DNA of 64,000 nucleotides from the NCBI GenBank assembly GCA_045636845.1, contig JAZTYG010000011.1, positions 1,345 to 65,344 of the forward strand, given 5' to 3'. The stretch's first letter is position 1, and each line of letters begins with the position of its first letter. Under the pieces are notes generated by a model, which saw nothing but the letters and a program-made list of their open reading frames with translations, was not told the DNA's origin and did not search any database. The DNA comes from Candidatus Scatosoma sp. (GTDB taxonomy: Bacteria > Bacillota > Clostridia > Christensenellales > Borkfalkiaceae). Below, piece by piece: positions 1-64,000 of this stretch. Made by a program: the position numbers and the translations under genes.

Positions 1-264
1 GGCAGAAATCATGCTAATCTGCGTTTGGCCTACCACGCTCGAGTCGTATGCAGACGTCGAGAAGAAGGGGTTGAATACGCCGTCAAATTCACCAGAACTA
101 AATACCAACGCATCCTTTTCGTTGTCGAAACCCTTGCCCGACACCGTGCCAGAACCAGAAGAGCTGCTGTCGTCGCCGCCCTTATCCTTACAACCTGCAA
201 ATACAGGGAAGGCCGTTGCAAGCGCCAACGTAAGACTGATCAACTTTAAGAATTTTCTATTCAT
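1..264 (-). CDS. ABC-transporter substrate-binding lipoprotein (family 5 / oligopeptide type), 5' part only; ORF runs off the left edge
   Basis: Absent from the ORF track because it has no stop in the window. My translation of the minus strand from ATG 264: MNRKFLKLISLTLALATAFPVFAGCKDKGGDDSSSSGSGTVSGKGFDNEKDALVFSSGEFDGVFNPFFSTSAYDSSVVGQTQISMISA. AAGGAG lies 10 nt upstream. Lipobox FAGC, then an S/G linker. The LVFSSGEF..FNPFF..AYD..V..TQ stretch is typical of the mature N-terminus of SBP_bac_5 proteins. Confidence 0.6.
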   Translation of the reverse strand, partial: MNRKFLKLISLTLALATAFPVFAGCKDKGGDDSSSSGSGTVSGKGFDNEKDALVFSSGEFDGVFNPFFSTSAYDSSVVGQTQISMISA

Positions 265-321
265 TGTTCATCTACTCCTTATATGTTAATTTTTATTTTT
301 TCCATTTTAATATCGCGTAGC

Positions 322-1701
322 TTATTCGGCTGCTACTTCTACGATTTCAACGCTGCCCGTTACGGTTGCTTTGCCCTGTGCGGGAGCTTCCCACCACAAG
401 GGGTTTTGCGCCGTTACGTGCGTGTAGCAGTTTGCATCTGCAAACAAGATACGGCAGTTGTTCAACGTCACATTTTGCATCGTACCATTGTCGCCAAGGT
501 TGTACGCCAAGAATGCAGCCCTGTGTTCGTTACCAGGGATCGTCGTACCGTATTCCGTTCTAAGCTTCAAGGTTACATTGTCAAACTTAAGGTTTTCCAC
601 CGTACCGTTCATTCTGCCGAAAATGCTGTGCGCCATGTATTGACCGTTGGGCTTTTTCACAACCGATTCCACCGTCAAATTCTTGATGGTGTAGCCGTTG
701 CCGTAAATCGTACCCGAGAAACTGCTGAGAACACCCCAAGGTTCTTCCGCGCTTGCATAATCAATATCTTCCAACAAATACCATTTGCTTGCTTGGTTCA
801 AGGTCTTGAGATTCTTGTTGCTAATAAACTCGTATTTACCAGCCAAATACTTCACGTAAATCTTTACCACGTTGGTAGAAATCGTTGTCGTTTCTTCCTC
901 TTTCGTTTCAGGATTTACCTGCGTAATTTCCTCTTCATGACGGCCAGGGTGTTGGTAATTGCTATCCAACAACGTCGTGTACTTGCTATCCATATAGAAA
1001 TCCAAAACCGTATAGCTGGAGCTAGACAAGCCCGATTTAATATAGTCCGCACGACGAAGAATCGTACCCGTAGTCTTATCTTTATCGTAGAGTTTATCGA
1101 TGATGGTATCACCAGGTTCAACCGTGTATTGACGGAGTTCCTTTTCCGTTACCACTACCTTATCGCCATCCATCTTTTCTTCCACCATACACAAGGTAAA
1201 GCGGAATACTTCACGCCACTGCGCCACCAAGGTAATATCCTTCGTTACTTTATCGGTGATAAAGTTCCAAGGGGTTTCCGATTCAAGCTTAGCGTTGCCG
1301 TTTGCATCATAAACTACATTGCCGTCCGCGTCCGTCTTTGCAACAAACCAAGATTTGGTCAAAATTGCTTCATCGTTGGTTTCATCGTCCCCATCGCTCT
1401 TCGCTTCGCCTACCAACTGATAGTCGCGACGAGTGGGAATTTTAACGGATGCCTGCGTTTTACCATCCACATAACCGGGGGCAGGTGCAGGCGAGTTTTC
1501 CTTTACCAGCGCATAGGTGCGGTAAGAGTTACTGCCGTAAGAACCGCCGTTTGCATCATAGGTTACGCGACAGCTATACCCTTCCTCTCTTTTGATCGCT
1601 TCTTGATCCGCGCCATAGGAGCAAGCGCTAAAGATGCCTGCCGCTAAGGTAGCCACCATAATACTGCTTGCAATAAAGATTTTCTTAAATATCTTTTTCA
1701 C
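322..1701 (-). CDS. surface lipoprotein with InlB B-repeat (Flg_new) domains and a C-terminal beta-helix-like region
   Basis: Track ORF is 322..1758. I prefer GTG 1701 (AGGAGG at 1714-1719, 12 nt upstream), which gives VKKIFKKIFIASSIMVATLAAGIFSAC, a lipoprotein signal with lipobox FSAC. ATG 1725 is the alternative. RVTYDANGGSYGS...ITLVAQW is a Listeria-Bacteroides repeat. FSGTIYGNGYTIKNLTV is the F.G...GNG..I.NL signature that opens GLUG-type beta-helical regions of Firmicute surface proteins. Confidence 0.7.
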   Translation of the reverse strand: MKKIFKKIFIASSIMVATLAAGIFSACSYGADQEAIKREEGYSCRVTYDANGGSYGSNSYRTYALVKENSPAPAPGYVDGKTQASVKIPTRRDYQLVGEAKSDGDDETNDEAILTKSWFVAKTDADGNVVYDANGNAKLESETPWNFITDKVTKDITLVAQWREVFRFTLCMVEEKMDGDKVVVTEKELRQYTVEPGDTIIDKLYDKDKTTGTILRRADYIKSGLSSSSYTVLDFYMDSKYTTLLDSNYQHPGRHEEEITQVNPETKEEETTTISTNVVKIYVKYLAGKYEFISNKNLKTLNQASKWYLLEDIDYASAEEPWGVLSSFSGTIYGNGYTIKNLTVESVVKKPNGQYMAHSIFGRMNGTVENLKFDNVTLKLRTEYGTTIPGNEHRAAFLAYNLGDNGTMQNVTLNNCRILFADANCYTHVTAQNPLWWEAPAQGKATVTGSVEIVEVAAE

Positions 1702-1731
1702 TGTTCTATTATTCCTCCTGTCCATTTCGCC

Positions 1732-1752
1732 ACGGCGGCAAACCGCCGCCGT
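1732..1752 (-). promoter_or_regulatory. GC-rich intercistronic hairpin without U-tract
   Basis: ACGGCGGC (1732-1739), loop AAACC, GCCGCCGT (1745-1752). Lies between the 986-aa gene stop (1788) and the lipoprotein start. Confidence 0.5.
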
Positions 1753-1787
1753 AGCCATGGGTTGTTTACATCTTATCCGCCTGTAAG

Positions 1788-4748
1788 TTACGCGTTAACG
1801 TAAATGTAAATTTGTATGTCCGTGCGGTTGCCGAACTCGTCTTCTACCGCAATGACCGCCGTATAAGTTCCTACGTCCGTCAAGTTGTAATATTTACCTT
1901 CCGTTGCAATAAGCGTTGCGCCTGCAGCGTTTTTCACGTTAACAACATACAATTCGCAATTCGTTTGAGATTGATCGTCTTTGTAGTAGATTACATTATC
2001 GTTTACCACGTGCGACAACAAATCAAATTGTGCAAGCGATGCGTCGCTCGTCAACACAATGTTTTTGTTTGCAGAAACTTCGGGCGTCTTCGAATCGATT
2101 GCTTTTACTTCAAAATTTCTATATTCGGCAGGCAAGTATGCCTTGTAGATTTCCACATAAGAGTAGAAGTCTGCGCCGTTTTCGTCGTCGTTGCTCCAGT
2201 GGTCAACATAGGTATCTCTAACGTAAATAACAGGGGTTACAAAGGAACCGCCCTTCGTGTAGCCTGCGCCTGCAAATACGTTCGTCTTGAATTGCACAAT
2301 CGAATAACCTACGATTTCGCCTCTCAAAATAACACGCTTTAAGCTAGTACAGCTTGCAAATGCACGATTGTTAATCGTTTTAAGCTGAGACAAGGATTCT
2401 TCATCGGAAACCTTACCAAAGTTTGCTTCTACAAGCGAGGAACAACCTTCAAACGCGCTTTCACCAACGGTTGTCAAGCTATCACCGAAGGAAACAGCGG
2501 TCAACGCGGAACAACCATAGAAGGCTTTGCTTTCCACCGTTTTAAGGCTTTCCAAGAAGGAAATGTTGATGTCCGTCAATGCCGTACAGCCTTCAAACAT
2601 GCTGGTACCAAGTGCAGCGAGGTTATATTGGAAGGTGAATTCCACCTTCGTCAACGAGGTGCAGTTCTTGAACGCGCCAACACCCATCGCAGCAAACGCT
2701 TGACCGATTTCTACGGTCTGCAACGCACTGTTTGCAAACGCGTAATCACCTACCAGACGAACCTTATTGCTCAAGGTTAAGTTTTTAATCGTGGTATTGC
2801 CCATAAACGCGCCGCCTGCGATAATTTCTACCGTGCTGGGCGTTTCTTCGTTTTCCACATTCGTACCTATGTACTTGTAGATAATTTTACCCTGTTCATC
2901 GAAGAAAATATAGGATGCTACGGGGTTGTTTTCGGTTGCGTCCGTAGGCATCGTCGTTTCGTATGTGGTACCTGCGAATACCGTGATCCCGATTTCCGTA
3001 ATCGAGCTGTTAAACTCTACCGACTGCAAGGAGCTGCTTGCAAATGCGTTGTCGCCGATATGGAACAAACGAACGGGCAAGCTAATTTCCGTAAGCGTCG
3101 TGCCGCTAAATGCATTTGCGCCGATACCATACACGCTGTCGGGCAAGTTCACTTCGCTTACCTTGTAGCCGTTAAACGCATCGTTTTCTACCCAAATAAC
3201 AGGCAACTGACCATGTGTACCGTCGTTATAAAATTCGGGTACAAGCAACAAAAGATCGTCCTTTGCCGCATTGTTTGCTTCGCCTTCTGCATCATAACCC
3301 GTCAATGCGTAGCCCTTTACCTCTGCGCCCTTATCCGTGATAATCGTCTTATAGGTATAGGCAAGGTTGGAGGTGTAAATGTAAGGGATCAAGCGCATAT
3401 CCATCGCAATTTTGTCCCCTTCGCGATAGCTGCTACCGCTCGTAGTGTAGAAACCATCTACCGTACAACCACGCGCTTCGTAGGTTGCCTTCACACCCGC
3501 CGTTTGCGCGTTCAAAAGTTCCGTAGCGATTTCCGTGTTCTTCTCTACAAAGAAAGAAGTTTCTTCGGTATCGTTTACAAAGGTTACTTGGCAATATGCT
3601 GCCGAACGGCTCCATACTGCGTACAAATCTACTTCGCTTGCAGGCACTTTACCGTCGAAACGGTTGCTGCCGTTTGCATCAAACGCCCACGCGCTAAACT
3701 TGAAGATAGGTTTGTCCGTCAAATCCGTTGCCGCGCCCAAGTAAGAGGATTTCAGTTGCTCTGTAATGGTCGCGGTGAAGGTGTCAATCGCGTCCTGGAT
3801 GCCGCTAATCGAAGCAACGTCTTCGCCTTCGTTACCTGCAACCGTGATTACCGTGTCTTGACCTTGGTAGTTAAAGTGCAACTTCATCGCAACGTTTTGC
3901 GCTTGGTCGTGCCACTTTGCATACAAGGTTACAACACCTTTGGGGATTACGGTTACATCGTACGCCGTTGTAAGCGCCGCATTCGAATACCAACCTTCAA
4001 AAATTTGACCTGCCTTCGTAGGCGCTTCAATTTCACCAACAAGGTCGCCCGTTGTGCCATAGATAGGCGCAACTTCGCTTCCGCCGTTCGTTTCAAAGAT
4101 AAAACCGTTCAAAGCCACCCATTTTGCATAGATGGTCAAATTGCTCTTCGGCATTTGAGGCGCAGCGAAGAAGGAAAATTCCTTCGTGCAAGCCGCATCC
4201 TTATACCAACCGCCGAACGAATAATTTTCTTTCGTGGGTTGAGCAGGCTCTAACAAGTATGCGTTAGGACGGTAGGAAACCGATTCAATCGTCGAACCGC
4301 CGTTTGTTTCAAAGGTAAGCACATACATTTCTTCCGTGCCCCATTCTGCATACAAGGTTATATTGCCTTCCACCGTATAGAGCGCATCTACACGAGTCGT
4401 CAAGCCTTCATCCGAGCACCAGCCGTAGAACCAGCCGTTTTCTTTTTCGGGCTTATATTCATTCAAGTCCACAACCGTACCTGCTTCCACCTGAATAGCT
4501 TCCACCTTCGTACCGCCGTTGGTTTCAAACTTAATCGTGTAAATTTGCGCCTGCTCTGAGCTTTCTACGCTGCTGCTCGAGCTATCTGAAGACGGGTTAC
4601 CGCCTCCAGACAAACTAGCAACAATAATCGCGGTAGAAGAGCCGACAACAACAACCGCAGCAACAATAATTGCGATAAGCTTGTTGGCTACAATTTTTTG
4701 CCAAAGCTTCTTGAAGAACGCTTTTACTTTTTCAAAAAATTCTTTCAC
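1788..4748 (-). CDS. signal-anchored surface protein: 5x InlB B-repeat + BspA-type LRR solenoid + C-terminal Ig-like domain
   Basis: GTG start with AAGGAGG ~10 nt upstream, 15 nt after the upstream stop. Signal-anchor KLIAIIVAAVVVVGSSTAIIVASL plus a Ser-rich linker. B-repeats: YTIKFETNGGT...ITLYAEW, YVLTFETNGGS...LTIYAKW, FIFETNGGSE...VTLYAKW and two degenerate copies. About 400 aa of LRRs with the IG..AF.GC..L..V.F pattern. C-terminal VGTYTAVIAVEDEFGNRTD (DUF5011/HYR-like Ig). No LPXTG. Confidence 0.85.
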   Translation of the reverse strand: MKEFFEKVKAFFKKLWQKIVANKLIAIIVAAVVVVGSSTAIIVASLSGGGNPSSDSSSSSVESSEQAQIYTIKFETNGGTKVEAIQVEAGTVVDLNEYKPEKENGWFYGWCSDEGLTTRVDALYTVEGNITLYAEWGTEEMYVLTFETNGGSTIESVSYRPNAYLLEPAQPTKENYSFGGWYKDAACTKEFSFFAAPQMPKSNLTIYAKWVALNGFIFETNGGSEVAPIYGTTGDLVGEIEAPTKAGQIFEGWYSNAALTTAYDVTVIPKGVVTLYAKWHDQAQNVAMKLHFNYQGQDTVITVAGNEGEDVASISGIQDAIDTFTATITEQLKSSYLGAATDLTDKPIFKFSAWAFDANGSNRFDGKVPASEVDLYAVWSRSAAYCQVTFVNDTEETSFFVEKNTEIATELLNAQTAGVKATYEARGCTVDGFYTTSGSSYREGDKIAMDMRLIPYIYTSNLAYTYKTIITDKGAEVKGYALTGYDAEGEANNAAKDDLLLLVPEFYNDGTHGQLPVIWVENDAFNGYKVSEVNLPDSVYGIGANAFSGTTLTEISLPVRLFHIGDNAFASSSLQSVEFNSSITEIGITVFAGTTYETTMPTDATENNPVASYIFFDEQGKIIYKYIGTNVENEETPSTVEIIAGGAFMGNTTIKNLTLSNKVRLVGDYAFANSALQTVEIGQAFAAMGVGAFKNCTSLTKVEFTFQYNLAALGTSMFEGCTALTDINISFLESLKTVESKAFYGCSALTAVSFGDSLTTVGESAFEGCSSLVEANFGKVSDEESLSQLKTINNRAFASCTSLKRVILRGEIVGYSIVQFKTNVFAGAGYTKGGSFVTPVIYVRDTYVDHWSNDDENGADFYSYVEIYKAYLPAEYRNFEVKAIDSKTPEVSANKNIVLTSDASLAQFDLLSHVVNDNVIYYKDDQSQTNCELYVVNVKNAAGATLIATEGKYYNLTDVGTYTAVIAVEDEFGNRTDIQIYIYVNA

Positions 4749-4763
4749 AGCTTTTCTACCTCC

Positions 4764-7700
4764 TTATGCTTTCAATGCCGCAATCTTTTCAACCGCAGCC
4801 GTAAGCTTATTTGTAAGTTCTTCCGAAATGAATGCCTTCTGCGTTTCCGACATAATGAAGTAAATCATATTCATTTCGTTTACAACCGCTTCGTCTTCCA
4901 AGGTAAGCGCCTCAACGTCCAAAGCAGTCAACCAGTCGAGCAAGTTCTGCGTGCTGGTTTCCATCAATTCTTCAGAATAATATTTTTCCATGAAGAATAA
5001 TTGATAAATGATACTTTCAAAGCCCTTTGCGTTTACAGGGATAATCATATCGCTCATCAAGTAGCCTGCCGTGTAAACGAAGGTTGCGTACATTTGGTCA
5101 AGCGCCGACGATTCTTCGTTGTAGCTCGATTCAATGATAGGCGCCTGCAAACCCTTGAAGATGAACTTCGTGAAGGGTACACGCGAGGTTGCCGCAAGCT
5201 GCTGGTTGAGTTCCAACACACCGTAACCCATATTGAAGAATGCGTAAGGCCCGATCGTCTTCACGCTTGCAGGAATTTCTACTGCGTGAATATATTTACA
5301 ATGGCCCATTGCCCAAGCGCTGATTCTCGACGTGCCTTCCAAGATCTTGAAGGGTTCAAGGTTGTTGTAATCGAAATCGTTACCTTCCAAATAACCTTCA
5401 TCAATCTTATCCATGCGCGTGTTGTTAGGAACTGCTACCAATTCATAAGTACCGTTATCCAACGTCTTGTACAAGCCGTAAACTTTTTTACCTTCGCTCG
5501 TGGTTTGTACATCTACGAAGAAGGTCTTGTTCTTCGCCGCAACGCTAATGATTTGAAGACCTGCACAACCTACAAATGCGGGTTCTGCGATTTCCTTCAA
5601 GGTTTCCGGCAAGCTAATCGAGACGATCGCCTGGTTGTAGAATACCGTTGCACCCATGGAAACAAGCTTCTTACCAAGGGATACTTCCGTAATCGTAGCA
5701 TTAGCCGGCTGTTCCGTTGCGAATGCCATATCACCAAGTACTTCTACCTGTGTGAGGTCAATTCTCTTAATATTGCTGCAATTATAGAACGCACCTGCGC
5801 CGATTTCAATTGCATTCAAGGTCAATTTACCTGCGGTGTTGTTGATAAGGAATTTCGTACCCAAGAACGCTTGCGCGCCGAAGTATTCTACGTCTTCCAA
5901 ATCAATGTTACGGATCGCACTGCCGATAAACGCATTTGCGCCGATACGCTTCAAAGCACCGTTGTGGTTAAGACGGTTAAGACCAGTTGCGTACATAAAC
6001 GCGCCTTCGCCGATTTCCGTTACACCATTCAAGGTAATTTCTTCCATTACAGAGTTACCTGCAAATGCGTAAGCACCGATGGTTTCAACCGAATCAGGAA
6101 TGGTTACGTTTGCAAGAGCGCTATGATAATAGAAACTGCCGCTCGTCGTACCAGGGGTATAGAAAGCATAGTCACCCAACATCTTCGCGCCGTTGCCCAT
6201 CGTGAAGGTCGTCAATACAGGACACGCGGAGAATACGTAGGATTCCATCACTTGAAGGCCTGCGGATACGTAAACTTCTTCCAAAGCGTAGCAGCCAACG
6301 AATGCGGAGTACTTCAATACTTCCACCGTATCGGGCATAATTACCTTTTGCAAGGATCGGCAACCGCTAAATGCTGCTTGACCGATTACCTTCAAGGTAG
6401 ATTGCTTAGCAAAGTTCAATTCTGCAAGCGCAGCACAATCACGGAACGCTTCAAAGCCGATGCTTTCCACGTTTTCACCGATGTAAAGGCTTCTGATATC
6501 CGTTGCCATAAACGCATAGTCGCCTACCGTCTTCAAAGAGCCGGGCAACTGCACATTGGTCAACTTTTTACTGTTATAGAACGCATACGCGGGGATTTCT
6601 TCCAAATCACAGAGCAAGATAACCGTTTCAAGGTTAGGACATTCTGCAAATGCGTAAGGATCAATCTTCGTTACGCTGGAAGGTACAACCACTTTCGTGA
6701 TACCCGTGTTGCGGAACGCGCCTGCGCCGATCGTTTCAATCCCTTCGGGGATTACTACTTCTTTACCGTTCAAGCTTACGTTGTTTGCATACGCATACTT
6801 CGAAATCGCCTTAAGCTCGGTATCGCCTACCATCGTAGGTACGGTGAATATGTTGCCCGTCGAGGTCAAAGGATATGCGGAAGGCGCAAGGAGTACAACG
6901 GTGCCGTTTGCATTCGTCAACATGCTGTATGCGCCGCTGGTTTCCGTTGCATACTTACCTGCTGCGCCGTTGCCGACAACTTCTACCGTCGTCAATGCGT
7001 TGCAGCCCGTAAATACATTGAAACCAACCTCGGTAATGTTGGACATACCGTCCACCTTCACCGTTGCCAACTTAGTACAACCGTCAAACGCCTTATCGCC
7101 GATCTTTTCAACGCCTGCAGGAATGGTGAATTCCGTCAAAGCCGTACAGCCCTTGAATGCGGAAGCGCCGATGTTCAAGCAAGAACCGTTGAATTCCACG
7201 CTCGTCAAAGCCGTACAACCTTCAAATGCGTTCGCGCCGATGCTTTCCACATCGTTGTTGAACACAATCTTCTTCAAGTTCTTCATGCTCTTGAATACGC
7301 CGTCTGCAACAATCGAACCGCCAAAGTTGATCGTTTCGATGCCCGTGCTCATGAACGTGCCGCTTGCCAAAACGGTATCATCGTGCAAGGTTACCGTCTT
7401 TAATGCGGTACAGTTATTAAAGATGTTCGAACCTGCATAACGCAAGTTGGAAAGATCTACATGTTCAATCGCTTTGCAACCGCTAAACGCGCCGTTGAAC
7501 GCCGCCGTTACACGCGAGAAGTCAAACACCTTCAACTTCTGACAGGAAGAAAATGCGCTGTATTGCAATACGATACGGGTTGCCGTACATTTTTCGGAAG
7601 CGTTCGCATAGAACACATCCCAGTTATAGGTGTTGTTGTCTGCATCATATTCGATGCCAGAATCGCTGTCTTCACCTGCGTCGTACCAGTAAACTTCTTC

Positions 7701-10700
7701 CAAATTCTTACAGCCAGAGAAAGCCGAAGAGGAAATATGTTCAATGGACGAAGGCAAGTAAATTCTTCTAAGACTTGTATTTCTAAAGCAGTATGCGCCG
7801 AGGGAGTTTACACCTTGAGGCACAACTACCGTATCCAAAGTCTGCAAATCTTCAAAAGTACCATCGTAGGATACGCCAGAAGAGTAAGTACCCATTACAT
7901 AGATACCAAGGTTTGCAGGGATAACCAACATCTTTCTTTCGTTACCATTTTCATCCGTGTACTTTTCGCTGTAACCGATACCCTTGTATTCACGGAAATA
8001 GTAGCTTGTTAAGTTATATTCTTCGCCGATGATGATAGTGAATGTACCGATCAAACCATTCGAAGGCGAGGAAAGCAAGATAGAAACGCCGCCCGTTTTT
8101 TTGCAAAGCACACGCGCGCTGTTTGCGTCGGATTCGAGAATTTCCGCTACTTCAGAGTCGGATACTTCCCAAGTCAAATCGGGTACGCTAGTAACATACC
8201 AAGGCTTGAAGCTAGGATACAAGGTAAGCTCCGTACCGCAATCTACCGAAATGCCGCCGCCCGTTACGTCACGGGAAACCTCTTTGGTGTGGTTATCGTA
8301 AGCGCCAACCGTCAATTCTTCAAGGAAGAGAGGCATTGCATCCCCTTCTACCTTTACGTGGAATACGAAGTTGTTGCTGTCGTCTGCCCAGTGGGAAGGC
8401 TGTGCCGTAATCGTTGCCGTACCTTCGCCAACTGCGTACAAATACCCGTTGCGAACCTCTACAACCGCCTTGTCGCTGGTCTTAAATTTCACATCGTAAA
8501 TCATCGGGTCTTGTACAACGCACTTGAAGGTCTTGGTGGTAATTTTACCCGTTCTTGTATTGAATGTGAACACTTCTTCCGCGCCGCATGCAGGACATAC
8601 GAAATGCTTGCTTTCAGGTTGTACATAACGGCTGCCGTTTCTCACAACAGGTTCTGCAATTACATCATAGAAACGCGTATATGCGTCGTAGGTTGCTTCC
8701 GTATCGTCCGCTTCCTTCTGCATTACCGTACCCGTTTCTGCATCGTAGTAATATTGACCCTTCGTATAGGTAAACGCTTGAGTTTCATTATAGGTGAAGC
8801 CGCAAGCTACGCCGTGCGCGTCCTTGTTTTCACAAACAAACGCCGTGTAACTTACCATAGATGTAGACATCTTACCGCTAACCGTACCGTTTGCGCCTTC
8901 GACCGTTACCAAATCCTTCGACAAGTCAACCGACTGGTTGGGACGAAGCACAACCGTTTCGTCGCGCAAGGATGCCGTTACTTCTTTGTTGCTTGCATCT
9001 TTATAGGTGTATTCAAATTCCACTTCGTCTACGATGGTCGTATTCGGGGAAACGATATACGCCGATGCGTTCAATGCGTAGTCGTCGATACGTACGCCGA
9101 TCATGTTCGACCATTCGCCACTTGCCTGCGAGTATTGACCATTCAACGCACCCGTGAAGTTTTCCATATAATCGGTAATGTTGATGGATATTTTTGTAAC
9201 GCCATCTCTTACCGGGTTCTTAACGGGGATAGGATACGTCATCAAGAAGTCTGCTTCCGTATCCGAAATGGGCACGAAAAGCTGTACGCTTTGAGGATAG
9301 TGGTTATCGTAAAGTTCCAAATCAAGGAATGCCTTACGCGTACCGTCGCCGTTATCTTCATAACGAACTTGGCTCGACTTGATCATAGGCGCTTGATAGT
9401 CAACATAGAAGGTGAATTCCTTTGTTTCTACTACGCCTTCGTCAATGTGCGCCGTCATAGTAACCGTGTATTTTTCGTTGTTCAAGAGCCCCATTTCATA
9501 CACGTTCATCTCAAATTCAACAACCGAGGGGCCTGCGTTGTGCGATTTTCTTACACCGTATTCGGTCTTGCTATATACAACCTCACCGGTTGCCGCGTTG
9601 GTTACACAAAGGTCCATCTCACCAACCGCACGGAGCATACCCATATACATTGCATAGAATTCGTAGATGCCGTAGTAGCTGTTACCAACCGCAATCTTAT
9701 CCGACGACGCTTCGATACCAGGGTCAGCATCGTTTTCCATCGTGTACAAGTATTGACCCAAGGGCAAATAGAATTCGGAATATTCCTTATACGCTCTACC
9801 GATTGCAACCGATTCATAAATCGCTGCTACCGTCTTATCTTCATCCTTAATCGAGGAATCGTATTTATCTTTACTTACTTCGTAAGCGCTCTTATCGAAG
9901 TGAGGCGCTTCTTCCCAGTCACCATAGAACGTAAGGTAAGGGATAGACAAATCAACTGCATTCTCGCTGTCCAAATCGGTAAGCGCTACGAAACCTTCTA
10001 CATATATACCGTTTGCAAAGTTTTCGTTCATGTACGCTTTATCGCTTGCGCTCAACGCGAGGGTTACCGTTACCTCTACATCCTTACCGCCTTCCAAGGT
10101 CAAGGTGTCGCCAACCGACTTACCATTGACGTAGAAGTGCTTCTGCGCGTTTTCGAACATGTAAGCTTTTTCTTCTACCGTAATGTTGTCGATAGAAACG
10201 CTTTCCGTCATCGCCAACACATCCAAAGCGTAGGTCTTTGTCTTGTTCGAAGTATTATTCACACGGAAGTGCATGGTGTAAACACCCGTTTTTGCGGGGT
10301 CGTCGCCAAGCTCAAGCTTTGCCTTCGCGCTGTTTTCTACATACAAGAAAGCATCCGTGTTGATTGCTTTACCGATATCGCCAAGGCCTGCGCCCTGCTT
10401 TCTAACCGCATAAGGCAAGCCGTTTTCATCGTAAACGATGGTTGCCGTACTCATCAACAAGTGGTTTACACGGTTTGCAAGTGCGATACCCGTCAAACCA
10501 TAGTTTTCGGATACATGTTGACGCAACAAGGTTACAGCGCCCGCCATGTTAGGCGAAGCCATACTCGTACCGCTGTTGATTGCGTAGCCGCCTACAACCG
10601 CAGAGGTGATTTCACCGCCGTGCGCCGTAATTTCGGGCTTAATTCTCAAATCGTTGGTAGGACCCCACGAGGAGAAATCGGACATGAAAGGACCTGCTTT

Positions 10701-12503
10701 GTACGATTCGTCTAATTCAATCGTACCCGTACCGAGCGTCGTCAATCTTTGACCGATGGACGCGGAAACGGTACATGTAGGGATTTTCTTACCCGTACCC
10801 AAGGATGCGGAAATTTTACCCGACATGTTGTTGTAAATGATACAAGCAACAGCGCCGTTATCATACGCAGCCTTTTGCTTTTCTTCAAAGGAGGTTTCAC
10901 CACGGCTAACAACCGCGATGCAGTTCCCTTTCGCAAGCTCTGCCTTTACGCTCGTGTTGTAGTTACTAGGTCTACCGTAGCCAGGTACAACAACGAAGTT
11001 GAAGGTCTTTTTCTTTGCACCGTCCAACAATTCTTCTACGAATTTACCCTGTTGGCCGGATGCCATCGAAGATTCGTTAAAGTAAACTGCCGTACCGTCG
11101 CCCAACTGCATAAACGAGGATTTCTGACCGGAAATCGACGCAACGGAAAGAGAGCTAAAATAGGTGGAAGGCGAACCTACCGTCGAGCTGTCGGGGTTGG
11201 AGGTAAGGTTCGTCGAACCATAAGCGCCGCCCATACCCGAGCTGAATTCGTTACCAGCAGCAACAACGAGGTTGATGCCTGCCGCATATACTTTGTCGTA
11301 AACGGTGTTGGTGTAGCTTTGGTCTTCTTCACGAGAGAAACCGCAGGACATACCAAGGGACATATTGATTACATCCGCGCCAACCGTTACACAGTCCGCA
11401 ACAGCCGCCAAAATATCGTCCGTCTGCGCGCCTTTTTCGGTGTTATGGTCGGAGAATACTTTACCGATCATCAATTGTGCATTGGGGGCAACACCGATGA
11501 ACTTCGTGCCGTCCTTGAACGCCTTACCGTCTTCACCCGTAACACTGTCGTCTTGACCTGCGATAATACCAGCAACGTGAACGCCGTGAGAGTTTGCAAT
11601 TGCAAATACATCGGCATCCTTATCTGCATAGTCGTATGCGAAAGGTACTTTTTCGTTATAGTAAACATCTTCCGCGGTGACATTTTTCGCCGCGCCCGTT
11701 TCGCTCGCATTCAAACGGTCAAATACCGCTTCCACTTCGCTGTATTCAAGCTTTTCCGTGCCTGCAGGAGGCATCGTCTTGAATGCGTTATGCGCGATAT
11801 CGAAACCGCTGTCGAGTACGGCAACCAACATGCCGTTACCCGAATATCTATCTGCAACATCCGAGGAATCGTAAATACCCGTACCATATACGTCTACGAT
11901 GTTGATGGTAGGTTCTACGGTGGGTTGTGCATATACTTCGGAAAGGATGATGTTCTTGACACCGTCAATTTTGCTAATGGCTGCAACGTCTTTGGAGTCC
12001 ACCTCAATCGAAATTGCGTTCATAATGGAAGTATAGCCGTGACGATATTCATACGAAACAGACGTTTTATTCAACGCCTTAATAAAGCTATTTTGTTCCT
12101 CTTCCAAAACTTTCGCATAGGATACCCCTGCAGGATCATTCACATACGCGGTGAAATCTACGTAGCTTTTCTGCAATTTGGAGCTGCCTAAATAGAGATC
12201 TAACTGCGATTGCGATTCAAACTCTACAATAATTCTACGAGAGCCATCGCTTTCGCTGTTCAAAGTGGTCGCAGCATTCACCAAGTCATTGTTGAAGAAC
12301 TGCGAATTGTCAAGGGCAGACACATATTTATCCGAAACATCCGTCAAAGTGTTGGAGCTGAACGCCGAACCGGTATGCATATTCCCATTGCTTCCATTTT
12401 GCATATTTTGAACAGGCACCTGCAAAGTCACCGAAGAGGTCATTACCGCAACCAAAGACAGCGATAACATTGCAAGTCCGATTTTTTTCGTTGTATATTT
12501 CAA
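4764..12503 (-). CDS. 2579-aa chimera: subtilisin-family (S8) cell-envelope protease (I9-like prodomain, PA insert, Fn3-like domain) fused to Big_2 domains and a BspA-type LRR solenoid
   Basis: TTG start with AAGGAG 8 nt upstream. Signal peptide KKIGLAMLSLSLVAVMTSS. Catalytic motifs: VAVLDSGFD (D231), SHGVHVAGIIAG (H306), AAGNE (N418), SGTSMASPNMAG (S647). PA-like insert at aa ~470-600. LSIPYLTFYGDW (Fn3_5 of C5a-peptidase/lactocepin type). Big_2-like AVGEGTATITAQP and KKTGGVSILLSSP. LRRs span aa ~1555-2440. Confidence 0.85.
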   Translation of the reverse strand: MKYTTKKIGLAMLSLSLVAVMTSSVTLQVPVQNMQNGSNGNMHTGSAFSSNTLTDVSDKYVSALDNSQFFNNDLVNAATTLNSESDGSRRIIVEFESQSQLDLYLGSSKLQKSYVDFTAYVNDPAGVSYAKVLEEEQNSFIKALNKTSVSYEYRHGYTSIMNAISIEVDSKDVAAISKIDGVKNIILSEVYAQPTVEPTINIVDVYGTGIYDSSDVADRYSGNGMLVAVLDSGFDIAHNAFKTMPPAGTEKLEYSEVEAVFDRLNASETGAAKNVTAEDVYYNEKVPFAYDYADKDADVFAIANSHGVHVAGIIAGQDDSVTGEDGKAFKDGTKFIGVAPNAQLMIGKVFSDHNTEKGAQTDDILAAVADCVTVGADVINMSLGMSCGFSREEDQSYTNTVYDKVYAAGINLVVAAGNEFSSGMGGAYGSTNLTSNPDSSTVGSPSTYFSSLSVASISGQKSSFMQLGDGTAVYFNESSMASGQQGKFVEELLDGAKKKTFNFVVVPGYGRPSNYNTSVKAELAKGNCIAVVSRGETSFEEKQKAAYDNGAVACIIYNNMSGKISASLGTGKKIPTCTVSASIGQRLTTLGTGTIELDESYKAGPFMSDFSSWGPTNDLRIKPEITAHGGEITSAVVGGYAINSGTSMASPNMAGAVTLLRQHVSENYGLTGIALANRVNHLLMSTATIVYDENGLPYAVRKQGAGLGDIGKAINTDAFLYVENSAKAKLELGDDPAKTGVYTMHFRVNNTSNKTKTYALDVLAMTESVSIDNITVEEKAYMFENAQKHFYVNGKSVGDTLTLEGGKDVEVTVTLALSASDKAYMNENFANGIYVEGFVALTDLDSENAVDLSIPYLTFYGDWEEAPHFDKSAYEVSKDKYDSSIKDEDKTVAAIYESVAIGRAYKEYSEFYLPLGQYLYTMENDADPGIEASSDKIAVGNSYYGIYEFYAMYMGMLRAVGEMDLCVTNAATGEVVYSKTEYGVRKSHNAGPSVVEFEMNVYEMGLLNNEKYTVTMTAHIDEGVVETKEFTFYVDYQAPMIKSSQVRYEDNGDGTRKAFLDLELYDNHYPQSVQLFVPISDTEADFLMTYPIPVKNPVRDGVTKISINITDYMENFTGALNGQYSQASGEWSNMIGVRIDDYALNASAYIVSPNTTIVDEVEFEYTYKDASNKEVTASLRDETVVLRPNQSVDLSKDLVTVEGANGTVSGKMSTSMVSYTAFVCENKDAHGVACGFTYNETQAFTYTKGQYYYDAETGTVMQKEADDTEATYDAYTRFYDVIAEPVVRNGSRYVQPESKHFVCPACGAEEVFTFNTRTGKITTKTFKCVVQDPMIYDVKFKTSDKAVVEVRNGYLYAVGEGTATITAQPSHWADDSNNFVFHVKVEGDAMPLFLEELTVGAYDNHTKEVSRDVTGGGISVDCGTELTLYPSFKPWYVTSVPDLTWEVSDSEVAEILESDANSARVLCKKTGGVSILLSSPSNGLIGTFTIIIGEEYNLTSYYFREYKGIGYSEKYTDENGNERKMLVIPANLGIYVMGTYSSGVSYDGTFEDLQTLDTVVVPQGVNSLGAYCFRNTSLRRIYLPSSIEHISSSAFSGCKNLEEVYWYDAGEDSDSGIEYDADNNTYNWDVFYANASEKCTATRIVLQYSAFSSCQKLKVFDFSRVTAAFNGAFSGCKAIEHVDLSNLRYAGSNIFNNCTALKTVTLHDDTVLASGTFMSTGIETINFGGSIVADGVFKSMKNLKKIVFNNDVESIGANAFEGCTALTSVEFNGSCLNIGASAFKGCTALTEFTIPAGVEKIGDKAFDGCTKLATVKVDGMSNITEVGFNVFTGCNALTTVEVVGNGAAGKYATETSGAYSMLTNANGTVVLLAPSAYPLTSTGNIFTVPTMVGDTELKAISKYAYANNVSLNGKEVVIPEGIETIGAGAFRNTGITKVVVPSSVTKIDPYAFAECPNLETVILLCDLEEIPAYAFYNSKKLTNVQLPGSLKTVGDYAFMATDIRSLYIGENVESIGFEAFRDCAALAELNFAKQSTLKVIGQAAFSGCRSLQKVIMPDTVEVLKYSAFVGCYALEEVYVSAGLQVMESYVFSACPVLTTFTMGNGAKMLGDYAFYTPGTTSGSFYYHSALANVTIPDSVETIGAYAFAGNSVMEEITLNGVTEIGEGAFMYATGLNRLNHNGALKRIGANAFIGSAIRNIDLEDVEYFGAQAFLGTKFLINNTAGKLTLNAIEIGAGAFYNCSNIKRIDLTQVEVLGDMAFATEQPANATITEVSLGKKLVSMGATVFYNQAIVSISLPETLKEIAEPAFVGCAGLQIISVAAKNKTFFVDVQTTSEGKKVYGLYKTLDNGTYELVAVPNNTRMDKIDEGYLEGNDFDYNNLEPFKILEGTSRISAWAMGHCKYIHAVEIPASVKTIGPYAFFNMGYGVLELNQQLAATSRVPFTKFIFKGLQAPIIESSYNEESSALDQMYATFVYTAGYLMSDMIIPVNAKGFESIIYQLFFMEKYYSEELMETSTQNLLDWLTALDVEALTLEDEAVVNEMNMIYFIMSETQKAFISEELTNKLTAAVEKIAALKA
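10433..11903 (-). other. S8 peptidase catalytic region (with PA-domain insert) of the 2579-aa protein
   Basis: Codons checked on the sequence: D231 = gac at 11813-11811, H306 = cac at 11588-11586, S647 = agt at 10565-10563. Order D-H-(N)-S as in subtilases. Confidence 0.8.
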
Positions 12504-12533
12504 TGTCGTATCTCCTTAATTTGAGATTTTTTT

Positions 12534-12636
12534 GCAGCCATTCGCATCGGGCTGCGTCATCTTCCTTCCCTATCAATCTACGCCGCCTGCGTAGAGTATT
12601 TTCCCTCGGCAAGCGCAGCTTTCTACGCCTGCCGAG
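12534..12636 (-). promoter_or_regulatory. three stacked GC-rich hairpins in the 155-nt spacer upstream of the S8-LRR gene
   Basis: GCAGCC/GGCTGC (12534-12555). CTACGC/GCGTAG (12578-12594). CTCGGCAAGCGC/(G)CGCCTGCCGAG (12605-12636, 11 bp with one G-U on the minus-strand RNA). TCTACGCC occurs twice (12577, 12622), which allows alternative pairings. No U-tract. Confidence 0.45.
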
Positions 12637-12658
12637 TGTAAAATATACTTAATTTTTG

Positions 12659-15600
12659 TTAAGCTTCAAGCGCTTCACATGCCGTTTTGTAGAATGTGAA
12701 AAGATCGCCGAAGTAGTTGGTGAAATCGTCCACCGCTTTTACAAGAAGCGCGTCGGGGCTATCCTTCGCCTTTTCCGCTTCTACACTTGCAACCAAGTCG
12801 TTGTATTGCGTCATCAATTCCGCAAACTTGTCTTCCAACATTTGCTTGTAGGTTCTTACACCTTCCACGCCGTCGGGATCGTTCGTGTAATATACATACA
12901 TCATTTGTACTTCCATCAACTTTTCAACAAGCGTACCGATATTCGTGTTGCGTTCCTTTGCGAAACGGATATACGAACTCATGTACATACGAAGGTGAGA
13001 GTCTAATACATAGATGAAGTATTTTTGATCGTTGCTCAATGCTTGGAAATCATCAAGCAATTGCATCATGGTTTCTTCGTCTGCGAAGTACTTGTAGTTA
13101 GGATCAGAGTCAGGACGAAGGTTCATATTGATATATGCGCCGTACAAGTACGAAGCATCCGCAAGGAAATCTCTAACGTCAAGCTCAAGATAGCTATCCC
13201 ATACAAGGTTGCCTGCCTTCAAATAGGAAGCACCCGTCAACGCATCTACATACGCGTCACGAATATACCATACAAGGAAGTCCATCGTGCCGCCCCAGGT
13301 CAAGGGTGCCCAGCCACCGCTGTAAGGATCGGGCAAATACACGTTTTCGATCGACATTTCATCGTAGTAGTACGCATTCAAAATGCGAGGATCTGCGCTA
13401 GACAAAATCTTGTTGGAGATACGTTCAACCTCTTCCATTGCCGCATAGAAAGCAACCGCAAGGTTTACCTTACCTGCCTGCATATTTGCTTGGTAAAGCA
13501 TCATCATCTTATACGCTTCGCTAGTTGCTACCAACAAGTCTTCGAAGTCCTGCTTTTCCGTCTTGGACAATTCTTCCGTCTTGTAGGTACCGTTCTGCTG
13601 TCTTAAACCTGCAAACTTCGTTTCCAAAGCTTGATATTTAAGAACAAGCCAGTCTGCAACATCGTTGAACGCTTCCCAGTCCTCTCTATCCACATTGTCA
13701 ATTGCTTCGTTTACAATGTCCATAGCCGCCAAGAAGCTACCGTAGGAGCTTGCAACTTGAACATTTGCAAGAGTTTCCGACGCCAACATCAATTGACTGA
13801 AGATTATGTGCGTGCTTTCGGGCAAGATTTCGTAGTAATATTCGTAAATCAATGCCGCGAATTGATTGTGATAGGTTTCACCATCCGTTTCCCAAGCGTA
13901 CAAGGGATAACGGCCATTTGCACTAGGTCTGTAATGAGGGTGCAACATTTCCATAAACGCGAATTGCTGTTTAGGGGACAATTCCAAATAATCTTTCAAA
14001 AGACCTTCCACATCCGCATCATAATCTGCGCTGTTACGATATTCTTCGTCTGCGTAGTTGATCAAAACGGACATGTAATCATTCCAAAGCTCTTCAAATT
14101 CCGCAATACCCAGGTACGCGTTGAAGTGATGGAGATAACCCATAGGCGCCGTACGGAAGTTGGTAAACAACTGATCAAAGGTGCTCAATTTGTAACCGCC
14201 CTGTCCATCGCCGATCAAGTAGTCAAATTCTAAGGTGTTGTAGAGGTCAATCCACATTTCGTTGCCAGAGGCCAAGATTTCTGCTCTCTTTTCCAACGCC
14301 TTATCGTAGGAATACATAAATTGCGAAGATTCAAACAACTGGTAGTTTTGCATATAAACAATGCAGTTTTTTGCTTCCAACATATAGTTGTACAAAACTT
14401 CCAACTCGCCAGGCAAACGCAAATCCTTGAAATCGTTTACCTTCTTCGCTTCGTATGGATCTTCGTGGTTGTAGTAATATTCGTAGAGAATTTCGAAGTA
14501 GTCATTCTTCGCTCTCCAGTTGCTTACAAGGAGATAAAGCGATCTGTGCTGCGTTGCGGTGTAACCCGTTTCATAGAGAATTACCCACGCGCTTTGAAGC
14601 TCATCTGCATATTCCGATCTCAAAAGATCCAAGGTCCAATCGTCAGGGATATCCTTCAACGCATTGTGCAAGCCGATCATCAAACCGAGCTGTTCTGCAA
14701 ATTCGTCCATAACTTCGGGCGAATATACAGGCGCGAGCGTGTCCGAAATGGTAATGTCTTCATCTTCGAAAATAACAACATCAGCGAATTTTTCCTTGAT
14801 TTGAAGAAGGAGCTGTGCATCCTCATACAAGATGGGATCTTTATTCAAAAGATTTTGATATGCTGCTTCCGTCAAGGCAACATCGCGGCAATCCCAACGA
14901 AGGGTACCCTCTTCACTCAAATAGAAAGCATCTTTATATGCCGCAAAAGCATCTTTCCACTTGTTCAACCCGTACATGGTAGCCACCTTTGCGATTGCCT
15001 GTACATTTTCTTCATCAATCTTGGTGGTTTCCGAATCGGGCATTTCAAAATATACCTGCATCGCTTCAATGGCGTTTTCACCCATCGTATCGGTAACCGC
15101 ATCGGGCAATGTATTACCCGTCCAGTTCAACGATTTCATTTCGCCTGCGCGCAAGTTAATCAAGGATAAGTCGCTAAACTTAATCTGTACGGTATAGGTT
15201 TTCGTATAACCCATATAGGTTACGGTAAGCGTTTGTTCCAACGGGGTTTCACGGTGTGCAACCGTAGCCAAACCAGGGTTGAAGCCACTAACCATATCCT
15301 CAGTCAATTCTTGATATCTCGTCAATTTTTCCGACTTCAACGAAATATAACCGCCCGATACATCCAAGTCGGTGTCGTGGTTGTTATAGAATTTCTTATT
15401 CGGCGCGTTAAAGTCAACCGTTTCAACGGCATATACCGCAACCTTGAAGCTTACCGAATAGGAAACGCCGTCCTTTGCATAGGTTGCCGTAAGGGACAAC
15501 GCGTCGTTTGCTTCCGTCGAGTCATAGCCCGTAATGGTGATGGTTTCGTCTTCCATCGGAACAACAAACGAAGTACCATCGTCGTTGGTGATGGTGAAAT

Positions 15601-16084
15601 CACCCTTTTCCATATTGATAGGCTCGCCTACAAAGTAAGCGCTTTCGTATTGTGCAGCAACCATACGAGGAACAACCGTAACCTTCAAAAGGGTCGTTTG
15701 TTCTTCGTATTCTACCGTCAATACCTGTTCGCCTAATTTATTTTTATCATAACCAGTGATGGTGATGTCAGGGTCGTCCAAATCAATTTCCTGTTTTTCA
15801 CCTTTGATTACTACGGTAAGCTTAGCACCCGTGAGGTTCAAATCGCTGCCTAATACATAAGTGGTTTGAGGCATATTTTTCTTGGCGATATCAATGTTTT
15901 CAACCTTTTTTCCGCCGCCTACAAGACAGATCACGCCAACAATTACAGCAACCAAAACCGCTGCAATCGAGGAAAAGATAATCGCTTTTTTCTTAACGCT
16001 CCAATCCTTGAACGATTGACCGCTGGATTTCGGCGTTTTGCCTTGCTCCATTACATCAAACTTTTCATCATAGTTGTTAGCCAT
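12659..16084 (-). CDS. signal-anchored 1141-aa protein: 3x Big_3-type Ig repeats + ~800-aa helical region of unknown family
   Basis: Signal-anchor AIIFSSIAAVLVAVIVGVICLV. Ig repeats: YVLGSDLNLTGAKLTVVIKGE...VLTVEYEEQTTLLKVTV, YFVGEPINMEKGDFTITNDDG..., ...TLTVTYMGYTKTYTVQIKF. The rest is Y/E/L/A-rich and apparently all-helical, and I recognise no family in it. Confidence 0.75.
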   Translation of the reverse strand: MANNYDEKFDVMEQGKTPKSSGQSFKDWSVKKKAIIFSSIAAVLVAVIVGVICLVGGGKKVENIDIAKKNMPQTTYVLGSDLNLTGAKLTVVIKGEKQEIDLDDPDITITGYDKNKLGEQVLTVEYEEQTTLLKVTVVPRMVAAQYESAYFVGEPINMEKGDFTITNDDGTSFVVPMEDETITITGYDSTEANDALSLTATYAKDGVSYSVSFKVAVYAVETVDFNAPNKKFYNNHDTDLDVSGGYISLKSEKLTRYQELTEDMVSGFNPGLATVAHRETPLEQTLTVTYMGYTKTYTVQIKFSDLSLINLRAGEMKSLNWTGNTLPDAVTDTMGENAIEAMQVYFEMPDSETTKIDEENVQAIAKVATMYGLNKWKDAFAAYKDAFYLSEEGTLRWDCRDVALTEAAYQNLLNKDPILYEDAQLLLQIKEKFADVVIFEDEDITISDTLAPVYSPEVMDEFAEQLGLMIGLHNALKDIPDDWTLDLLRSEYADELQSAWVILYETGYTATQHRSLYLLVSNWRAKNDYFEILYEYYYNHEDPYEAKKVNDFKDLRLPGELEVLYNYMLEAKNCIVYMQNYQLFESSQFMYSYDKALEKRAEILASGNEMWIDLYNTLEFDYLIGDGQGGYKLSTFDQLFTNFRTAPMGYLHHFNAYLGIAEFEELWNDYMSVLINYADEEYRNSADYDADVEGLLKDYLELSPKQQFAFMEMLHPHYRPSANGRYPLYAWETDGETYHNQFAALIYEYYYEILPESTHIIFSQLMLASETLANVQVASSYGSFLAAMDIVNEAIDNVDREDWEAFNDVADWLVLKYQALETKFAGLRQQNGTYKTEELSKTEKQDFEDLLVATSEAYKMMMLYQANMQAGKVNLAVAFYAAMEEVERISNKILSSADPRILNAYYYDEMSIENVYLPDPYSGGWAPLTWGGTMDFLVWYIRDAYVDALTGASYLKAGNLVWDSYLELDVRDFLADASYLYGAYINMNLRPDSDPNYKYFADEETMMQLLDDFQALSNDQKYFIYVLDSHLRMYMSSYIRFAKERNTNIGTLVEKLMEVQMMYVYYTNDPDGVEGVRTYKQMLEDKFAELMTQYNDLVASVEAEKAKDSPDALLVKAVDDFTNYFGDLFTFYKTACEALEA

Positions 16085-16131
16085 TTTGTTTCCTTCCTTC
16101 TTAAAAAGTCCACATGATATACATCATGTTA

Positions 16132-18927
16132 TTATTCCGCAGCTTTCGTCCAAATTGCGTATAATGTGGTATTGTTTTCTGCAGTTGCAACGGTTTCCAT
16201 CGTGTAATCCACAGTCTTGCTGCCCTGCGTCTTCGTCCAACCGCCGAAAGTGTAACCTTCGCGCGTAGGAGCAGCCATACCGTTGGTTGCAACGCTGTTG
16301 GTGAGCGAGGTTGCCGTCTTTACGAAGGATACAACGTAGCTGTTGTCTTCGGACAAGGTGCAGCCCCATACAACAGGTCTGTACGAAGTGTTCCATTGAC
16401 CAAGCCAGTTCATAGGTCTGCTTGCGTATTCGGTGTAGAAGGTTGCATTGTTGCAGCCGTTGAATACGTGCTTGCCAATCGTGGTAATGTGGTCTGCCAA
16501 GATTACGCTCTTCAAACCGTTACAGTTTCTAAACGCGTAATCGGAGATGGTCGTCAAGCTTTCGGGAAGCATTATGCTTTCCAAACCAGCGCAACCGTAG
16601 AAAGAATATCTGCCGATTTCTTTCAAACCGTTGTTAAATTCAATCTTCGTCAACGCTGCACAATCTCTAAACGCATAATTGCCGATCTTTTCCAAGGATG
16701 CCGACAACTTCACATTCGTAAGCGCCGTACAACCGTAGAAGGTATAATTGCTAAGCTCCGTCAAACCGTCGCCAAGCTCTACGCTGGTCAATCCAATGCA
16801 CTTGTAGAAGACATGCGTACCAAGCGTGGTCAAGCTGTCGGGAAGTACAAGTTCCGTCAATGCCGTACATTGATAGAATGCACGGTTACCGATCGACTGC
16901 AACGCACTGTCCCCTTCCTCCGTCGTTTCGAAGGTCAAGCTAGCAAGCGCGTTACACTTGTAGAATGCGAACTCGTCAATCATTTCAACCGATGCTGGAA
17001 TCGTTACCTGCGTCAAGGCATAGCACTTGTTGAATGCGGAGTAGCCGATTTTCTTTACCGATTTAGGAATGTAGATTTCGGGCAAGGCGGAGCATTGATA
17101 GAAGGTGAATTCTTCAATGATTTCCAAATCCAAGGGCAACATGATTTGCGTCAAGCTCATACAGTTGTAGAACGCGCAACGGCCGATGAATTTAACCGAT
17201 TCGGGCATCGTTACGGTATTCAATGCCACCGCGCCGTAGAAAGCGTAGTCCGCAATACCGCGCGTACCTTCTTCGATGTGTACAAATTCCATCGCGTCGT
17301 TTACACAGCCAACCAACCAGTTACCGATATATACCCAAGAAATAGAGTTGTTCCACGCTTTCGTTGCTTCGAAGGCATAGGTACCGATACGCTTCAAGGA
17401 GTCGGGGAATTTTTCCACCGCTTTCCCGTTGATAAAGGTCGTTACACCGCTCTTATCTAAACGTTCACAAGCCTGGAATGCGTAGTTGTCGATAAGTTCC
17501 AACCCTTCTTTTGCCGTTACATAGGCAAGGTTTTTACATTTTGCAAACGCATACTTGCCGATTACCTTCAAGTTTGCGCTCATTTCCACAGCGGAAATAT
17601 ATTGACAATCGTAGAATGCGTAGTCACCAACATAACGAATGGTGTCGGGTAATTTAACCGCCCAACCGCTCGTCGTCCATTCCTTATCGCATTGATAGAA
17701 TGCACGGTCTGCGATACCTACTGCGTTATCGGGGATTGCAAAGCTCGCATCCCCTTCAATGGGTACATTGGGACCAAGCACCCAACCGTCAATGGTGATG
17801 ATGCCAGGAGCAAAGAGCCAAACAAACGTGTTTTGGAATGCACCTGCGCCGAGGGAGGTCAAATTGTCGCTCAAATCAATCGACGCCAACATTACGCAGT
17901 TGATAAATGCGCCTTTACCGATGGTTTCTACCGAATTCGGAATCGCAATTGCAGGAAGCGACGCGCAACCCGAGAAAGCATATTCATCAATCGTCTTGAT
18001 GTTATTACCGAACATTATGCTCGTCAAAGCGGAGCAGTTCAAGAACGCATATTGAGGAATGGTTTCCACACTGTTACCGATCGTCAATTTGGTCATCGCA
18101 ACATTTTCCGCAAATGCGTATTCCCCGATGGTTTTTACCGTGTCAGGAATTTCAACATTGTCCAACTTGTCGCAGTTCGAGAATGCGTAAGTGCCGATTT
18201 CGGTCAAACCGCTGGGCATTACAACTTTTTCCAAGCTACGGCAATATGCGAAGGTGTAGTTGCTAATCAATTTCAAATTTTTAGGTAACTTTACTTCCGT
18301 CAAGGTACGGCAGCCTTGGAATGCGTATGCGCCAATCTCCGTAACGGATTCTTTGATGTCAACGCTTTCCATCAACGCGCAGTTATAGAACGCGCGCATG
18401 CCGATCGAACGGATATTTTTACCAAGCGTAACCGACTTGATATCCTTACTCTTGTTAGCGAACGCCATATCACCGATTTTGGTAACGGGTTTTCCGCGGT
18501 AGGTATCGTCGATTACAACGTCGCCCGACGCCGAACCCAAACCTCTTACCTCGTATTCGGTGTTATTATTAATTAAAGAGTACGACAAGCCAGATTCTCT
18601 TACACGCTTATATTCATACGCTTTCGACCAGTCGGAATCTTCAAGCTCTTCGTTATCGCTAATCGCCTGTACCACAATGACATAATCGCCGGGCACCAAC
18701 GGATCCAAGGGATACGAAGGCTTTTTGCTCACGTATTCTTCATTATTTACCAAAATTTTATATCCTCTCGCTTCCTTAATAGGATCCCACGACAAGGACA
18801 GAGTTGCTTCGTCTACCTTAAAGGTCTTGATATCGGGCGTGGCAATTTTATCGGTGCCGCAGCAAGCCAATATCATCAAGCAACTTATGATAAAACTCAA
18901 AACAATGAGTATTCTAAATTTCTTCAT
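16132..18927 (-). CDS. surface lipoprotein: Fn3-like module + BspA-type LRRs + C-terminal InlB B-repeat
   Basis: The track ORF opens at 18978, but GGAG 7 nt before ATG 18927 gives MKKFRILIVLSFIISCLMILACCG (lipoprotein signal). Fn3-like KTFKVDEATLSLSWDPIKEARGYKILVNN. About 650 aa of IG..AF..C..L..V.LP repeats. C-terminal REGYTFGGWTKTQGS...TLYAIW. Confidence 0.85.
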   Translation of the reverse strand: MKKFRILIVLSFIISCLMILACCGTDKIATPDIKTFKVDEATLSLSWDPIKEARGYKILVNNEEYVSKKPSYPLDPLVPGDYVIVVQAISDNEELEDSDWSKAYEYKRVRESGLSYSLINNNTEYEVRGLGSASGDVVIDDTYRGKPVTKIGDMAFANKSKDIKSVTLGKNIRSIGMRAFYNCALMESVDIKESVTEIGAYAFQGCRTLTEVKLPKNLKLISNYTFAYCRSLEKVVMPSGLTEIGTYAFSNCDKLDNVEIPDTVKTIGEYAFAENVAMTKLTIGNSVETIPQYAFLNCSALTSIMFGNNIKTIDEYAFSGCASLPAIAIPNSVETIGKGAFINCVMLASIDLSDNLTSLGAGAFQNTFVWLFAPGIITIDGWVLGPNVPIEGDASFAIPDNAVGIADRAFYQCDKEWTTSGWAVKLPDTIRYVGDYAFYDCQYISAVEMSANLKVIGKYAFAKCKNLAYVTAKEGLELIDNYAFQACERLDKSGVTTFINGKAVEKFPDSLKRIGTYAFEATKAWNNSISWVYIGNWLVGCVNDAMEFVHIEEGTRGIADYAFYGAVALNTVTMPESVKFIGRCAFYNCMSLTQIMLPLDLEIIEEFTFYQCSALPEIYIPKSVKKIGYSAFNKCYALTQVTIPASVEMIDEFAFYKCNALASLTFETTEEGDSALQSIGNRAFYQCTALTELVLPDSLTTLGTHVFYKCIGLTSVELGDGLTELSNYTFYGCTALTNVKLSASLEKIGNYAFRDCAALTKIEFNNGLKEIGRYSFYGCAGLESIMLPESLTTISDYAFRNCNGLKSVILADHITTIGKHVFNGCNNATFYTEYASRPMNWLGQWNTSYRPVVWGCTLSEDNSYVVSFVKTATSLTNSVATNGMAAPTREGYTFGGWTKTQGSKTVDYTMETVATAENNTTLYAIWTKAAE

Positions 18928-18990
18928 TTTCTTCTCCATGAAAATTTTTAACAAATTTTCGACAGTAACGTTTTGCAACTTTTGCGCCTT

Positions 18991-19024
18991 GCGGGTTGAA
19001 GCGAAGCATCCCTCGCTTCAACCG
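18991..19024 (-). promoter_or_regulatory. strong 13-bp intercistronic hairpin without U-tract
   Basis: GCGG(G)TTGAAGCGA (18991-19004), loop AGCATCCC, TCGCTTCAACCGC (19012-19024). Lies between the VWA gene stop (19037) and the LRR lipoprotein start (18927). Confidence 0.5.
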
Positions 19025-19036
19025 CAAACGCCTTTC

Positions 19037-21796
19037 TTAAATATTTTTTTGGATTAACAGCTTCTTCGCCTTTCTATCTCGAATAATTTCATGGATCCAC
19101 TTGAACTTGAACTTTCTTACCGCAATATCCATTAAGAAGAGTACAAGCGCCGTAATCATGAACGGGATACGAGGGTCATAGCTACGATTGAGCGTCTTTG
19201 CGATTTCCTCGTAAATCTTGTGGGAATCTTGAATCACTTTACCTTGACCGCCTTCTGCAAGAGCAACCATCAAGTTTTTACCATCTTCTGCATCGTAGAA
19301 CATGTTGTATTCTTCCGAGTAAGCAAACGCCTTGTACATGCTGGCCTTTGCCAACACATTACCCTGCGCGTCTAACTTCTTCACCGTCAAACGATGTACG
19401 CCCGGCTGTGTAATCGAGAATGCGATACGGGAATATCCTTCCTCTGCGGTAGGTTTCACGGTACGCGTTTCCGTCAATGCGCCGCTTGCGTTCGGGCTGG
19501 TGATTTCCAACTCGATCGATTCACCATCTTGAACTTTGGTGTAAACACTCATGCTCAAGTCGTAGTTCCCTTCCTGCAAGACAATTTCAATGTCCTGCAC
19601 ACGAATATTCTTCGTCGGGAACAAGCCGTTGATGATGTTCATAATCAATCTTCGACCTGTTGCATTCGCCATAAACTCGGACGACCATACGTTGTTTAGG
19701 TCGCACATGAAGCTACCAACCATACCTTGGCCATATTTCCAGTGCGCGTAGATGGGAACGAATTCACCCTTCAAGGACATTTCCGCACCCGATTTCAACT
19801 TCGTACCGTAGAAGCCGTGCAATTCGGGGATATCTACCTGTTCAATGCCGCTTACTACGCTCGTATGTGCGTCAATCTTGGGTTGGAAAGGTTCGTAGTT
19901 GATTGCCTTGATTTCCTTCATGTTCAATTCTTCACGCATGATACGAGGCAAGGAAGCAACGTCCCAAACATCGTAGAAACGACCTTTACCAAGTTCCGCT
20001 GCGCGGCGAATATCGTTTTTATCGGAGTTAGAAAGATCTTCACCGATGATAACAAACGAGAATGTTACAGGCGCGTTTACGTCGTTAACGTACTGTTCGA
20101 TGGGGATACTATATTGATCAAAACCATCGGCAGGGATACCGTCGGTTACCAAGATAATGTGACGTCTTTCTACATTCTTAATCGACTGCAACGAACGACC
20201 TGCACCAGCAAGAGCGTCTTGGAATACCGTACCGCCACCCGTTTCGATGCTGTCGATTGCCGCCAAGAGCTTCGCCTTTTGCGTCATAGGCTGGATACGC
20301 ATTTCTTCGGTGTACTTTTCTTCCAAAGTCATGATACCGCAGTAGTCGCGTTCGGTCAAAGCATTCAAACACGCTTTCGCACCTTCTTTTGCAAGCTCCA
20401 ACTTCGTTTGAGCACTTGCACCAGCAGGCATATCCATGGAACCCGAACGGTCGATTACGAGCATTACTGCTACGGGAGGCGTATAGTCAATTGCCTGTAC
20501 GGGCAACATTTCTTGATACAACGTGCCGTACATATCCTCACGGTTGTACGCATTTGCTACCACTTCGCCTTTGTCCATAACTTGGTTGCCGTTTTCGTCC
20601 ACTTGGTTACCACCAACCGTCAACAAGCCGCCGCCGATATCGTTTACGTAGGTGTAAAGTTCATCGATAAACCCTTCGGGCATATCCGCGTTTGCAATGT
20701 TTACCAAGATAACTTGGTCGTACTTACGCAATTCGTTTACCGTCTTGGGCATCGTATCAACATCCGTCAAAATGTTTACCGTTTGAATTTCGAATTGTTC
20801 ATTTTCTTCCAACAACAAGGTCTTTAAGCTGTCCGATTCCCCTGCGTTTCTTTCCACCATCAAGATTTTCGTGAAGGTTTCAATATACATGTAGGAACGA
20901 TAGGTGTTATTTTCTTCACAGCCATCGCCGCCGCCCGAAACTTTAAGTTCCAAGGAGTGCAAACCAGGAACGGAGAATTCGTGTTCGATTTCCAAATCCT
21001 GTACGCCGTTGTTGTTCAAGACGGTTGCTTCGATTTCATTGCTGAAAATACCGTTGTCGTACAATTCTAACTTAATCATCCCTTCATACGAGCTTCTTAC
21101 ATTTGCAACAAGGGTAAACGTATCACCGATGTTCACATTGTAATCAGGGGTCGTAACGCCTACAATCTGTACTTCCTGTGCAGGCTTTTCCGAAGGGAAA
21201 TATACCGAGTTTACCTCGATACCTTCCGCTGCGAGTTCTTTTACAACCGACGCAGCCTTACCGTCCGTTTCCAAACCATCGGAAACCACGACGATCTTTG
21301 CTACTTCCTTATTTTTAAATAAATCGCGCGTGTACACGAGGGCATCCGCGATATCTGTCGCCGTACCGTCGGGCTTTTCCGACATAATGTACTGCGAATA
21401 AGCGGACGAGGTGTTCGTCGTAAGGGGTACTGCATAAACAGGTTCGCCGTAACCAAAGGTTACAACACCGATTTGACAAACGTCCTTGCTGTCCTTAATC
21501 GCATCCATGATGAATTCATTTTTCTGCGTTTCTACATCCTTACCGCTGTAAGATGCGTCTACCAACAAGATAACCTCCGTTTCCAAGTTAGGAATTTCGT
21601 AGGTGAAGTTGATACCTGCCAACGTCAAGATGCTCAAGGTCGCAACAATGAAATAACATACCATCGACACGATACGGTTTCTCGTACGTCTATATCTCTT
21701 AGAAATACGGAAGTACAGGTAGAAACCCAACGCGAATGCGGGGATAAGGATTAAAAGAAGCCAGGGATACAAAAAGTTAATTCTAAAATTACTCAT
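19037..21796 (-). CDS. BatA-N-terminal / double-VWA membrane protein (919 aa)
   Basis: AAGGAGG RBS. BatA-type N-terminus FLYPWLLLILIPAFALGFYLYF plus a second TM. VWA 1: VILLVDASYSGKD. Central GATase1-like block: KILMVERNAGESDSL...YDQVILVNIAN. VWA 2 with canonical MIDAS: VMLVIDRSGSMD ... ILVTDG. C-terminal TM: IPFMITALVLFLMDIAV. Confidence 0.8.
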   Translation of the reverse strand: MSNFRINFLYPWLLLILIPAFALGFYLYFRISKRYRRTRNRIVSMVCYFIVATLSILTLAGINFTYEIPNLETEVILLVDASYSGKDVETQKNEFIMDAIKDSKDVCQIGVVTFGYGEPVYAVPLTTNTSSAYSQYIMSEKPDGTATDIADALVYTRDLFKNKEVAKIVVVSDGLETDGKAASVVKELAAEGIEVNSVYFPSEKPAQEVQIVGVTTPDYNVNIGDTFTLVANVRSSYEGMIKLELYDNGIFSNEIEATVLNNNGVQDLEIEHEFSVPGLHSLELKVSGGGDGCEENNTYRSYMYIETFTKILMVERNAGESDSLKTLLLEENEQFEIQTVNILTDVDTMPKTVNELRKYDQVILVNIANADMPEGFIDELYTYVNDIGGGLLTVGGNQVDENGNQVMDKGEVVANAYNREDMYGTLYQEMLPVQAIDYTPPVAVMLVIDRSGSMDMPAGASAQTKLELAKEGAKACLNALTERDYCGIMTLEEKYTEEMRIQPMTQKAKLLAAIDSIETGGGTVFQDALAGAGRSLQSIKNVERRHIILVTDGIPADGFDQYSIPIEQYVNDVNAPVTFSFVIIGEDLSNSDKNDIRRAAELGKGRFYDVWDVASLPRIMREELNMKEIKAINYEPFQPKIDAHTSVVSGIEQVDIPELHGFYGTKLKSGAEMSLKGEFVPIYAHWKYGQGMVGSFMCDLNNVWSSEFMANATGRRLIMNIINGLFPTKNIRVQDIEIVLQEGNYDLSMSVYTKVQDGESIELEITSPNASGALTETRTVKPTAEEGYSRIAFSITQPGVHRLTVKKLDAQGNVLAKASMYKAFAYSEEYNMFYDAEDGKNLMVALAEGGQGKVIQDSHKIYEEIAKTLNRSYDPRIPFMITALVLFLMDIAVRKFKFKWIHEIIRDRKAKKLLIQKNI

Positions 21797-21810
21797 TTCC
21801 TTGTCCTCCT

Positions 21811-23694
21811 TTAACTATCCTGCGCCTGTAACCAGCGTTCAAAGATTACCAACGCTACCAACGCCGCTGCAAGATACAACAACAAATCCAAGTTGTCCAA
21901 ATCCTTCTTCTTGGGAACGATCAATTCGTCTAATTCATCCACCACTTTGCTAATGTTGCTTTCGGAAGCAGGGATTTTTACAAAGAATTGTTCGGTTACA
22001 AGCTCACCGGACAACGGGGTTTGCGTTACCGTATAAGAACCGGGCTGTGTCAAGACAATCGTTTGAGGGAATTCTTCAATCTTATTCTTGTATTTGCCGT
22101 TGGTCGATTGAATCGACAATTCTTCCGATCTTGCATTCAACGTAATTTCTTCGTTGATGTCAAACGAGTAACCTTCCAACGTCGAGGGCATAAAGTAATC
22201 AAAAATGTTATATATCAACATAGGGAACTCAACGTACATAGATACCATCGAGAAGTTTACGCTGAAGTTCATAACCAAAATCTTCTGCCCTTCGCTTTCC
22301 TTTACAAGCAATACAGGGTCGCCTGCACAGAACAACAAAGGCTGGAAGCCGTCATAGGTCAAAATTCTGGTGTACTGCGACACCTCTACCTTTTCCGCAT
22401 TGAAGCGGTTGGTGATGGGATGGCCTTCGCCAGCCGCAAGAGTAAAATCACCATTGATAAGCTGCCCAGGTACCATCGTCAAGCCTTCGGGCGCTTTGTC
22501 CATGTTAATCAACATTACTACGCCGTCGGTAGGCATTACGTCGGGCATCGTATGTTCGAATACATAGAAGTCGTAACCGCTCGTGGGAACTTCTTCCTTA
22601 CCTGCGGGCTTGTTCATTTCCTTCAATTCGATATTCCAGCTGGTCAACGTATCACGAGCCGTCAATAACGTACCGCCGATAAAGCTGTTCGCCCTCGGGC
22701 TGCAATAAAGCACATTCAACGTGGGCTTTTTACCGCCGTAGATGTGGAAGTCGTTATCCTGAGGGAAGGAGTCGTCTTCGGAGATATACACATGGACGGA
22801 TTCAAATTCAAATACAGGCGTCGTCGTGTTTTGCGTAACGAAGGTCGCGGTTTTTACTTGGTCCGCGTCACAACGTACAGGCAAATCCATCTTCACAGTA
22901 CCAGCACCGTTTGCGCCTTGCACGTCACAATGTACAATCAAATCCGTATCGCGGTTATACGCCGCAACGCTCACCTTGAAGGTGTAGTAGTTTTCTTCGA
23001 ATAAAGCTTCACAATCCAAGATTGCTGCATTCCATTCGCCATTTTGCGACACATCCACCACCGTTACCTCACCTGCATCCAAATATTCGGTTGCGGTATA
23101 GAGGTAAACTTCGGTGTCGAGGTTTTGGTCAACGATTTTCTGCGCCAACTCAATCGCGCCAGCAATATCTGCCATACCATAGGTACAAAGGTCGCTGCTT
23201 ACCAACTCATCCAAATCGGTGAACAATTCCAACGAATTTTCGGAGGTGTAACGCTGCGCCAAATAGGACGCTTCCGTACCTGCTACGATTACGGTTACAA
23301 AACCTTCTTGCTCAAATGTTTCCTTTGCAAGCGTTTCCGCTTCAAACACAGCACGTTCGAAACGGGTTTCATCTGCATAAGCAGCGCGCATGCTTGCCGA
23401 CGCATCAATGATTGCTACCTTTTCCACAATCATAGGAGCTTGCGCTTCTTCGATGATCGGTTGTGCAAGGATGAACGCGCACGCCGTAATAATCAAAATC
23501 TGGCAAATGAAGAGCAATATGTTCCTAAATTTGTTGATAGGAATTTTCTTTCTCTTGTATTTCAAGCTTAATTTCCAGATAAAAGTACTGGAAATAAACT
23601 TTTGTTGATAATTCGGCTTTAAGATGTAGATAAGGATAAGTACTGCAATCCCTATCAACCCTAAAAAGCCTAAAGGTGTAATCCAATTCATCAT
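21811..23694 (-). CDS. BatA-N-terminal / VWA membrane protein (627 aa)
   Basis: The ATG overlaps the DUF58 stop (ATGA). N-terminus WITPLGFLGLIGIAVLILIYILKP plus a second TM. VWA: VAIIDASASMRAAY. Long beta-rich ectodomain. C-terminal TM: LLLYLAAALVALVIFERW. Confidence 0.75.
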   Translation of the reverse strand: MMNWITPLGFLGLIGIAVLILIYILKPNYQQKFISSTFIWKLSLKYKRKKIPINKFRNILLFICQILIITACAFILAQPIIEEAQAPMIVEKVAIIDASASMRAAYADETRFERAVFEAETLAKETFEQEGFVTVIVAGTEASYLAQRYTSENSLELFTDLDELVSSDLCTYGMADIAGAIELAQKIVDQNLDTEVYLYTATEYLDAGEVTVVDVSQNGEWNAAILDCEALFEENYYTFKVSVAAYNRDTDLIVHCDVQGANGAGTVKMDLPVRCDADQVKTATFVTQNTTTPVFEFESVHVYISEDDSFPQDNDFHIYGGKKPTLNVLYCSPRANSFIGGTLLTARDTLTSWNIELKEMNKPAGKEEVPTSGYDFYVFEHTMPDVMPTDGVVMLINMDKAPEGLTMVPGQLINGDFTLAAGEGHPITNRFNAEKVEVSQYTRILTYDGFQPLLFCAGDPVLLVKESEGQKILVMNFSVNFSMVSMYVEFPMLIYNIFDYFMPSTLEGYSFDINEEITLNARSEELSIQSTNGKYKNKIEEFPQTIVLTQPGSYTVTQTPLSGELVTEQFFVKIPASESNISKVVDELDELIVPKKKDLDNLDLLLYLAAALVALVIFERWLQAQDS

Positions 23695-24590
23695 GCCATG
23701 ATACCTACCTTCAACAACTCACTAAACAACACTCTTTCAAGAGGTTGATCCGTACTCAACGATACGAATTCTGCGTCGCGGGACACACAGAAGGATCTTA
23801 AATCTTCCTTGAAGTCTGCCAACGCTTCTTGATAAGCCAATTGTAAGCTGCGGGTTATTCTTAATTTCATATTCTTGGGGTCTTCGAGGGCTTCCGCTTC
23901 CACGTCGATCAAGTTCAATCTACCGTCGTAAACCGGTTCAAGTTCATCTGGCGTAAGAATTTGAACAAGTAAAACCTGTCTTTTCTTATATGTCAAATAA
24001 TCTACCGCTTTCTTCCAGTTGCTGTCCGTCAAAAAGTCGGAAATGATCACGGTAAGGCCGTCGTTCGAGCCGGTTTTAGGATAGCTCGTAATCGCTTTAC
24101 CAAGATCGGAATCCCCTGTAAACTCAAGATTTTCAAGCTCACTAATAGCTCTGAAAAACGAGGTTTTACCAACGATTGTTCCAAATGGGTTCTCGGCTCT
24201 GTCGCCCTTAATCAAATTGAAGGACAATTTATCCATATTATGCACGGAGAGGAAACCAAGCGCAGCGGCAATCGCAACGGCGTAGTTCGATTTCACAGGG
24301 TCGTCTTTACCCATGGAAGCCGAACAATCCAAGAAGATTTGCACGTGCATCTGTCTTTCGTCCGTAAATAATTTTAAGAAGAATTTTTCAAAACGGCTGT
24401 ACAAGTTCCAGTCGATACGTCTGATGTCGTCACCGAGCATATATTCGCGATAATCGGCAAATTCTACCGTTTGACCGTAGGTACGGACAAGGTGCTTACC
24501 GCCGAAGAAACCGCGAAGGTCTGCCTTCATGTTCAACGCCAACGTTTCTAACCGTCCGAAAAACCCATCATTTAAGTACGAGTTCTTCAT
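23691..24590 (-). CDS. DUF58 domain protein (MoxR partner)
   Basis: FADYREYMLGDDIRRIDWNLYSRFEKFFLKLFTDE is the DUF58 signature. It is followed by a VWA-like VQIFLDCSASMG. The gene starts 3 nt after the moxR stop. Confidence 0.85.
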   Translation of the reverse strand: MKNSYLNDGFFGRLETLALNMKADLRGFFGGKHLVRTYGQTVEFADYREYMLGDDIRRIDWNLYSRFEKFFLKLFTDERQMHVQIFLDCSASMGKDDPVKSNYAVAIAAALGFLSVHNMDKLSFNLIKGDRAENPFGTIVGKTSFFRAISELENLEFTGDSDLGKAITSYPKTGSNDGLTVIISDFLTDSNWKKAVDYLTYKKRQVLLVQILTPDELEPVYDGRLNLIDVEAEALEDPKNMKLRITRSLQLAYQEALADFKEDLRSFCVSRDAEFVSLSTDQPLERVLFSELLKVGIMA

Positions 24591-24593
24591 TCC

Positions 24594-25715
24594 TTACTCC
24601 CTATTTGCTTTGTTTGCTTTCTTTGCTGCCTTCATTTCCTTTTTGGACATTACTTTTTCTTCATTGTTTTCCGTAGCCGCTACTTCGCCTTCAGCAGTAG
24701 AAATTTCTACTTCTTCAACGGGCGTCAATTTGTAACGCTTACCAACCTCACCGATGATCATCTTAATGATTTCGTCTGCGGATACGCGTTCTGCAACTGC
24801 TTCAAACGTCAACTTCATACGGTGACGAAGTACGGGGTAAGCAAGTTCGTTGATATCGTTGTAGGATACGTTGTAACGACCGTTAAGCAAAGCCTTAACC
24901 TTCGCTGCGGAGATAAGAGCCTGACCTGCACGAGGGCTGGCACCGAGACGAACATATTTCTTTGCAGCTGCGGTAGCACATTCGCTATCGGGATGCGTAG
25001 CGGAGCAAAGGGTCATTGCATATTTCATAACTTCTTCCGCAACAGGGATTTGGTTAGCGGTCTTTCTCATTTCAAGCAATTCGTCGCCGTTACATGCAAC
25101 GTCTGCAACTTCCGCCATCGTCTTCTGCGTCAAGTTTACGATGTCCATCAATTCGTCAAGGCTAGGATTCTTAACGATAAGCTTGAACATGAAACGGTCC
25201 ATCTGCGCTTCGGGAAGAGGATACGTACCATCTTGTTCGATAGGGTTCTGCGTAGCAAGTACGAAGAAGGGTTCGTTCATCTTTCTAGATACACCCATAA
25301 CGGTTACGGTGTGTTCCTGCATGGCTTCGAGCAATGCGGACTGCGTTTTAGGGGTAGCACGGTTGATTTCGTCGGCAAGGATAATGTTGCTGAAGATGGG
25401 ACCGGGCTGGAATTGGAAGGACGAGTTGCCCTGTTCGTCTTTAACGATGATGTTCGTACCGGTAACGTCCGCAGGCATCAAGTCAGGCGTGAACTGAATA
25501 CGGGAGAAGGGAAGGTTGAATACGCGGCCAAGCGTACGAACCAAACGGGTCTTACCTACGCCAGGTACACCTTCAAGCAATACGTTACCACCAGCGATCA
25601 TTGCGATGATCGTACCTTCAACGATATCTTTTTGACCGATAACGTCGCGTTGAATTTGGGTGAAGATATTTTTGCACTGTTCGCTGAATTTTTCAATGTT
25701 TTGTTCCGTAATCAT
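24594..25715 (-). CDS. MoxR-family AAA+ ATPase
   Basis: Walker A LEGVPGVGKT. Walker B IILADEINRATPKTQSALLEAMQE. VLATQNPIEQDGTYPLPEAQMDRF. Unusual ~55-aa acidic-then-Lys-rich C-terminal tail (EEVEISTAEGEVAATENNEEKVMSKKEMKAAKKANKANRE). Confidence 0.9.
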   Translation of the reverse strand: MITEQNIEKFSEQCKNIFTQIQRDVIGQKDIVEGTIIAMIAGGNVLLEGVPGVGKTRLVRTLGRVFNLPFSRIQFTPDLMPADVTGTNIIVKDEQGNSSFQFQPGPIFSNIILADEINRATPKTQSALLEAMQEHTVTVMGVSRKMNEPFFVLATQNPIEQDGTYPLPEAQMDRFMFKLIVKNPSLDELMDIVNLTQKTMAEVADVACNGDELLEMRKTANQIPVAEEVMKYAMTLCSATHPDSECATAAAKKYVRLGASPRAGQALISAAKVKALLNGRYNVSYNDINELAYPVLRHRMKLTFEAVAERVSADEIIKMIIGEVGKRYKLTPVEEVEISTAEGEVAATENNEEKVMSKKEMKAAKKANKANRE

Positions 25716-25769
25716 AATATTTTTTCCTCTCTTAAATTTTTTTCTTTTTTGTTTTTTGTGGGGTGTGAA

Positions 25770-26786
25770 TTACACGATAACCTCGAAATAGGTTTGAATG
25801 AATTCGCGCAATTCATCGGGGATGTTTTCGGCGGATTCGAGCCACTTCATAGCTTCTTCGTAGTACCCGCCCGATTCTAACAAGTCACGGTAGTAGGTGT
25901 TACCATCCTTGATCATGTTGTTTTCTTCGTACGCGCCGTTTGCACCGTTGTTCGGTTCGCCTTCTTCTTCGGTAGGCTTGTCGGATTTACCAGGCTCGTC
26001 GCCTTGGCCCGCTTCACCTTCGCCTTCGCCTTCACCTTCACCGATGGGTGCGAATGTTGCTTCAAGGATGAGGTCTTCTTCAACGCCAAACTCGCTACGG
26101 TTCGGATCCTTGATACCATCCGACCATTCTACGAAAGCAAAACCGTCGTCCGCTACCGCGATGATTTCCACCGTCGAGCCGCCCTTTTCAATGATTTGGA
26201 TATCATCACCTTCGATGAGGCCCTCGCCTTCGGCAACCACGTAGGTAATCGTTACATAATCAACATCGGGTTCAGGGAGGATTTCCTCGAAGACTTCTTT
26301 ACCCGGTTTAACGATACCGCCTTCCACCAAGCCGCTAACCGTTGTCATACCGCTGCCCAACACAAAAGCCACAGCGAGCACGATGATGATTGCTTTCGGG
26401 AACTTGAAGCGAATACGCTTGGGTTCGATCTTCTTCATCGTCACCTGCGCGTCCTCACGCTGCTTCTGCATGATGTACGATTCTTCACCGATGAATTCGG
26501 TCATCGTAATCATACGTTCTTCCAAGCCGAGCCTATCCAAGCGCTCTGCTACCTCTTTCGCGGAAGGCTTGAACTTCTTGGTGTAGAAGATCGGGGTCGC
26601 AGCCGCCGTTACAACTACCCAAGCGCCAAGTGCCCACCACAAACCGTTCCAACCGTAATACCACGCAGTAAACGCTACTGCAAAGTTTACAGCAAACCCG
26701 ACGATAAGGCCGCAGAATAACGCTTTGAGCATACCTTCCCGAGCAAGTCGGGAATAATATTTGTCAAATAATTCCTTTACGTCCAT
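25770..26786 (-). CDS. 3-TM membrane protein with a divergent InlB B-repeat (Flg_new_2-like) ectodomain; first gene of the MoxR operon
   Basis: AAGGAG 6 nt before the ATG. TM helices: ALFCGLIVGFAVNFAVAFTAWYY, LWWALGAWVVVTAAATPIFY, AIIIVLAVAFVLGSGMTTV. Ectodomain: YVTITYVVAEGEGLIEG...IAVADDGFAFVEWSDGIKDPNRSEFGVEEDLILEATF. Then an (EG)n acidic linker and a C-terminal helical segment ending IPDELREFIQTYFEVIV. Confidence 0.7.
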   Translation of the reverse strand: MDVKELFDKYYSRLAREGMLKALFCGLIVGFAVNFAVAFTAWYYGWNGLWWALGAWVVVTAAATPIFYTKKFKPSAKEVAERLDRLGLEERMITMTEFIGEESYIMQKQREDAQVTMKKIEPKRIRFKFPKAIIIVLAVAFVLGSGMTTVSGLVEGGIVKPGKEVFEEILPEPDVDYVTITYVVAEGEGLIEGDDIQIIEKGGSTVEIIAVADDGFAFVEWSDGIKDPNRSEFGVEEDLILEATFAPIGEGEGEGEGEAGQGDEPGKSDKPTEEEGEPNNGANGAYEENNMIKDGNTYYRDLLESGGYYEEAMKWLESAENIPDELREFIQTYFEVIV

Positions 26787-26935
26787 ATTTTCTCCTTTCG
26801 CGTTTATTTTTTCCTGTTAAAAACTCCCACTTTTTGTTTCGCATACACATGTACACTATATATAGGGGTGCTTTTTTAGGTGTAAAAAACGCCTTTTTTG
26901 TGTTTTAACGCATAATATCACATTATACGGTGACT

Positions 26936-26964
26936 ATTGTACCATTTTCAAGGGGATATGTCAA
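26936..26964 (-). promoter_or_regulatory. sigma-A-type promoter of the MoxR/VWA (and possibly whole surface) operon
   Basis: Minus strand TTGACA (26964-26959), 17 nt, TACAAT (26941-26936). About 140-nt leader to ATG 26786. Confidence 0.6.
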
Positions 26965-27223
26965 GCAAAAAGGCTTATTTTTGAATGTAATTTTTGATTA
27001 TTTACCCATTATCGATAGAAAAAACGAATTGCTATAATCTATTTTTTTGCAACAAAAAAGATGAGGCGAAGGAATGGAAAATTTACCCTAAAAATGCCCC
27101 TATTTTTCGCGTTTTGAGGGAAATAAGCTCTATATCCATCCCCCTAAAACGGGTGAAATTTGCCCGTTTTTACATTCGATTGTATAATTTATCAACTGGC
27201 TACAATAAGCGAAAAAAAGGCGT

Positions 27224-27256
27224 AAAAAAAGCGCCAGGCATATTTCAGCCCAGCGC
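27224..27256 (-). terminator. intrinsic terminator of the giant gene
   Basis: Minus-strand RNA GCGCUGGGC-UGAAAUAU-GCCUGGCGC (9 bp including two G-U pairs), then U7. 55 nt after stop 27312. Confidence 0.65.
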
Positions 27257-27311
27257 CCTTTTTAGTTATGCAATTGTGGAAGGTTTTACAACCCCACTGC
27301 CCTATCGAGAA

Positions 27312-30300
27312 TTACAATACGAAATAGCTATCGTCTTGGTTCGTCGAGCAGTACATAAATTGACCACGATCTTCCGTGAAGTCACAATACTTCGCAGTTG
27401 CAACGCCCTTAGGCATTTCAAATCTCGTATTCGCAAACGCGTTTTCTGCAAAGGTGATACCATCCTTGAAGGTACCGTTCATCACGATGTCTTCCAAAGC
27501 GGTACAGCCGTCAAATGCACGTACTTGAATACCGATAATACCAACAGGCGTATCCAAGCCCTTTTCATTCAAGAAACTGCTTCTATAATCGCCCAAAGCA
27601 GAGCTAAATACAACCTTCTTCAACGAAGTACATTTGGTAAATGCACCGATCTGAATCATTACGGGAGCATTGAACGTACCTACACCCTTTTCTTCGAATA
27701 CAACATTCGTCAAAGAGGTACAATTTGCAAACGCAAATACACCGATACTTTGTTCAAACTTATCCGTGGATTGATATTTATTAACTGAACCAGGCTGATT
27801 AGGATCCCATTCGTAAGCATATTCACTAAGCGCAATCGCAGCCGCTCTTACACGATAAGGAATGGTGAATACATATTCGCCAGTAGCTTCGTCGTATGCA
27901 CCCTTAAGGTTTCTACAGTTAAGGAATGCATAGTCACCGATACTCAAGCGTTGCGTACCGCCTGCTTCGAAGATAACGTTTTCAAGTTTCGTACAGTTTG
28001 CAAATGCATACGCGCCGATACCGTCAACATCTTCAAGTACAGGACGCCCCATGTAGCCCATACCTCTACCAGGTTCAAGAATCCAGTCACCCACTACAAA
28101 GTCCGAATAAACCGTCTTAGGAATGGTAATGCTAGTCAAGGATACACAACCGTCAAATGCGTGTGCGCCAATCTTTTCAAGCGAGATAGGCAAGGTTACG
28201 GAAACAAGGTATCTACAATCCTTAAATGCATTTGCAGGGATAGCGGTAATCGTATCGGGCAATACAATGCCTTCAATGTCCGTACCCTGGAATGCGCCTT
28301 CTGCAAGCGAAAGTACCGAATTAGGAATGGTAAGTACGCCAGAAGCGCTAGGAAGTACATAGATGATTTCCGTCTTCATCGTATTGTAGAGGATACCGCT
28401 ATCATACGAGAAGTTCATGTTACCACCTTCAACAGCGATGTCGCTCAAATCAGTACAGCCAGCAAATGCGCCGATACCAAGCGTTTCCAAAGAAACAGGG
28501 ATCGAGAACGATGTCAAAGCAGTACAGTTCGTAAACGCCATCGAAGCGATGGAGATGATGCCATCCTGCAAAGCAACACTTGCAAGAGACCTACAGTTTG
28601 CAAACGCATATTCATCAATCGAAATTACACTAGAAGGCAAGCTAATCGCCGTAAGTGCAGTACCGTCAAATGCGTGAGTACCGATGGTTTCAACGCCATC
28701 ATTCCAAGCTACATTCGCAAGTTTTCCACAACCCTTGAACGCGTTGCTGCCGATCGTCGTTACGCCAGCACCGAACTTAATGTCGGTAAGGTTGGTACAA
28801 CCTTCAAATGCGCTGGTGCCGATTGTCGATACGAAATCGGGAAGCACCATGCTCTTCAAAGCAGTACAGCCTGCAAATGCCGAATCAGGAATTGCTTCGA
28901 TACCGCCAGAGAAGGTTACATTCGTCAAAGATGTACAGCCATTGAATGCCACCGCACCGATTGCGCTAACACTTGAAGGCATCGTGATCGAGGTCAACTT
29001 CGTACAACCCTTGAACGCAGATGCGCCAATCGTCGTACAATCGCCCAAGAAGGTAACTTCTTCAAGAGCCGTACAACCTTCAAACGTACCACCGCTTGTG
29101 GTCAATCTAGGCAACAAGCCGCCAACATTAGGAATCGCAATCTTCTTCAAAGAGGTACAACCTTGGAAGGTACCCTGCATCATGGTGATCATTGCATACT
29201 TATCTTCCATAAATGTAACGCTCGTCAAGGACTTACAACCCTGGAAAGTGCTATCCATCGAATCGATAGTCGCAGGAATATTGGATACAGTTTTCAACAG
29301 CGTACAGTTGTAGAATGTATACTTCAAGCTCGTGGACTGGTTACCATTTTCGAATACGATATTCTCGAATGCACAACCAGCAAAGACATGAGAACCAGAG
29401 AATACCACATCGGAAGGAACGGTGAATACATTCTTCGCGTCGGCACCTTCACCGATGGTTTTACCCCTCAAATTTGTACAGCTACTGAATGCTTGGTCGC
29501 CCAAGTTAAGAGGCGCCATTCTGCCTTCCTCGAAGGTGATTTGCGTCAAGTACTTACAAGATGCAAACGCCTTGTAAGCAATCGTCACTACATCCTTGGA
29601 AATAACAAGGTTCGTCAACTGGTTGTGACCAGAAACATTACCGCTAAACGCGTACGCGCCAATCGATTGAATGCCAGCAGGTACAACATACTTGCCTGCA
29701 ACATTAATCGTTTCGGGATTGCCTTCTTTGTCAAGCACAACTTCGCCGTTTTCATCCAGCTTGTTTTCCACCGTGCCAATGGCTTTTCCTACGGGGTAAT
29801 ATACGATTTCGGTGAAGTCCTTATTGTAAAGAACGCCATCCTTAGACGAATAGTAATCGCCTTCATATACGCCGTTGTCATTTGCTTTTTCACCAACCTG
29901 TACGGTTGCCAACTTCGACAAGCCTTTGAAGAGGAAGCGGTCTTGACCGCCTTCTACCGTCGAAATACTGCTAAGCGATTTAGGAAGCTGCAAGAACGTC
30001 AAGTTCGAAAGCGAACCAAATGCGCTTTGATTCAAAGTCGTAATACTGTCGGGCAATGCCAACGAGGTAATCTTTACATTATTGAATGCGCTAAAACCGA
30101 TCGATGTACACTTGCTACCAGGAGCAAAGCTAACACTCGTAAGTTGGCTACATCCGCTAAATGCAGAACTACCGATGCTTTCTACCGATGCAGGGATGGT
30201 AATGCTCGTCAATTTATAGCTAGTATTCGTACCGCAGCTTGCAAATGCGTTGGTAGGAATATTCTTAAGTTTGCTATTCGTTGCAAACATAATCGTCTTC

Positions 30301-33300
30301 AAACGCGAACAACCGCTAAATTGATAGCCGCCTTCTGCCATTTCAGCCAAAGTCGAAGGTAAGGTTACACTTCTAAGGTTGGTACAGCCTTGGAATGCAT
30401 AGGTTCCAATGGTCGTCAAACGTTCGGGAAGAACAAGCGTCTGGAAGTTCGATTGCGTCCAACCGCGGAATGCGTAAGCGCCGATAACCAAATCAACAGG
30501 TTCCACATCCTTAGGCGTAGCCTCGAATTCGAGATATCTCATCGTCGTACAGCCATCTGCTGCATTCGCCGCGATTTCTCTCGTGGTATAAGGAACGATA
30601 TGCTTATAATCATATGTCGTACCGCTCGTATTCTTACCCTTGTATTGTTTAGGCATGTAATACAAAACAGCTTTTACATAATGACCGTTATCTTCTTCCA
30701 TCTTATAGATTGCACCGTCTTGCGAGCCATAGTATTTACCACCTTCGTCGATATTGATAGCATAGACGGTTCTACCCCACTGGTTAATGTTGAATGTATC
30801 TCTAGAGATACCTTCTTCATCTACAACAATCTTTTGACCGTCTTGGTTGGTCGTAATAGTATGGATGGGAGCAATACGGTTAGGGAAGTTAAACGTAGTC
30901 ATAGGCAAGTTTGCAAACGCTTCGTAACCGAAGGAGATTTCGCCCTCACCTGCGCCAAATTCAATCGTCGTCAAGCCTGCGCCAAAGAACGCCTTGTTGC
31001 CGATTGCATATTCCTGCGAAGTATTTTCATCCACATAAGGCGTGTTTTGTACAGTGCCAGGGATATAGATACTCTTCAAAAGAGAACAGTTTTCAAATGC
31101 GTTCTTGCCGATACGGCTCAATTTCGAGGTCTTATTAATCGTTACAGTTGCCAAATTCTTACAGCCCTTGAACGTAAATTCGTTAATAAGCGTTACACGG
31201 TCGGGAATTTCAATAGCCGTCAATGCAGAACAGTCTGCAAATACGCCCTTGTCGTTCATTTCCGCACCGCTTTCCGAAGTAGCAGCTACACCGATAATAA
31301 GGTCTTCCGTACCTTCATTAAACGTAACCTTATCAAGCTTGTTACAGTTTGCAAATGCGCCGAAACCGATTGCAGTAATCGTACCCGGAATAACAACTTC
31401 TTTCAAGCCGGAGCTGTAGAAGGTACCCACAGGGATCGTTGTACCTGCATAGCCAGTTTCAAACGAAGCCGTTGTCAAGCTAAGACATTCTGCAAATACG
31501 CTTTCACCCATTACAGAAACGCCTGCAGGGATTTGTACCGATGTAATAGCTGTCTTAGCAAATGCGTAGTTACCGATTTCTTCCAAGCCCGTAGGGAATT
31601 CGATAGAGGTCATACTTACATTGTAGAATGCCTTATCTGCAACCTTTTGGGTACGAGCGGGAAGGCTTACGCTAGTGATAGCGCCGCAACCTGCAAATGC
31701 GCTTTCATCGATGATAAGTTTCGCCGTGTCGTTGCCTTCTGCAAATTCAAGCGTTACCAACGAACCGCTGTTCGCAAATGCGTTTTTACCGATATAGGTA
31801 ATCGTGTTATCGATCACGATCTTCGTGATATGGTGCATACCCTTGAATGCGCCTTCCGAAATCGTCGTTACGCCTTCGGGAATATCATATTCGCCGCTTT
31901 CCGTGTTTCTGCCCTTCGGGAAGAACATCAATACGGTACCGTCTTTCGAGTAAACAACGCCGTCGATATCTTTGTAATATTCGTTATCATCTGCTACGAA
32001 TACGTTAGCGATATTCGTACAGCCGTCAAATACACCAAGGTTAAGTTCCGTAACCGACTTAGGAAGGTTGATTTCTACCAAACCTTTACATTCGCTAAAT
32101 ACATAGTTACCAAACTTGATATCGCCTTGATCGCCATCCGCGAAGTTAACTTCGTGCAAGGATGCCGCTTTTTCAAATGCATAGTCGCCGATATAGGTCA
32201 ACGTCGTAGGAATGGTAAGCGAACGCAATGCGATTGCATTTGCAAACGCTCTTTCACCGATAGTGTTTACAACGCTATTTGCATCAAAGAGAATTTCTTT
32301 GAGGTTGGACATATCCGCAAACGCGCCTTCGCCGATATCCGTCTTCATGCCTGCTACTGCGCCGCCGATAAATTCAACGCGAGCAATACGAGAACAGTTA
32401 GCAAATGCATAATCACCAATCGTCTTAACATAACCGGGGATGCTTACTACCGTTAACTTATCACAATCATAGAACGCATAAGGAGCGATGGTTTCAATAC
32501 CTTGAGGAATGGTGTATGCGCCACTTCTTGCCGTAGGACAGAAGATAAGCTCGTCGCCTGCCTTGTTGGTGATGATACCGTTGTTCGATGCGTAAATTTG
32601 GTTACCAAGCTCGATGTTGATATGCGTAAGTGCGCCACAACCCGAGAACATCGTCATCGTATGCGTTTCTTCGTTAATCTGCAATTCGGACAAACGTGCA
32701 GGAAGCGTGATTGCCGAAAGGTTCGTACAGTTCTGGAATGCGCCATCTTCGATTACCAAGTTATCCGTACCGCCTGCCGCGAAGGTAATCTTCTTAAGCG
32801 TGGAGCAGTTATAGAACGCTTTCGCGCGGATAACCGTCGTCGATGCAGCAATCGTAATTTCCGTAATCTGCGTCTTTTCAAACAAGTTCATAGGGATTTC
32901 CGTTACGCCTTCGGGAACGGTATAAGCACCCTTCTTTGCTTGAGGATAGTACGCAATTTGCGTGTGACCGGTAAGTTCGTCCTTATGGATAAGAACGCCG
33001 TCTACCGACCAGTATGTTGCGAGCGCGCTGTTCGCAATAACACTCTTAACATTGATTTCTTCCAAACGCTTACAGCCTTGGAATGCCGAATATTCAACAA
33101 TCTTAACAGAATCAGGAATCGTAAGGCTTACGAGTTTCGTACAATCCTTAAATGCGAAACCATCAACAACCGTAACGGGTTGGCTGTTATAGGTTGCAGG
33201 AATTTCGATTGCAGCAACCTTTGTCGCATTGATACCTCTCGTTACCGAATAGGTGCCGTCTTCCAAAAGGTTGAATTCAAGCACTTTATTGATATATACA

Positions 33301-36014
33301 GCGTAAACCGTTGCATCTGCTTTCGCATTCCAAGGTTTAATGCTGTAACCACGGTTATCCGTCAACTGTTCGCTGTTCGAGTTTGTACCCAAGAACCAGC
33401 CCAAGAATACCGTATCGCCTTCCGTTTGAGGAACTGCGAGCTGGTAGCCCTGCGTGTAATATACATCACCGCTAACAACGCCATCGGGAAGCGTACCGCT
33501 ATCGCCAACAACATAGTTCGCCTTGAACATTGCAGGTACCCAGTATGCGTACAAGATCATGTCTTGGTTTTCCGTGAAGTAGCCGCCTTCATATTTTTGA
33601 CCATTGCTTTCGGGGCCTTTAGCCGTGTTATACCAACCTGCGAAGGTATAGCCTGCGCGGGTAGGAGTAGGCAACGTAATCTTATCGCCGGTTACCTTGT
33701 ATTGATAGGTTACATCTGCAGGATTGCCGCCGTCTGCGTTGCGGTAATCAAATACGATTTCTTGAGCGTCCGTTACTTCGATGCTCTTCCAATTGCCGTA
33801 CTTGTTGTTCGCTTCGTCAATATAACGAATATAAATCGTGTTCGTGCCCGCCTGCGTAAGTTCAACTTCTGCAAAGTTGTCACCGTTTGCGATCTTTTGC
33901 ATCGTCGTCTGTGTATTTACATAGATTTCATAACCAGTTGCGCCAAGAACGGGTTCCCAAGTTACTACGCCAGCCTTATACTTAATCTTGTTGCTCATCG
34001 TGTAGTAAAGAACATCAATGGGATCCGACCATACGGATTCATTCGTAGCGCTCTTCGCCTTGATGTTAACTTGATAGTTCATATCTTCAACCCAAGCAAT
34101 CGCGCTGGTGATATCGAAACTATTCGTCGTAGCCGTGAAGGTCTGGTTGCCGATCATGATTACATATTCTTCCGCGTCAGCAACTGCATCCCAAGTCAAG
34201 ATATAGCCCTGTACGTCGTTCGTAACTACGATATTACCAGGAGCTGCAAGCTTGGTCTTTTCATATTCATATTCCGTTGCATCGGGGGAGTTATAACCCT
34301 TCGTCTGCGCATAAACTTCGATCTTAATCTTGCCGTCAGCCGCAGCAGGGCATTCCTTCAACGAGAAGCTCGTCTTAGCCCCTACATCGATATCGATATG
34401 GGTATGAGCGTCATTACCGCAGGTAATCGAAACGATATAGTTGGTTGCATTTTCAACCTCATACCAAGTAACCATCTGGGTTTCTTCGTCAACGGTGATA
34501 CCTTCAACCTTTTCCAACGAACGTTCGTAGAAGAATACTTCCGAGGTTACAGGCGCGTAACCGTCAGCCACTGCGGTTACGGTAAATTCGATACCGCCCG
34601 TCTTCATTTCACAGTTCGCGAAGTTGTAGTAAATTCTTTCGCCGTTGTTATACATTTCGTGCGTATGAGCCGTATCGCCGCACTTAACCGTAATGTAATA
34701 AGCTTCTGCGTTAGGAACACGGTTATAAATCAAAGTCGTGCCGTTGATAACGTTGAATTTCGAAACACGGCCAACCGCTTTGTTCTTATACCATCTTACA
34801 ATCGTTTCAGAGTTGTTTGCGTCACCGCTGGATGCAAGTGCGGTAACTTCTACCTTGTAGTCGCCTTCCACCATCTCGGCAAAGTCAAATGCATATTCAA
34901 TCGTCGTAACATCATCATCGAACATTACATAACCAGTAGGATCGGTTATCTTAAGGCGATATCTACTTGCGCCGTCGATACCGTTCCATTGAATACGGTC
35001 GCCGAAAATTTGCACTTCGGGATTAGAAATCTTCGAACCAATATCCTCGGGTTCCCATACCGCAAAGAGCGTAGTATTTGCGTCAAATACGGTGTCCTTC
35101 GTCCACTTATAGGTAAGTCTTTCACCGTCTTCATCCATACTAATCCACCAACCGCAGAACTTATAGCCAGCTCTTACAGGCGTGGGCGCATCATAAATCT
35201 GACCTGCCTTCGTATCAATCGTTGCAGGCGTTTCTGCATCGTAGCCCAAATCAAAGTCAACGGTGTAAACTGCCATAGAGGGATCGACCTTAGCCCACTG
35301 TGCATACAACGTGATATTGTCGGTTACGATTTCCGTTCCAAAGACATACGGAGTAGTGTATTCACTATCCACATACCAACCAAGGAATTCGTGATCGGCC
35401 TTCGTAGGATCGCTGGGGCTTTCAAACGTTTTACCATTGACAACCGTCGTATCAGCAACTTCGCTGCCGCCCATTTCATCATACGAAACCGTATAATATA
35501 CTTTCTTATAGAATTTGTATTGATTCTCACCCTGCGTTACCGACATAACGTTGCCATCAATCGTTGCAACCATATCTTCAACGCCATCAAATTTTATCGT
35601 GATTGTATCACCGTCAACGGTATATGTACCGATCTTCGTTTCGCCGCCAACCGTATAAATTGCTTTACCGTCGTCAGCCAACGAAATTTGATACTCTTCC
35701 ATGCCTGCGTCATAATAGAACAAACCAAGACCAGAGGTATGTTCTACAGAAGAAGAAGTGGAATCACCGCCACTGCCGCCAGAAGGGCCATCAGGACCTT
35801 CATTGTTATTTAGAGCCAAAACCATACCCACAGATACAGCCGCAGTCGTTACAACGCTAACGCCGATTGCGGTAAGCATCTTCCAGTTCTTCACAAAGAA
35901 GTTTCTCATTTTTGTGAGCATTTCGTTCGGTTTTTTCGGTTCGCCGTTTTGCGTCGTGTTATTAACTTCGTTTTCAGTTACATCAACGACTTTCTTTTCG
36001 TCTTCACCATTCAT
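27312..36014 (-). CDS. giant (~2900 aa) signal-anchored surface protein: InlB B-repeats + 5 Fn3-like modules + ~1900 aa of BspA-type LRRs
   Basis: The track ORF opens at 36044, but GGAGG (36027-36023) lies 8 nt before ATG 36014 (MNGEDEKK...). Signal-anchor MLTAIGVSVVTTAAVSVGMVLAL. B-repeats: YYTVSYDEMGGSEV...ITLYAQW, YTVDFDLGYDAE...TTLFAVW, and two more at aa ~760-900. Fn3-like modules at aa ~335-720. LRR pattern IP..V..IG..AF..C..L to near the C-terminus. No LPXTG. Confidence 0.9.
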   Translation of the reverse strand: MNGEDEKKVVDVTENEVNNTTQNGEPKKPNEMLTKMRNFFVKNWKMLTAIGVSVVTTAAVSVGMVLALNNNEGPDGPSGGSGGDSTSSSVEHTSGLGLFYYDAGMEEYQISLADDGKAIYTVGGETKIGTYTVDGDTITIKFDGVEDMVATIDGNVMSVTQGENQYKFYKKVYYTVSYDEMGGSEVADTTVVNGKTFESPSDPTKADHEFLGWYVDSEYTTPYVFGTEIVTDNITLYAQWAKVDPSMAVYTVDFDLGYDAETPATIDTKAGQIYDAPTPVRAGYKFCGWWISMDEDGERLTYKWTKDTVFDANTTLFAVWEPEDIGSKISNPEVQIFGDRIQWNGIDGASRYRLKITDPTGYVMFDDDVTTIEYAFDFAEMVEGDYKVEVTALASSGDANNSETIVRWYKNKAVGRVSKFNVINGTTLIYNRVPNAEAYYITVKCGDTAHTHEMYNNGERIYYNFANCEMKTGGIEFTVTAVADGYAPVTSEVFFYERSLEKVEGITVDEETQMVTWYEVENATNYIVSITCGNDAHTHIDIDVGAKTSFSLKECPAAADGKIKIEVYAQTKGYNSPDATEYEYEKTKLAAPGNIVVTNDVQGYILTWDAVADAEEYVIMIGNQTFTATTNSFDITSAIAWVEDMNYQVNIKAKSATNESVWSDPIDVLYYTMSNKIKYKAGVVTWEPVLGATGYEIYVNTQTTMQKIANGDNFAEVELTQAGTNTIYIRYIDEANNKYGNWKSIEVTDAQEIVFDYRNADGGNPADVTYQYKVTGDKITLPTPTRAGYTFAGWYNTAKGPESNGQKYEGGYFTENQDMILYAYWVPAMFKANYVVGDSGTLPDGVVSGDVYYTQGYQLAVPQTEGDTVFLGWFLGTNSNSEQLTDNRGYSIKPWNAKADATVYAVYINKVLEFNLLEDGTYSVTRGINATKVAAIEIPATYNSQPVTVVDGFAFKDCTKLVSLTIPDSVKIVEYSAFQGCKRLEEINVKSVIANSALATYWSVDGVLIHKDELTGHTQIAYYPQAKKGAYTVPEGVTEIPMNLFEKTQITEITIAASTTVIRAKAFYNCSTLKKITFAAGGTDNLVIEDGAFQNCTNLSAITLPARLSELQINEETHTMTMFSGCGALTHINIELGNQIYASNNGIITNKAGDELIFCPTARSGAYTIPQGIETIAPYAFYDCDKLTVVSIPGYVKTIGDYAFANCSRIARVEFIGGAVAGMKTDIGEGAFADMSNLKEILFDANSVVNTIGERAFANAIALRSLTIPTTLTYIGDYAFEKAASLHEVNFADGDQGDIKFGNYVFSECKGLVEINLPKSVTELNLGVFDGCTNIANVFVADDNEYYKDIDGVVYSKDGTVLMFFPKGRNTESGEYDIPEGVTTISEGAFKGMHHITKIVIDNTITYIGKNAFANSGSLVTLEFAEGNDTAKLIIDESAFAGCGAITSVSLPARTQKVADKAFYNVSMTSIEFPTGLEEIGNYAFAKTAITSVQIPAGVSVMGESVFAECLSLTTASFETGYAGTTIPVGTFYSSGLKEVVIPGTITAIGFGAFANCNKLDKVTFNEGTEDLIIGVAATSESGAEMNDKGVFADCSALTAIEIPDRVTLINEFTFKGCKNLATVTINKTSKLSRIGKNAFENCSLLKSIYIPGTVQNTPYVDENTSQEYAIGNKAFFGAGLTTIEFGAGEGEISFGYEAFANLPMTTFNFPNRIAPIHTITTNQDGQKIVVDEEGISRDTFNINQWGRTVYAINIDEGGKYYGSQDGAIYKMEEDNGHYVKAVLYYMPKQYKGKNTSGTTYDYKHIVPYTTREIAANAADGCTTMRYLEFEATPKDVEPVDLVIGAYAFRGWTQSNFQTLVLPERLTTIGTYAFQGCTNLRSVTLPSTLAEMAEGGYQFSGCSRLKTIMFATNSKLKNIPTNAFASCGTNTSYKLTSITIPASVESIGSSAFSGCSQLTSVSFAPGSKCTSIGFSAFNNVKITSLALPDSITTLNQSAFGSLSNLTFLQLPKSLSSISTVEGGQDRFLFKGLSKLATVQVGEKANDNGVYEGDYYSSKDGVLYNKDFTEIVYYPVGKAIGTVENKLDENGEVVLDKEGNPETINVAGKYVVPAGIQSIGAYAFSGNVSGHNQLTNLVISKDVVTIAYKAFASCKYLTQITFEEGRMAPLNLGDQAFSSCTNLRGKTIGEGADAKNVFTVPSDVVFSGSHVFAGCAFENIVFENGNQSTSLKYTFYNCTLLKTVSNIPATIDSMDSTFQGCKSLTSVTFMEDKYAMITMMQGTFQGCTSLKKIAIPNVGGLLPRLTTSGGTFEGCTALEEVTFLGDCTTIGASAFKGCTKLTSITMPSSVSAIGAVAFNGCTSLTNVTFSGGIEAIPDSAFAGCTALKSMVLPDFVSTIGTSAFEGCTNLTDIKFGAGVTTIGSNAFKGCGKLANVAWNDGVETIGTHAFDGTALTAISLPSSVISIDEYAFANCRSLASVALQDGIISIASMAFTNCTALTSFSIPVSLETLGIGAFAGCTDLSDIAVEGGNMNFSYDSGILYNTMKTEIIYVLPSASGVLTIPNSVLSLAEGAFQGTDIEGIVLPDTITAIPANAFKDCRYLVSVTLPISLEKIGAHAFDGCVSLTSITIPKTVYSDFVVGDWILEPGRGMGYMGRPVLEDVDGIGAYAFANCTKLENVIFEAGGTQRLSIGDYAFLNCRNLKGAYDEATGEYVFTIPYRVRAAAIALSEYAYEWDPNQPGSVNKYQSTDKFEQSIGVFAFANCTSLTNVVFEEKGVGTFNAPVMIQIGAFTKCTSLKKVVFSSALGDYRSSFLNEKGLDTPVGIIGIQVRAFDGCTALEDIVMNGTFKDGITFAENAFANTRFEMPKGVATAKYCDFTEDRGQFMYCSTNQDDSYFVL

Positions 36015-36114
36015 AATCTTTTCCTCCATTTTTCCCTCATCCACAGCGTTGGTCAGGCGCCGTTAGATTTATTTTGTGCATCAAAACATATCAAAAAATG
36101 TAATGATACAATAA

Positions 36115-36143
36115 ATTTTAATCGAAAAAGTGCATTTTGTCAA
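36115..36143 (-). promoter_or_regulatory. sigma-A-type promoter of the 2900-aa giant gene
   Basis: Minus strand TTGACA (36143-36138), 17 nt, TAAAAT (36120-36115). About 95 nt upstream of ATG 36014. Confidence 0.55.
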
Positions 36144-36365
36144 GCGTTCTAATGCAAAAAAATCAAAAAAAATGCTATTTTTTAATAAAATTATTATAAT
36201 GTAAGCGAAAAATATAATAATTTCAATCAAAAAAATCGATTTTAGGGGCATTTTTGGCGAAAAAGGCAAAGTTTTTTACAATATCGCACCAAATTTCCAA
36301 AATTGCGTTTTCTCTTTTATCCGCCTAATGATTTTGATATTTTTTTGACAAATTTTTAACAAAAC

Positions 36366-36395
36366 GGAAAAAATAAAAAACCGACGAACGGCTTT
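36366..36395 (-). terminator. weak terminator-like hairpin + U-tract in the 36.1-36.6 kb spacer
   Basis: Minus-strand AAAGCCG-UUCGU-CGGUUUU, then UUAUUUUUU. The GC core is only 3 bp. About 260 nt after the stop of the 209-aa gene. Confidence 0.3.
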
Positions 36396-36622
36396 CTAAA
36401 AATAACCCCAAATTAAGATATGCAAATCCCCTGCAAAAAGTTATCTAATCCCCCTTATTTTGTCGGGCAATTTGCCCTGTCAAAATGCCAACCGTTACCC
36501 TAGACAAGAGAACACCCGACAAATGATGAAAATACCACCAATGAAAACCCTTATTTCTTATCCATCGCCTTCCCCGTTTTTTCTAAGGAGCATTTAACGG
36601 AAAAACGATATACTTTTTGCAT

Positions 36623-36641
36623 TTCAACGCGTACCTGCCCC
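36623..36641 (-). repeat. oriented 20-nt word, copy 1 (non-coding, 12 nt after a stop codon)
   Basis: Plus strand ttcaacgcgtacctgcccc. One substitution in the 13-nt core. Confidence 0.7.
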
Positions 36642-36652
36642 TTGGCTTTGGG

Positions 36653-37282
36653 TTAAACCGTATATTTTGCCGATAATTTTAAGAGGGCGGCGCACATATC
36701 ATTCATACCCCGTAACTCCTCAACCGTCCAAACTGTTTTTCCGCGATACAAGGAAAGAATTTTCTCCATTTCTTCCGCCTGCAAACGCTCCGCAATGCTC
36801 AAAGGGGCGCTTTTAACCTTTCCCAACAAAGCACGCACATAACCAAGGCGTGCGCGAACCTGCGTTGTCTTCACCTCATTCTCCACACGCAAGCCGTCCT
36901 GCAATCGGGCGCGGATATAGGCATTTTCCCTTTGCGGAAGGGCATATTCTACCCTTTTTGCCGTTTCCGCCTGCATTTTTTTCCTTTTCGCAACCCTTTC
37001 GCGCCTCAATATCATACCAAACAGCAATAGATATACGCTGCCGCCAAAGACAAGCAACAGAGAAACGCCTGCCCATGCGACCTCTTTTGCAATACCGAAA
37101 AAGGGAGTAAAAATACCCAAACCGCCAAAAACCACAGCGGAAAATGCAACATAGATACGGGTATCCTTGCACCCGTACGAGATTGCCGCCAACAAAAGGA
37201 ACAATCCTGCAATCATGCAAATTACCACCGACCAAACCGCTTCTTTTTGAAAAAAGTCTACACACCATTCGATTATTCGCAT
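36653..37282 (-). CDS. hypothetical membrane protein (209 aa, 3 TM + basic helical C-domain)
   Basis: GGAGG 7 nt before the ATG. TM segments: VWSVVICMIAGLFLLLAAISY, IYVAFSAVVFGGLGIFTPFF, AWAGVSLLLVFGGSVYLLLFGMIL. No family recognised. Confidence 0.6.
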   Translation of the reverse strand: MRIIEWCVDFFQKEAVWSVVICMIAGLFLLLAAISYGCKDTRIYVAFSAVVFGGLGIFTPFFGIAKEVAWAGVSLLLVFGGSVYLLLFGMILRRERVAKRKKMQAETAKRVEYALPQRENAYIRARLQDGLRVENEVKTTQVRARLGYVRALLGKVKSAPLSIAERLQAEEMEKILSLYRGKTVWTVEELRGMNDMCAALLKLSAKYTV

Positions 37283-37368
37283 AAAAAATCCTCCGTATAG
37301 GCATATTCCCTATTCGAAGGACTTCTTTTTTGTTATTTTTGTCGAAAAACGACCTCTTTTGTCAAAGG

Positions 37369-40300
37369 TTACGGCATTTCCACCTGGAAACCTTGGTTAA
37401 TATTAACGATGGCGCAACGGATTTTTTCTTCATGGATACCTAAAATTTTTGCCGTAGCTTGACGGTACAAATGCAGTTGCGCCTTGTAATGCGCCGCCAA
37501 ATATTCCGCGCCGCCCTTAGAGAACTTATAATCGATAATCTGCACCTCGCCGTTTTCGCCAACCGCAAGCAAGTCGATTGCGCCTTGGAAAATAACCGTT
37601 TCCTCTTGGTTGTTCGCCCACGCAGGATGCGCGCCCTGCGCCTTTGCAAAAGTATCCCCAACGGGCAGCGCCACCAAGAATTTTTGTTCTTTGTACAAGC
37701 GTTTTCCTTGCAGCTGCTTGAATACAGAATTTGACAAAATTTCCAACAATTTTTCTTCAGAAAGCAAGTTCACCGCATACCTGCCCCCTTCATTTGCCTT
37801 TTCACACACTTCGGAAATGATTTCCTTCAAGCGTGCTTTTTCCACAAACTTACCCTGTTCATCATACATAAGGTCAAAGTTAAAATCTTCCAAAAAGGCG
37901 TGATAAGCGACACCGATTTCCTTACCTGTATCCGTTTCATCCGCATCAAACGTCCTTTCCACCGACAGGGGTTGTTCTTGCTCCATAGCTTGCTCATACG
38001 ACCGCATTAAGCCCGTCGCCGAACTCTTTACAGGCAAGTTTTCCATACCCTCAAAGGCATACTTCCACAAGAACGCGTCCTTGATTTGCCCCGCAAGGAC
38101 TTCATCCGGACGAAACACAAGCGCAGTACGCGCCTGCTTCGGCATATCTTGCAAATGATCTTCTACGATATAATCTTTCCATACGGAGAAGTTGGTAAAC
38201 TCCGCAAAGGAATGGGCATATTTTACATCGGGCATCGGGATAGGTTCGGTAAAGAGCATATGCAAGCCGTATTTCGCGCGCGTCAACGCAACATAATACA
38301 GGTTTAGCCCGTCGGCAAGAGAGCTTTCCTCTTCCTTGATTTCGTGCAAGCGGCGCAACACTGTCGTACGCTTCACCATTGTTTCCGCCTTGAAGGCGCG
38401 GGGCGCGAGCCCGTACACTTCTTCCACGAATACCTCATCACGATCGGTACCGCGGAAGGCTTCGCTAAGGTTGTCCAAAATAACGATGGGATATTCTAAC
38501 CCCTTCGAGGAGTGCATCGTCAAGACCTTGACCGAATCCTCACCGCCGTTTTCGCTGTATTCAATTTTGTAATCCATATCACGCAAACGATCCAAGAACT
38601 CGTGTACACAAAGAGGCTCGGGGTTGGTCGTTTCCTCAATAAAACGGTTCATACGGCGAAGCGCCGAAACGCCGTTCGGACGGGACAACAAATCCGCCTC
38701 CATACGGGTTTCCGAAATAATCCTCGTCAACAACTCCCCTGCGTCCAAAACACGGGAAAGGGTACGGATTTCCTCATAATAGTTGTAGAATTTTTGCAAT
38801 TTTTCCGACAAGGCGTCCTGTTTTTCCTGCATATAACGCTTGCACGCTTTACGGAAGAAATGCTCCTTGCTGTAAGCAAGACGAATGGTTGCCAAATCAT
38901 CCACCGTCAAGCCGCCCACAGCCGACAGCAACGCGCTGCAAAGAGGGATATCCTGCTCTGCGTTATCAATCAAGGACAGCAAGTCAATCAACATTTTCAC
39001 TTCGGAGAAATCGCAAATATTGACAGCCGCCGCGGCGGTTACAGGCACACCTTCAAACGAAAGCGCCTCCACCGTACGCGCAATTTGCCCCTGCTTTTTC
39101 CTCGACAGCACGGCAATATCCGAATAACGCACAGGGCGGTATTCCTTCACGTCGGGATCGTAGAAGGTTTTACTTCTTTCCTCGTCGATGATATGCCGAA
39201 TGGTTTTTGCGAGCACACTCATCTCTTGTTCTTCACGGTTGGCTTGCTGCATAACCGAGTACACGCCACGCTCTAACAGGTCCTCTTTGGGTGCTTTTCC
39301 GATGAAGTGAATACACACTCTACCATCGTTCAACGCATACCTGCCCCCCTTCTCCATGTAAGAACCGCGCGCGTAGTCCACGGCGCACACCTTCTTGGTC
39401 ATAGCGAGGGCGAATTGAGAATTGACCGCATCCAACACCTTATCCGAGCTTCGGAAATTTCGCGACATAAACAAATTTGCACCGCCGTTTTCCTCGAACT
39501 CCGTTTGCTTTTCCACAAAGAAACGAGATTTACTGCCGCGGAAACCGTAAATCGCCTGCTTCACGTCCCCCACAAGGAAAAGATTTTCACCGCTCATGCG
39601 CGAAATCAGCGCTTCCTGTACGGGGTTCACATCTTGATATTCATCCACGAACACAAAACGGTATTTTTGACGCATTTCCGTAACAACCTCTTCGTTGTCC
39701 AACAACGCGAGCGCCTTATGCTCCAAATCGTTGTAATCCAAGACGCCGCGTTCCAACTTCAGGCGTTCGTACTTCTCATCAAAACGCAACAAGTACTCCG
39801 CCAAAATCGCCGCAGTCCTACCCGATTGCAGAAAATCCTCCAGCTCTTCCTCACGGGTGAGCATCTTTGCAAGCTCTTCGTCCACAATTTTAACAATGCG
39901 GTCCTTCAAAAAGGAGAGCTTTTCACGGTATTCTACACGCTCCGCGCTATCCTTTTTCGTACCGCGGTTGACGGTGAATTTAGGCTTTTGCACAGCACAC
40001 GCCGCAAAATAGTCCTTCGCATACATCAACTCGTCCAAAAGCGCCAACAACTCATCGCAAAGGGAAAGCTGCAGGCTTTTTTCGTCCGCCAAGAAGTAGG
40101 CGCGCACATCTTCCACCAGCTCGTAATAATACCTACATTTTTCCTGTAATTTCTTGTATAAATCCGCGCATACCGCTTCAAAAGTTTCCACCGTATAACC
40201 CTTCGAATTTTCAAGATATGCACGATAATCCGCGCGGTTGCGTAATTCTTCATAGGTCTTTAAGAAAATTTCACGCAAAGCACGATCGCTCTTCTTTCTC

Positions 40301-40791
40301 CAATACAAGGACAAGAGGTAGTTAAAGTTCTCCTCCTTCCGTTCGTAGCCTTCTTCCAACAAATCGTCCAGCGCCATATTTTTCAACGCCATACCTTCCG
40401 CATCATCACCGCCGATTACGCGGAAACTACTGTCGACCCCTGCAAAGTAAAAGTGAGAACGAAGCATCTTCGCACAGAAGGAATGAATGGTAGAAATGTC
40501 CGCGCCGGGCACCTCCGCAAGTTGCTTTTTCAAGATATCCCGACGATCCGCCGTGGTGGTATCGCGGTTGATTTCCTCAATCAATTCTTTACAAAGCTTT
40601 TCCTTCATCTGCGCCGCCGCTTTCTTGGTGAAGGTAACGGCGAGGATTTCCCCTACGCCCGTACCCTCCTTAATCAAGCGGATAATTTTTTCAATCATAA
40701 CGGTAGTTTTGCCGCTGCCTGCGGAGGCGGAAACAATGGTTTTACCCTGCGATTCAATCGCGCGTAATTGTTCTTGTGTGAAATTCGCCAT
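37369..40791 (-). CDS. addA: ATP-dependent helicase/nuclease subunit A (AddA/RexA)
   Basis: UvrD/Rep-type motifs: ASAGSGKTTVM, VDEYQDVNPVQ, LTMHSSKGLEYPIV. C-terminal PD-(D/E)xK nuclease: GAIDLLAV...IIDYKFSK. Starts 3 nt after addB. Confidence 0.9.
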   Translation of the reverse strand: MANFTQEQLRAIESQGKTIVSASAGSGKTTVMIEKIIRLIKEGTGVGEILAVTFTKKAAAQMKEKLCKELIEEINRDTTTADRRDILKKQLAEVPGADISTIHSFCAKMLRSHFYFAGVDSSFRVIGGDDAEGMALKNMALDDLLEEGYERKEENFNYLLSLYWRKKSDRALREIFLKTYEELRNRADYRAYLENSKGYTVETFEAVCADLYKKLQEKCRYYYELVEDVRAYFLADEKSLQLSLCDELLALLDELMYAKDYFAACAVQKPKFTVNRGTKKDSAERVEYREKLSFLKDRIVKIVDEELAKMLTREEELEDFLQSGRTAAILAEYLLRFDEKYERLKLERGVLDYNDLEHKALALLDNEEVVTEMRQKYRFVFVDEYQDVNPVQEALISRMSGENLFLVGDVKQAIYGFRGSKSRFFVEKQTEFEENGGANLFMSRNFRSSDKVLDAVNSQFALAMTKKVCAVDYARGSYMEKGGRYALNDGRVCIHFIGKAPKEDLLERGVYSVMQQANREEQEMSVLAKTIRHIIDEERSKTFYDPDVKEYRPVRYSDIAVLSRKKQGQIARTVEALSFEGVPVTAAAAVNICDFSEVKMLIDLLSLIDNAEQDIPLCSALLSAVGGLTVDDLATIRLAYSKEHFFRKACKRYMQEKQDALSEKLQKFYNYYEEIRTLSRVLDAGELLTRIISETRMEADLLSRPNGVSALRRMNRFIEETTNPEPLCVHEFLDRLRDMDYKIEYSENGGEDSVKVLTMHSSKGLEYPIVILDNLSEAFRGTDRDEVFVEEVYGLAPRAFKAETMVKRTTVLRRLHEIKEEESSLADGLNLYYVALTRAKYGLHMLFTEPIPMPDVKYAHSFAEFTNFSVWKDYIVEDHLQDMPKQARTALVFRPDEVLAGQIKDAFLWKYAFEGMENLPVKSSATGLMRSYEQAMEQEQPLSVERTFDADETDTGKEIGVAYHAFLEDFNFDLMYDEQGKFVEKARLKEIISEVCEKANEGGRYAVNLLSEEKLLEILSNSVFKQLQGKRLYKEQKFLVALPVGDTFAKAQGAHPAWANNQEETVIFQGAIDLLAVGENGEVQIIDYKFSKGGAEYLAAHYKAQLHLYRQATAKILGIHEEKIRCAIVNINQGFQVEMP
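37769..37788 (-). repeat. oriented 20-nt word, copy 2 (in addA, frame 0: GGRYAVN)
   Basis: Plus strand ttcaccgcatacctgccccc. Confidence 0.8.
39329..39348 (-). repeat. oriented 20-nt word, copy 3 (in addA, frame 0: GGRYALN)
   Basis: Plus strand ttcaacgcatacctgccccc(c). Confidence 0.8.
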
Positions 40792-40794
40792 TTA

Positions 40795-43700
40795 TTACTC
40801 CTCCCCTTCCCGTTGTCTTTTTGCAATTTTTGCAATCACACCTGTATCCACAGCAGGTTCTTTTCTCGGTTGTACACAGTCCTTGTTAAAACCGCACATA
40901 CCGCCATATTTACAATATTCACAGCTCTTATCATAGGGGGATGCCGCAACATACCCTGCCTTCAACTCCTTACAGCCCTGTCGAGCCACATGTATCGAGT
41001 AATCAATGAAATCACGGAAGGTTTCCTCATCCATAACACGCTTTGTCCTTGCACTGTTCTTCAAGGCGGCAGGGAAGTACTCACTCTTCACCGTTTCTTC
41101 CACCTGCGAAAGCCCTTTATCACCGCAAAGCAACGCCTCTTCCGACCCATTGATAAAGCCGCGCATGCGGAAACGGCCTTCATCATCCGAGACATAATTT
41201 ACCGACGCGGGGAAGTAAAAGACCCCAGCAGGTATGCGTTCACCTTTCAATTCTGACATATAAAGCTGTAACTGAAGCTTCTGTCCTGTATAGTACGATG
41301 TCGCCGAATCGTCAATCGTACCCGTCTTATAATCGATGATACGCACATATTTATCCGTACCATCTACGCGGTCAACTTTACCGTTGAAATAATCCGCGGA
41401 AATGAGCTCCTCCGCCTTCTCCACAAGGAAGTCAGAATTTTTAATTTGTCGATATGCAGCCGCCGCAACGTCCACCCCTTCTTGAAGAAGCTTGTCCGAG
41501 AACACCTCGCCCGATGCCGTATCCTGTTGCATAAGGTAAATGGATTTTTGAAGAAGTCTCGAGCCTTCCTCACGCGCAAACGCACGCAATTCCTCTTCCG
41601 TTTCAAAACGCGAAACTTCCTTTGTGGTCACCTGTAACAATTCGTGGATAAAGTTCCCCGTATCCACCGCAAGCACCGTTGCTTCTTCGCGTTCTTTGAG
41701 GTGCAAGCCACGCTCCGCAAAGTTCTTAAACGGGCAATTAAAGTAGCTTTCCAAGCCTGTCGGTGATACCTTTCCGTCGTGGAAAAACAGTTCCTCGCCA
41801 CGTTCAACGCATACCTGCCCCCCTCGTTCCGCCAAATAGTCGTCTTTTTCGGTTACACTCAACTTATCCAAAGCCGTAAACAAAGACGAGTATTGCAAGC
41901 GTGTATCTTCGCGTTTTGCCTCGTATTCACTCTTTTCAATAAGCAACTGTCGAATGGCAGGTGCAACCGCCGAACACTTATACGCAAAATCGCTAGGCAA
42001 CATTTTTTTACGGCGAGGCAATTTCCCACCGTTCACCTCAACAAATAATCTATCAATATAACGGAATACATCGCTCAAGGAGGGTTCACTGCCATCGGCA
42101 GCCAAAGGATAGCTAAGATGCAAAGTATCGGTAAACGCGCAAAGATTTAAGCATACGCTTTCACGGGCACGCAGGTTAACCTCCGCCACCGTTGGTTCCA
42201 TCATCGCCTTCACCTCGGCAAGACGGGCAATTTCCTTATCTGAAACAATGGCCGTATCCGCCGATGCCCTCGGTACGCTTTCCGTCATACCCATCGCAAA
42301 CAAAACGGTTGCCTTTTCAATACGGCTGTCGGTAATGTCCCCGATAAACACCGCATCCACCTTCACAGGGATAAGGGAAATCTCCGTTGCCTCCAAGCCG
42401 TTTTTCAAAACCGCCTCAAATTCTGCAACCGTCATTTCTTTGTCGCCCGTCAAAAGCTCCGCCTCCGTAAGCACCCCTTCCAAGGCCTTATCAATTTGTG
42501 CAAGATATCCTTTTTGTGCCACGTCATCAATGGTATTTTCAAGCGCCACCAAGGCATTTTGAATGTCAAAATCTACAAGAATTTTTCGTACCGCGCGGCA
42601 ATAGTCTCGACCATGCCCACTTGTTTTGATGCCACTCGTTGCCAAAAGCACTCTTTCGCGCGCGTTTTCGAGCGCCTCGCGATTGTACCCTTTTACCGCA
42701 TCGCCGTCCTTAATCGGGCGCTTCGCGCCACCGCGGTAGTTGGCGAATTTATACAAATAATTGCGGTATTCGTCACTCTCACCAAACAGCACATTTTGCG
42801 TCAAAGATTGTACCGCAATCGGGGAAAAGTTTTCACGCACAACACGGAAACAATCAAGCAAAAAACGACTAACAGGGTGTCTTCTTAAAGATTTCTTCTC
42901 ATCAATAAAGTAAGGAATACTATATTCCGCAAGCGCCTTTTTTAAGGGCAACGCATACGACGCAACGTCGGGTACAAGCACGGAAATATCCCGATAACGA
43001 AGGGTAGGATTTTCCGTAACCGCGCGACGGATTTTCGTCGCAACATATTCCGCCTCCACCGTTTTATCATCCGCTTCAAACAGACAAATCTTTTCCGTTT
43101 CCGTCTTCACACTCGCACGAATGGGGTTAAACAGCCCTTTGCGTAAAATTTCCGCCTCGCCGCCAAGCGGTTTGCCAAGGTCGCGCACCTGCACCTTGCC
43201 ATATTCCGCACAAACACCCGAAAATGCCTGCACTGCGCGGTTGGCGTAAATTTCTTCCTCGCCGCAACAAAAGATACCGATTACATTCGCAGCCGTTTCT
43301 AAAACCGCGCGGATGGCTTCGCGCGCCTGCGCCGTAAAGGAATTGTACCCCAAAAAGAATACATTGACCCCTTTCAATACGCCTTCCTTGCGGATTTTTG
43401 CAGGCAACAGGGATAAATATTTACTCTCATCCACCAAACCGCTATCCTGTAAAAATGCGGTGTAGCCCTCATAAATCACAGCCAAGTCCGACACCTTTTT
43501 CTTCAACATATCATCAGGCAAAAGAGCAACACTCTCTTTCAATACCTCAGGTGTAATTTCCGAAGCGGACAACTGTGCCAGCGTTTCATAGATGCAACGG
43601 GCATTATTCCCGATGCCTGTGGTTGAGGTAAAGCATTGCAAGGCTTTCGCGCGTTGTAAACGGGTCATTACTTCCCCTACCGCCATAACCGAGCCTTCTT

Positions 43701-43923
43701 TGCTAATCGTATGTTCTTCCGTCTTCAAAAAGCGTGCAAAGGTTGCCACATGCGAACGGAATGTACCGCCCAAACGCGCAAGCAACGCCCGCTCCGCAAG
43801 CAAAGTCAAACGGTCCTCACAAAAAATGAGGTTGACCTCACCCCTCTCCTCATAAGCCGCCGCATATTCTGCCATTACTTCCATACATTGCAACAATGTA
43901 TAAGCCTTCAAAATTGCGTTCAT
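40795..43923 (-). CDS. addB: ATP-dependent helicase/nuclease subunit B (AddB/RexB)
   Basis: AAGGAGGGG RBS. Degenerate helicase-like N-part. C-terminal RecB-type nuclease (DRVDG...IIDYKTG) bracketed by Fe-S cysteines (FNCPFKNF ... CEYCKYGGMC). Gene order is addB then addA. Confidence 0.85.
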   Translation of the reverse strand: MNAILKAYTLLQCMEVMAEYAAAYEERGEVNLIFCEDRLTLLAERALLARLGGTFRSHVATFARFLKTEEHTISKEGSVMAVGEVMTRLQRAKALQCFTSTTGIGNNARCIYETLAQLSASEITPEVLKESVALLPDDMLKKKVSDLAVIYEGYTAFLQDSGLVDESKYLSLLPAKIRKEGVLKGVNVFFLGYNSFTAQAREAIRAVLETAANVIGIFCCGEEEIYANRAVQAFSGVCAEYGKVQVRDLGKPLGGEAEILRKGLFNPIRASVKTETEKICLFEADDKTVEAEYVATKIRRAVTENPTLRYRDISVLVPDVASYALPLKKALAEYSIPYFIDEKKSLRRHPVSRFLLDCFRVVRENFSPIAVQSLTQNVLFGESDEYRNYLYKFANYRGGAKRPIKDGDAVKGYNREALENARERVLLATSGIKTSGHGRDYCRAVRKILVDFDIQNALVALENTIDDVAQKGYLAQIDKALEGVLTEAELLTGDKEMTVAEFEAVLKNGLEATEISLIPVKVDAVFIGDITDSRIEKATVLFAMGMTESVPRASADTAIVSDKEIARLAEVKAMMEPTVAEVNLRARESVCLNLCAFTDTLHLSYPLAADGSEPSLSDVFRYIDRLFVEVNGGKLPRRKKMLPSDFAYKCSAVAPAIRQLLIEKSEYEAKREDTRLQYSSLFTALDKLSVTEKDDYLAERGGQVCVERGEELFFHDGKVSPTGLESYFNCPFKNFAERGLHLKEREEATVLAVDTGNFIHELLQVTTKEVSRFETEEELRAFAREEGSRLLQKSIYLMQQDTASGEVFSDKLLQEGVDVAAAAYRQIKNSDFLVEKAEELISADYFNGKVDRVDGTDKYVRIIDYKTGTIDDSATSYYTGQKLQLQLYMSELKGERIPAGVFYFPASVNYVSDDEGRFRMRGFINGSEEALLCGDKGLSQVEETVKSEYFPAALKNSARTKRVMDEETFRDFIDYSIHVARQGCKELKAGYVAASPYDKSCEYCKYGGMCGFNKDCVQPRKEPAVDTGVIAKIAKRQREGEE
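41803..41822 (-). repeat. oriented 20-nt word, copy 4 (in addB, frame +1: RGGQVCVE)
   Basis: Plus strand ttcaacgcatacctgccccc(c). 21 of 21 nt identical to copy 3. Confidence 0.8.
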
Positions 43924-43949
43924 AGCCCCTCCTTAATCTCTTTTTCATT

Positions 43950-43978
43950 ATTATACCATATTTAAAGGTAATTTTTCA
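43950..43978 (-). promoter_or_regulatory. candidate addBA promoter (TG-extended -10)
   Basis: Minus strand TGgTATAAT (-10 at 43955-43950). Weak -35 TGAAAA at a 17-nt spacing. 27 nt upstream of the addB ATG. Confidence 0.45.
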
Positions 43979-44019
43979 GCTTTTTTTCACAATAAATTTG
44001 TGGAAATCTCAATTTTGTT

Positions 44020-44048
44020 TTTACAAATTTGAAATTATGTGGTATAAT
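44020..44048 (+). promoter_or_regulatory. promoter of the divergent lipoprotein gene
   Basis: TTTACA (44020-44025), 17 nt, TGgTATAAT (-10 at 44043-44048). 58 nt upstream of ATG 44107. Confidence 0.55.
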
Positions 44049-44106
44049 AATAGAAAATGAATGATTTTTACAGCGAAGCGTAACCGCTTTCCGTATAGGA
44101 GTATTT

Positions 44107-45087
44107 ATGAAAAGGAAGAAAATTTCCACCCTACTTGCCCTCCTTTTGGGCTTGACCGCACTCGGCGGTTGTACAAACACCGATCAAAAAGTGGGTTTTG
44201 CGAACTTTTGGAGCGCGAATTCCACAGGTTCGGAAGAAGAAATCCACGAAACCTTGGTTTACGACGTTGCATTTGAAAGCACGGCGGCTAGCTTTGTAGG
44301 CTATACGCTTAATTATAAAGACGGGAAATACACCACCGTTTTGACAAGTGCGAAGGAAAACGATAAAACCGTTTACACCTATACCACGGAGTTGACGATT
44401 ACCGCGCAATACACCTTGAACAATGTCACGGAAGAATGTCAAGATGTGGTTACCTCAACGGTGAAATTCTACGCGGCGACCTATGGTTTGCAACCCATTT
44501 CATCGGAAAAGGAATGGAGCGCAAGCACCCCCAACGGCACGACAGGCACAAAGACGAGCGAATGTTATTCGCAATACCACTACACCTCCAAGGTTGTGTA
44601 CAATGAAGATTGCTCTGAAGGCACTTCTACTGTAACGCAATACCTTTCCGAGGGCGATCCCAAAGCCGATGAACACACCTTCACCATCGACCAAAAGAAA
44701 TTCCGTTTCTTGGACAATGAACAAGTGTTGCTTGCTTTACGCGCGGTAAGAAATAGCACCTCGTCCGCAAAGGTAAATGCATATAGCCCCTTCGTAAAGG
44801 CGGTGCAACAGGTGGCTTGGAAGTTCGACGCGGATAAGAGCGCGGAGTTCTCCTTCTACAAGAACGGTAGCGAAGAAAAAGTGAAGAGCACGATCACCTA
44901 TCGTCCCGTTAGCATTGTTTTGAACGAAAAGAACCCCGGGGCAACGCAAACGGCGTGGATTGCGAAAAAGCCCGAAACCTCTAACTCCGCCAACACAAAC
45001 CGTAATGTGATGCTCCGTTTGGAAACCCCCTTGTCCTATAACTTGGGTAAGTTGGTTTACACATTAAATTCCGCATCTTATAAATAA
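44107..45087 (+). CDS. hypothetical lipoprotein (326 aa); the only plus-strand gene
   Basis: AGGAG 7 nt before the ATG. Signal MKRKKISTLLALLLGLTALGGC (lipobox LGGC). Beta-rich mature part with no family recognised. Confidence 0.7.
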   Translation: MKRKKISTLLALLLGLTALGGCTNTDQKVGFANFWSANSTGSEEEIHETLVYDVAFESTAASFVGYTLNYKDGKYTTVLTSAKENDKTVYTYTTELTITAQYTLNNVTEECQDVVTSTVKFYAATYGLQPISSEKEWSASTPNGTTGTKTSECYSQYHYTSKVVYNEDCSEGTSTVTQYLSEGDPKADEHTFTIDQKKFRFLDNEQVLLALRAVRNSTSSAKVNAYSPFVKAVQQVAWKFDADKSAEFSFYKNGSEEKVKSTITYRPVSIVLNEKNPGATQTAWIAKKPETSNSANTNRNVMLRLETPLSYNLGKLVYTLNSASYK

Positions 45088-45097
45088 AGGTAAAAAT

Positions 45098-45132
45098 GAA
45101 AACAGCTTGCAAAATCTGCAAGCTGTTTTTTG
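45098..45132. terminator. bidirectional intrinsic terminator between the convergent lipoprotein gene and hpt
   Basis: ACAGCTTGCA (45102-45111), loop AAATC, TGCAAGCTGT (45117-45126): a perfect 10-bp stem flanked by an A-run upstream and T6 downstream. Confidence 0.8.
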
Positions 45133-45162
45133 TTGTCTTAATACAAATAATCTAAATAACCC

Positions 45163-45711
45163 TTACTTTTCATACACCCAACGGCTAAGGATACCCACAT
45201 AGGGCAGGTCGCGATATTTTTCCGCATAATCCAAACCGTAGCCGATAACAAATTCGTCCTCAATTTCAAAGCAGGTGTAATCCGCCTTGATATCCACTGT
45301 ACGGCGCGCGGGTTTATCAAGCAACGTTACGATGCGAAGGCTGGCAGGGTTGCGAGTTCTTAACATCTCTTTCAACGCGTACATGGTATTGCCGGAATCG
45401 ATAATATCCTCTACAATCAACACTTCTTTCCCTTCAATATTAGAGAAAAGGTCTAAGCCTACGGACAATCTACCGCTGCTGCTTGTACCAAAACCGTAAG
45501 AGGAAACCTTCATAAATTCTACGCTGGTAGGTGTCTTCATCGCACGGATTAAATCGGCAAAAAAGATTACGCTGCCCTTCAAAATACAAACGGCAATCAC
45601 CTCTTTGCCTTGATAATCCTCGTCAATTTTTTTCGCCAACTCCTTAATACGGTCCGCAATTTGCGTTTCAGAAAGTAACACCCTTTCAATTTCCGATTTT
45701 TCCATGTTCAT
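45163..45711 (-). CDS. hpt: hypoxanthine phosphoribosyltransferase
   Basis: PRPP-binding motif EVLIVEDIIDSGNTM. Also KGSVIFFADL and GYGLDYAEKYRDLPYVG. 182 aa. Directly downstream of tilS, as in many Firmicutes. Confidence 0.9.
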   Translation of the reverse strand: MNMEKSEIERVLLSETQIADRIKELAKKIDEDYQGKEVIAVCILKGSVIFFADLIRAMKTPTSVEFMKVSSYGFGTSSSGRLSVGLDLFSNIEGKEVLIVEDIIDSGNTMYALKEMLRTRNPASLRIVTLLDKPARRTVDIKADYTCFEIEDEFVIGYGLDYAEKYRDLPYVGILSRWVYEK

Positions 45712-45727
45712 AAGTATATCTCCTGCT

Positions 45728-47065
45728 TTATTTTTTTCGTATGGATATAGTAAGTGTTTTTTTTGTGTCAGCCGTCACCTTTACTTTTTCAGATATTTCC
45801 ACACCGCATACCACATAAACCTCACCGTTTTTTTCCGCAATCAACGGTAAATATTCACGCTCGGCAACGGGCGTGTTTTCTTCATTGAAAAACTTTTTCA
45901 AGGTCTTTTTCCCACCGCCAAAGCGTTGGATAAAATCGCCTTCTTGTCTAAACCGATATACCGCAGTTGCAGGGATTTTATCCCTATCCACCTGCAATAC
46001 GCGCCACGCCCCGTCCGAAGAAATCGGGTCAAGTGACACCTTCACCTCATACCTGCCCCCGTCAAATCCGTTTTGGGTAAAGATTTGCGCGATAGGTTTT
46101 TCTGCGAGCTCCTCTTCCTTTAGATGGTAAAAACGAACGCCCTTCTCCGTCTTTTCAGCCTCTACGCCCTTAGGAAAGGATAAGCGCGAGCCACGCTCTA
46201 GCCCCTGCAAACGGAAGGCATTTTCCAAATGCAAAGCGGTATAATCACGCTCTACGCCCAACGCTTTCAAAGCCATCAAGCAGGCGCGGCGAAACAATGG
46301 CTTTTTATCGCAAAAAGCAACCGTTATCCCGTCTAATTCCACCGTCAACAAGTCTTTTGCATATTCATACAGCAAACCGTCGTCTTCCGTCGCCAACCGA
46401 GAAAAACGCACAAGGTTTTCCATCGCGCCCGACACAGTTTCTTCCATCAACGGAAGGATGTTTAACCGCAATTTATTACGCGTTGCATCCAACTCAAAGT
46501 TGGTGCCATCCACGCGATACGCCAAGCCGTTTTCCTTTGCATACGCCTCAATATCCGACCTTGTCCAAGAAAGGAAAGGACGAATAATTTTCCCGTTCAA
46601 CTCGACCATGCCCCCCACGCCCGTGAGAGAAGTGCCACGCATCAAACGAAAAAGCACCGTTTCCGCATCGTCGTTTTTATGGTGCGCCGTAGCGATGAAA
46701 TCCGCCTTACCTTCCGACAATAAACGGTTAAAGCAGTCTTGGCGAAAGGCACGAGCCGCCGTTTCCAAGCTTTGCTTATCCCGTTTCGCGCGCGCAGGAC
46801 AATCTTCCGAAAACGCATACAAAGGTACGCCCTGTCGAAGGCAAAGCTCTTCCACAAAGCGCGCGTCCGCGAGGCTTTCCTCGCCGCGAATCCCATGTTC
46901 ACAATGCACAGCGCAAAGGGCGTAGCCATATTCCTTTTCTAACCCTTTCAAATAATGTAAGAGCGAAACGGAATCCACGCCGCCGCTAATCGCCACGCAA
47001 ATATGTTTTCCCGAAAAATCCTGCAAGTTTAACATACAATTAGTATAAACCCTATCTCCTATCAA
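45728..47065 (-). CDS. tilS: tRNA(Ile)-lysidine synthetase
   Basis: PP-loop VAISGGVDSVSLL. Also HHKNDDAETVLFRLMRG. Start uncertain: TTG 47065 overlaps the upstream stop (TTGA); ATG 47035 is the alternative. Confidence 0.85.
   Translation of the reverse strand: MIGDRVYTNCMLNLQDFSGKHICVAISGGVDSVSLLHYLKGLEKEYGYALCAVHCEHGIRGEESLADARFVEELCLRQGVPLYAFSEDCPARAKRDKQSLETAARAFRQDCFNRLLSEGKADFIATAHHKNDDAETVLFRLMRGTSLTGVGGMVELNGKIIRPFLSWTRSDIEAYAKENGLAYRVDGTNFELDATRNKLRLNILPLMEETVSGAMENLVRFSRLATEDDGLLYEYAKDLLTVELDGITVAFCDKKPLFRRACLMALKALGVERDYTALHLENAFRLQGLERGSRLSFPKGVEAEKTEKGVRFYHLKEEELAEKPIAQIFTQNGFDGGRYEVKVSLDPISSDGAWRVLQVDRDKIPATAVYRFRQEGDFIQRFGGGKKTLKKFFNEENTPVAEREYLPLIAEKNGEVYVVCGVEISEKVKVTADTKKTLTISIRKK
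46041..46060 (-). repeat. oriented 20-nt word, copy 5 (in tilS, frame 0: GGRYEVK)
   Basis: Plus strand ttcacctcatacctgccccc. Confidence 0.75.
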
Positions 47066-48699
47066 TAAACCACTTCAATCCCATCGGGGGCATTGACGGT
47101 GGTTTTTACTTCGCCGTTGTCCTGCAAGGTATGCTCTACCGTTACCACACCGCAAGCCGTCGGGAAGTTCACTTTTACATATTTCAAACCGCTTAAATGA
47201 GGGGTAATTACAATTCGACGCATACCTGCCCCCTCCGTTTTGATACCGGCAACCGTTTCCACAAGGTAAGGAATTACCCCTGCCGACCAAGCGTGGCAGA
47301 AGCTGTGACGGAAGCTCTTGTAACAGAACTTACCGTAATCGCCGTGAATATCCTTCTTGCCTTCTTGGGGCATTTCGTCCAAGCGTGTGCAATTATCCAA
47401 CCAGTCGAGGTCAAAATCTTCCCAGAAGGTCGTTGCACCTACGGACAACATACCACCGTAATATTCCTTCATCATCGAAAGCGCCGCTTCATATTCGCCG
47501 TAGCTTGCAACCGCCGTCAAGATGGGGTACGATTGGAAGGTGGAAAGTCCTTGCGCGCCGCCACGAAGCAGGGTTTCCTTCATCCTATCGTTGCCCATAT
47601 CCGCCCAAACGCCAAGTGCCGCGATTTGTTTATAAATCTGGATATCATAATCCTTTTTCGCAATTCTTGCAAGCACGTCATCACAAAGGGAAACGTCTTC
47701 GCCGAAATCCACAAGCAATTCTTTCAACGCCAAAACCGCTACCTTGGTAAGGTAGGCAACGCCTGCGAAGCGTTCTGCTGCACGTTGTTCGTGTCTATCT
47801 TCACCTGCCTGCACGCAAGAAGGCCAATCGATATAATTAAACGAATAGGACACCTTCCCGTCCTCCGCTACGCAGGGGGAAACAATTTGTTCCAAAATCC
47901 CTTTCGCATAGGGCATGTATTTGATGATTGCGTTTTTATCCCCACTCGCGTGGTATGCCTCGCGAAGGTTGATAAGCCACCAAAGGGAATAGGTAGGCAT
48001 ATTATTGATATACATCGGCAACGGAGATTGTTCCATCGAGAAGTCTAAACAATTCAAGGTTTCGGGGATATCCCCAAACAAGCAATTTGCCGCGCGCACC
48101 TCGGGATAAAGGTCACCGATCCACACCAAGCGGTCGCGTTTAATACCATCCCAAAGGTAACCATTTTGCAAGCAAAGGCGCAAGGTGTAAGCCGCCGTCG
48201 TCCAAATATCATTGACAAGCGCGTCGTCACATTCAAACGAGCCAACCTCTTCACGGGTATCGGTATCCACCGCCGCCACCACCGATTTCAAACCGATGGC
48301 ACTGTCCTCGCCGAGGGTGTCGATACGAAGGAAACGGAAACCCGTTTGTCCAAAGGTCATATCCGAGTAGTTTCTCAACTCCATCGTAAAATCGCGCAAG
48401 GAATGGTCGTTGGTCGCGCCGTAGCCCTCTTCCCCTTCTTTCAATTCCGCACAAACTTCCCCTACTGATTCACCAAAACGCAAGCGCACGTTGCCGTTTC
48501 CTCTTGCATAATAGGTCAAAATTCTTGCGCCACCCGAAAGTTCTTTGCCGAAATCAAGGATAATGTACGATTTCCCATTTATTTCACAAAGATTTGGCTC
48601 ATTCAAGCCGATTTGCAGGGGGGTTACCTGCATCAAGCCTTCTACATTTTTTACATTGCCTTGCGTAGCAATTACTTTTACCGCATAAGTATATTTCAT
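47062..48699 (-). CDS. (alpha/alpha)6-barrel glycosidase-like protein, GH78 (alpha-L-rhamnosidase)-like
   Basis: N-terminal beta-sandwich with RLRFGES..E and QTGFRFLRI. WDGIKRDRLVWIGDL resembles the DG.KRDR..W.GD motif of Bac_rhamnosid6H domains. No signal peptide. Substrate not inferable. Confidence 0.5.
   Translation of the reverse strand: MKYTYAVKVIATQGNVKNVEGLMQVTPLQIGLNEPNLCEINGKSYIILDFGKELSGGARILTYYARGNGNVRLRFGESVGEVCAELKEGEEGYGATNDHSLRDFTMELRNYSDMTFGQTGFRFLRIDTLGEDSAIGLKSVVAAVDTDTREEVGSFECDDALVNDIWTTAAYTLRLCLQNGYLWDGIKRDRLVWIGDLYPEVRAANCLFGDIPETLNCLDFSMEQSPLPMYINNMPTYSLWWLINLREAYHASGDKNAIIKYMPYAKGILEQIVSPCVAEDGKVSYSFNYIDWPSCVQAGEDRHEQRAAERFAGVAYLTKVAVLALKELLVDFGEDVSLCDDVLARIAKKDYDIQIYKQIAALGVWADMGNDRMKETLLRGGAQGLSTFQSYPILTAVASYGEYEAALSMMKEYYGGMLSVGATTFWEDFDLDWLDNCTRLDEMPQEGKKDIHGDYGKFCYKSFRHSFCHAWSAGVIPYLVETVAGIKTEGAGMRRIVITPHLSGLKYVKVNFPTACGVVTVEHTLQDNGEVKTTVNAPDGIEVVY
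47214..47233 (-). repeat. oriented 20-nt word, copy 6 (in the GH78-like gene, frame +2: EGAGMRR)
   Basis: Plus strand ttcgacgcatacctgccccc. Confidence 0.8.
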
Positions 48700-48709
48700 A
48701 AGAATCCTC

Positions 48710-51637
48710 TTATTCTTTTATAATCTTAAACGAACGAATTTGGAAGGGTCTAAATACAAGCTCCGTCCTCCCTTCGCCCATCTTTTCTTCTAACAAATCC
48801 ACTTCACAATCCATACGGTATCCCGTAGGCAAGGAAAGGGTCGCCTTTGCCGCGTTGCCCGTTCTTTCAAACATACGAACCACATAACCATCACCATCAT
48901 AGGTAGGTTTGAAGGCAGTAATTATCACCTGCGCGCTATCCACCGTAGGCATTTGCAAGGGGGTATCCCCATACAAGGCGCGCGCGTTGAACGCCCTCGC
49001 CCTATCATCTATATCTATGGGGTCAAAACCGCCGTCGTGAGGGTAGAATGCGTAGGAATAACGAACAAAATCACTCTCAATCGAAGGATATTCCGTCGAA
49101 CGGACAAGGTTGACGGAGATGATATTTTGTTTCGCCATAAAGCCGTTTTTCGTGTTGTTCAAAATTGCCAAGCCCTGCGTTTCGTTGGAGATATCAAACC
49201 ATTGCTGGCAGCACATTTCAAATTGCGCCGCGTTATGTTCGGTATCGTCCGTCGTCGGTCTGCCGAGGTAGCCAAACTGAATATCACTGTTTACCACATC
49301 GTTCCACGCCGTAGGCAGGGTCTCCGAACGAATCATATACCCATCATCCACCAAGCGTACCTCGTGCGTAATGTGGATAGCAGGCTCGTTTTTATGTATC
49401 AAAATTGTTTGCTCAAGCGTAGAATTTTTATATTCGTAATGCTGTACAACTTCCACCAAGTCGCCAAAATCACGCGCCTTAGAGGAAGTAAGGTTCATAT
49501 ACAATTCCGGTTGGTCACGGTAATCATCCTCGAAATCCCAAGAATCGCCCTTATCGATAAACACGCGAAGCTTATTCGCATTCGTTGCAGCAATTCTACC
49601 GTCCTTCAACGCAATACACTTAAAAGACCCGTCGGCGTCAAATGTAACGGTGTAATAGTTCGTTTCCACCTTATCAACGCCATCCAAAAGTGTCGGTTTT
49701 TCATACACCACAGGGGAAATCAAAGCCCCGTCACCTTTATAGTATAAGTACCCATCACCGCATTTTTCAAGCCTTACTACCGTTTCCTTAGACATATTAA
49801 CAAGTTTTTTCCCCTTGTCCGCAATAAAGGAAACGCCCTGCTCGTTTGCAAGATTTTCCAGCTTTTTCAAGATTTCCGCATACGCAATATCCGTTTCTTT
49901 ATATACCCTTTGAATGGACGAACCGGGTAAAATATCGTGGAATTGATAGAGGAGAACTTCTTTCCAAAGCTCGTCAATCGTCTTTTTATCCCCTTGTTTT
50001 CCTAAACAGGAGAGCAACGCTTCGTACGCTATTAACTTACTTTCACAATCACGGTTAAAATTCTTATTGTTCGATTGCGAGGTATAAGTCGCGCGGTGCT
50101 TTTCAAGGTACATTTCCCCTTTATAGGTGGGCAATTTTCTCCCCACCAAGCCGTCAAAATAGCCGTGCGCGGACGATTGCTTTACCTTGGGCAGATACGC
50201 AACGTTTTCCATACGGTTTAAGCGTTCCATCATCTTCACGGACGGGCCGCCGCCACCGTCGCCGATACCGTACACCATCATAAAATCTTCTTTTTGATCG
50301 ATGTCGCGTAAATTCGTTTTCCCTGCCATAACCGCGCGAGGCCCTGCATAGGAGTTGTACGTGCCTTCAGGGGGCATATGCACAAGCACGCTAGTACCGT
50401 CAAGCCCTGCCCAGTTGAACGTGTGGAAAGGGAATAAAGTACGGTCTGACCAAGAAATTTTGATGGTCATAAAGTAGTCCTGCTGGGACAGTTTCAAGAT
50501 TTGCGGCATACCTGCGCTGTAACCAAAGGTATCGGGCAGCCAACGTAATTTTACGTAATAGCCAAATTCCTCTTTCCAAAACTTTTGCCCGTATAATTCC
50601 TGACGGACAAGCGCTTCTTCGCAGGGCACGTTGGTATCATTTTCTACCCAACCGCCACCAACGGGTTCTAACCTGCCCTCTTTGGCAAACTGCTTAATTT
50701 CCTCATACAGCTTCGGGTCTAATTCCTTCATCCAAACAAGCTGTTGGGGTTGAGGTACAACAAAGTGGAAGTTAGGATAGCGTTTCAAAAGGTAAATGGC
50801 GTTGGCAAAGGTACGCTTTGCCTTGCGCTTGGTTTCGCGAATGGGCCACAGCCACGCCAAATCCACGTGCGCGTGTCCTACCGCCGTTACCTTGATATTT
50901 TCAAAGCCCGTAAGGGCGAACAATTCGTTGATAATCTCTTTCGCGCGCGGATAAACGTCAGGGGCGTTGTAGACGATCAAGTTCATTACCTTTCGCAAAC
51001 CGTACAACACCTTAATCTTTCTTTCTTCCTTGAAAGATGTGCCCAAGCAGTAATCGAACAGCATATCAAAATCGAAATACAGCTCCTGCATTTCCTTATC
51101 CTCTCGGACGATAGCCGCCGCTTCCAAGGTACAAACGTCCTTAAAATCCCCCAAAAGGTTATTCGAGGCACAATCGATATAAAGGTCGATATTCCCGTCC
51201 TCGTCTATCACGTGTTCATCCACGGGATAGTAGCGTTTGATAGACATTTCATTGCGGTATTCAAACACACGCGAGCCTGCCGTAAAGCCCTTGATTGCAT
51301 GGCCGTTTTTATCCACCAGCAAGCCTTCGCCGCCGCATGCAAAATCCAACATCAAATTGTTACGGTCGATATCTTTGTCAAGTTTCCCCGTCAAGTGAAA
51401 CCACGCGCAACCGAAATTTTGCGTGGACCAAACCTCGCCCTTTTTCAAAGGCTTAAATTCTAACGAGGAAATATCCTCAAAGGGAATGGGTTCATCCGAA
51501 TAGGCAAATTCCGCATTTAACGCCAAAACGTCCTCATGGCATTTTTCAAGCAATTCTCCGCCTAAAAATACCCTTAAACGGTTCCACTCTAACTCTCTAT
51601 CGTGTTGATCTCTGTGCTTAAATTCAAATTCCGTCAT
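48710..51637 (-). CDS. GH38 alpha-mannosidase (cytoplasmic type)
   Basis: AVGHAHVDLAWLWPIRET, WLPDTFGYS and YGIGDGGGGPS are classic GH38 motifs. The track starts at GTG 51646; ATG 51637 follows AAGGGTG by 6 nt. Confidence 0.85.
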   Translation of the reverse strand: MTEFEFKHRDQHDRELEWNRLRVFLGGELLEKCHEDVLALNAEFAYSDEPIPFEDISSLEFKPLKKGEVWSTQNFGCAWFHLTGKLDKDIDRNNLMLDFACGGEGLLVDKNGHAIKGFTAGSRVFEYRNEMSIKRYYPVDEHVIDEDGNIDLYIDCASNNLLGDFKDVCTLEAAAIVREDKEMQELYFDFDMLFDYCLGTSFKEERKIKVLYGLRKVMNLIVYNAPDVYPRAKEIINELFALTGFENIKVTAVGHAHVDLAWLWPIRETKRKAKRTFANAIYLLKRYPNFHFVVPQPQQLVWMKELDPKLYEEIKQFAKEGRLEPVGGGWVENDTNVPCEEALVRQELYGQKFWKEEFGYYVKLRWLPDTFGYSAGMPQILKLSQQDYFMTIKISWSDRTLFPFHTFNWAGLDGTSVLVHMPPEGTYNSYAGPRAVMAGKTNLRDIDQKEDFMMVYGIGDGGGGPSVKMMERLNRMENVAYLPKVKQSSAHGYFDGLVGRKLPTYKGEMYLEKHRATYTSQSNNKNFNRDCESKLIAYEALLSCLGKQGDKKTIDELWKEVLLYQFHDILPGSSIQRVYKETDIAYAEILKKLENLANEQGVSFIADKGKKLVNMSKETVVRLEKCGDGYLYYKGDGALISPVVYEKPTLLDGVDKVETNYYTVTFDADGSFKCIALKDGRIAATNANKLRVFIDKGDSWDFEDDYRDQPELYMNLTSSKARDFGDLVEVVQHYEYKNSTLEQTILIHKNEPAIHITHEVRLVDDGYMIRSETLPTAWNDVVNSDIQFGYLGRPTTDDTEHNAAQFEMCCQQWFDISNETQGLAILNNTKNGFMAKQNIISVNLVRSTEYPSIESDFVRYSYAFYPHDGGFDPIDIDDRARAFNARALYGDTPLQMPTVDSAQVIITAFKPTYDGDGYVVRMFERTGNAAKATLSLPTGYRMDCEVDLLEEKMGEGRTELVFRPFQIRSFKIIKE

Positions 51638-51672
51638 AAAACACACCCTTAAAATTATAAATAATTTTAAAT

Positions 51673-51701
51673 ATTATACCATCTTCCCTATACAGTGTCA
51701 A
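51673..51701 (-). promoter_or_regulatory. promoter of the GH38 / GH78-like / tilS / hpt operon
   Basis: Minus strand TTGACA (51701-51696), 17 nt, TGgTATAAT (-10 at 51678-51673), full consensus. Lies directly after the upstream terminator. Confidence 0.65.
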
Positions 51702-51731
51702 TAGTTTAGCAAAAGTTTTCACCCACCGCAT

Positions 51732-51758
51732 AAAAGAAAAACACCCGTTGTCGGGTGT
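51732..51758 (-). terminator. intrinsic terminator after the double-phosphoesterase gene
   Basis: Minus-strand ACACCCG-ACAA-CGGGUGU followed by UUUUCUUUU. 17 nt after stop 51775. Confidence 0.7.
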
Positions 51759-51774
51759 CTTTCCTATTCCACGC

Positions 51775-54700
51775 TTAGCTAAGCGCAATGTCTTTCAAAT
51801 AAAGGGTATTCCCTGCGTAAATATTAAAGGATAATTCGGTACAAGCCTCCGCAAAGTTAGAAATGTCCACCGTGAAGGTTTGCCATACACCAAGCTGCAA
51901 GCGAACCGCATCATCATCCGCCTTGTCGCCTACCTTAAATTGAATGTATTGTTTATTGCCATTGCTAGCATCTACGAGTGCGCCGGGAAGTCCATTGATC
52001 GAGCCGTTGTCGGGTTTTACACGGAGAGCGAACGGGTTCAATACGCCCGTACCAACAGCATTTTCCATATACAAGCTGAAGGTAAGGGTCGTTTTACCTT
52101 TCAAGAGTGCCGTATTGATAAACAACTTGCCCTGCGAGTTTGCCGTAACTGCATATACGTTTTGACCGTTAAATTCAACCGCCTGCGCCGTAACTGCGCC
52201 GTCTGCGTACATTTCCGCAGTCGCTACGTTTACACCGCCGTATTGCAAGCCGTTTACCGTAACCTTTTTATACTTCGTCCAGTCAATTTCACCGTTTTCA
52301 AAACCACAGTAATAGTTGTAGCAATCTTCAATTGCGCCATTAGCTTTCGTAAGCACAATTACCGTACCGCCTACCATCGATTTAGAACCCGTTGCCTTTG
52401 CATAACCGCCGTCCACAGTACCATCGCCGTTCAACCAGTTATAACGGTCATATTCGCTCGATTTCAAGCCGTAGGTGAAACGGATACCATCATACACAAC
52501 GCTTACGTTGTTGCAATGTTCGTGACCTACGAAGATAGAGTCAACACCCATGTTCTTCATGGCATTGTAAACGGTTTTAGAAGTATCCCAAGGACCTTTC
52601 ATTTGTCTGCCGATATAACCAAAGTCGGTGTCTGCAACCCCTTCCATCGTATCAAGGTTGATGTTTTGCATCTTTTCGTTTTGGTTAAAGCCGTACTTTG
52701 CGTACGCCTCGCCAAACACCGATTGCTGAATGTGATATGCAAAGGAAATCTTCACATCGGGCGCATACTTTTTCAAGGTCGTAATTTGTTCGGTGTACCA
52801 GTTGATTTGATCCGGCTTAAAGCCTGCAAAGTTATAAAGAACTTTACCGCTATCCTTATCTGCTTGGGTTGCATTGCCGCAAGCGTTACTATCCATCATA
52901 TAGAATACGCGAAGAAGCTCGCCGCCTTGCGCGATACCTACCGAATAGTTACCATTCCCCGACACATTATTTTGTTCAAAGTAGCAATATTCGGAAGCTT
53001 CCAACTGTGCACACTGCCAGTCAACCCCCTTTGCACTTTCGTTATCGTGGTTACCAAATACAGGCGACCAAGGAATTTGGAAACTGTCCATAAAGTTGAT
53101 AAACGAGGTCAAAGCCGTGCCTGCATCGTCAAACTCACCGTAAATAACATCACCCGTAATAATGATAAAATCGGGGTTGGTTGCGGTGATAACTTCCGTT
53201 AAGTAATCAAAGCAACGTTCGTCCATTTTATCCGTTGCCCAAAGGTTCTTATCTACGCCGTCACGACCGGGGCGGGTTTGCGCAGCGTCAATAATCTGCG
53301 TATCGGACAACTGCAACACAACAGGGTTGCGGCCAACGGGAACTTCTACCACGAAATCGGGAATTTCCATCACCGATTCGGGTACATCGGGTTCGTATAC
53401 GCTCCAGTCAATTTTACCATCTTCAAAACCGCAGTAGTAGTTGTAGCAATCCTCAATCACGCCGTCTTCATCCGACAACACGATAACCGTACCGCCGATG
53501 AGAGGGGTATTGTCTTTCGGCATTTCATAGCCATACGCCCCCTTCACAGTACCGTCCGAAAGAAGGGCATTATAACGGTCGTATTCACTCGACTTCAAGC
53601 CGTAGGTAAAGCGAATACCTTCATATACAACGCTTACATTGTTGCAATGTTCGTGGCCCACGAAGATGGAGTCAACGCCCAACTTCTTCATGCCTTCATA
53701 TACCTTATAATCGGTATCCCAAGGCCCTTTCATTTGTCTGCCGATATACCCAAAGTCGGTATCCGCAACACCTTCCATCGTATCAAGGTTGATATCTTGG
53801 TATTTGTTGCCTTGGTCAAAACCATACTTTTCATACGCATCCGCAAATACCAACTGTTGAATGTGGTATGCAAACGAAATTTTCACATCGGGCGCATACT
53901 TTTTCAAGGTCGTAATTTGTTCGGTGTACCAGTTGATTTGATCCGGCTTAAAGCCTGCAAAGTTATAAAGAACCTTACCGCTATCCTTATCCGCTTGGGT
54001 TGCATTGCCGCAAGCGTTACTATCCATCATATAGAATACACGAAGAAGCTCGCCGCCCTGCGCGATACCTACCGAGTAGTTACCGTTACCCGACACATTA
54101 TTTTGTTCAAAGTAGCAATATTCGGAAGCTTCCAACTGTGCACATTGCCAGTCAACGCCCTTTGCGCTTTCGTTATCGTGGTTACCGAATACGGGCGACC
54201 AAGGAATTTGGAAGCTGTCCATAAATTCGATAAACGCAGGCAATACCGTACCGTTATCGTCAAATTCACCGTAAATCACGTCACCCGTAATGATGATAAA
54301 ATCGGGGTTGGTTGCGGTGATAACTTCCGTTAAGTAATCAAAGCAACGTTCATCCATCTTATCCGTTGCCCAAAGGTTCTTTTCTACGCCGTCACGACCA
54401 GGGCGGGTTTGCCCTGCGTCGATGATTTGCGTGTCGGATAACTGCAGCACGATGGGGTCGCGCCCAACGGGTACTTCTACCACGAAATCGGGAATGTTCA
54501 ACACCGAATACAAAATGGTATCCGCTTTATTAATCTTATCCGTACCCGCCTCGTCTGCGAAATAGCTGCTGCAATAATTACAGGTCCAGTGTTCTAACAA
54601 GCCGTTTTCTCTGCCGTTGATGGGATAACCTTCATGATGCGTAAGGTCGTGCGGCGCTTTTGCCAAGGTTACATCGGACAATTTTACCGCCTGCGTGCAA

Positions 54701-55101
54701 GCCTCATCTGCAAAGCTCGTTGCACAAGTCGAACAGGTCCAATGTTCTAATCTACCGCCGGAAATACAGGTAGCTTCAATGCCAGCGGTGTACTTCAAGG
54801 TATGTTCCAGCTTCGCCTTCGTAACCGCATCCAAGGTCGTTTCCTTCTTACCCATCGCGTCCTCGAAAAGCGCGCCGCAGGTACACTTGTAGTATGTTTC
54901 ATTACCTTCCATAGCGCAGGTCGCTTGGCGTTCGGATACGCGCACCATAATATGCTTGTGTTCGCCGCTTGCTTCGCTGTCTACGCTTTCGATTTGCGTA
55001 CTTTCACCCGACGTACCGCCGCCCATCAAAGCCGACAAATCGCACGCGGACAAAGCGCATACGCTCATCAAGCCCAACAATAAACCGATAATTTTTTTCA
55101 T
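51775..55101 (-). CDS. lipoprotein with 3 Cys-rich repeats, two tandem metallophosphoesterase (purple-acid-phosphatase-like) modules and a C-terminal beta-sandwich
   Basis: The track starts at TTG 55119; GGAGG lies 6 nt before ATG 55101 (MKKIIGLLLGLMSVCALSAC, lipobox LSAC). Each module carries LQLSDTQ, ITGDVIYGEFDD, FGNHDNES, AYHIQ, VGHEHCNN. The C-terminal ~155 aa are CBM-like. Confidence 0.8.
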   Translation of the reverse strand: MKKIIGLLLGLMSVCALSACDLSALMGGGTSGESTQIESVDSEASGEHKHIMVRVSERQATCAMEGNETYYKCTCGALFEDAMGKKETTLDAVTKAKLEHTLKYTAGIEATCISGGRLEHWTCSTCATSFADEACTQAVKLSDVTLAKAPHDLTHHEGYPINGRENGLLEHWTCNYCSSYFADEAGTDKINKADTILYSVLNIPDFVVEVPVGRDPIVLQLSDTQIIDAGQTRPGRDGVEKNLWATDKMDERCFDYLTEVITATNPDFIIITGDVIYGEFDDNGTVLPAFIEFMDSFQIPWSPVFGNHDNESAKGVDWQCAQLEASEYCYFEQNNVSGNGNYSVGIAQGGELLRVFYMMDSNACGNATQADKDSGKVLYNFAGFKPDQINWYTEQITTLKKYAPDVKISFAYHIQQLVFADAYEKYGFDQGNKYQDINLDTMEGVADTDFGYIGRQMKGPWDTDYKVYEGMKKLGVDSIFVGHEHCNNVSVVYEGIRFTYGLKSSEYDRYNALLSDGTVKGAYGYEMPKDNTPLIGGTVIVLSDEDGVIEDCYNYYCGFEDGKIDWSVYEPDVPESVMEIPDFVVEVPVGRNPVVLQLSDTQIIDAAQTRPGRDGVDKNLWATDKMDERCFDYLTEVITATNPDFIIITGDVIYGEFDDAGTALTSFINFMDSFQIPWSPVFGNHDNESAKGVDWQCAQLEASEYCYFEQNNVSGNGNYSVGIAQGGELLRVFYMMDSNACGNATQADKDSGKVLYNFAGFKPDQINWYTEQITTLKKYAPDVKISFAYHIQQSVFGEAYAKYGFNQNEKMQNINLDTMEGVADTDFGYIGRQMKGPWDTSKTVYNAMKNMGVDSIFVGHEHCNNVSVVYDGIRFTYGLKSSEYDRYNWLNGDGTVDGGYAKATGSKSMVGGTVIVLTKANGAIEDCYNYYCGFENGEIDWTKYKKVTVNGLQYGGVNVATAEMYADGAVTAQAVEFNGQNVYAVTANSQGKLFINTALLKGKTTLTFSLYMENAVGTGVLNPFALRVKPDNGSINGLPGALVDASNGNKQYIQFKVGDKADDDAVRLQLGVWQTFTVDISNFAEACTELSFNIYAGNTLYLKDIALS
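52234..53364 (-). repeat. intragenic tandem duplication, unit 2 (phosphoesterase module 2)
   Basis: See unit 1. The protein segments IPDFVVEVPVGR[DN]P[IV]VLQLSDTQIIDA...KISFAYHIQQ are almost identical. The C-terminal third of each unit is more diverged. Confidence 0.85.
53365..54495 (-). repeat. intragenic tandem duplication, unit 1 (377 codons, phosphoesterase module 1)
   Basis: The IPDFVVEVPVG codons start at 54495 and again at 53364, an offset of exactly 1131 nt. Roughly 500 nt of the units (about 53871-54360 vs 52740-53230) differ at only a few percent of positions by eye. Confidence 0.85.
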
Positions 55102-55148
55102 CTTATCCTCCAAATGCAATTCATTTGTTTTTTATTAAATTATTACAA

Positions 55149-56954
55149 TTAAGCGTCTTTTTTAGCAAAAATAGCATATTCTCTTCTCGGTGCAAACGCT
55201 TTTGCCTTAGACGATGCAACACGGTCCCATTGAATTTCACCATTTTTAATCAAGCCCGCTGCATCCGTACAGTAGTAGTTGTACACGTCTTTAAGCGACC
55301 CATCCGTCTTCGATACAACGATGATAGAACCGCCGATAATCGGGCTATACTTACTCTTATCCGAAATACAGTCTTTTTCTTCAATAACACCAGTTTCTAA
55401 ATTCATGGCGTTTACGCGGTCATGTTCACCCGATTTTACGCCATAATGCAAACGAACGCCTTCATATACAACGCTTGCCGTGTTGTAATGCACGTGACCT
55501 ACAAAAATGGAGTCAAGGCCCAAGCCTTTCATCGCATTAAAGAACTCCTTATTGTGATCCCAACCGCCGATTAACTGCTTGCCGATATAACCAAAATCCC
55601 CTTCTTCTTTCCCTTCGTAAAGGTCAATGTTGATATTCGGTTTATTTTCCACCAAGCTCCAACCGTACTTTTCAAAATATGCTTCTTCAAATACTTTGGG
55701 TTGAATGTGGTAAGCAAGAGAAATTTCTACATTAGAAGTATGTTTTTTCAAATAGTTTACTTGTTCCAAGCACCAGTTAATTTGGTCAGGTTTCGCGCCG
55801 CAGTAATCGCTAATCGTATGGCCGTTTGCAAGACTTGCCTCGCTCGGCGCGTCTACTGCATTTGTATCCAACATATAGAATACACGAAGAAGCTCGCCGC
55901 CTTGCGCGATACCTACCGAGTAGTTGCAGTTACCCGACAATTCTCTTTGTTCAAATAAGCAATATTCCGCGTTTTCAAGCTGTTCACATTGCCAATCGGC
56001 ACCCATCGCGCTTTCATTATCGTGATTGCCAAATACTGGCGACCAAGGAATTTTCTTGCTTTCCATATACTCAATCAACGCAAGCAACGATGTCCCCTTA
56101 TCATCATACATACCATGCACCAAGTCACCCGTGATAATGATGAAATCGGGATTTGCCGCTTCAATGAGTTCGTCTATGTAGTTAAAGCAAAGATCATCCA
56201 AACGGTCGGGCGCCCAATGCGCTTTATAGCCTTGGCTCAAAGGCGAACGAGCCTGTGACGAGTCGATAAGCTGCGTGTCCGTCAACTGCAAAACAACAGG
56301 GTCGTGACCAACGGGTACTTCTACAATGAAATCGGGAATACCCAATGCAGACACAAGCACCGTATCCTCCTCTTTCATTTTACGCGTAGCTTCCGCATTG
56401 GCGAAATAGTCGTTACAGCCCGAACAAGTCCAGTGTTCTACCACACCGTTCTCTCTACCGTTTACAGGTACGCCTTCGTGATGCGTAAGGTCGTGCGAAG
56501 CCTTCAAAATAATATCCCCAATTTTAATTTCTTGCGTGCAATCTGCATCCGCATAGGTTGTTGCACAGCTCGAACAGGTCCAGTGTTCTAAGCTACCGCC
56601 ATTTTTACAGGTAGGTTCAATGCCTGCCGTATAGGTTAAGGTATGTTCTTGTTTCGAAATCGATACCACTTCCAAGGTCGTTTCCGTCATACCTTTATTG
56701 TCCGCAAAAAGAGTGCCGCAGGTACATTTCCAGTACTCTACGTTCCCCTCCGCTTTACAGGTTGCGGCGCGTTCAGGCACACGGATATAAATGTGCTTAT
56801 GGTCTCCATTCCCTTCGCTCGTTGCGCTTTCGATTTGCGTACTTTCACCCGTAGAACCGCCGCCCATCAAAGCCGACAAATCACACGCGGACAAAGCGCA
56901 TACGCTCATCAAGCCTAACAATACGCCAACAATTTTTTTCATCGTTTTTTTCAT
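55149..56954 (-). CDS. paralogous lipoprotein with 3 Cys-rich repeats and one metallophosphoesterase module
   Basis: MKKTMKKIVGVLLGLMSVCALSAC is a signal peptide nearly identical to that of the downstream gene, also at nt level. Motifs: LQLTDTQ, ITGDLVHGMYDD, FGNHDNES, AYHIQ, VGHVHYN. Confidence 0.8.
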   Translation of the reverse strand: MKKTMKKIVGVLLGLMSVCALSACDLSALMGGGSTGESTQIESATSEGNGDHKHIYIRVPERAATCKAEGNVEYWKCTCGTLFADNKGMTETTLEVVSISKQEHTLTYTAGIEPTCKNGGSLEHWTCSSCATTYADADCTQEIKIGDIILKASHDLTHHEGVPVNGRENGVVEHWTCSGCNDYFANAEATRKMKEEDTVLVSALGIPDFIVEVPVGHDPVVLQLTDTQLIDSSQARSPLSQGYKAHWAPDRLDDLCFNYIDELIEAANPDFIIITGDLVHGMYDDKGTSLLALIEYMESKKIPWSPVFGNHDNESAMGADWQCEQLENAEYCLFEQRELSGNCNYSVGIAQGGELLRVFYMLDTNAVDAPSEASLANGHTISDYCGAKPDQINWCLEQVNYLKKHTSNVEISLAYHIQPKVFEEAYFEKYGWSLVENKPNINIDLYEGKEEGDFGYIGKQLIGGWDHNKEFFNAMKGLGLDSIFVGHVHYNTASVVYEGVRLHYGVKSGEHDRVNAMNLETGVIEEKDCISDKSKYSPIIGGSIIVVSKTDGSLKDVYNYYCTDAAGLIKNGEIQWDRVASSKAKAFAPRREYAIFAKKDA

Positions 56955-56985
56955 CGTTTTGCTCCCATATTGATTTATATAGTTA

Positions 56986-57014
56986 TTATATCACATTATA
57001 TACCGTATTTCTAT
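56986..57014 (-). promoter_or_regulatory. candidate promoter of the metallophosphoesterase gene pair
   Basis: Minus strand TAGAAA, 17 nt, TGaTATAAT (-10 at 56991-56986). The AT-rich context makes alternatives possible. Confidence 0.35.
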
Positions 57015-57070
57015 TTATTATTTCTTGAATACTCCTCATTTTTTCGGTTAATACCCTTATTTCCCCCTTA

Positions 57071-58291
57071 TTATTTAAGAGGGATAATGTGCTTGGGCAA
57101 GCCGTTTTCGTAAATGGGGGTCAGCTCCCCTTGAATCAAAGGCAATGCGTAACGGATATACGCATCCGTCAAACCCGTACCATCTTCGTTAATCCATTCG
57201 CGAGGGAATACCTTTTCCTTGTTTGCAATTTCCTCAATCGCAACCACGTCCGTTGTGAAATGATAAGGCTTGTCACCCGTACGAAGAAGGGTTACCGCCA
57301 CGCCGCTTTTGCCTGCCTTTACCGCCGAAACAGCCGCTTCGCCTGCCGCGTACGCTTCGTTGATATCCGTCAAGCTAGAGATATGCGCCGCACTGCGTTG
57401 CAAAGTGGATAATTCGATAGCGCGTGTTTTTACGCCCAAACGCTTTGCACATTCATTCGCCAAGAACAACGCCGTACCCGTCAACTGCTTATGCCCAAAT
57501 ACGTCCTCTTTCGCATCTCGCACAGCCAGCTCGCAAACATAACGCCCGTCGGGGAGCTTTACACCTTCCGACACCGCAATCACAAGCGCCTTTTTCTTTT
57601 CCAAACAAGCGGAAACCTTTTCAAAAAAGTTTTCCATCGTAAAGGGTACTTCGGGCAGGAAAATCAAATCCGCGCCGTCGCAATCTTCGCCTTTTGCCAA
57701 GGCGCACGCCGCCGTAAGCCAGCCTGCGTTTCTACCCATAATTTCTACGATGGTTACTGCCTTCAAATCATAGATGGCGCAATCGCAAACCAGCTCTTTT
57801 ATCGTCGTTGCAACGAACTTCGCCGCGCTGCCATATCCAGGGGAATGGTCGGTTACAGCCAAATCGTTGTCAATCGTTTTCGGTACGCCGACAAAACGGA
57901 TTTTACTGCCGATTTTGTTGCCGTAGGCGGATAATTTTTCCACCGTATCCATACTGTCGTTGCCGCCGATATAGAAGAAACAATCGATTTCGTACTTTTC
58001 CAAAACCGCAAAAATTTTCTCATATTCCGCCACGCTGTCCTTTGCGTTTTTCAACTTGTAACGACAGCTACCAAGATAGCACGCAGGGGTACGCTTTAAC
58101 AAATCAATCTGTCCTTCCGAGCCAAGCAAATCATTCAACAGCACAAGGTTTTCGTTCATCAAACCGAAGATGCCGTTTCTCATACCGTAAACTTTGTTTA
58201 CACCTGCCTTTATTGCGCCGTCAAAAACGCCCGCAAGGCTTGCGTTGATAACCGAGGTAGGCCCGCCCGATTGACCTATTACTACATTCAT
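57071..58291 (-). CDS. pfp: phosphofructokinase, PPi-dependent type (diphosphate--fructose-6-phosphate 1-phosphotransferase-like)
   Basis: PfkA-family motifs: GQSGGPTSVINAS, IGGNDSMDT, VPKTIDNDL, MGRNAGW. Asp at the E. coli Gly104 position (GGNDS) and Lys at the Gly124 position (PKTIDND) are the residues usually diagnostic of PPi rather than ATP use. Confidence 0.7.
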   Translation of the reverse strand: MNVVIGQSGGPTSVINASLAGVFDGAIKAGVNKVYGMRNGIFGLMNENLVLLNDLLGSEGQIDLLKRTPACYLGSCRYKLKNAKDSVAEYEKIFAVLEKYEIDCFFYIGGNDSMDTVEKLSAYGNKIGSKIRFVGVPKTIDNDLAVTDHSPGYGSAAKFVATTIKELVCDCAIYDLKAVTIVEIMGRNAGWLTAACALAKGEDCDGADLIFLPEVPFTMENFFEKVSACLEKKKALVIAVSEGVKLPDGRYVCELAVRDAKEDVFGHKQLTGTALFLANECAKRLGVKTRAIELSTLQRSAAHISSLTDINEAYAAGEAAVSAVKAGKSGVAVTLLRTGDKPYHFTTDVVAIEEIANKEKVFPREWINEDGTGLTDAYIRYALPLIQGELTPIYENGLPKHIIPLK

Positions 58292-58329
58292 GTTTTATCC
58301 TCCCTAAAGGAATATACTTCTTATCGTTT

Positions 58330-58358
58330 ATTGTATCATATCTTGCCCAATTTTGCAA
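58330..58358 (-). promoter_or_regulatory. pfp promoter
   Basis: Minus strand TTGCAA (58358-58353), 17 nt, TGaTACAAT (-10 at 58335-58330). GGGAGGA RBS follows. Confidence 0.55.
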
Positions 58359-58429
58359 GCGTATGAAAGTATTTTTCCTATAAGGAACAATGTCTTAATT
58401 TAATAAACCTGCGACCTTTCCCTATAAAG

Positions 58430-58459
58430 TAAAAGCAGGACGGAATGTCCTGCTTTTTA
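58430..58459 (-). terminator. intrinsic terminator after the OB-fold lipoprotein gene
   Basis: AGCAGGAC (58434-58441), loop GGAAT, GTCCTGCT (58447-58454): an 8-bp stem with T/A runs on both sides. Confidence 0.65.
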
Positions 58460-58474
58460 CATTTTTACAAGTTA

Positions 58475-60691
58475 TCAATAGGTGTCGAAGTTCAAGGTGT
58501 TCAATACCTTGCCGTCAGCCGTATAAGCCGCCAACGCGCAGCCTGCCCAGAAGTCCTTATCGTTCCAGTTACAAGCCGCAACCTCCAAGGTTACCTCTTG
58601 ATTGTTAAACTGTTTCAACCAGCTGTATTGACCCGCGCCAGAGCAGTACAAGGTAATCTTTTGACCATCAACCGTGAAGCTAAGGCTCGTATAATAAGGG
58701 GTTTCGTTAATTACAATCGTGCCCGTCAATACGAATACCGTCGTGGAGTAGTCAACCTTCACGTCCAACCCGCCGAAATCCGCACCCGTCGCATCCGTTA
58801 CAAATCTTGCCGTAGAATATGTGTGGTTGCCGTAGTTGTTTACAAGAATTTCCGCATTCACGATACAGGTTTGACCTGCAATCGTGCTCGAATCGTCTTT
58901 CACATAGCGTTCACGCATACCCGTCAAAATGATTTCGTGACCAATTTCAAGGCCAACAAATTCTTCCGTGGAGTTTACCAAAACAGCAATCATGAAACCT
59001 TCTTCATCGAAGAGGTAGAAACCGTTTTTGTTAACAACGGAAGGACCTACGATACCCTTCACCGTTACAATTTCATCAGCATCCCAGCCGATTGCCTGCT
59101 TAACCGAGATATAATCGTAGCTAACCGCTTCGCCTACGGTAATCGTGATATCTTCGCTGAACGAAATGCCGTTATATGTACCGGTAATCGTTACCACAGC
59201 CGTACCGTTCGTACCGCAATGGAAGGTCGTTACGCCATTATCCGTGGTGAAATACGCTACGCTTTCATTGTTAGAGGAGTAGGAAAGCTGCGCGCCGCTA
59301 AAGCCCAACAATTCCGAAGAAACTTCCGTTACCATTTCGATAGCGGGGTCTGCGGTGTACGTGCTCGCAAATTGATCCACACCATAATATTCCACAGCAA
59401 ACTGCGCCGCATTGTTCGTGTTGAAGGTGTAACCTTCATCAATAATCATGATGGGAAGGAAACGATAAACGCAACCGGTATCCGTGCTCTTTGCGTTGAT
59501 AACCGAAAGGTAAACGGTGCAAATTTTACCGTTGAACGCATCCACCCAGTCAAAATCATTACCATTGCATTGCGTATAAACATAGCTGCCCGTTACGCCG
59601 TCAAGGTCGTCAATGTAGTAGTTGATGAACCCGTTACCAGGTGCCGTTTTTACCAACGCATTTACTTTGTAAATGGTCGTCGTAATATCTTCCGATACAG
59701 GGGTATCCATGATTGCCTTTACCGTGGTTTCTTCAATCCAGGATTTGTCAAACTCATGGTTGCCATTGTCGTTGTCAATAAGTGTTGCAGCTTCCAACTG
59801 GTTGCAACCGTTGTAGCCGTGTTTTGCTGCCGCGGTTTGTTCCTTTTCTAATACCCAGTAGGTCTTTTCGCCGATTACGGTGATTTTGTTACCAACGGTA
59901 ACTTGACCTGCAATATCGTTGTCGTAAACGTAGATAGAGTTCGTACCGTCTACGAGATATACACCGCTAGGTTTCATACCGTTTGCGTAGGTGATTTGTG
60001 CAACTACGCCTTCAATTTTTACAAGAGCGCCCTTCGCTGCATTACGCGCTTCGTCAATCGACATTTCAGCATATTCGCTTTCATCCACTTTTTCCACGTC
60101 GGGGGTGAATTCGATCAAACGAGCGTTTTTAATTTCTTTCGTGCCGTTGTAATTTTGAAGGATACAATGAAGCAATACTTCGTCGCCTTTTACAGGTTTG
60201 CTTTCAAAGTCTGCATAACCGATTTCACCGTCAGCGCTGTACGTACCGTAAACCTCAATCATACCCGTTTCATCTTTAATTCTCATTTGACCATAAGCAG
60301 GATTCAAGATGGAATCAACGATTGCGCGGATATAATATCTTTCTTCCGTGATATTACCAGACTCACCGCAAAGTTCCAACGCTTCCGCAATCGTAATTAC
60401 GGGATATTCTTCCTTATCCCCTTCCTCTTCACCGCCATCGGGGGCTTCAGAAGTCGTAGGGTCTTCGGAAGTTTCGGGAGCAGGCGTATCAGGGCCGCTA
60501 ATGGGGTCACTGTCTTCGGGTAAGTTTTCGCTTGCGCTTTCTTCCGAAGCCGTACCGCCACCAAGCAAGTCGCCAAGGTTTACGCCGCCGATATTCACAT
60601 CGCCAAAGCTTGCCGAAATATCGCACGCCGTTGCACCAGCCAACACACCCAAAGCCGTAAGCGTCAAAAGCAACTTTTTGAGTTTCTTCAT
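58475..60691 (-). CDS. surface lipoprotein with three OB-fold-like modules and a Big_2-like domain
   Basis: Signal LLLTLTALGVLAGATAC, then an acidic/Pro linker. Modules: ITIAEALELCG...MRIKDETGMIEVYG, MSIDEARNAAKGALVKIEGVVAQI...GVYLVDGTNSIYVY, ISVKQAIGWDADEIVTVKGIVGP...GFYLFDEEGFMIAV. These resemble the OB folds that precede extracellular nucleases (YhcR/ExeM type). Big_2-like GTAVVTITGTYNGISF. No nuclease domain seen. Confidence 0.45.
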   Translation of the reverse strand: MKKLKKLLLTLTALGVLAGATACDISASFGDVNIGGVNLGDLLGGGTASEESASENLPEDSDPISGPDTPAPETSEDPTTSEAPDGGEEEGDKEEYPVITIAEALELCGESGNITEERYYIRAIVDSILNPAYGQMRIKDETGMIEVYGTYSADGEIGYADFESKPVKGDEVLLHCILQNYNGTKEIKNARLIEFTPDVEKVDESEYAEMSIDEARNAAKGALVKIEGVVAQITYANGMKPSGVYLVDGTNSIYVYDNDIAGQVTVGNKITVIGEKTYWVLEKEQTAAAKHGYNGCNQLEAATLIDNDNGNHEFDKSWIEETTVKAIMDTPVSEDITTTIYKVNALVKTAPGNGFINYYIDDLDGVTGSYVYTQCNGNDFDWVDAFNGKICTVYLSVINAKSTDTGCVYRFLPIMIIDEGYTFNTNNAAQFAVEYYGVDQFASTYTADPAIEMVTEVSSELLGFSGAQLSYSSNNESVAYFTTDNGVTTFHCGTNGTAVVTITGTYNGISFSEDITITVGEAVSYDYISVKQAIGWDADEIVTVKGIVGPSVVNKNGFYLFDEEGFMIAVLVNSTEEFVGLEIGHEIILTGMRERYVKDDSSTIAGQTCIVNAEILVNNYGNHTYSTARFVTDATGADFGGLDVKVDYSTTVFVLTGTIVINETPYYTSLSFTVDGQKITLYCSGAGQYSWLKQFNNQEVTLEVAACNWNDKDFWAGCALAAYTADGKVLNTLNFDTY

Positions 60692-60726
60692 TTGTACACC
60701 TCACAAATTTATTTTCACTATTTTTA

Positions 60727-60756
60727 ATTATACGACCTTTTCCCTCTCCTTGTCAA
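60727..60756 (-). promoter_or_regulatory. promoter of the OB-fold lipoprotein gene
   Basis: Minus strand TTGACA (60756-60751), 18 nt, TATAAT (60732-60727). Confidence 0.55.
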
Positions 60757-60804
60757 GCTTTCAAAAGAAATTTCTCGTATCATTCTTTGTAATATTTCCA
60801 TTAA

Positions 60805-60832
60805 CAAAAAACACACCTCGACAAGAAGTGTG
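60805..60832 (-). terminator. intrinsic terminator downstream of the GHL6-type gene
   Basis: Minus-strand CACACUUC-UUGUC-GAGGUGUG (8 bp, one G-U), then U6. Confidence 0.6.
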
Positions 60833-60982
60833 TTTTTCATTTTACCCCTCAAAAATGATTAAATCTTTAACTGCTTTTGCAAAAAAGAAACCGCCTTAAC
60901 AATATCCGCCGCAGGATCATCCCCGCACTCTCTTTCAATCGTCAAAAAAACATCGCAGCGTATATCTTTAACGCCCTTAAAA

Positions 60983-62881
60983 TTAGTAAATTTCAACGAT
61001 TTCGTAGCAGTTAAAGTCTTTTATCGAGAAAGACACTCTGCCGTCTTTATAGTCAAATTCCAACGCTTGATTTGCAGGCTGCAAAACAACCTTGTTCGGC
61101 TTTTCGCATTTAATCGAGGTCGTTACTTTTGACAAGGTAACGATATCTTCTACGATTTCCACGCCGTCGCCGCGCTTGATGGTATTCGCATACCAAAGGT
61201 GGCAAACGGTTTTACCGCCCTTTTCATACAACGCCGCTTTACCCGGAGTAGGCAAATCGGTTACCACCGTGCGTTCACCGAGCAACATATCAAGCAAGGG
61301 CGAAATAATCTGTCTTGCCGTCAAAGAGCCATCCGTTGCGTATTGCGAGAACAAATCGGAGGCAATATAGATACCGTCCGCACCTTCCGTGATGCCTGCC
61401 GATACCTTTTCGGGGTCGTAAGGGGTGTGCAAGTGCGAACAATAACGGATGCCCCTTCTCGTAAAGTAAGGGGAAAGCTTATCCGCAAGCACTTTACCCG
61501 TCGCCTCGATATTGTACGCCTTTTCATAGGCAACAAACGCCATACCGTTTGCACATTTCAAATCGTAATTCGGTTGAATATAGCAAGGAATTTCTTTATC
61601 TATCCCTTGATATACACAGCCCAAATCAAACGCAGTTTTGCCGTTAAACAACGCGTTACGCCCCATCGCCAACAGTTTACCGCCGTTTGCAACGTACGCC
61701 TTCAACGCCTTGTATTCGCTTTCCGACAATTCCACGTCGTCTGCAAGGAAAATTACTTTATAGCGGTTGGAAATTTCCTCTTCGTCAATCAAATCGAACA
61801 AGATTTTTTCCTCGAAAAGGATACGGGAAAGCCCTACCCTTCCGTTGCCGCCATGAGGGGAATACATTGCTGCTTCCGCCAAATATTTACCGCCACGCCA
61901 AGCCTCGCGCGCTTTTACATACGCGTTTGCTTCGCCGATATTTTCATAAGTATAATCATCCAACTTTGCCGAAGGATGCACTTGGTCGCCCACACAGTAG
62001 CCTGCGTCCAACGCCAAGCATTGCGCCGCCTCATATTTGAGCGCCGCTTTGTATTTGAACGCGCCAAATTCCCCCCAACCGCGGTGGAATTTACCCGTCA
62101 TACCGATACAGTTTTTCCCTTGACGACGAAGATATGCCATGGAAAGAGGGAAATGGTCGTATCCCCAACCACCCGTAGGCAACGATTCCGTTTCCAACTG
62201 GTGACAGCAATCCATTCTATCCTTTCTCCCCACAGGGAAGTCACCGCCGTTGTGGAAAATAACGCAATCGGGTTTAATTGCGTGTACCGCTTTTTCTAAG
62301 CGAGACGTGTATTTCGCCAAGACGTCTTTTGCCTGCTGCAAATGATCCTCATAGCTGTCGGGGTCAAGCCCTTTTTCCACCATTTCCGCTTGACAGTATT
62401 CGCAATAGCAAGGCCAATCTGCCATGATATCGAAGAATACGCCGTCGGGCATGTACTTTCTCACCGCTTCTTCCGTTTGCGCCACCAAAATATCCAAATA
62501 AGGGGTGTTAAAGCAAATTCTACGGAAATAGGTATCGTCGCGCTTTTGCAAACCGCCTTCCGCGCGTTCTAACCATTCGGGATGTTGACGGGCAATATGT
62601 TCGTCATAACCTGCGGAAAGGTAAATTTTCGCCGACACGCCTACTTCTTTACAAGCCTGCACCTGTTTATCCAACAAGCTGCCGCAAAGGTGAGGATGTT
62701 TGAAGAATTTTGTATCCTCGTAATAAAAACAACCGTGATGGCATTTCGCAAAAAGGGTAATCGAGTCAATCCCCGATTTTACCAAATTCGCCTTAAATTC
62801 TTCCGCGTCAAATCCTGCGCCGATCCCTTCAATCAATTCGGAAGTGTGAAAGTCCAAATGGACACATCTCTTATCTTGCAT
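60983..62881 (-). CDS. putative glycoside hydrolase, GHL6-type TIM barrel + GH42M-like (beta-galactosidase trimerisation-like) domain
   Basis: CVHLDFHTSE...SITLFAKCHHGCFYYEDTKFFKHPHL matches my memory of the GHL6 N-terminus. VIFLADDVELSESEYKALKAYVANGGKLLAMG resembles the GATase1-like middle domain of GH42 enzymes. No signal peptide. Confidence 0.5.
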   Translation of the reverse strand: MQDKRCVHLDFHTSELIEGIGAGFDAEEFKANLVKSGIDSITLFAKCHHGCFYYEDTKFFKHPHLCGSLLDKQVQACKEVGVSAKIYLSAGYDEHIARQHPEWLERAEGGLQKRDDTYFRRICFNTPYLDILVAQTEEAVRKYMPDGVFFDIMADWPCYCEYCQAEMVEKGLDPDSYEDHLQQAKDVLAKYTSRLEKAVHAIKPDCVIFHNGGDFPVGRKDRMDCCHQLETESLPTGGWGYDHFPLSMAYLRRQGKNCIGMTGKFHRGWGEFGAFKYKAALKYEAAQCLALDAGYCVGDQVHPSAKLDDYTYENIGEANAYVKAREAWRGGKYLAEAAMYSPHGGNGRVGLSRILFEEKILFDLIDEEEISNRYKVIFLADDVELSESEYKALKAYVANGGKLLAMGRNALFNGKTAFDLGCVYQGIDKEIPCYIQPNYDLKCANGMAFVAYEKAYNIEATGKVLADKLSPYFTRRGIRYCSHLHTPYDPEKVSAGITEGADGIYIASDLFSQYATDGSLTARQIISPLLDMLLGERTVVTDLPTPGKAALYEKGGKTVCHLWYANTIKRGDGVEIVEDIVTLSKVTTSIKCEKPNKVVLQPANQALEFDYKDGRVSFSIKDFNCYEIVEIY

Positions 62882-62975
62882 TTGTCTATTTTCTCCACTA
62901 TTTTTTTCTTCATCTCAACCCTGCCCCCGCCGTTTTGCGGATAGCAAGCATTTTGATAAAACATATTACACTTAT

Positions 62976-63004
62976 ATTTTAATACAAAACCAAACACTAT
63001 CCAA
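62976..63004 (-). promoter_or_regulatory. candidate promoter of the GHL6-type hydrolase gene
   Basis: Minus strand TTGGAT (63004-62999), 17 nt, TAAAAT (62981-62976). Would give a ~90-nt leader. Confidence 0.35.
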
Positions 63005-63040
63005 GCATTTGAATAAAAAAATAAAGAAAATATGAAATAT

Positions 63041-63088
63041 AAAAAAAGCATTGCGAGTGAGTTCTATGAAAACATAGAACTCATTCGC
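63041..63088 (-). terminator. long hairpin terminator after the DUF4886-like gene
   Basis: GCGAGTGAGTTCTATG (63053-63068), loop AAAA, CATAGAACTCATTCGC (63073-63088): a 16-bp stem with one mismatch on the minus-strand RNA. U7 lies 5 nt after the stem on the minus strand. Confidence 0.6.
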
Positions 63089-63103
63089 ATACTTTTATGT
63101 TAA

Positions 63104-64000
63104 TTAGTAGTTAGAATTCGTTACAGCAAAAGGATTTGCCAACGCATTCTTAACGCTTTCACGGATCACTCTTGCCTCGATTGCGTCTACATTTGTCGGG
63201 TTGTAGGTGATTTCATCAGGGGTATAACCCGTAACCGTACAGAACATCGACAAGGAAGAGGTGAAACGGCCTTCATACACAGACAAGTGCGCGCCGTCAC
63301 GGTTCCATGCATCGAGCGTAGCATCGTCAGCACCCGCAAAGTTTACCTCAAGAACCGAAGAGGTACGACCGTTTTGAATAGCAGTACCTGCAGGAGAGAT
63401 CAAGCAGAAGTTCTTATTCGTCACGATCTTTTCCTGTACCGCCGACATGATGGAGTTATACATCTTCATCGTATCGTTGTCGTACAAGCCGCCAAACCAA
63501 TCCGAACCCGCAGGATACGACCAAGTCATGTTCCAAACAAGCTTCACTCTGTCTTTCTTAAGCGTGGTTTTTTGTACATAATCAACCAACTCATCCAAAT
63601 CGCTGTTGTAGCTTGCTACGTTACCGCTGTTACTGCTTTGCTGTTGCAAGCATACAAAATCCCAATCGGTAATCTTAAGACCTTGTGCCATCGTGCAGTT
63701 ATAGGTGGTCGTCCAACCTTCACCGTCGCCATACAAGAATTCGTAAGCAGGTGTATTGTTCACCATATAATCATGGTGCATTTCCAACGTGCAGCCGCCC
63801 TTTACAAGCGTACCAACCTCAATATCGGTGAAACCAAGCGATTTTGCAATTGCAGGCATCCACATAACGGTATCCTGCGAGAAGCTGTTGCCGATCATCA
63901 AGATCTTCAAAGAAGTAGCCTTTACTACGGTTACCGTATAGGTGTAGGATACATCGCCTACGCTTACGATAATTTCATATTCGCCAGCCTTCGCCGAAGA
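63104..64000 (-). CDS. DUF4886 (SGNH-hydrolase-like) domain protein, 3' part; ORF continues past the right edge
   Basis: KILMIGNSFSQDTVMWMPAIAKSLGF is the DUF4886 opening. The track start (TTG 63910) is not the real start. The same frame stays open to 64000 and reads SSAKAGEYEIIVSVGDVSYTYTVTVVKATSL, an Ig-like strand pattern, so a larger multidomain protein is truncated by the window. Confidence 0.7.
   Translation of the reverse strand, partial: SSAKAGEYEIIVSVGDVSYTYTVTVVKATSLKILMIGNSFSQDTVMWMPAIAKSLGFTDIEVGTLVKGGCTLEMHHDYMVNNTPAYEFLYGDGEGWTTTYNCTMAQGLKITDWDFVCLQQQSSNSGNVASYNSDLDELVDYVQKTTLKKDRVKLVWNMTWSYPAGSDWFGGLYDNDTMKMYNSIMSAVQEKIVTNKNFCLISPAGTAIQNGRTSSVLEVNFAGADDATLDAWNRDGAHLSVYEGRFTSSLSMFCTVTGYTPDEITYNPTNVDAIEARVIRESVKNALANPFAVTNSNY

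Follow-up and report, generated by a model that had tools for sequence, protein, structure and literature searches.

The locus studied here raises the question of why a Bat-like MoxR-DUF58-VWA module should be headed by a B-repeat membrane protein and lie among genes for giant surface proteins, and what it might do there. The window, a stretch of 64,000 nt from Candidatus Scatosoma sp. (GCA_045636845.1 JAZTYG010000011.1:1345-65344), holds this module at 19037-26786 as five minus-strand ORFs, whose coordinates (Table 1) bear out the tight packing described in an earlier reading made from the sequence only, with intergenic gaps of 54, 3, -4 and 14 nt. All the motifs which that reading had singled out (GVPGVGKT, ILADEINR, DDIRRIDWNLYSR, DASAS, DASYS and DRSGS) were found in the translations, and the profile search that it had asked for upheld the MoxR (AAA_3), DUF58, BatA/VWA and Flg_new_2 assignments (Pfam). 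What is new here is that a Bat-like module comes with two further genes, for a B-repeat membrane protein (gene 1) and for an LRR lipoprotein, and stands among giants, an arrangement that recurs with its gene order in almost every one of about 80 relatives.

Table 1. Features of the module and of the surrounding surface-protein island (positions in the window)
Feature	Position	Strand	Description
Upstream giant surface protein	27312..36044	(-)	ORF 2910 aa; signal-anchor TM at residues 60-78
Intrinsic terminator of upstream giant gene	27223..27264	(-)	17-bp stem, 7 GC pairs, then T-run
Two overlapping sigma-70-like promoters	26922..26964	(-)	Consensus matches only, each 11/12
Gene 1	25770..26786	(-)	338 aa
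MoxR gene	24594..25715	(-)	373 aa
DUF58 gene	23691..24590	(-)	299 aa
BatA-like gene	21811..23694	(-)	627 aa
Double-VWA gene	19037..21796	(-)	919 aa
GC-rich hairpin without T-run	18984..19031	(-)	Between 919-aa gene and LRR lipoprotein gene; -39.7 kcal/mol, z = -4
LRR lipoprotein, sixth gene of conserved unit	16132..18927	(-)	931 aa from ATG at 18927
Big_3 surface protein	12659..16084	(-)	1141 aa, N-terminal signal anchor
Rest of surface-protein island	322..12503	(-)	2579-aa S8 subtilase/PA/Fn3_5/LRR_5; 986-aa Flg_new/LRR_5; 478-aa proteins

The limits of the unit differ from those first described. The sequence-only reading had seen no terminator between the module and the giants; in fact, a strong terminator and good promoters divide the module from the upstream 2910-aa giant. 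The terminator stem starts 48 nt past the stop of the giant gene, and the two predicted promoters, one TTGACA-17-TACAAT with an extended TG and the other TTGAAA-18-TATAAT, precede the ATG of gene 1 by about 140-180 nt. Because of this terminator and these promoters, the upstream giant is predicted to be a transcription unit separate from the module; in a crude scan, the corresponding gap held a terminator in 28 of 54 relatives. At the other end, the double-VWA gene is followed by the LRR lipoprotein gene after a median gap of 52 nt, often with an RBS alone in between, and a crude scan found a terminator at only 10 of 51 such junctions. The hairpin that occupies this junction in the window was ruled out as a canonical terminator for want of a T-run; it may instead serve RNA stability, processing or attenuation, and its counterpart is variable or absent in relatives. 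Since the junction is short and mostly terminator-free, it supports read-through from the module into the downstream LRR gene, and the real unit would therefore be a six-gene operon (gene 1, moxR, duf58, batA-like, double-VWA and LRR-lipoprotein genes) with its own promoter, as part of an explanation that, taken whole, we regard as evenly balanced between right and wrong.

This unit is placed mid-island among membrane-tethered LRR/B-repeat giants. The upstream giant, whose true start is probably the internal Met just before its TM segment (residues 60-78), combines 16 LRR_5 units with three membrane-proximal Flg_new B-repeats, and the LRR lipoprotein carries a lipobox (LACC), six LRR_5 stretches and a C-terminal Flg_new. 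B-repeats had been claimed for four giant neighbours: three have them (the 2910-aa protein, the ~931-aa LRR lipoprotein and the 986-aa protein), while the 478-aa protein gave sub-threshold matches only.

Conservation of the neighbourhood, whose absence had been named beforehand as a refutation, proved strong among the loci fetched. Relatives of gene 1 were present in 255 stretches of species-representative genomes, from which 80 loci were fetched, all of them from uncultured MAGs of one large clade of gut Clostridia. Downstream of gene 1 came MoxR (62/63), DUF58 (61/62), the BatA-like protein (57/57), the double-VWA protein (55/55) and an LRR lipoprotein of about 930 aa (53/54), always with a lipoprotein signal peptide and mostly after a short gap; a Big_3 protein was a frequent seventh gene (22 of 53 relatives within the fetched flank). 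Upstream, 65 of 72 loci had an LRR giant (counterparts of 2500-3300 aa). Gene content, order and tight spacing are thus conserved across the fetched loci, and the order giant LRR - gene 1 - MoxR - DUF58 - BatA-like - double VWA - LRR lipoprotein persists down to about 35% identity in gene 1, which establishes the association of the module with LRR surface-protein genes. Median identity was 82% for MoxR, 71% for DUF58 and 41-43% for the BatA-like and double-VWA proteins, with gene 1 ranging from 34 to 60%, so that the fast-evolving components are the membrane proteins with large ectodomains and the conserved ones are cytoplasmic. One relative (L046) has no adjacent MoxR or DUF58 although gene 1, the two VWA genes and the LRR gene are all retained.

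As all the loci come from one clade, part of this synteny could be inherited rather than selected. This is the core of an explanation that we consider rather unlikely, in which the module acts generally in envelope homeostasis or stress, the role proposed for Bat and Cmd operons, and the LRR proteins are mere neighbours, not clients, their adjacency reflecting envelope-gene clustering and synteny inherited in one clade. The terminator of the upstream giant speaks for it. Against it, the block stays intact while its outer flanks change: five annotated contexts had an identical order and five different flanks (AddAB in the window; fumarase, glutamate dehydrogenase, PFOR or an ABC ATPase elsewhere). 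The close succession of the double-VWA and LRR lipoprotein genes also counts against it, as does a gene 1 domain of the same fold family as those of the neighbours.

MoxR is of the MoxR-proper type (AAA_3 at 6e-62 and AAA_lid_2 at 9e-19, Pfam), with GVPGVGKT as Walker A and ILADE as Walker B, matches PDB 2R44 at 7.7e-74, and has 197 of its 373 positions at least 95% conserved across 43 homologues; from topology, this AAA+ ATPase would be cytoplasmic. The DUF58 protein (PF01882 at 7e-34, 117.4 bits against a gathering threshold of 23.4), which is VWA-like, probably lies in the cytoplasm as well because it has no TM helix, and its DxSxS residues D88, S90 and S92 are at least 95% conserved in 55 homologues. 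A MoxR-vWA pairing also brings to mind the ternary conflict or defence systems of the Kaur et al. 2020 type, and MoxR does have a secondary bpMoxR match (2.4e-10); the AAA_3 match is far stronger, however, and the locus is core and stable rather than mobile. Such systems need a third component (VMAP, iSTAND, FtsH or beta-propeller) and variable effector domains (PMC7159879), none of which Pfam detected in the module proteins or their neighbours, and PADLOC returned no defence system on the locus, only generic AAA matches. The missing defining components effectively refute this identity, which we consider scarcely credible.

The two large VWA proteins were described as both opening in BatA fashion. 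Both do begin with a TM hairpin, but only the 627-aa protein matches Pfam BatA (PF07584 at 1e-8, 35.7 bits against 25.9; TIGR02226 at 18.0, below the cut-off of 23.05), while the 919-aa protein had no BatA hit at E<=0.01 (PF07584 or TIGR02226) and resembles the BatA N-terminus only by its two-TM topology with a basic loop. Pfam confirmed their VWA domains (VWA_2 in the 627-aa protein, two in the 919-aa protein), and hydropathy, charge distribution and AlphaFold models support the N-terminal hairpin and a C-terminal TM helix in both. The 627-aa protein runs from the BatA hairpin through an extracellular VWA, a beta-sandwich, a GATase1/ThuA-like domain and a second beta-sandwich to the C-terminal TM, and its AlphaFold model (pLDDT 83.7) matches STM3548, ThuA-like proteins and the ANTXR2 VWA domain (Foldseek; 2e-6 and TMt 0.51 for the GATase1/ThuA-like fold). 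In the 919-aa protein, the hairpin is followed by VWA-1 (nearest to the BatB structure 3IBS), VWA-2, a GATase1_like region (a weak match, 27.8 bits), the C-terminal TM and a basic, conserved cytoplasmic tail (RKFKFKW.HE). Only DUF58 and VWA-2 have fully conserved MIDAS motifs: D449, S451, S453, T523 and D552 of VWA-2 are at least 95% conserved, whereas across homologues only D97 and S99 of the 627-aa VWA (DASAS in the window) and only D80 of VWA-1 (DASYS in the window) reach 95%.

Charge distribution, read by the positive-inside rule, gives these domains an extracytoplasmic orientation, which agrees with experiments on the BatA-like protein BB0173, whose VWA is extracytoplasmic (PMC5700661). 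Topology therefore suggests that the VWA, GATase1-like and B-repeat domains are outside the cell, with MoxR and DUF58 inside. The VWA proteins could then themselves be adhesins or receptors (compare integrin I domains, Borrelia BB0172 and ANTXR2) that MoxR/DUF58 switches from inside between states of low and high affinity, the LRR proteins being co-regulated parallel adhesins. The complete and conserved extracellular MIDAS of VWA-2, the likeness of the BatA-like model to the VWA-plus-Ig arrangement of ANTXR2, the binding of integrin alpha3beta1 by BB0172 (PMC5700661) and the conserved tail of the 919-aa protein would all fit. We nevertheless find this improbable, as there is no sign of a host ligand, the VWA proteins, with an anchor at each end, lie close to the membrane with the giant LRR proteins above them, and the B-repeat on gene 1 is left unexplained.

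In gene 1, three TM helices were backed by hydropathy, charge distribution and AlphaFold models: a TM hairpin, a cytoplasmic helical loop and TM3 precede an extracellular Flg_new_2 B-repeat, an acidic, disordered Gly/Glu linker (250-296) and a small 3-helix C-terminal domain. The loop is highly conserved, with A80, R82, D84, LGL86-88, E90, R91, T94 and QR109-110 invariant. The ectodomain had been read as a divergent InlB B-repeat, and Flg_new_2 (PF18998) indeed passes the Pfam cut-off at residues 183-248 (25.2 bits against 23.6), matching 25 of 25 family members at a permissive threshold of E<=10 (best 9.6e-8). The modelled beta domain (177-247, pLDDT about 89) weakly resembles InlB B-repeat, SHIRT and MucBP (Foldseek). 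The fold said to be shared with the neighbours is thus shared at the level of the fold family, but not in sequence, where comparison with their B-repeats gave no detectable similarity (all E>0.2). Gene 1 may be novel only in part, since DUF4175-type proteins of other Bat-like operons have the same topology and possibly the same cytoplasmic loop. Seven of 25 homologues gave collinear sub-threshold hits to DUF4175 (PF13779; best 13.7 bits against 27.3; residues 6-97 aligned to profile 5-98), the loops aligned at E 4.4e-4 with only 33% probability (hhalign), and a single-sequence hhalign was negative; on this weak evidence, gene 1 and the DUF4175-type component of such operons may be related, with gene 1 the remodelled form.

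Remodelling or insertion by MoxR/VWA chaperone pairs is established (NorQD: PMC9976466, PMC13036017; RavA-ViaA: PMC9489729). In NorQ-NorD, RavA-ViaA and CbbQ-CbbO, a MoxR hexamer and a VWA/MIDAS adaptor engage an acidic element of the client and remodel it (PMC9976466, PMC13036017, PMC9489729). There, client and chaperone share a compartment; here the ATPase is in the cytoplasm and most VWA domains face outward, so that coupling, if any, has to act across the membrane. All three membrane proteins (gene 1, BatA-like and double-VWA) have conserved cytoplasmic segments. The giants and the LRR lipoprotein, with signal-anchor or lipoprotein signals, lack a long cytoplasmic part, and any contact with the module must therefore be extracellular.

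From gene linkage and topology we infer that the module could well be specialised for membrane-tethered LRR/B-repeat surface proteins, a proposal whose chances we put neither above nor below the middle. In the cytoplasm, DUF58 would act as a VWA-like adaptor of MoxR. The three membrane proteins would span the membrane and present a B-repeat with its acidic linker, MIDAS-type VWA and GATase1-like domains on the outer face, while the conserved loop or tail of each could dock MoxR/DUF58. ATP-driven remodelling would be relayed through them to the extracellular VWA and B-repeat domains. These domains might bind the LRR lipoprotein encoded with them, load it or hold it, and probably do likewise with the giants nearby, through metal-ion-dependent contacts to acidic residues; a surface adhesion layer would thereby be built or maintained. 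We counted against this proposal that the upstream giant is transcriptionally separate and missing in 7/72 loci, that L046 has no adjacent MoxR or DUF58, that the MIDAS is fully conserved in DUF58 and VWA-2 only, that the B-repeat of gene 1 does not resemble the neighbours' repeats in sequence, and that homologous modules of other phyla are not beside LRR proteins and have stress tolerance and envelope integrity as known phenotypes. A bolder version, which we hold to be doubtful, is an integrin-like "inside-out" display machine, in which MoxR-DUF58 drives, via the gene 1 loop and the VWA-protein tails, a MIDAS/B-repeat dock outside the cell, where giant LRR adhesins are loaded, held or released. 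If this dock reading were true, Bat/Cmd-type operons would in general serve to manage assemblies of extracytoplasmic proteins, not to confer aerotolerance. The conserved gene order names candidate partners for a Bat-like module that is widespread and poorly understood.

Within the same evenly poised explanation, the locus would be the form taken in this lineage by a widespread envelope module, the Bat/Cmd-type MoxR-DUF58-VWA one. Two further points favour the generic stress module weighed above: homologous MoxR-DUF58-BatA/VWA modules of Rhizobiaceae, Bacteroidota and Gemmatimonadota lack LRR neighbours, and published phenotypes concern stress tolerance, envelope integrity and virulence (PMC5700661; PMC11834572). 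Bat (Bacteroides aerotolerance) operons and the spirochaete bat-like clusters (B. burgdorferi bb0170-bb0176) share with our locus the succession of MoxR, DUF58 and BatA-hairpin membrane VWA proteins, and place the VWA on the side predicted here, as for BB0173 (PMC5700661). They differ in having the TPR proteins BatC/BatE and BatD, for which we found no match in the five proteins or any neighbour, which sets the locus apart from the Bacteroides Bat operon (batA-E). The VWA proteins here are also far larger (627 and 919 aa), with beta-sandwich and GATase1-like domains and a C-terminal TM, and gene 1 and the LRR lipoprotein are added in a module embedded among LRR/B-repeat giants. The alphaproteobacterial cmdA-D-type clusters (MoxR - DUF58 - BatA_N/DUF4159 - GATase1_like membrane protein) and the Gemmatirosa cluster are alike in order and probably in the GATase1-like folds of the ectodomains, unlike in DUF4159, which had no Pfam hit in the module proteins. 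In the Gemmatirosa cluster, a DUF4175-like protein has the layout of gene 1 (TM hairpin, cytoplasmic helical loop, TM3, extracellular part); such proteins are 800-1300 aa long and last in the cluster, whereas gene 1 has 338 aa, comes first and bears a B-repeat ectodomain. Neither of these two cluster types has an LRR lipoprotein or giants. The Bifidobacterium PFNA cluster (pkb2-fn3-aaa-atp-duf58-tgm), whose MoxR was proposed to help fold or assemble the FN3 protein (PMC8430577), also keeps a MoxR-DUF58 pair beside the gene for a large surface adhesion protein, FN3 there and LRR/B-repeat here. It belongs to a different phylum and has a Ser/Thr kinase and a transglutaminase-like membrane protein where BatA/VWA stand here; as defined in PMC8430577, PFNA does not describe our cluster, which has no kinase, FN3-only adhesin or transglutaminase. 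Among the comparators, one Bacteroidota locus does have BatD.

The core of the locus is a MoxR-DUF58-VWA module of the Bat/Cmd type, whose five genes lie, as do all genes of the region, on the minus strand of the window. ORF calls gave products of 338, 373, 299, 627 and 919 aa with spacings of 54, 3, -4 and 14 nt, the compact layout already described from the sequence alone, and Pfam and NCBIfam agree with the domains then assigned (MoxR, DUF58, BatA in gene 4, VWA and Flg_new_2). In Pfam, a 'divergent InlB B-repeat' (Flg_new_2) spans residues 183-248 of the gene 1 product (25.2 bits against a cut-off of 23.6), gene 2 encodes a MoxR ATPase (AAA_3, 6e-62, plus AAA_lid_2; nearest solved structure 2R44), gene 3 is a DUF58 protein (7e-34), gene 4 joins a BatA N-terminal domain to a VWA domain, and gene 5 combines a pair of VWA domains with a region that matches GATase1_like weakly. 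The BatA-type N-terminus proposed for both VWA proteins was found in the 627-aa protein; the 919-aa protein has the two-TM topology without a match to the BatA profile.

The sequence-only reading had seen no terminator between the module and the giant genes, and this has to be corrected. A strong intrinsic terminator lies behind the upstream gene for a 2910-aa giant (three Flg_new and 16 LRR_5 units), and two promoter-like sites, each scoring 11/12, stand ahead of gene 1, so that the module begins its own transcript. At the other end, a GC-rich hairpin with about 21 bp of perfect pairing directly follows the stop of the 919-aa gene (-39.7 kcal/mol, z = -4, no T-run). Relatives have no spacer at this junction, or other strong hairpins, and an Rfam search of the whole window, hairpin included, gave no known RNA element; the hairpin may serve in processing, stability or attenuation.

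Features in and around the surface-protein island (window positions)
Feature	Position	Strand	Remarks
931-aa LRR_5/Flg_new lipoprotein	ATG at 18927	-	downstream of module; lipobox LACC
1141-aa Big_3 protein		-	downstream of module
2579-aa S8 subtilase fused to LRR_5	4764-12503	-	downstream of module; S8 subtilase, PA and Fn3_5 (cell-envelope-protease-like head), eight LRR_5 stretches
986-aa Flg_new/LRR_5 protein		-	downstream of module
Intrinsic terminator	27264..27223	-	behind 2910-aa giant gene
Two promoter-like sites	26964..26922		ahead of gene 1
Hairpin	19031..18984	-	after 919-aa gene
209-aa protein	36653-37282	-	three TM helices, no Pfam match; between AddA and upstream giant
Antisense ORFs, 688-1103 aa	32502-35813, 5001-7403, 8289-10715, 30390-32456	+	opposite giant genes
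Glycan-degrading run	47062-63910	-	

Each surface protein of this island starts with a signal, lipoprotein or signal-anchor sequence, and none has a Pfam match to a wall-anchoring domain. From 36 kb onward the genes of the window are for housekeeping and glycan degradation, with not a single LRR gene among them, showing that the LRR genes cluster around the module and are not evenly spread. Comparison of the B-repeat, C-terminal domain or loop of gene 1 with the other island proteins (phmmer, hmmsearch) gave E>0.2 throughout.

The gene 1 family is large: at least 455 clusters at 90% identity are full-length members, and a profile of the N-terminal module retrieved 1799 clusters at 50% identity, the best 150 of which have one and the same architecture. 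Every carrier found is an uncultured metagenome-assembled genome (MAG); when one genome was scanned for each species, the 255 stretches encoding a gene 1 relative all came from gut Clostridia of ruminants, rabbit, chicken and human, under NCBI labels that include CAG:314, Ca. Gallimonas, Ca. Scatosoma and 'Christensenellaceae'. We followed synteny by tblastn in 86 loci (80 fetched from the species scan and six from three earlier contig look-ups), counting only loci with sufficient flanking sequence. Downstream of gene 1 we found MoxR in 62 of 63 loci, DUF58 in 61 of 62, the BatA-like protein in all 57, the double-VWA protein in all 55 and the LRR lipoprotein of about 930 aa in 53 of 54; upstream, an LRR giant lies on the same strand in 65 of 72. 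Neighbourhood conservation had been chosen beforehand as the test that could refute the link to surface proteins, and module order and LRR neighbours proved to be kept in nearly all of the loci with sufficient flank. The single lipoprotein miss, a 'Christensenellaceae' SUG99 locus (L046, 10001-15908), nonetheless has an LRR gene: it runs from gene 1 to the BatA-like gene, the double-VWA gene and the LRR gene without intervening MoxR or DUF58. In five annotated contexts, window included, the gene order is common and the outer flanks are AddAB, fumarase, glutamate dehydrogenase, PFOR and an ABC ATPase, indicating that the block survived rearrangement around it.

The spacing within these loci defines the extent of the unit. 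Between the giant and gene 1 the median ORF gap is 210 nt, and a crude scan placed a terminator there in about half of the loci. From the double-VWA gene to the LRR lipoprotein gene the median is 52 nt, often merely an AAGGAGG ribosome-binding site, and the same crude scan found terminators, mostly weak, in 10 of 51 loci. Based on this short, rarely terminated gap and the long one at the giant, the conserved unit is one of six genes with the LRR lipoprotein last, and the flanking giants are transcribed separately. Median best-HSP identity is 82% for MoxR and 71% for DUF58, 41-43% for the BatA-like and double-VWA proteins, and gene 1 ranges from 34 to 60% across loci; slowly evolving cytoplasmic proteins and fast large-ectodomain proteins are the pattern expected where the latter have surface-exposed parts. 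In 23 of the 86 loci the contig stops 0-1050 nt past gene 1, at or within the start of MoxR. Six MAGs have two gene 1 loci encoding proteins mutually 40-54% identical, and in three pairs the immediate downstream DNA is 91-100% identical (examples of two-locus genomes or contig ends, among comparison loci L004-L084, are L017/L018, L027/L032, L009/L025 and L020/L037). Such pairs might reflect paralogous clusters or mixed bins, or a single MoxR operon might serve alternative cassettes of a giant plus gene 1.

The layout of gene 1 is a TM hairpin, then a basic loop of 60 residues, a third TM helix, the B-repeat (pLDDT about 89 in AlphaFold), a disordered linker whose acidity is shared by all homologues (11-26 Asp/Glu per 43-92 residues) and a small three-helix C-terminal domain with a conserved DGxTYY motif. 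Conservation is highest in the loop, where all 25 sequences share A80, R82, D84, L86-G87-L88, E90, R91, T94, Q109 and R110; the positive-inside rule predicts the loop to be cytoplasmic and everything past TM3 to be outside. MoxR and DUF58 have no TM segment. In both VWA proteins the N-terminal hairpin contains a basic loop and a further TM helix lies at the C-terminal end, and the 919-aa protein has an additional basic C-terminal tail, which argues that their large middle parts are extracytoplasmic, in agreement with the experimentally periplasmic VWFA domain of the BatA-like BB0173 (PMC5700661). Among about 50 homologues, DUF58 conserves DxSxS, VWA-2 of the 919-aa protein the full MIDAS (D449, S451, S453, T523, D552) and the cytoplasmic tail of that protein RKFKFKW.HE, and the other two VWA domains (627-aa protein; VWA-1 of the 919-aa protein) retain the motif partially. 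Between its membrane anchors, the 627-aa protein is modelled by AlphaFold (pLDDT 83.7) as a VWA domain followed by a beta-sandwich, a GATase1/ThuA-like domain and another beta-sandwich; Foldseek matched the model to STM3548, STM1381, ThuA-like proteins and the VWA domain of ANTXR2. A variant reading that makes adhesins of the VWA proteins is improbable. Foldseek with the full-length gene 1 model returned nothing significant, the weak matches being to B-repeat, MucBP and SHIRT domains.

Gene 1 had been singled out as the new element of the module, a claim for which at least a partial precedent now seems probable. On plasmid 1 of Gemmatirosa kalamazoonensis an unannotated cluster (L090, 9000-20103) encodes a DUF4159 protein, MoxR, DUF58, a BatA/VWA/GATase1_like protein and, closing the module, a DUF4175-like protein of 1268 aa with the same hairpin, loop and TM layout; DUF4175-type proteins can thus belong to Bat-like modules. 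Pfam gave collinear, sub-threshold DUF4175 matches in seven of 25 gene 1 homologues. With hhalign, comparison against a single sequence was negative, and comparison against a six-sequence alignment, profile to profile, matched the gene 1 loop weakly to the DUF4175-like loop (E 4.4e-4, 33% probability); a search for further DUF4175-like N-termini gave eight proteins. We treat the kinship as a lead from sequence comparison, short of family membership.

MoxR-DUF58-VWA ("Bat-like") operons span many phyla. Those of Bacteroides and spirochaetes resemble this locus in MoxR, DUF58, BatA-type membrane VWA proteins and extracytoplasmic VWA domains, but their TPR proteins and BatD are absent here. Alphaproteobacterial and Gemmatimonadota clusters have a matching gene order and GATase1-like or DUF4159 domains. 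For a MoxR-DUF58 pair conserved beside a surface adhesin gene, the nearest precedent is the Bifidobacterium PFNA cluster, although that cluster uses a kinase and a transglutaminase, unlike this locus (PMC8430577). A defence or conflict system can be set aside for practical purposes, as PADLOC gave generic AAA matches alone and components of ternary systems are absent. Stress, envelope or virulence phenotypes have been reported for Bat-like operons with no molecular client named (PMC5700661, PMC11834572), and the main competing explanation, which we consider rather unlikely, is a generic envelope-homeostasis role with the synteny simply inherited. LRR neighbours occur at none of the plasmid-borne MoxR loci used as comparators, and full-text searches turned up no publication that connects BspA-type LRR or Listeria-Bacteroides repeat proteins with MoxR modules. 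What sets the module apart is its operon-level union with an LRR lipoprotein, a B-repeat membrane protein at its head and giant LRR proteins alongside.

The conserved operon thus brings together MoxR and DUF58 in the cytoplasm, three membrane proteins whose VWA, GATase1-like and B-repeat domains face outward, and an LRR lipoprotein, with the giants adjoining. The mechanism we favour, borrowing the MoxR-adaptor principle of NorQ-NorD and RavA-ViaA (PMC9976466, PMC13036017, PMC9489729), would be that MoxR, paired with DUF58 as VWA-type adaptor, works on the cytoplasmic loop and tails that are conserved, and that the membrane proteins relay this action to the cell exterior. On that side, binding, loading or holding of the LRR lipoprotein, and probably of the giants, would fall to the MIDAS sites and to the B-repeat and its acidic linker. 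Both in the window and among relatives, these presumed partners have ordinary export signals at the N-terminus, so MoxR cannot grip them directly and any contact would have to be extracellular. We had considered a shared cytoplasmic N-terminal motif for such a grip and rejected it, as the giants of relatives open with ordinary lipoprotein or signal-anchor peptides. We find the case evenly balanced for the LRR lipoprotein, and probably the giants too, being clients of the MoxR-VWA module. Of the proposed machine that assembles, anchors or remodels a B-repeat/LRR surface layer, the association itself stands, strongly conserved and operon-level for one LRR lipoprotein, and the function is what we infer. 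The conserved association gives a widespread module specific candidate partners that can be tested, poses the puzzle of how a cytoplasmic AAA+ ATPase reaches extracellular VWA domains, and suggests how abundant uncultured gut Clostridia may build or control very large surface proteins.

Finally, the long antisense ORFs opposite the giant genes are most likely shadow ORFs arising from repetitive, compositionally skewed coding sequence, and GC skew is negative throughout the window. The glycan-degrading run encodes rhamnosidase-like, GH38 alpha-mannosidase, GHL6/fucosidase-like and DUF4886 proteins and two large metallophosphoesterases, which suggests a lifestyle of foraging on host or plant glycans.

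Follow-up and report, generated by a model that had tools for sequence, protein, structure and literature searches.

Sequence-specific DNA uptake is, to our knowledge, known from two Gram-negative families only; we know of no uptake specificity in any monoderm, nor of any USS- or DUS-type signal ever seen in a Gram-positive lineage. Classical USS and DUS occur at a density of about 1 per kb. The Haemophilus USS combines a core with helically phased T-tracts and is tolerated in coding genes, USS pairs have been co-opted as terminators, and the proposed mode of action is a kink in the DNA at internal sites of uptake (PMC3458573). In the Neisseriaceae, which are diderms, the minor pilin ComP recognizes the DUS, a plain 12-mer that has no phased flanks. 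Other dispersed elements serve maintenance or topology. Chi, of 5-8 nt, and the 8-nt KOPS/SRS are short words read during translocation and have no flank structure, and REP/BIME elements are extragenic palindromes. Lastly, the gyrase motif of E. coli is symmetric and spans 130 bp, with a 36-bp centre and a flank period of 10.75 bp that is ascribed to GyrA-CTD wrapping (PMC6379681), and the S. pneumoniae enzyme has similar phased flanks and the cleavage rule GxxC (PMC12630141).

Here we analyze a word found in a 64,000-nt window of Candidatus Scatosoma sp. (GCA_045636845.1, contig JAZTYG010000011.1, positions 1,345-65,344). Six strong copies with 0-2 mismatches to TTCAACGCATACCTGCCCCC lie on the + strand, all at the positions given in the original prediction (36623, 37769, 39329, 41803, 46041 and 47214); besides these, the window holds two copies of lower score and a partial one in reverse orientation. 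Six copies were reached in 0 of 100 dinucleotide-preserving shuffles of the window (expectation 0.01). As predicted, five of the six strong copies share one exact 13-mer, CATACCTGCCCCC; the sixth, at 36623, was said to differ by one change and in fact differs by two (CGTACCTGCCCCT). Copies 3 and 4, described earlier as identical over 21 nt, match exactly over 24 nt. The flanks of the copies in the window are unalignable with each other, and the copies are therefore not part of a longer repeat. The 36-kb surface-protein block at 0-36 kb contains none, as had been claimed.

Copy 1 (36623..36649, +; PWM score 34.6 bits) is the one non-coding member that was expected among the six. It reads as the C-rich TTCAACGCGTACCTGCCCCT followed by a T-run and lies 11 nt past the stop codon of a 209-aa membrane-protein ORF (36653-37282, -), for which its G-rich strand is sense; its flank-phasing z is 2.9, and orthologous copies are present in four relatives (L017, L045, L062 and L101). 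Two copies fall in addA in phase 0: copy 2 (37769..37795, +; 39.5 bits) at aa 1002, read as GGRYAVN, and copy 3 (39329..39355, +; 39.0 bits) at aa 482, read as GGRYALN. The addB gene holds copy 4 at aa 701 in phase 1 (41803..41829, +; GGQVCVE; 43.8 bits) together with the partial reverse copy (41224..41243, -; GTGAACGCATACCTGCTGGG; 14 contiguous matching bases; 17.8 bits). The tilS gene carries copy 5 (46041..46067, +; 32.1 bits) in phase 0 at aa 336, read as GGRYEVK, and at aa 151 of the same gene lies a weak "form B" copy (46596..46622, +; GGMVELN; TTCAACTCGACCATGCCCCC; 16.4 bits), a variant also found at the AddA aa 1002 site in other species. Copy 6 (47214..47240, +; 35.8 bits) is in a GH78-like gene at aa 489, phase 2, read as GAGMRR; it is a TCGAA variant that avoids the in-frame TGA that TTGAA would give, and it is kept in L075 and L057. 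The other weaker copy (62909..62935, +; TTCATCTCAACCCTGCCCCC; 27.2 bits) is intergenic, between a DUF4886 gene and a GHL6-family gene. Pfam backs the gene identities originally assigned (AddA, AddB, TilS and GH78-like) as well as Hpt, and the frames proposed for the coding copies stand.

The word is not confined to this locus. We find it in more than 115 genome chunks, nearly all of them Ca. Scatosoma or uncultured gut Clostridia MAGs, and the matches outside the clade are a handful of singletons in other phyla at about chance level. In 735 kb of clade DNA there are about 270 sites above a codon-shuffled null. Once the seed copy of each chunk is removed, the density is about 200 recognisable sites per Mb, compared to about 1-8 in the shuffled null; this amounts to about 1 site per 4-5 kb and about 450 sites per genome. 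The carriers belong to at least 86 unrelated gene families, mostly housekeeping, and 63 of the 86 were seen once only, indicating a high turnover between species. Among 2.9 million viral contigs there are 3 matches, of which 1 is genuine, so the word is essentially missing from them. Like the DUS, it is family-restricted, spread across core genes, depleted in mobile DNA and present in paired terminator-like copies; unlike the DUS dialects, the "form B" variant is seen at just two sites.

Comparison between species reveals how copies arise and what keeps them. Orthologous sites with and without the word align without indels, from which it follows that copies arise by substitution and not by insertion; together with the unrelated flanks, this speaks against a MITE or other insertion-derived repeat. 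For instance, copy 2 is a lineage-specific gain: distant orthologues have GGMVE[LM][NK] at this site of AddA, with no indel, and GGMVE.. has become GGRYAVN in close relatives only. At the position of copy 3, 20-21 nt are identical in 7 species of 66-73% DNA identity, while B. subtilis AddA has GAAYPDN where the clade has GGRYALN. Copy 4 is kept in most orthologues and is degenerate in L049, L002 and L074. The word is also conserved at synonymous positions between species. These data show that a DNA-level constraint overrides protein sequence at hundreds of places, such as the change of M-V-E to R-Y-A in AddA.

We next consider placement. While 62% of the sites are intragenic, intergenic sites make up 38% against an expected 15%, a 2.5-fold enrichment. 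Most sit at the 3' end of a gene or where two convergent genes meet; divergent regions are poor in them, and many begin 4-15 nt past a stop codon. Coding copies occur in all three phases, with the G-rich strand sense in about 80% and antisense in about 20%, and the deficit in phase 2 arises because the word would carry an in-frame TGA there. Five head-to-head doubles, all between convergent genes and all with the same 15-nt offset, have the form and position of bidirectional terminators, and their sequences are predicted to fold into terminator-like hairpins. A reading at the RNA or protein level (a conserved peptide, a target of an RNA-binding protein or sRNA, or a half-terminator) could draw on the excess of sense copies, on the copies just past stop codons and on these hairpins. 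Against it, the three phases give three unrelated peptides, antisense and non-coding copies exist and have flank phasing as strong as the sense copies (see below), the word matches no Rfam family, and we found no consistent hairpin partner for single copies. The frame and orientation data have already largely refuted this reading, which we consider barely credible. Thus the earlier claim of a constraint acting on nucleic acid instead of protein is upheld by the three phases, both orientations, non-coding copies and synonymous-position conservation, and its extension to RNA is not.

Strict co-orientation had also been proposed. This holds for the strong copies in the window, but not for the partial reverse copy and not across the clade, where the bias is about 80% and 77-83% of sites have their G-rich strand as the leading one, in DNA that includes neither ori nor dif. 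The bias raises the question of whether the word is a polar maintenance signal, either an unusually long Chi for the clade's AddAB or a guide of the KOPS/SRS type for FtsK/SpoIIIE. E. coli Chi has a similar leading-strand share and density. Like Chi and KOPS/SRS, the word is G-rich, mostly on the leading strand and spaced at kilobase intervals in core genes (about 1 per 5 kb); addA and addB hold three of the strong copies, in a neighbourhood where near-perfect copies are about 20-fold denser than the clade average; and the core holds GGGCAGG, close to KOPS GGGNAGGG. However, composition alone predicts about 89% for a word of 10 G and 2 C at a GC skew of about 0.13, so that the observed bias does not exceed expectation, and in lagging-strand genes there are 10 sense and 8 antisense copies. 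In addition, the unit is 27 bp, three times longer than these signals, duplex phasing over 150 bp would be useless to single-strand scanning, and head-to-head doubles, which Chi and KOPS/SRS do not have, cancel polarity. We therefore regard both polar roles as very improbable, although density and orientation would suit a Chi.

The unit is TTCAACGCATACCTGCCCCC-n-TC-n-TTT, with conserved positions throughout its 27 bp. Beside this core, A/T patches recur every ~11.5 bp (11.5-11.75) for ~75 bp on either side, giving a total of ~150 bp, and the pattern is two-sided and roughly mirror-symmetric. The phasing is specific to the word, does not differ in strength between sense, antisense and non-coding copies, and recurs at 60 independent metagenome sites. 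The core itself is asymmetric and single copies are not palindromic, which together with the intragenic majority sets the word apart from REP/BIME. Each site carries about 27-32 bits (Rseq), compared to the roughly 13 bits (Rfrequency) needed to specify the sites. An approximately twofold excess of information is typical of USS and DUS and not of ordinary protein-binding site sets.

Given these flanks, the word might act inside the cell as an architectural or topological element, with the core nucleating a sequence-specific DNA-bending protein or serving as an optimal gyrase gate segment. The flanks would then wrap ~150 bp in a right-handed sense, and the sites would serve to control supercoiling or to tether loops, above all where genes end, as an analogue within genes of the BIME-2/REP gyrase sites in E. 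coli or of phage Mu's strong gyrase site. With the gyrase motif, the Mu strong site and the BIME-2/REP gyrase sites, the word shares a roughly symmetric footprint of ~130-150 bp, an AT/GC alternation whose period is slightly more than 10.5 bp, and a tendency to lie at the 3' ends of genes. Periods longer than 10.5 bp are consistent with a right-handed wrap or with the pitch that DNA has when supercoiled (PMC4132750), and our intergenic sites gather where positive supercoils accumulate, at 3' ends and between convergent genes, with few in divergent regions. But gyrase motifs are long and degenerate (PMC6379681), have no fixed word and are recognized by indirect readout around a staggered cut of 4 bp, whereas the word has an asymmetric, high-information centre (~27 bits). 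The GxxC rule is satisfied by GCCC only, at core positions 14-17, where the symmetry centre cannot be fixed. Unless transmission is biased, it is difficult to see how per-site selection would keep ~450 high-information sites per genome that cost non-conservative amino-acid changes and have a high turnover between species. No clade-specific protein of this kind is known. On balance we view an in-cell element of this kind, the main rival to the reading favored below, as possible but doubtful. In a more specific form, the sites would be sequence-addressed, nucleosome-sized particles in which the 27-bp word is the docking site of a clade-specific protein or topoisomerase and ~150 bp of DNA is wrapped right-handed; hundreds of these in coding sequence and at gene ends would form a new class of chromosomal architectural element and not a transfer signal, a scenario that we think rather unlikely.

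The features that an architectural role leaves hard to explain are those expected of a signal spread by biased transmission. Like the USS, the word is clade-specific and over-represented, joins a core to helically phased A/T tracts, occurs within coding genes in more than one frame and in either orientation, originates by substitution, is enriched in non-coding DNA, forms inverted pairs (terminators in the USS, terminator-like here) and carries far more information than specification needs. Based on this comparison, we tentatively favor the reading that this clade has a DNA signal of its own, dispersed through the genome and with the word as its core, and that biased horizontal transmission spreads and keeps it, as with uptake signals. 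The word could then be, with due reserve, the functional counterpart in this clade of the USS of Haemophilus and the DUS of Neisseria. Among the four roles originally offered, a DNA-uptake signal is the best match in anatomy and evolutionary behavior; the fourth, a binding site for some factor, is compatible with the data if narrowed to a factor, or a process, by which ~150 bp is bent or wrapped.

In the uptake model, a surface or periplasm-equivalent DNA receptor, such as a competence-pilus component or a ComEA-type protein, would bind the asymmetric ~27-bp duplex core, and the phased A/T patches would let the duplex fold or wrap sharply at the bound site while an internal stretch of DNA enters. 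Fragments with better matches would be taken up and recombined more often, and as they are favored, point mutations that improve the match to the consensus or the phasing of the flanks would accumulate wherever the protein tolerates them, most easily directly after stop codons. Head-to-head pairs would have been co-opted as bidirectional terminators. We infer both the identity of the reader and that the bias acts at DNA uptake and not at some other transfer or in-cell step.

Several observations count against uptake. Sequence-specific pilins have been reported from diderms only (PMC12378983), and the host here belongs to the monoderm Clostridia. The core is ~27 bp compared to 9 in the USS; the density of ~1 per 4-5 kb is several-fold below that of USS and DUS (~1 per kb in the USS). 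The two-sided phasing over ~±75 bp, where the USS has two one-sided tracts, is closer to the geometry of the gyrase footprint (PMC6379681). A supercoil-management element would likewise be expected to sit at the 3' ends of genes and between convergent ones, and the ~80% orientation bias speaks against uptake too, though composition can account for it. A motif screen for competence genes gave 0 matches in 620 proteins, a sample of ~0.3 genome-equivalents that carries no weight either way, and an MBL protein in L014 is without the ComEC competence domain.

A bias in transmission could also arise on the donor side, if the word were a chromosomal pac-like site at which the small terminase of a GTA or transducing phage assembles as an oligomeric ring, the DNA wraps around it and packaging of host DNA starts. 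Better sites would move more, a molecular drive resembling that of uptake, and the drive-type evidence is shared by both readings. The terminase small-subunit sites of SPP1 and P22 pac are thought to consist of an asymmetric core with wrapped, bent flanks, which the word resembles. Furthermore, gut Oscillospiraceae and Ruminococcaceae have been described as prominent in both GTA activity and generalised transduction (PMC12946183). On the other side, terminase or GTA genes are not seen within the 64-kb window, ~450 sites per genome are far above the need of a headful packaging series, and viral contigs are nearly devoid of the word. The GTAs known to us package host DNA without dispersed specific sites. 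We judge a pac-like origin to be improbable.

The host clade consists of abundant, uncultured gut Clostridia. If the word is an uptake signal, self-preferring gene exchange would have evolved in monoderms too, and the word would provide a sequence handle in the search for its receptor and a mark that separates core from recently acquired DNA in the MAGs of this clade. If instead a wrapping protein or topoisomerase reads it, it would be the first high-information word that places a nucleosome-sized DNA wrap inside bacterial genes.

We find six + strand copies of the word TTCAACGCATACCTGCCCCC in the window, at 36623, 37769, 39329, 41803, 46041 and 47214, with 0-2 mismatches per copy. None of 100 dinucleotide-preserving shuffles of the window reached six matches, confirming the six co-directed copies of the original prediction. 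The 13-nt core, CATACCTGCCCCC, is exact in five of these as claimed, but the sixth copy deviates at two positions rather than one. An alignment of 140-nt contexts confines the sharing between copies to ~21 nt. With the identities of AddA, AddB, Hpt, TilS and the GH78-like protein confirmed by Pfam, the word is read in phase 0 in addA (twice) and tilS, in phase 1 in addB and in phase 2 in the GH78-like gene, while one copy is non-coding and lies 11 nt past a stop codon. The large ORFs of the region are all on the - strand, and GC skew of the + strand is negative throughout the window. Using a position weight matrix, we identified weaker copies in the orientation of the strong ones (+) at 46596 in tilS and at 62909 in intergenic DNA, and a partial reverse-oriented copy (- strand) at 41224-41243 in addB. 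The same matrix gives no site in the 0-36 kb surface block, which bears out its predicted lack of the word; this 36-kb block, with its BspA-type LRR surface proteins, subtilase and MoxR-VWA set, is accessory-type cargo.

The window has several other features. The - strand gene run at 1-36044 encodes giant BspA-type leucine-rich-repeat surface proteins (for example, one of 2910 aa and another of 2579 aa that includes a subtilase domain) and also holds a MoxR-DUF58-VWA-BatA set. All four copies of a 12-mer, CAAGCCGTTTTC, are on the + strand (10416, 46523, 54598 and 57098), and neither their host genes nor their flanks are related; the 735 kb of clade DNA has a single copy. Either a codon/peptide coincidence (the coding strand encodes ENGL) or another word, specific to the species, could account for it. 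Two adjoining metallophosphoesterase genes (51775-56954) have three internal repeat units in common, with the same 12-mers at ~52.9, ~54.0 and ~55.9 kb. Lastly, a 326 aa ORF without a Pfam match lies between addB and hpt (44107-45087, +) and is the sole sizeable + strand ORF of the otherwise all-minus 64 kb.

A scan with TTCNNCNCATACCTGCCCCC over one representative genome per species matched at least 115 eight-kb chunks. Among the matches listed, ~100 come from chicken, human and ruminant gut MAGs of Candidatus Scatosoma and its uncultured relatives in the Clostridia, and the others are singletons in unrelated phyla, about as many as expected by chance. Further copies (≤3 mismatches) are present in 42 of the 115 listed chunks, against 0.05 expected for the whole set. 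A 29-position matrix trained solely on copies outside the search-pattern selection finds ~270 sites in 735 kb over a codon-block-shuffled null. Once each chunk's seed copy is removed, this corresponds to ~200 sites per Mb, or one per 4-5 kb and ~450 per 2.2-Mb genome. The word is therefore dispersed clade-wide and not confined to the window locus. Near-perfect copies are far scarcer, probably 4-25 per genome, so that the window, with five strict copies in 10.6 kb, is an unusually rich patch. A looser bipartite definition (TCA.C.C.....TGCCCC) did not enlarge the family, whereas the weight matrix did. The viral collection gave three matches only, one of them genuine. This full copy with its T-run lies at ~1559-1578 of L118, an IMG/VR contig labelled viral (4956 bp, GC 0.48) that is either a prophage of the clade or a host fragment.

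The 139 coding copies (≤3 mismatches) are spread over 86 unrelated protein clusters, most of them housekeeping (AddA, AddB, MutY-type glycosylase, TatD, DnaB, SpoIIGA, NFACT/RqcH, EPSP synthase and others), and 63 of the 86 were seen once, implying high turnover. Although AddA, AddB, MutY and DnaB carry copies, we do not claim an enrichment in genome-maintenance genes, as such families, sorted by eye and partly confirmed afterwards, number ~5-6 of 86. The gene for SpoIIGA, the sporulation sigma-E processing peptidase, has two copies in the clade chunk L031 (~3677 and ~4071), and its presence is a sign that sporulation genes exist in this uncultured clade.

Ten of the chunks are orthologous addA-addB regions with 64-73% DNA identity. 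Seven species share copy 3 unchanged over 20-21 nt although its flanks have diverged, copies 4 and 6 are kept in most species, with degenerate versions in some, and copy 1 has orthologues in four. The copy-2 site in more distant species reads TTCAnCnCGACCATGCCCCC, with no indel. Among 120 in-clade AddA homologues, GGRY is invariant at the copy-3 site while adjoining residues vary; at the copy-2 site GGRYAVN is limited to close relatives and GGMVE[LM][NK] is found in other species. Copies thus arise by point substitution, with non-conservative amino-acid replacements among the changes, and are thereafter kept at the nucleotide level. A longer repeat, MITE or insertion is ruled out, given that flanks are unalignable and orthologues lack indels. 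Many AddA orthologues encode GGMVE[LM][NK] at aa 1002. A related sequence, TTCAACTCGACCATGCCCCC (form B), encodes GGMVELN; the window tilS has it exactly at 46596-46615, and AddA of another species (L045, ~4570-4589) has it at the aa 1002 position with a single mismatch. Form B could be the word in a weak or ancestral state; as a second dialect it counts just 2 sites (up to 2 mismatches) in the DNA examined.

A peptide origin is ruled out by the different peptides in three phases and by B. subtilis AddA, which reads LGAAYPDN at the copy-3 site. An RNA element is likewise ruled out, as there is no Rfam match, no tRNA and no consistent hairpin partner for single copies. Taken together, an explanation at the level of RNA or peptide is scarcely credible. 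A promoter or sigma-54-like reading found no fit by inspection.

The extended motif, TTCAACGCATACCTGCCCCC-n-TC-n-TTT, comes out alike from seed copies and from unascertained ones; T occupies +24 in 91 of the 118 seed copies and in 56 of the 66 extra ones. Outside the core, A/T content swings from ~0.35 to ~0.8, with peaks near -66, -54, -43, -30, -19 and -8 and near +25, +34, +44, +56, +68 and +80. The best-fit period is 11.5 bp on either side, with no pattern at random positions. This phasing survives when the set is cut to 117 sites whose flanks are unrelated, is equally clear for sense, antisense and non-coding copies, and recurs with the same peaks at 60 independent metagenome sites (period 11.75 bp). 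A generic ~11-bp periodicity is ruled out by anchor controls (motif sub-words, T-runs and C-runs), whose amplitude is 0.003-0.03 versus 0.09-0.11 for the word; genome-wide autocorrelation shows chiefly the codon period. All six window copies score positively against the flank template (z 0.7 to 2.9). The profile has approximate mirror symmetry around a point within the core or shortly after it, centres ~5.75 bp apart being equivalent. Such flanks cannot stem from codon structure, RNA or peptides, and are the signature of double-stranded DNA bent or wrapped over ~150 bp. At unascertained sites the core holds ~27 bits and the flanks ~5, somewhat inflated by the score threshold, while ~450 sites in a 2.2-Mb genome need ~13 bits.

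Using an ORF-level codon model, we drew a gene map that covers 85% of the DNA and classified 253 sites as sense (coding strand = G-rich strand; 126), antisense (31) or non-coding (96; 38% versus 15% expected). Convergent gene ends hold 25 of 73 classifiable intergenic sites on 14% of intergenic bases, whereas divergent regions have fewer than their share. Of the 29 sense copies in tandem regions, 11 start 4-15 nt past the stop codon of the upstream gene. Five head-to-head doubles with an identical 15-nt offset (L018, L042, L095, L106 and L114), all between convergent genes, have the form of putative bidirectional terminators. At 77% of sites (83% of those with clear skew) the G-rich strand coincides with the strand of positive skew, on which ~85% of coding positions also lie; sense:antisense is 116:23 for leading-strand genes and 10:8 for lagging-strand genes. 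Given that composition alone predicts ~89% leading for a ten-G/two-C word at skew ~0.13, there is no evidence for polarity beyond composition. Strict co-orientation holds for the strong window copies but is a small-sample effect, and a polar signal like KOPS or a long Chi, as originally proposed, is poorly supported and very improbable.

The main rival to our preferred reading is a wrapping or topoisomerase station acting within the cell. The long symmetric flanks of the word closely match the published footprint of gyrase, a symmetric 130 bp in which a 36-bp centre sits between flanks with a 10.75-bp period (PMC6379681), and a comparable arrangement is described for S. pneumoniae (PMC12630141); the placement at gene 3' ends also suits supercoil management. 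However, the core is asymmetric and high in information, and hundreds of such sites are hard to keep by selection site by site; we consider this station possible but doubtful.

We rank first, tentatively, a transfer-biased, uptake-signal-like element, because the combination of features is that described for uptake signal sequences. Like them, the word is clade-specific, spread by substitution into all frames, both orientations and non-coding DNA, conserved at the nucleotide level with turnover between species, depleted in accessory and viral DNA, enriched between genes with paired copies of terminator form and position, flanked by helically phased A/T, and in twofold information excess. In the Haemophilus/Pasteurellaceae USS, a core with helically phased T-tracts is tolerated in coding genes, pairs are co-opted as terminators, and the proposed action is DNA kinking at internal uptake starts (PMC3458573). 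The USS has far shorter and less symmetric flanks than our word, however, and the density of the word is lower than that of classical uptake sequences. Uptake specificity has no precedent in monoderms (PMC12378983), and a screen for competence/pilin signatures, underpowered at 620 proteins (~0.3 genome-equivalents), gave no match. We found no report of the word, nor of an uptake-type or architectural word in the clade or in Gram-positives. A donor-side packaging signal, a variant of the drive idea, is unlikely, although gene transfer agent activity is reported for gut Clostridia families (PMC12946183). If the uptake-signal-like reading holds, the word would join the known uptake-signal-like genome words as a further variant; if the wrapping station is instead true, it would be a new kind of element altogether.
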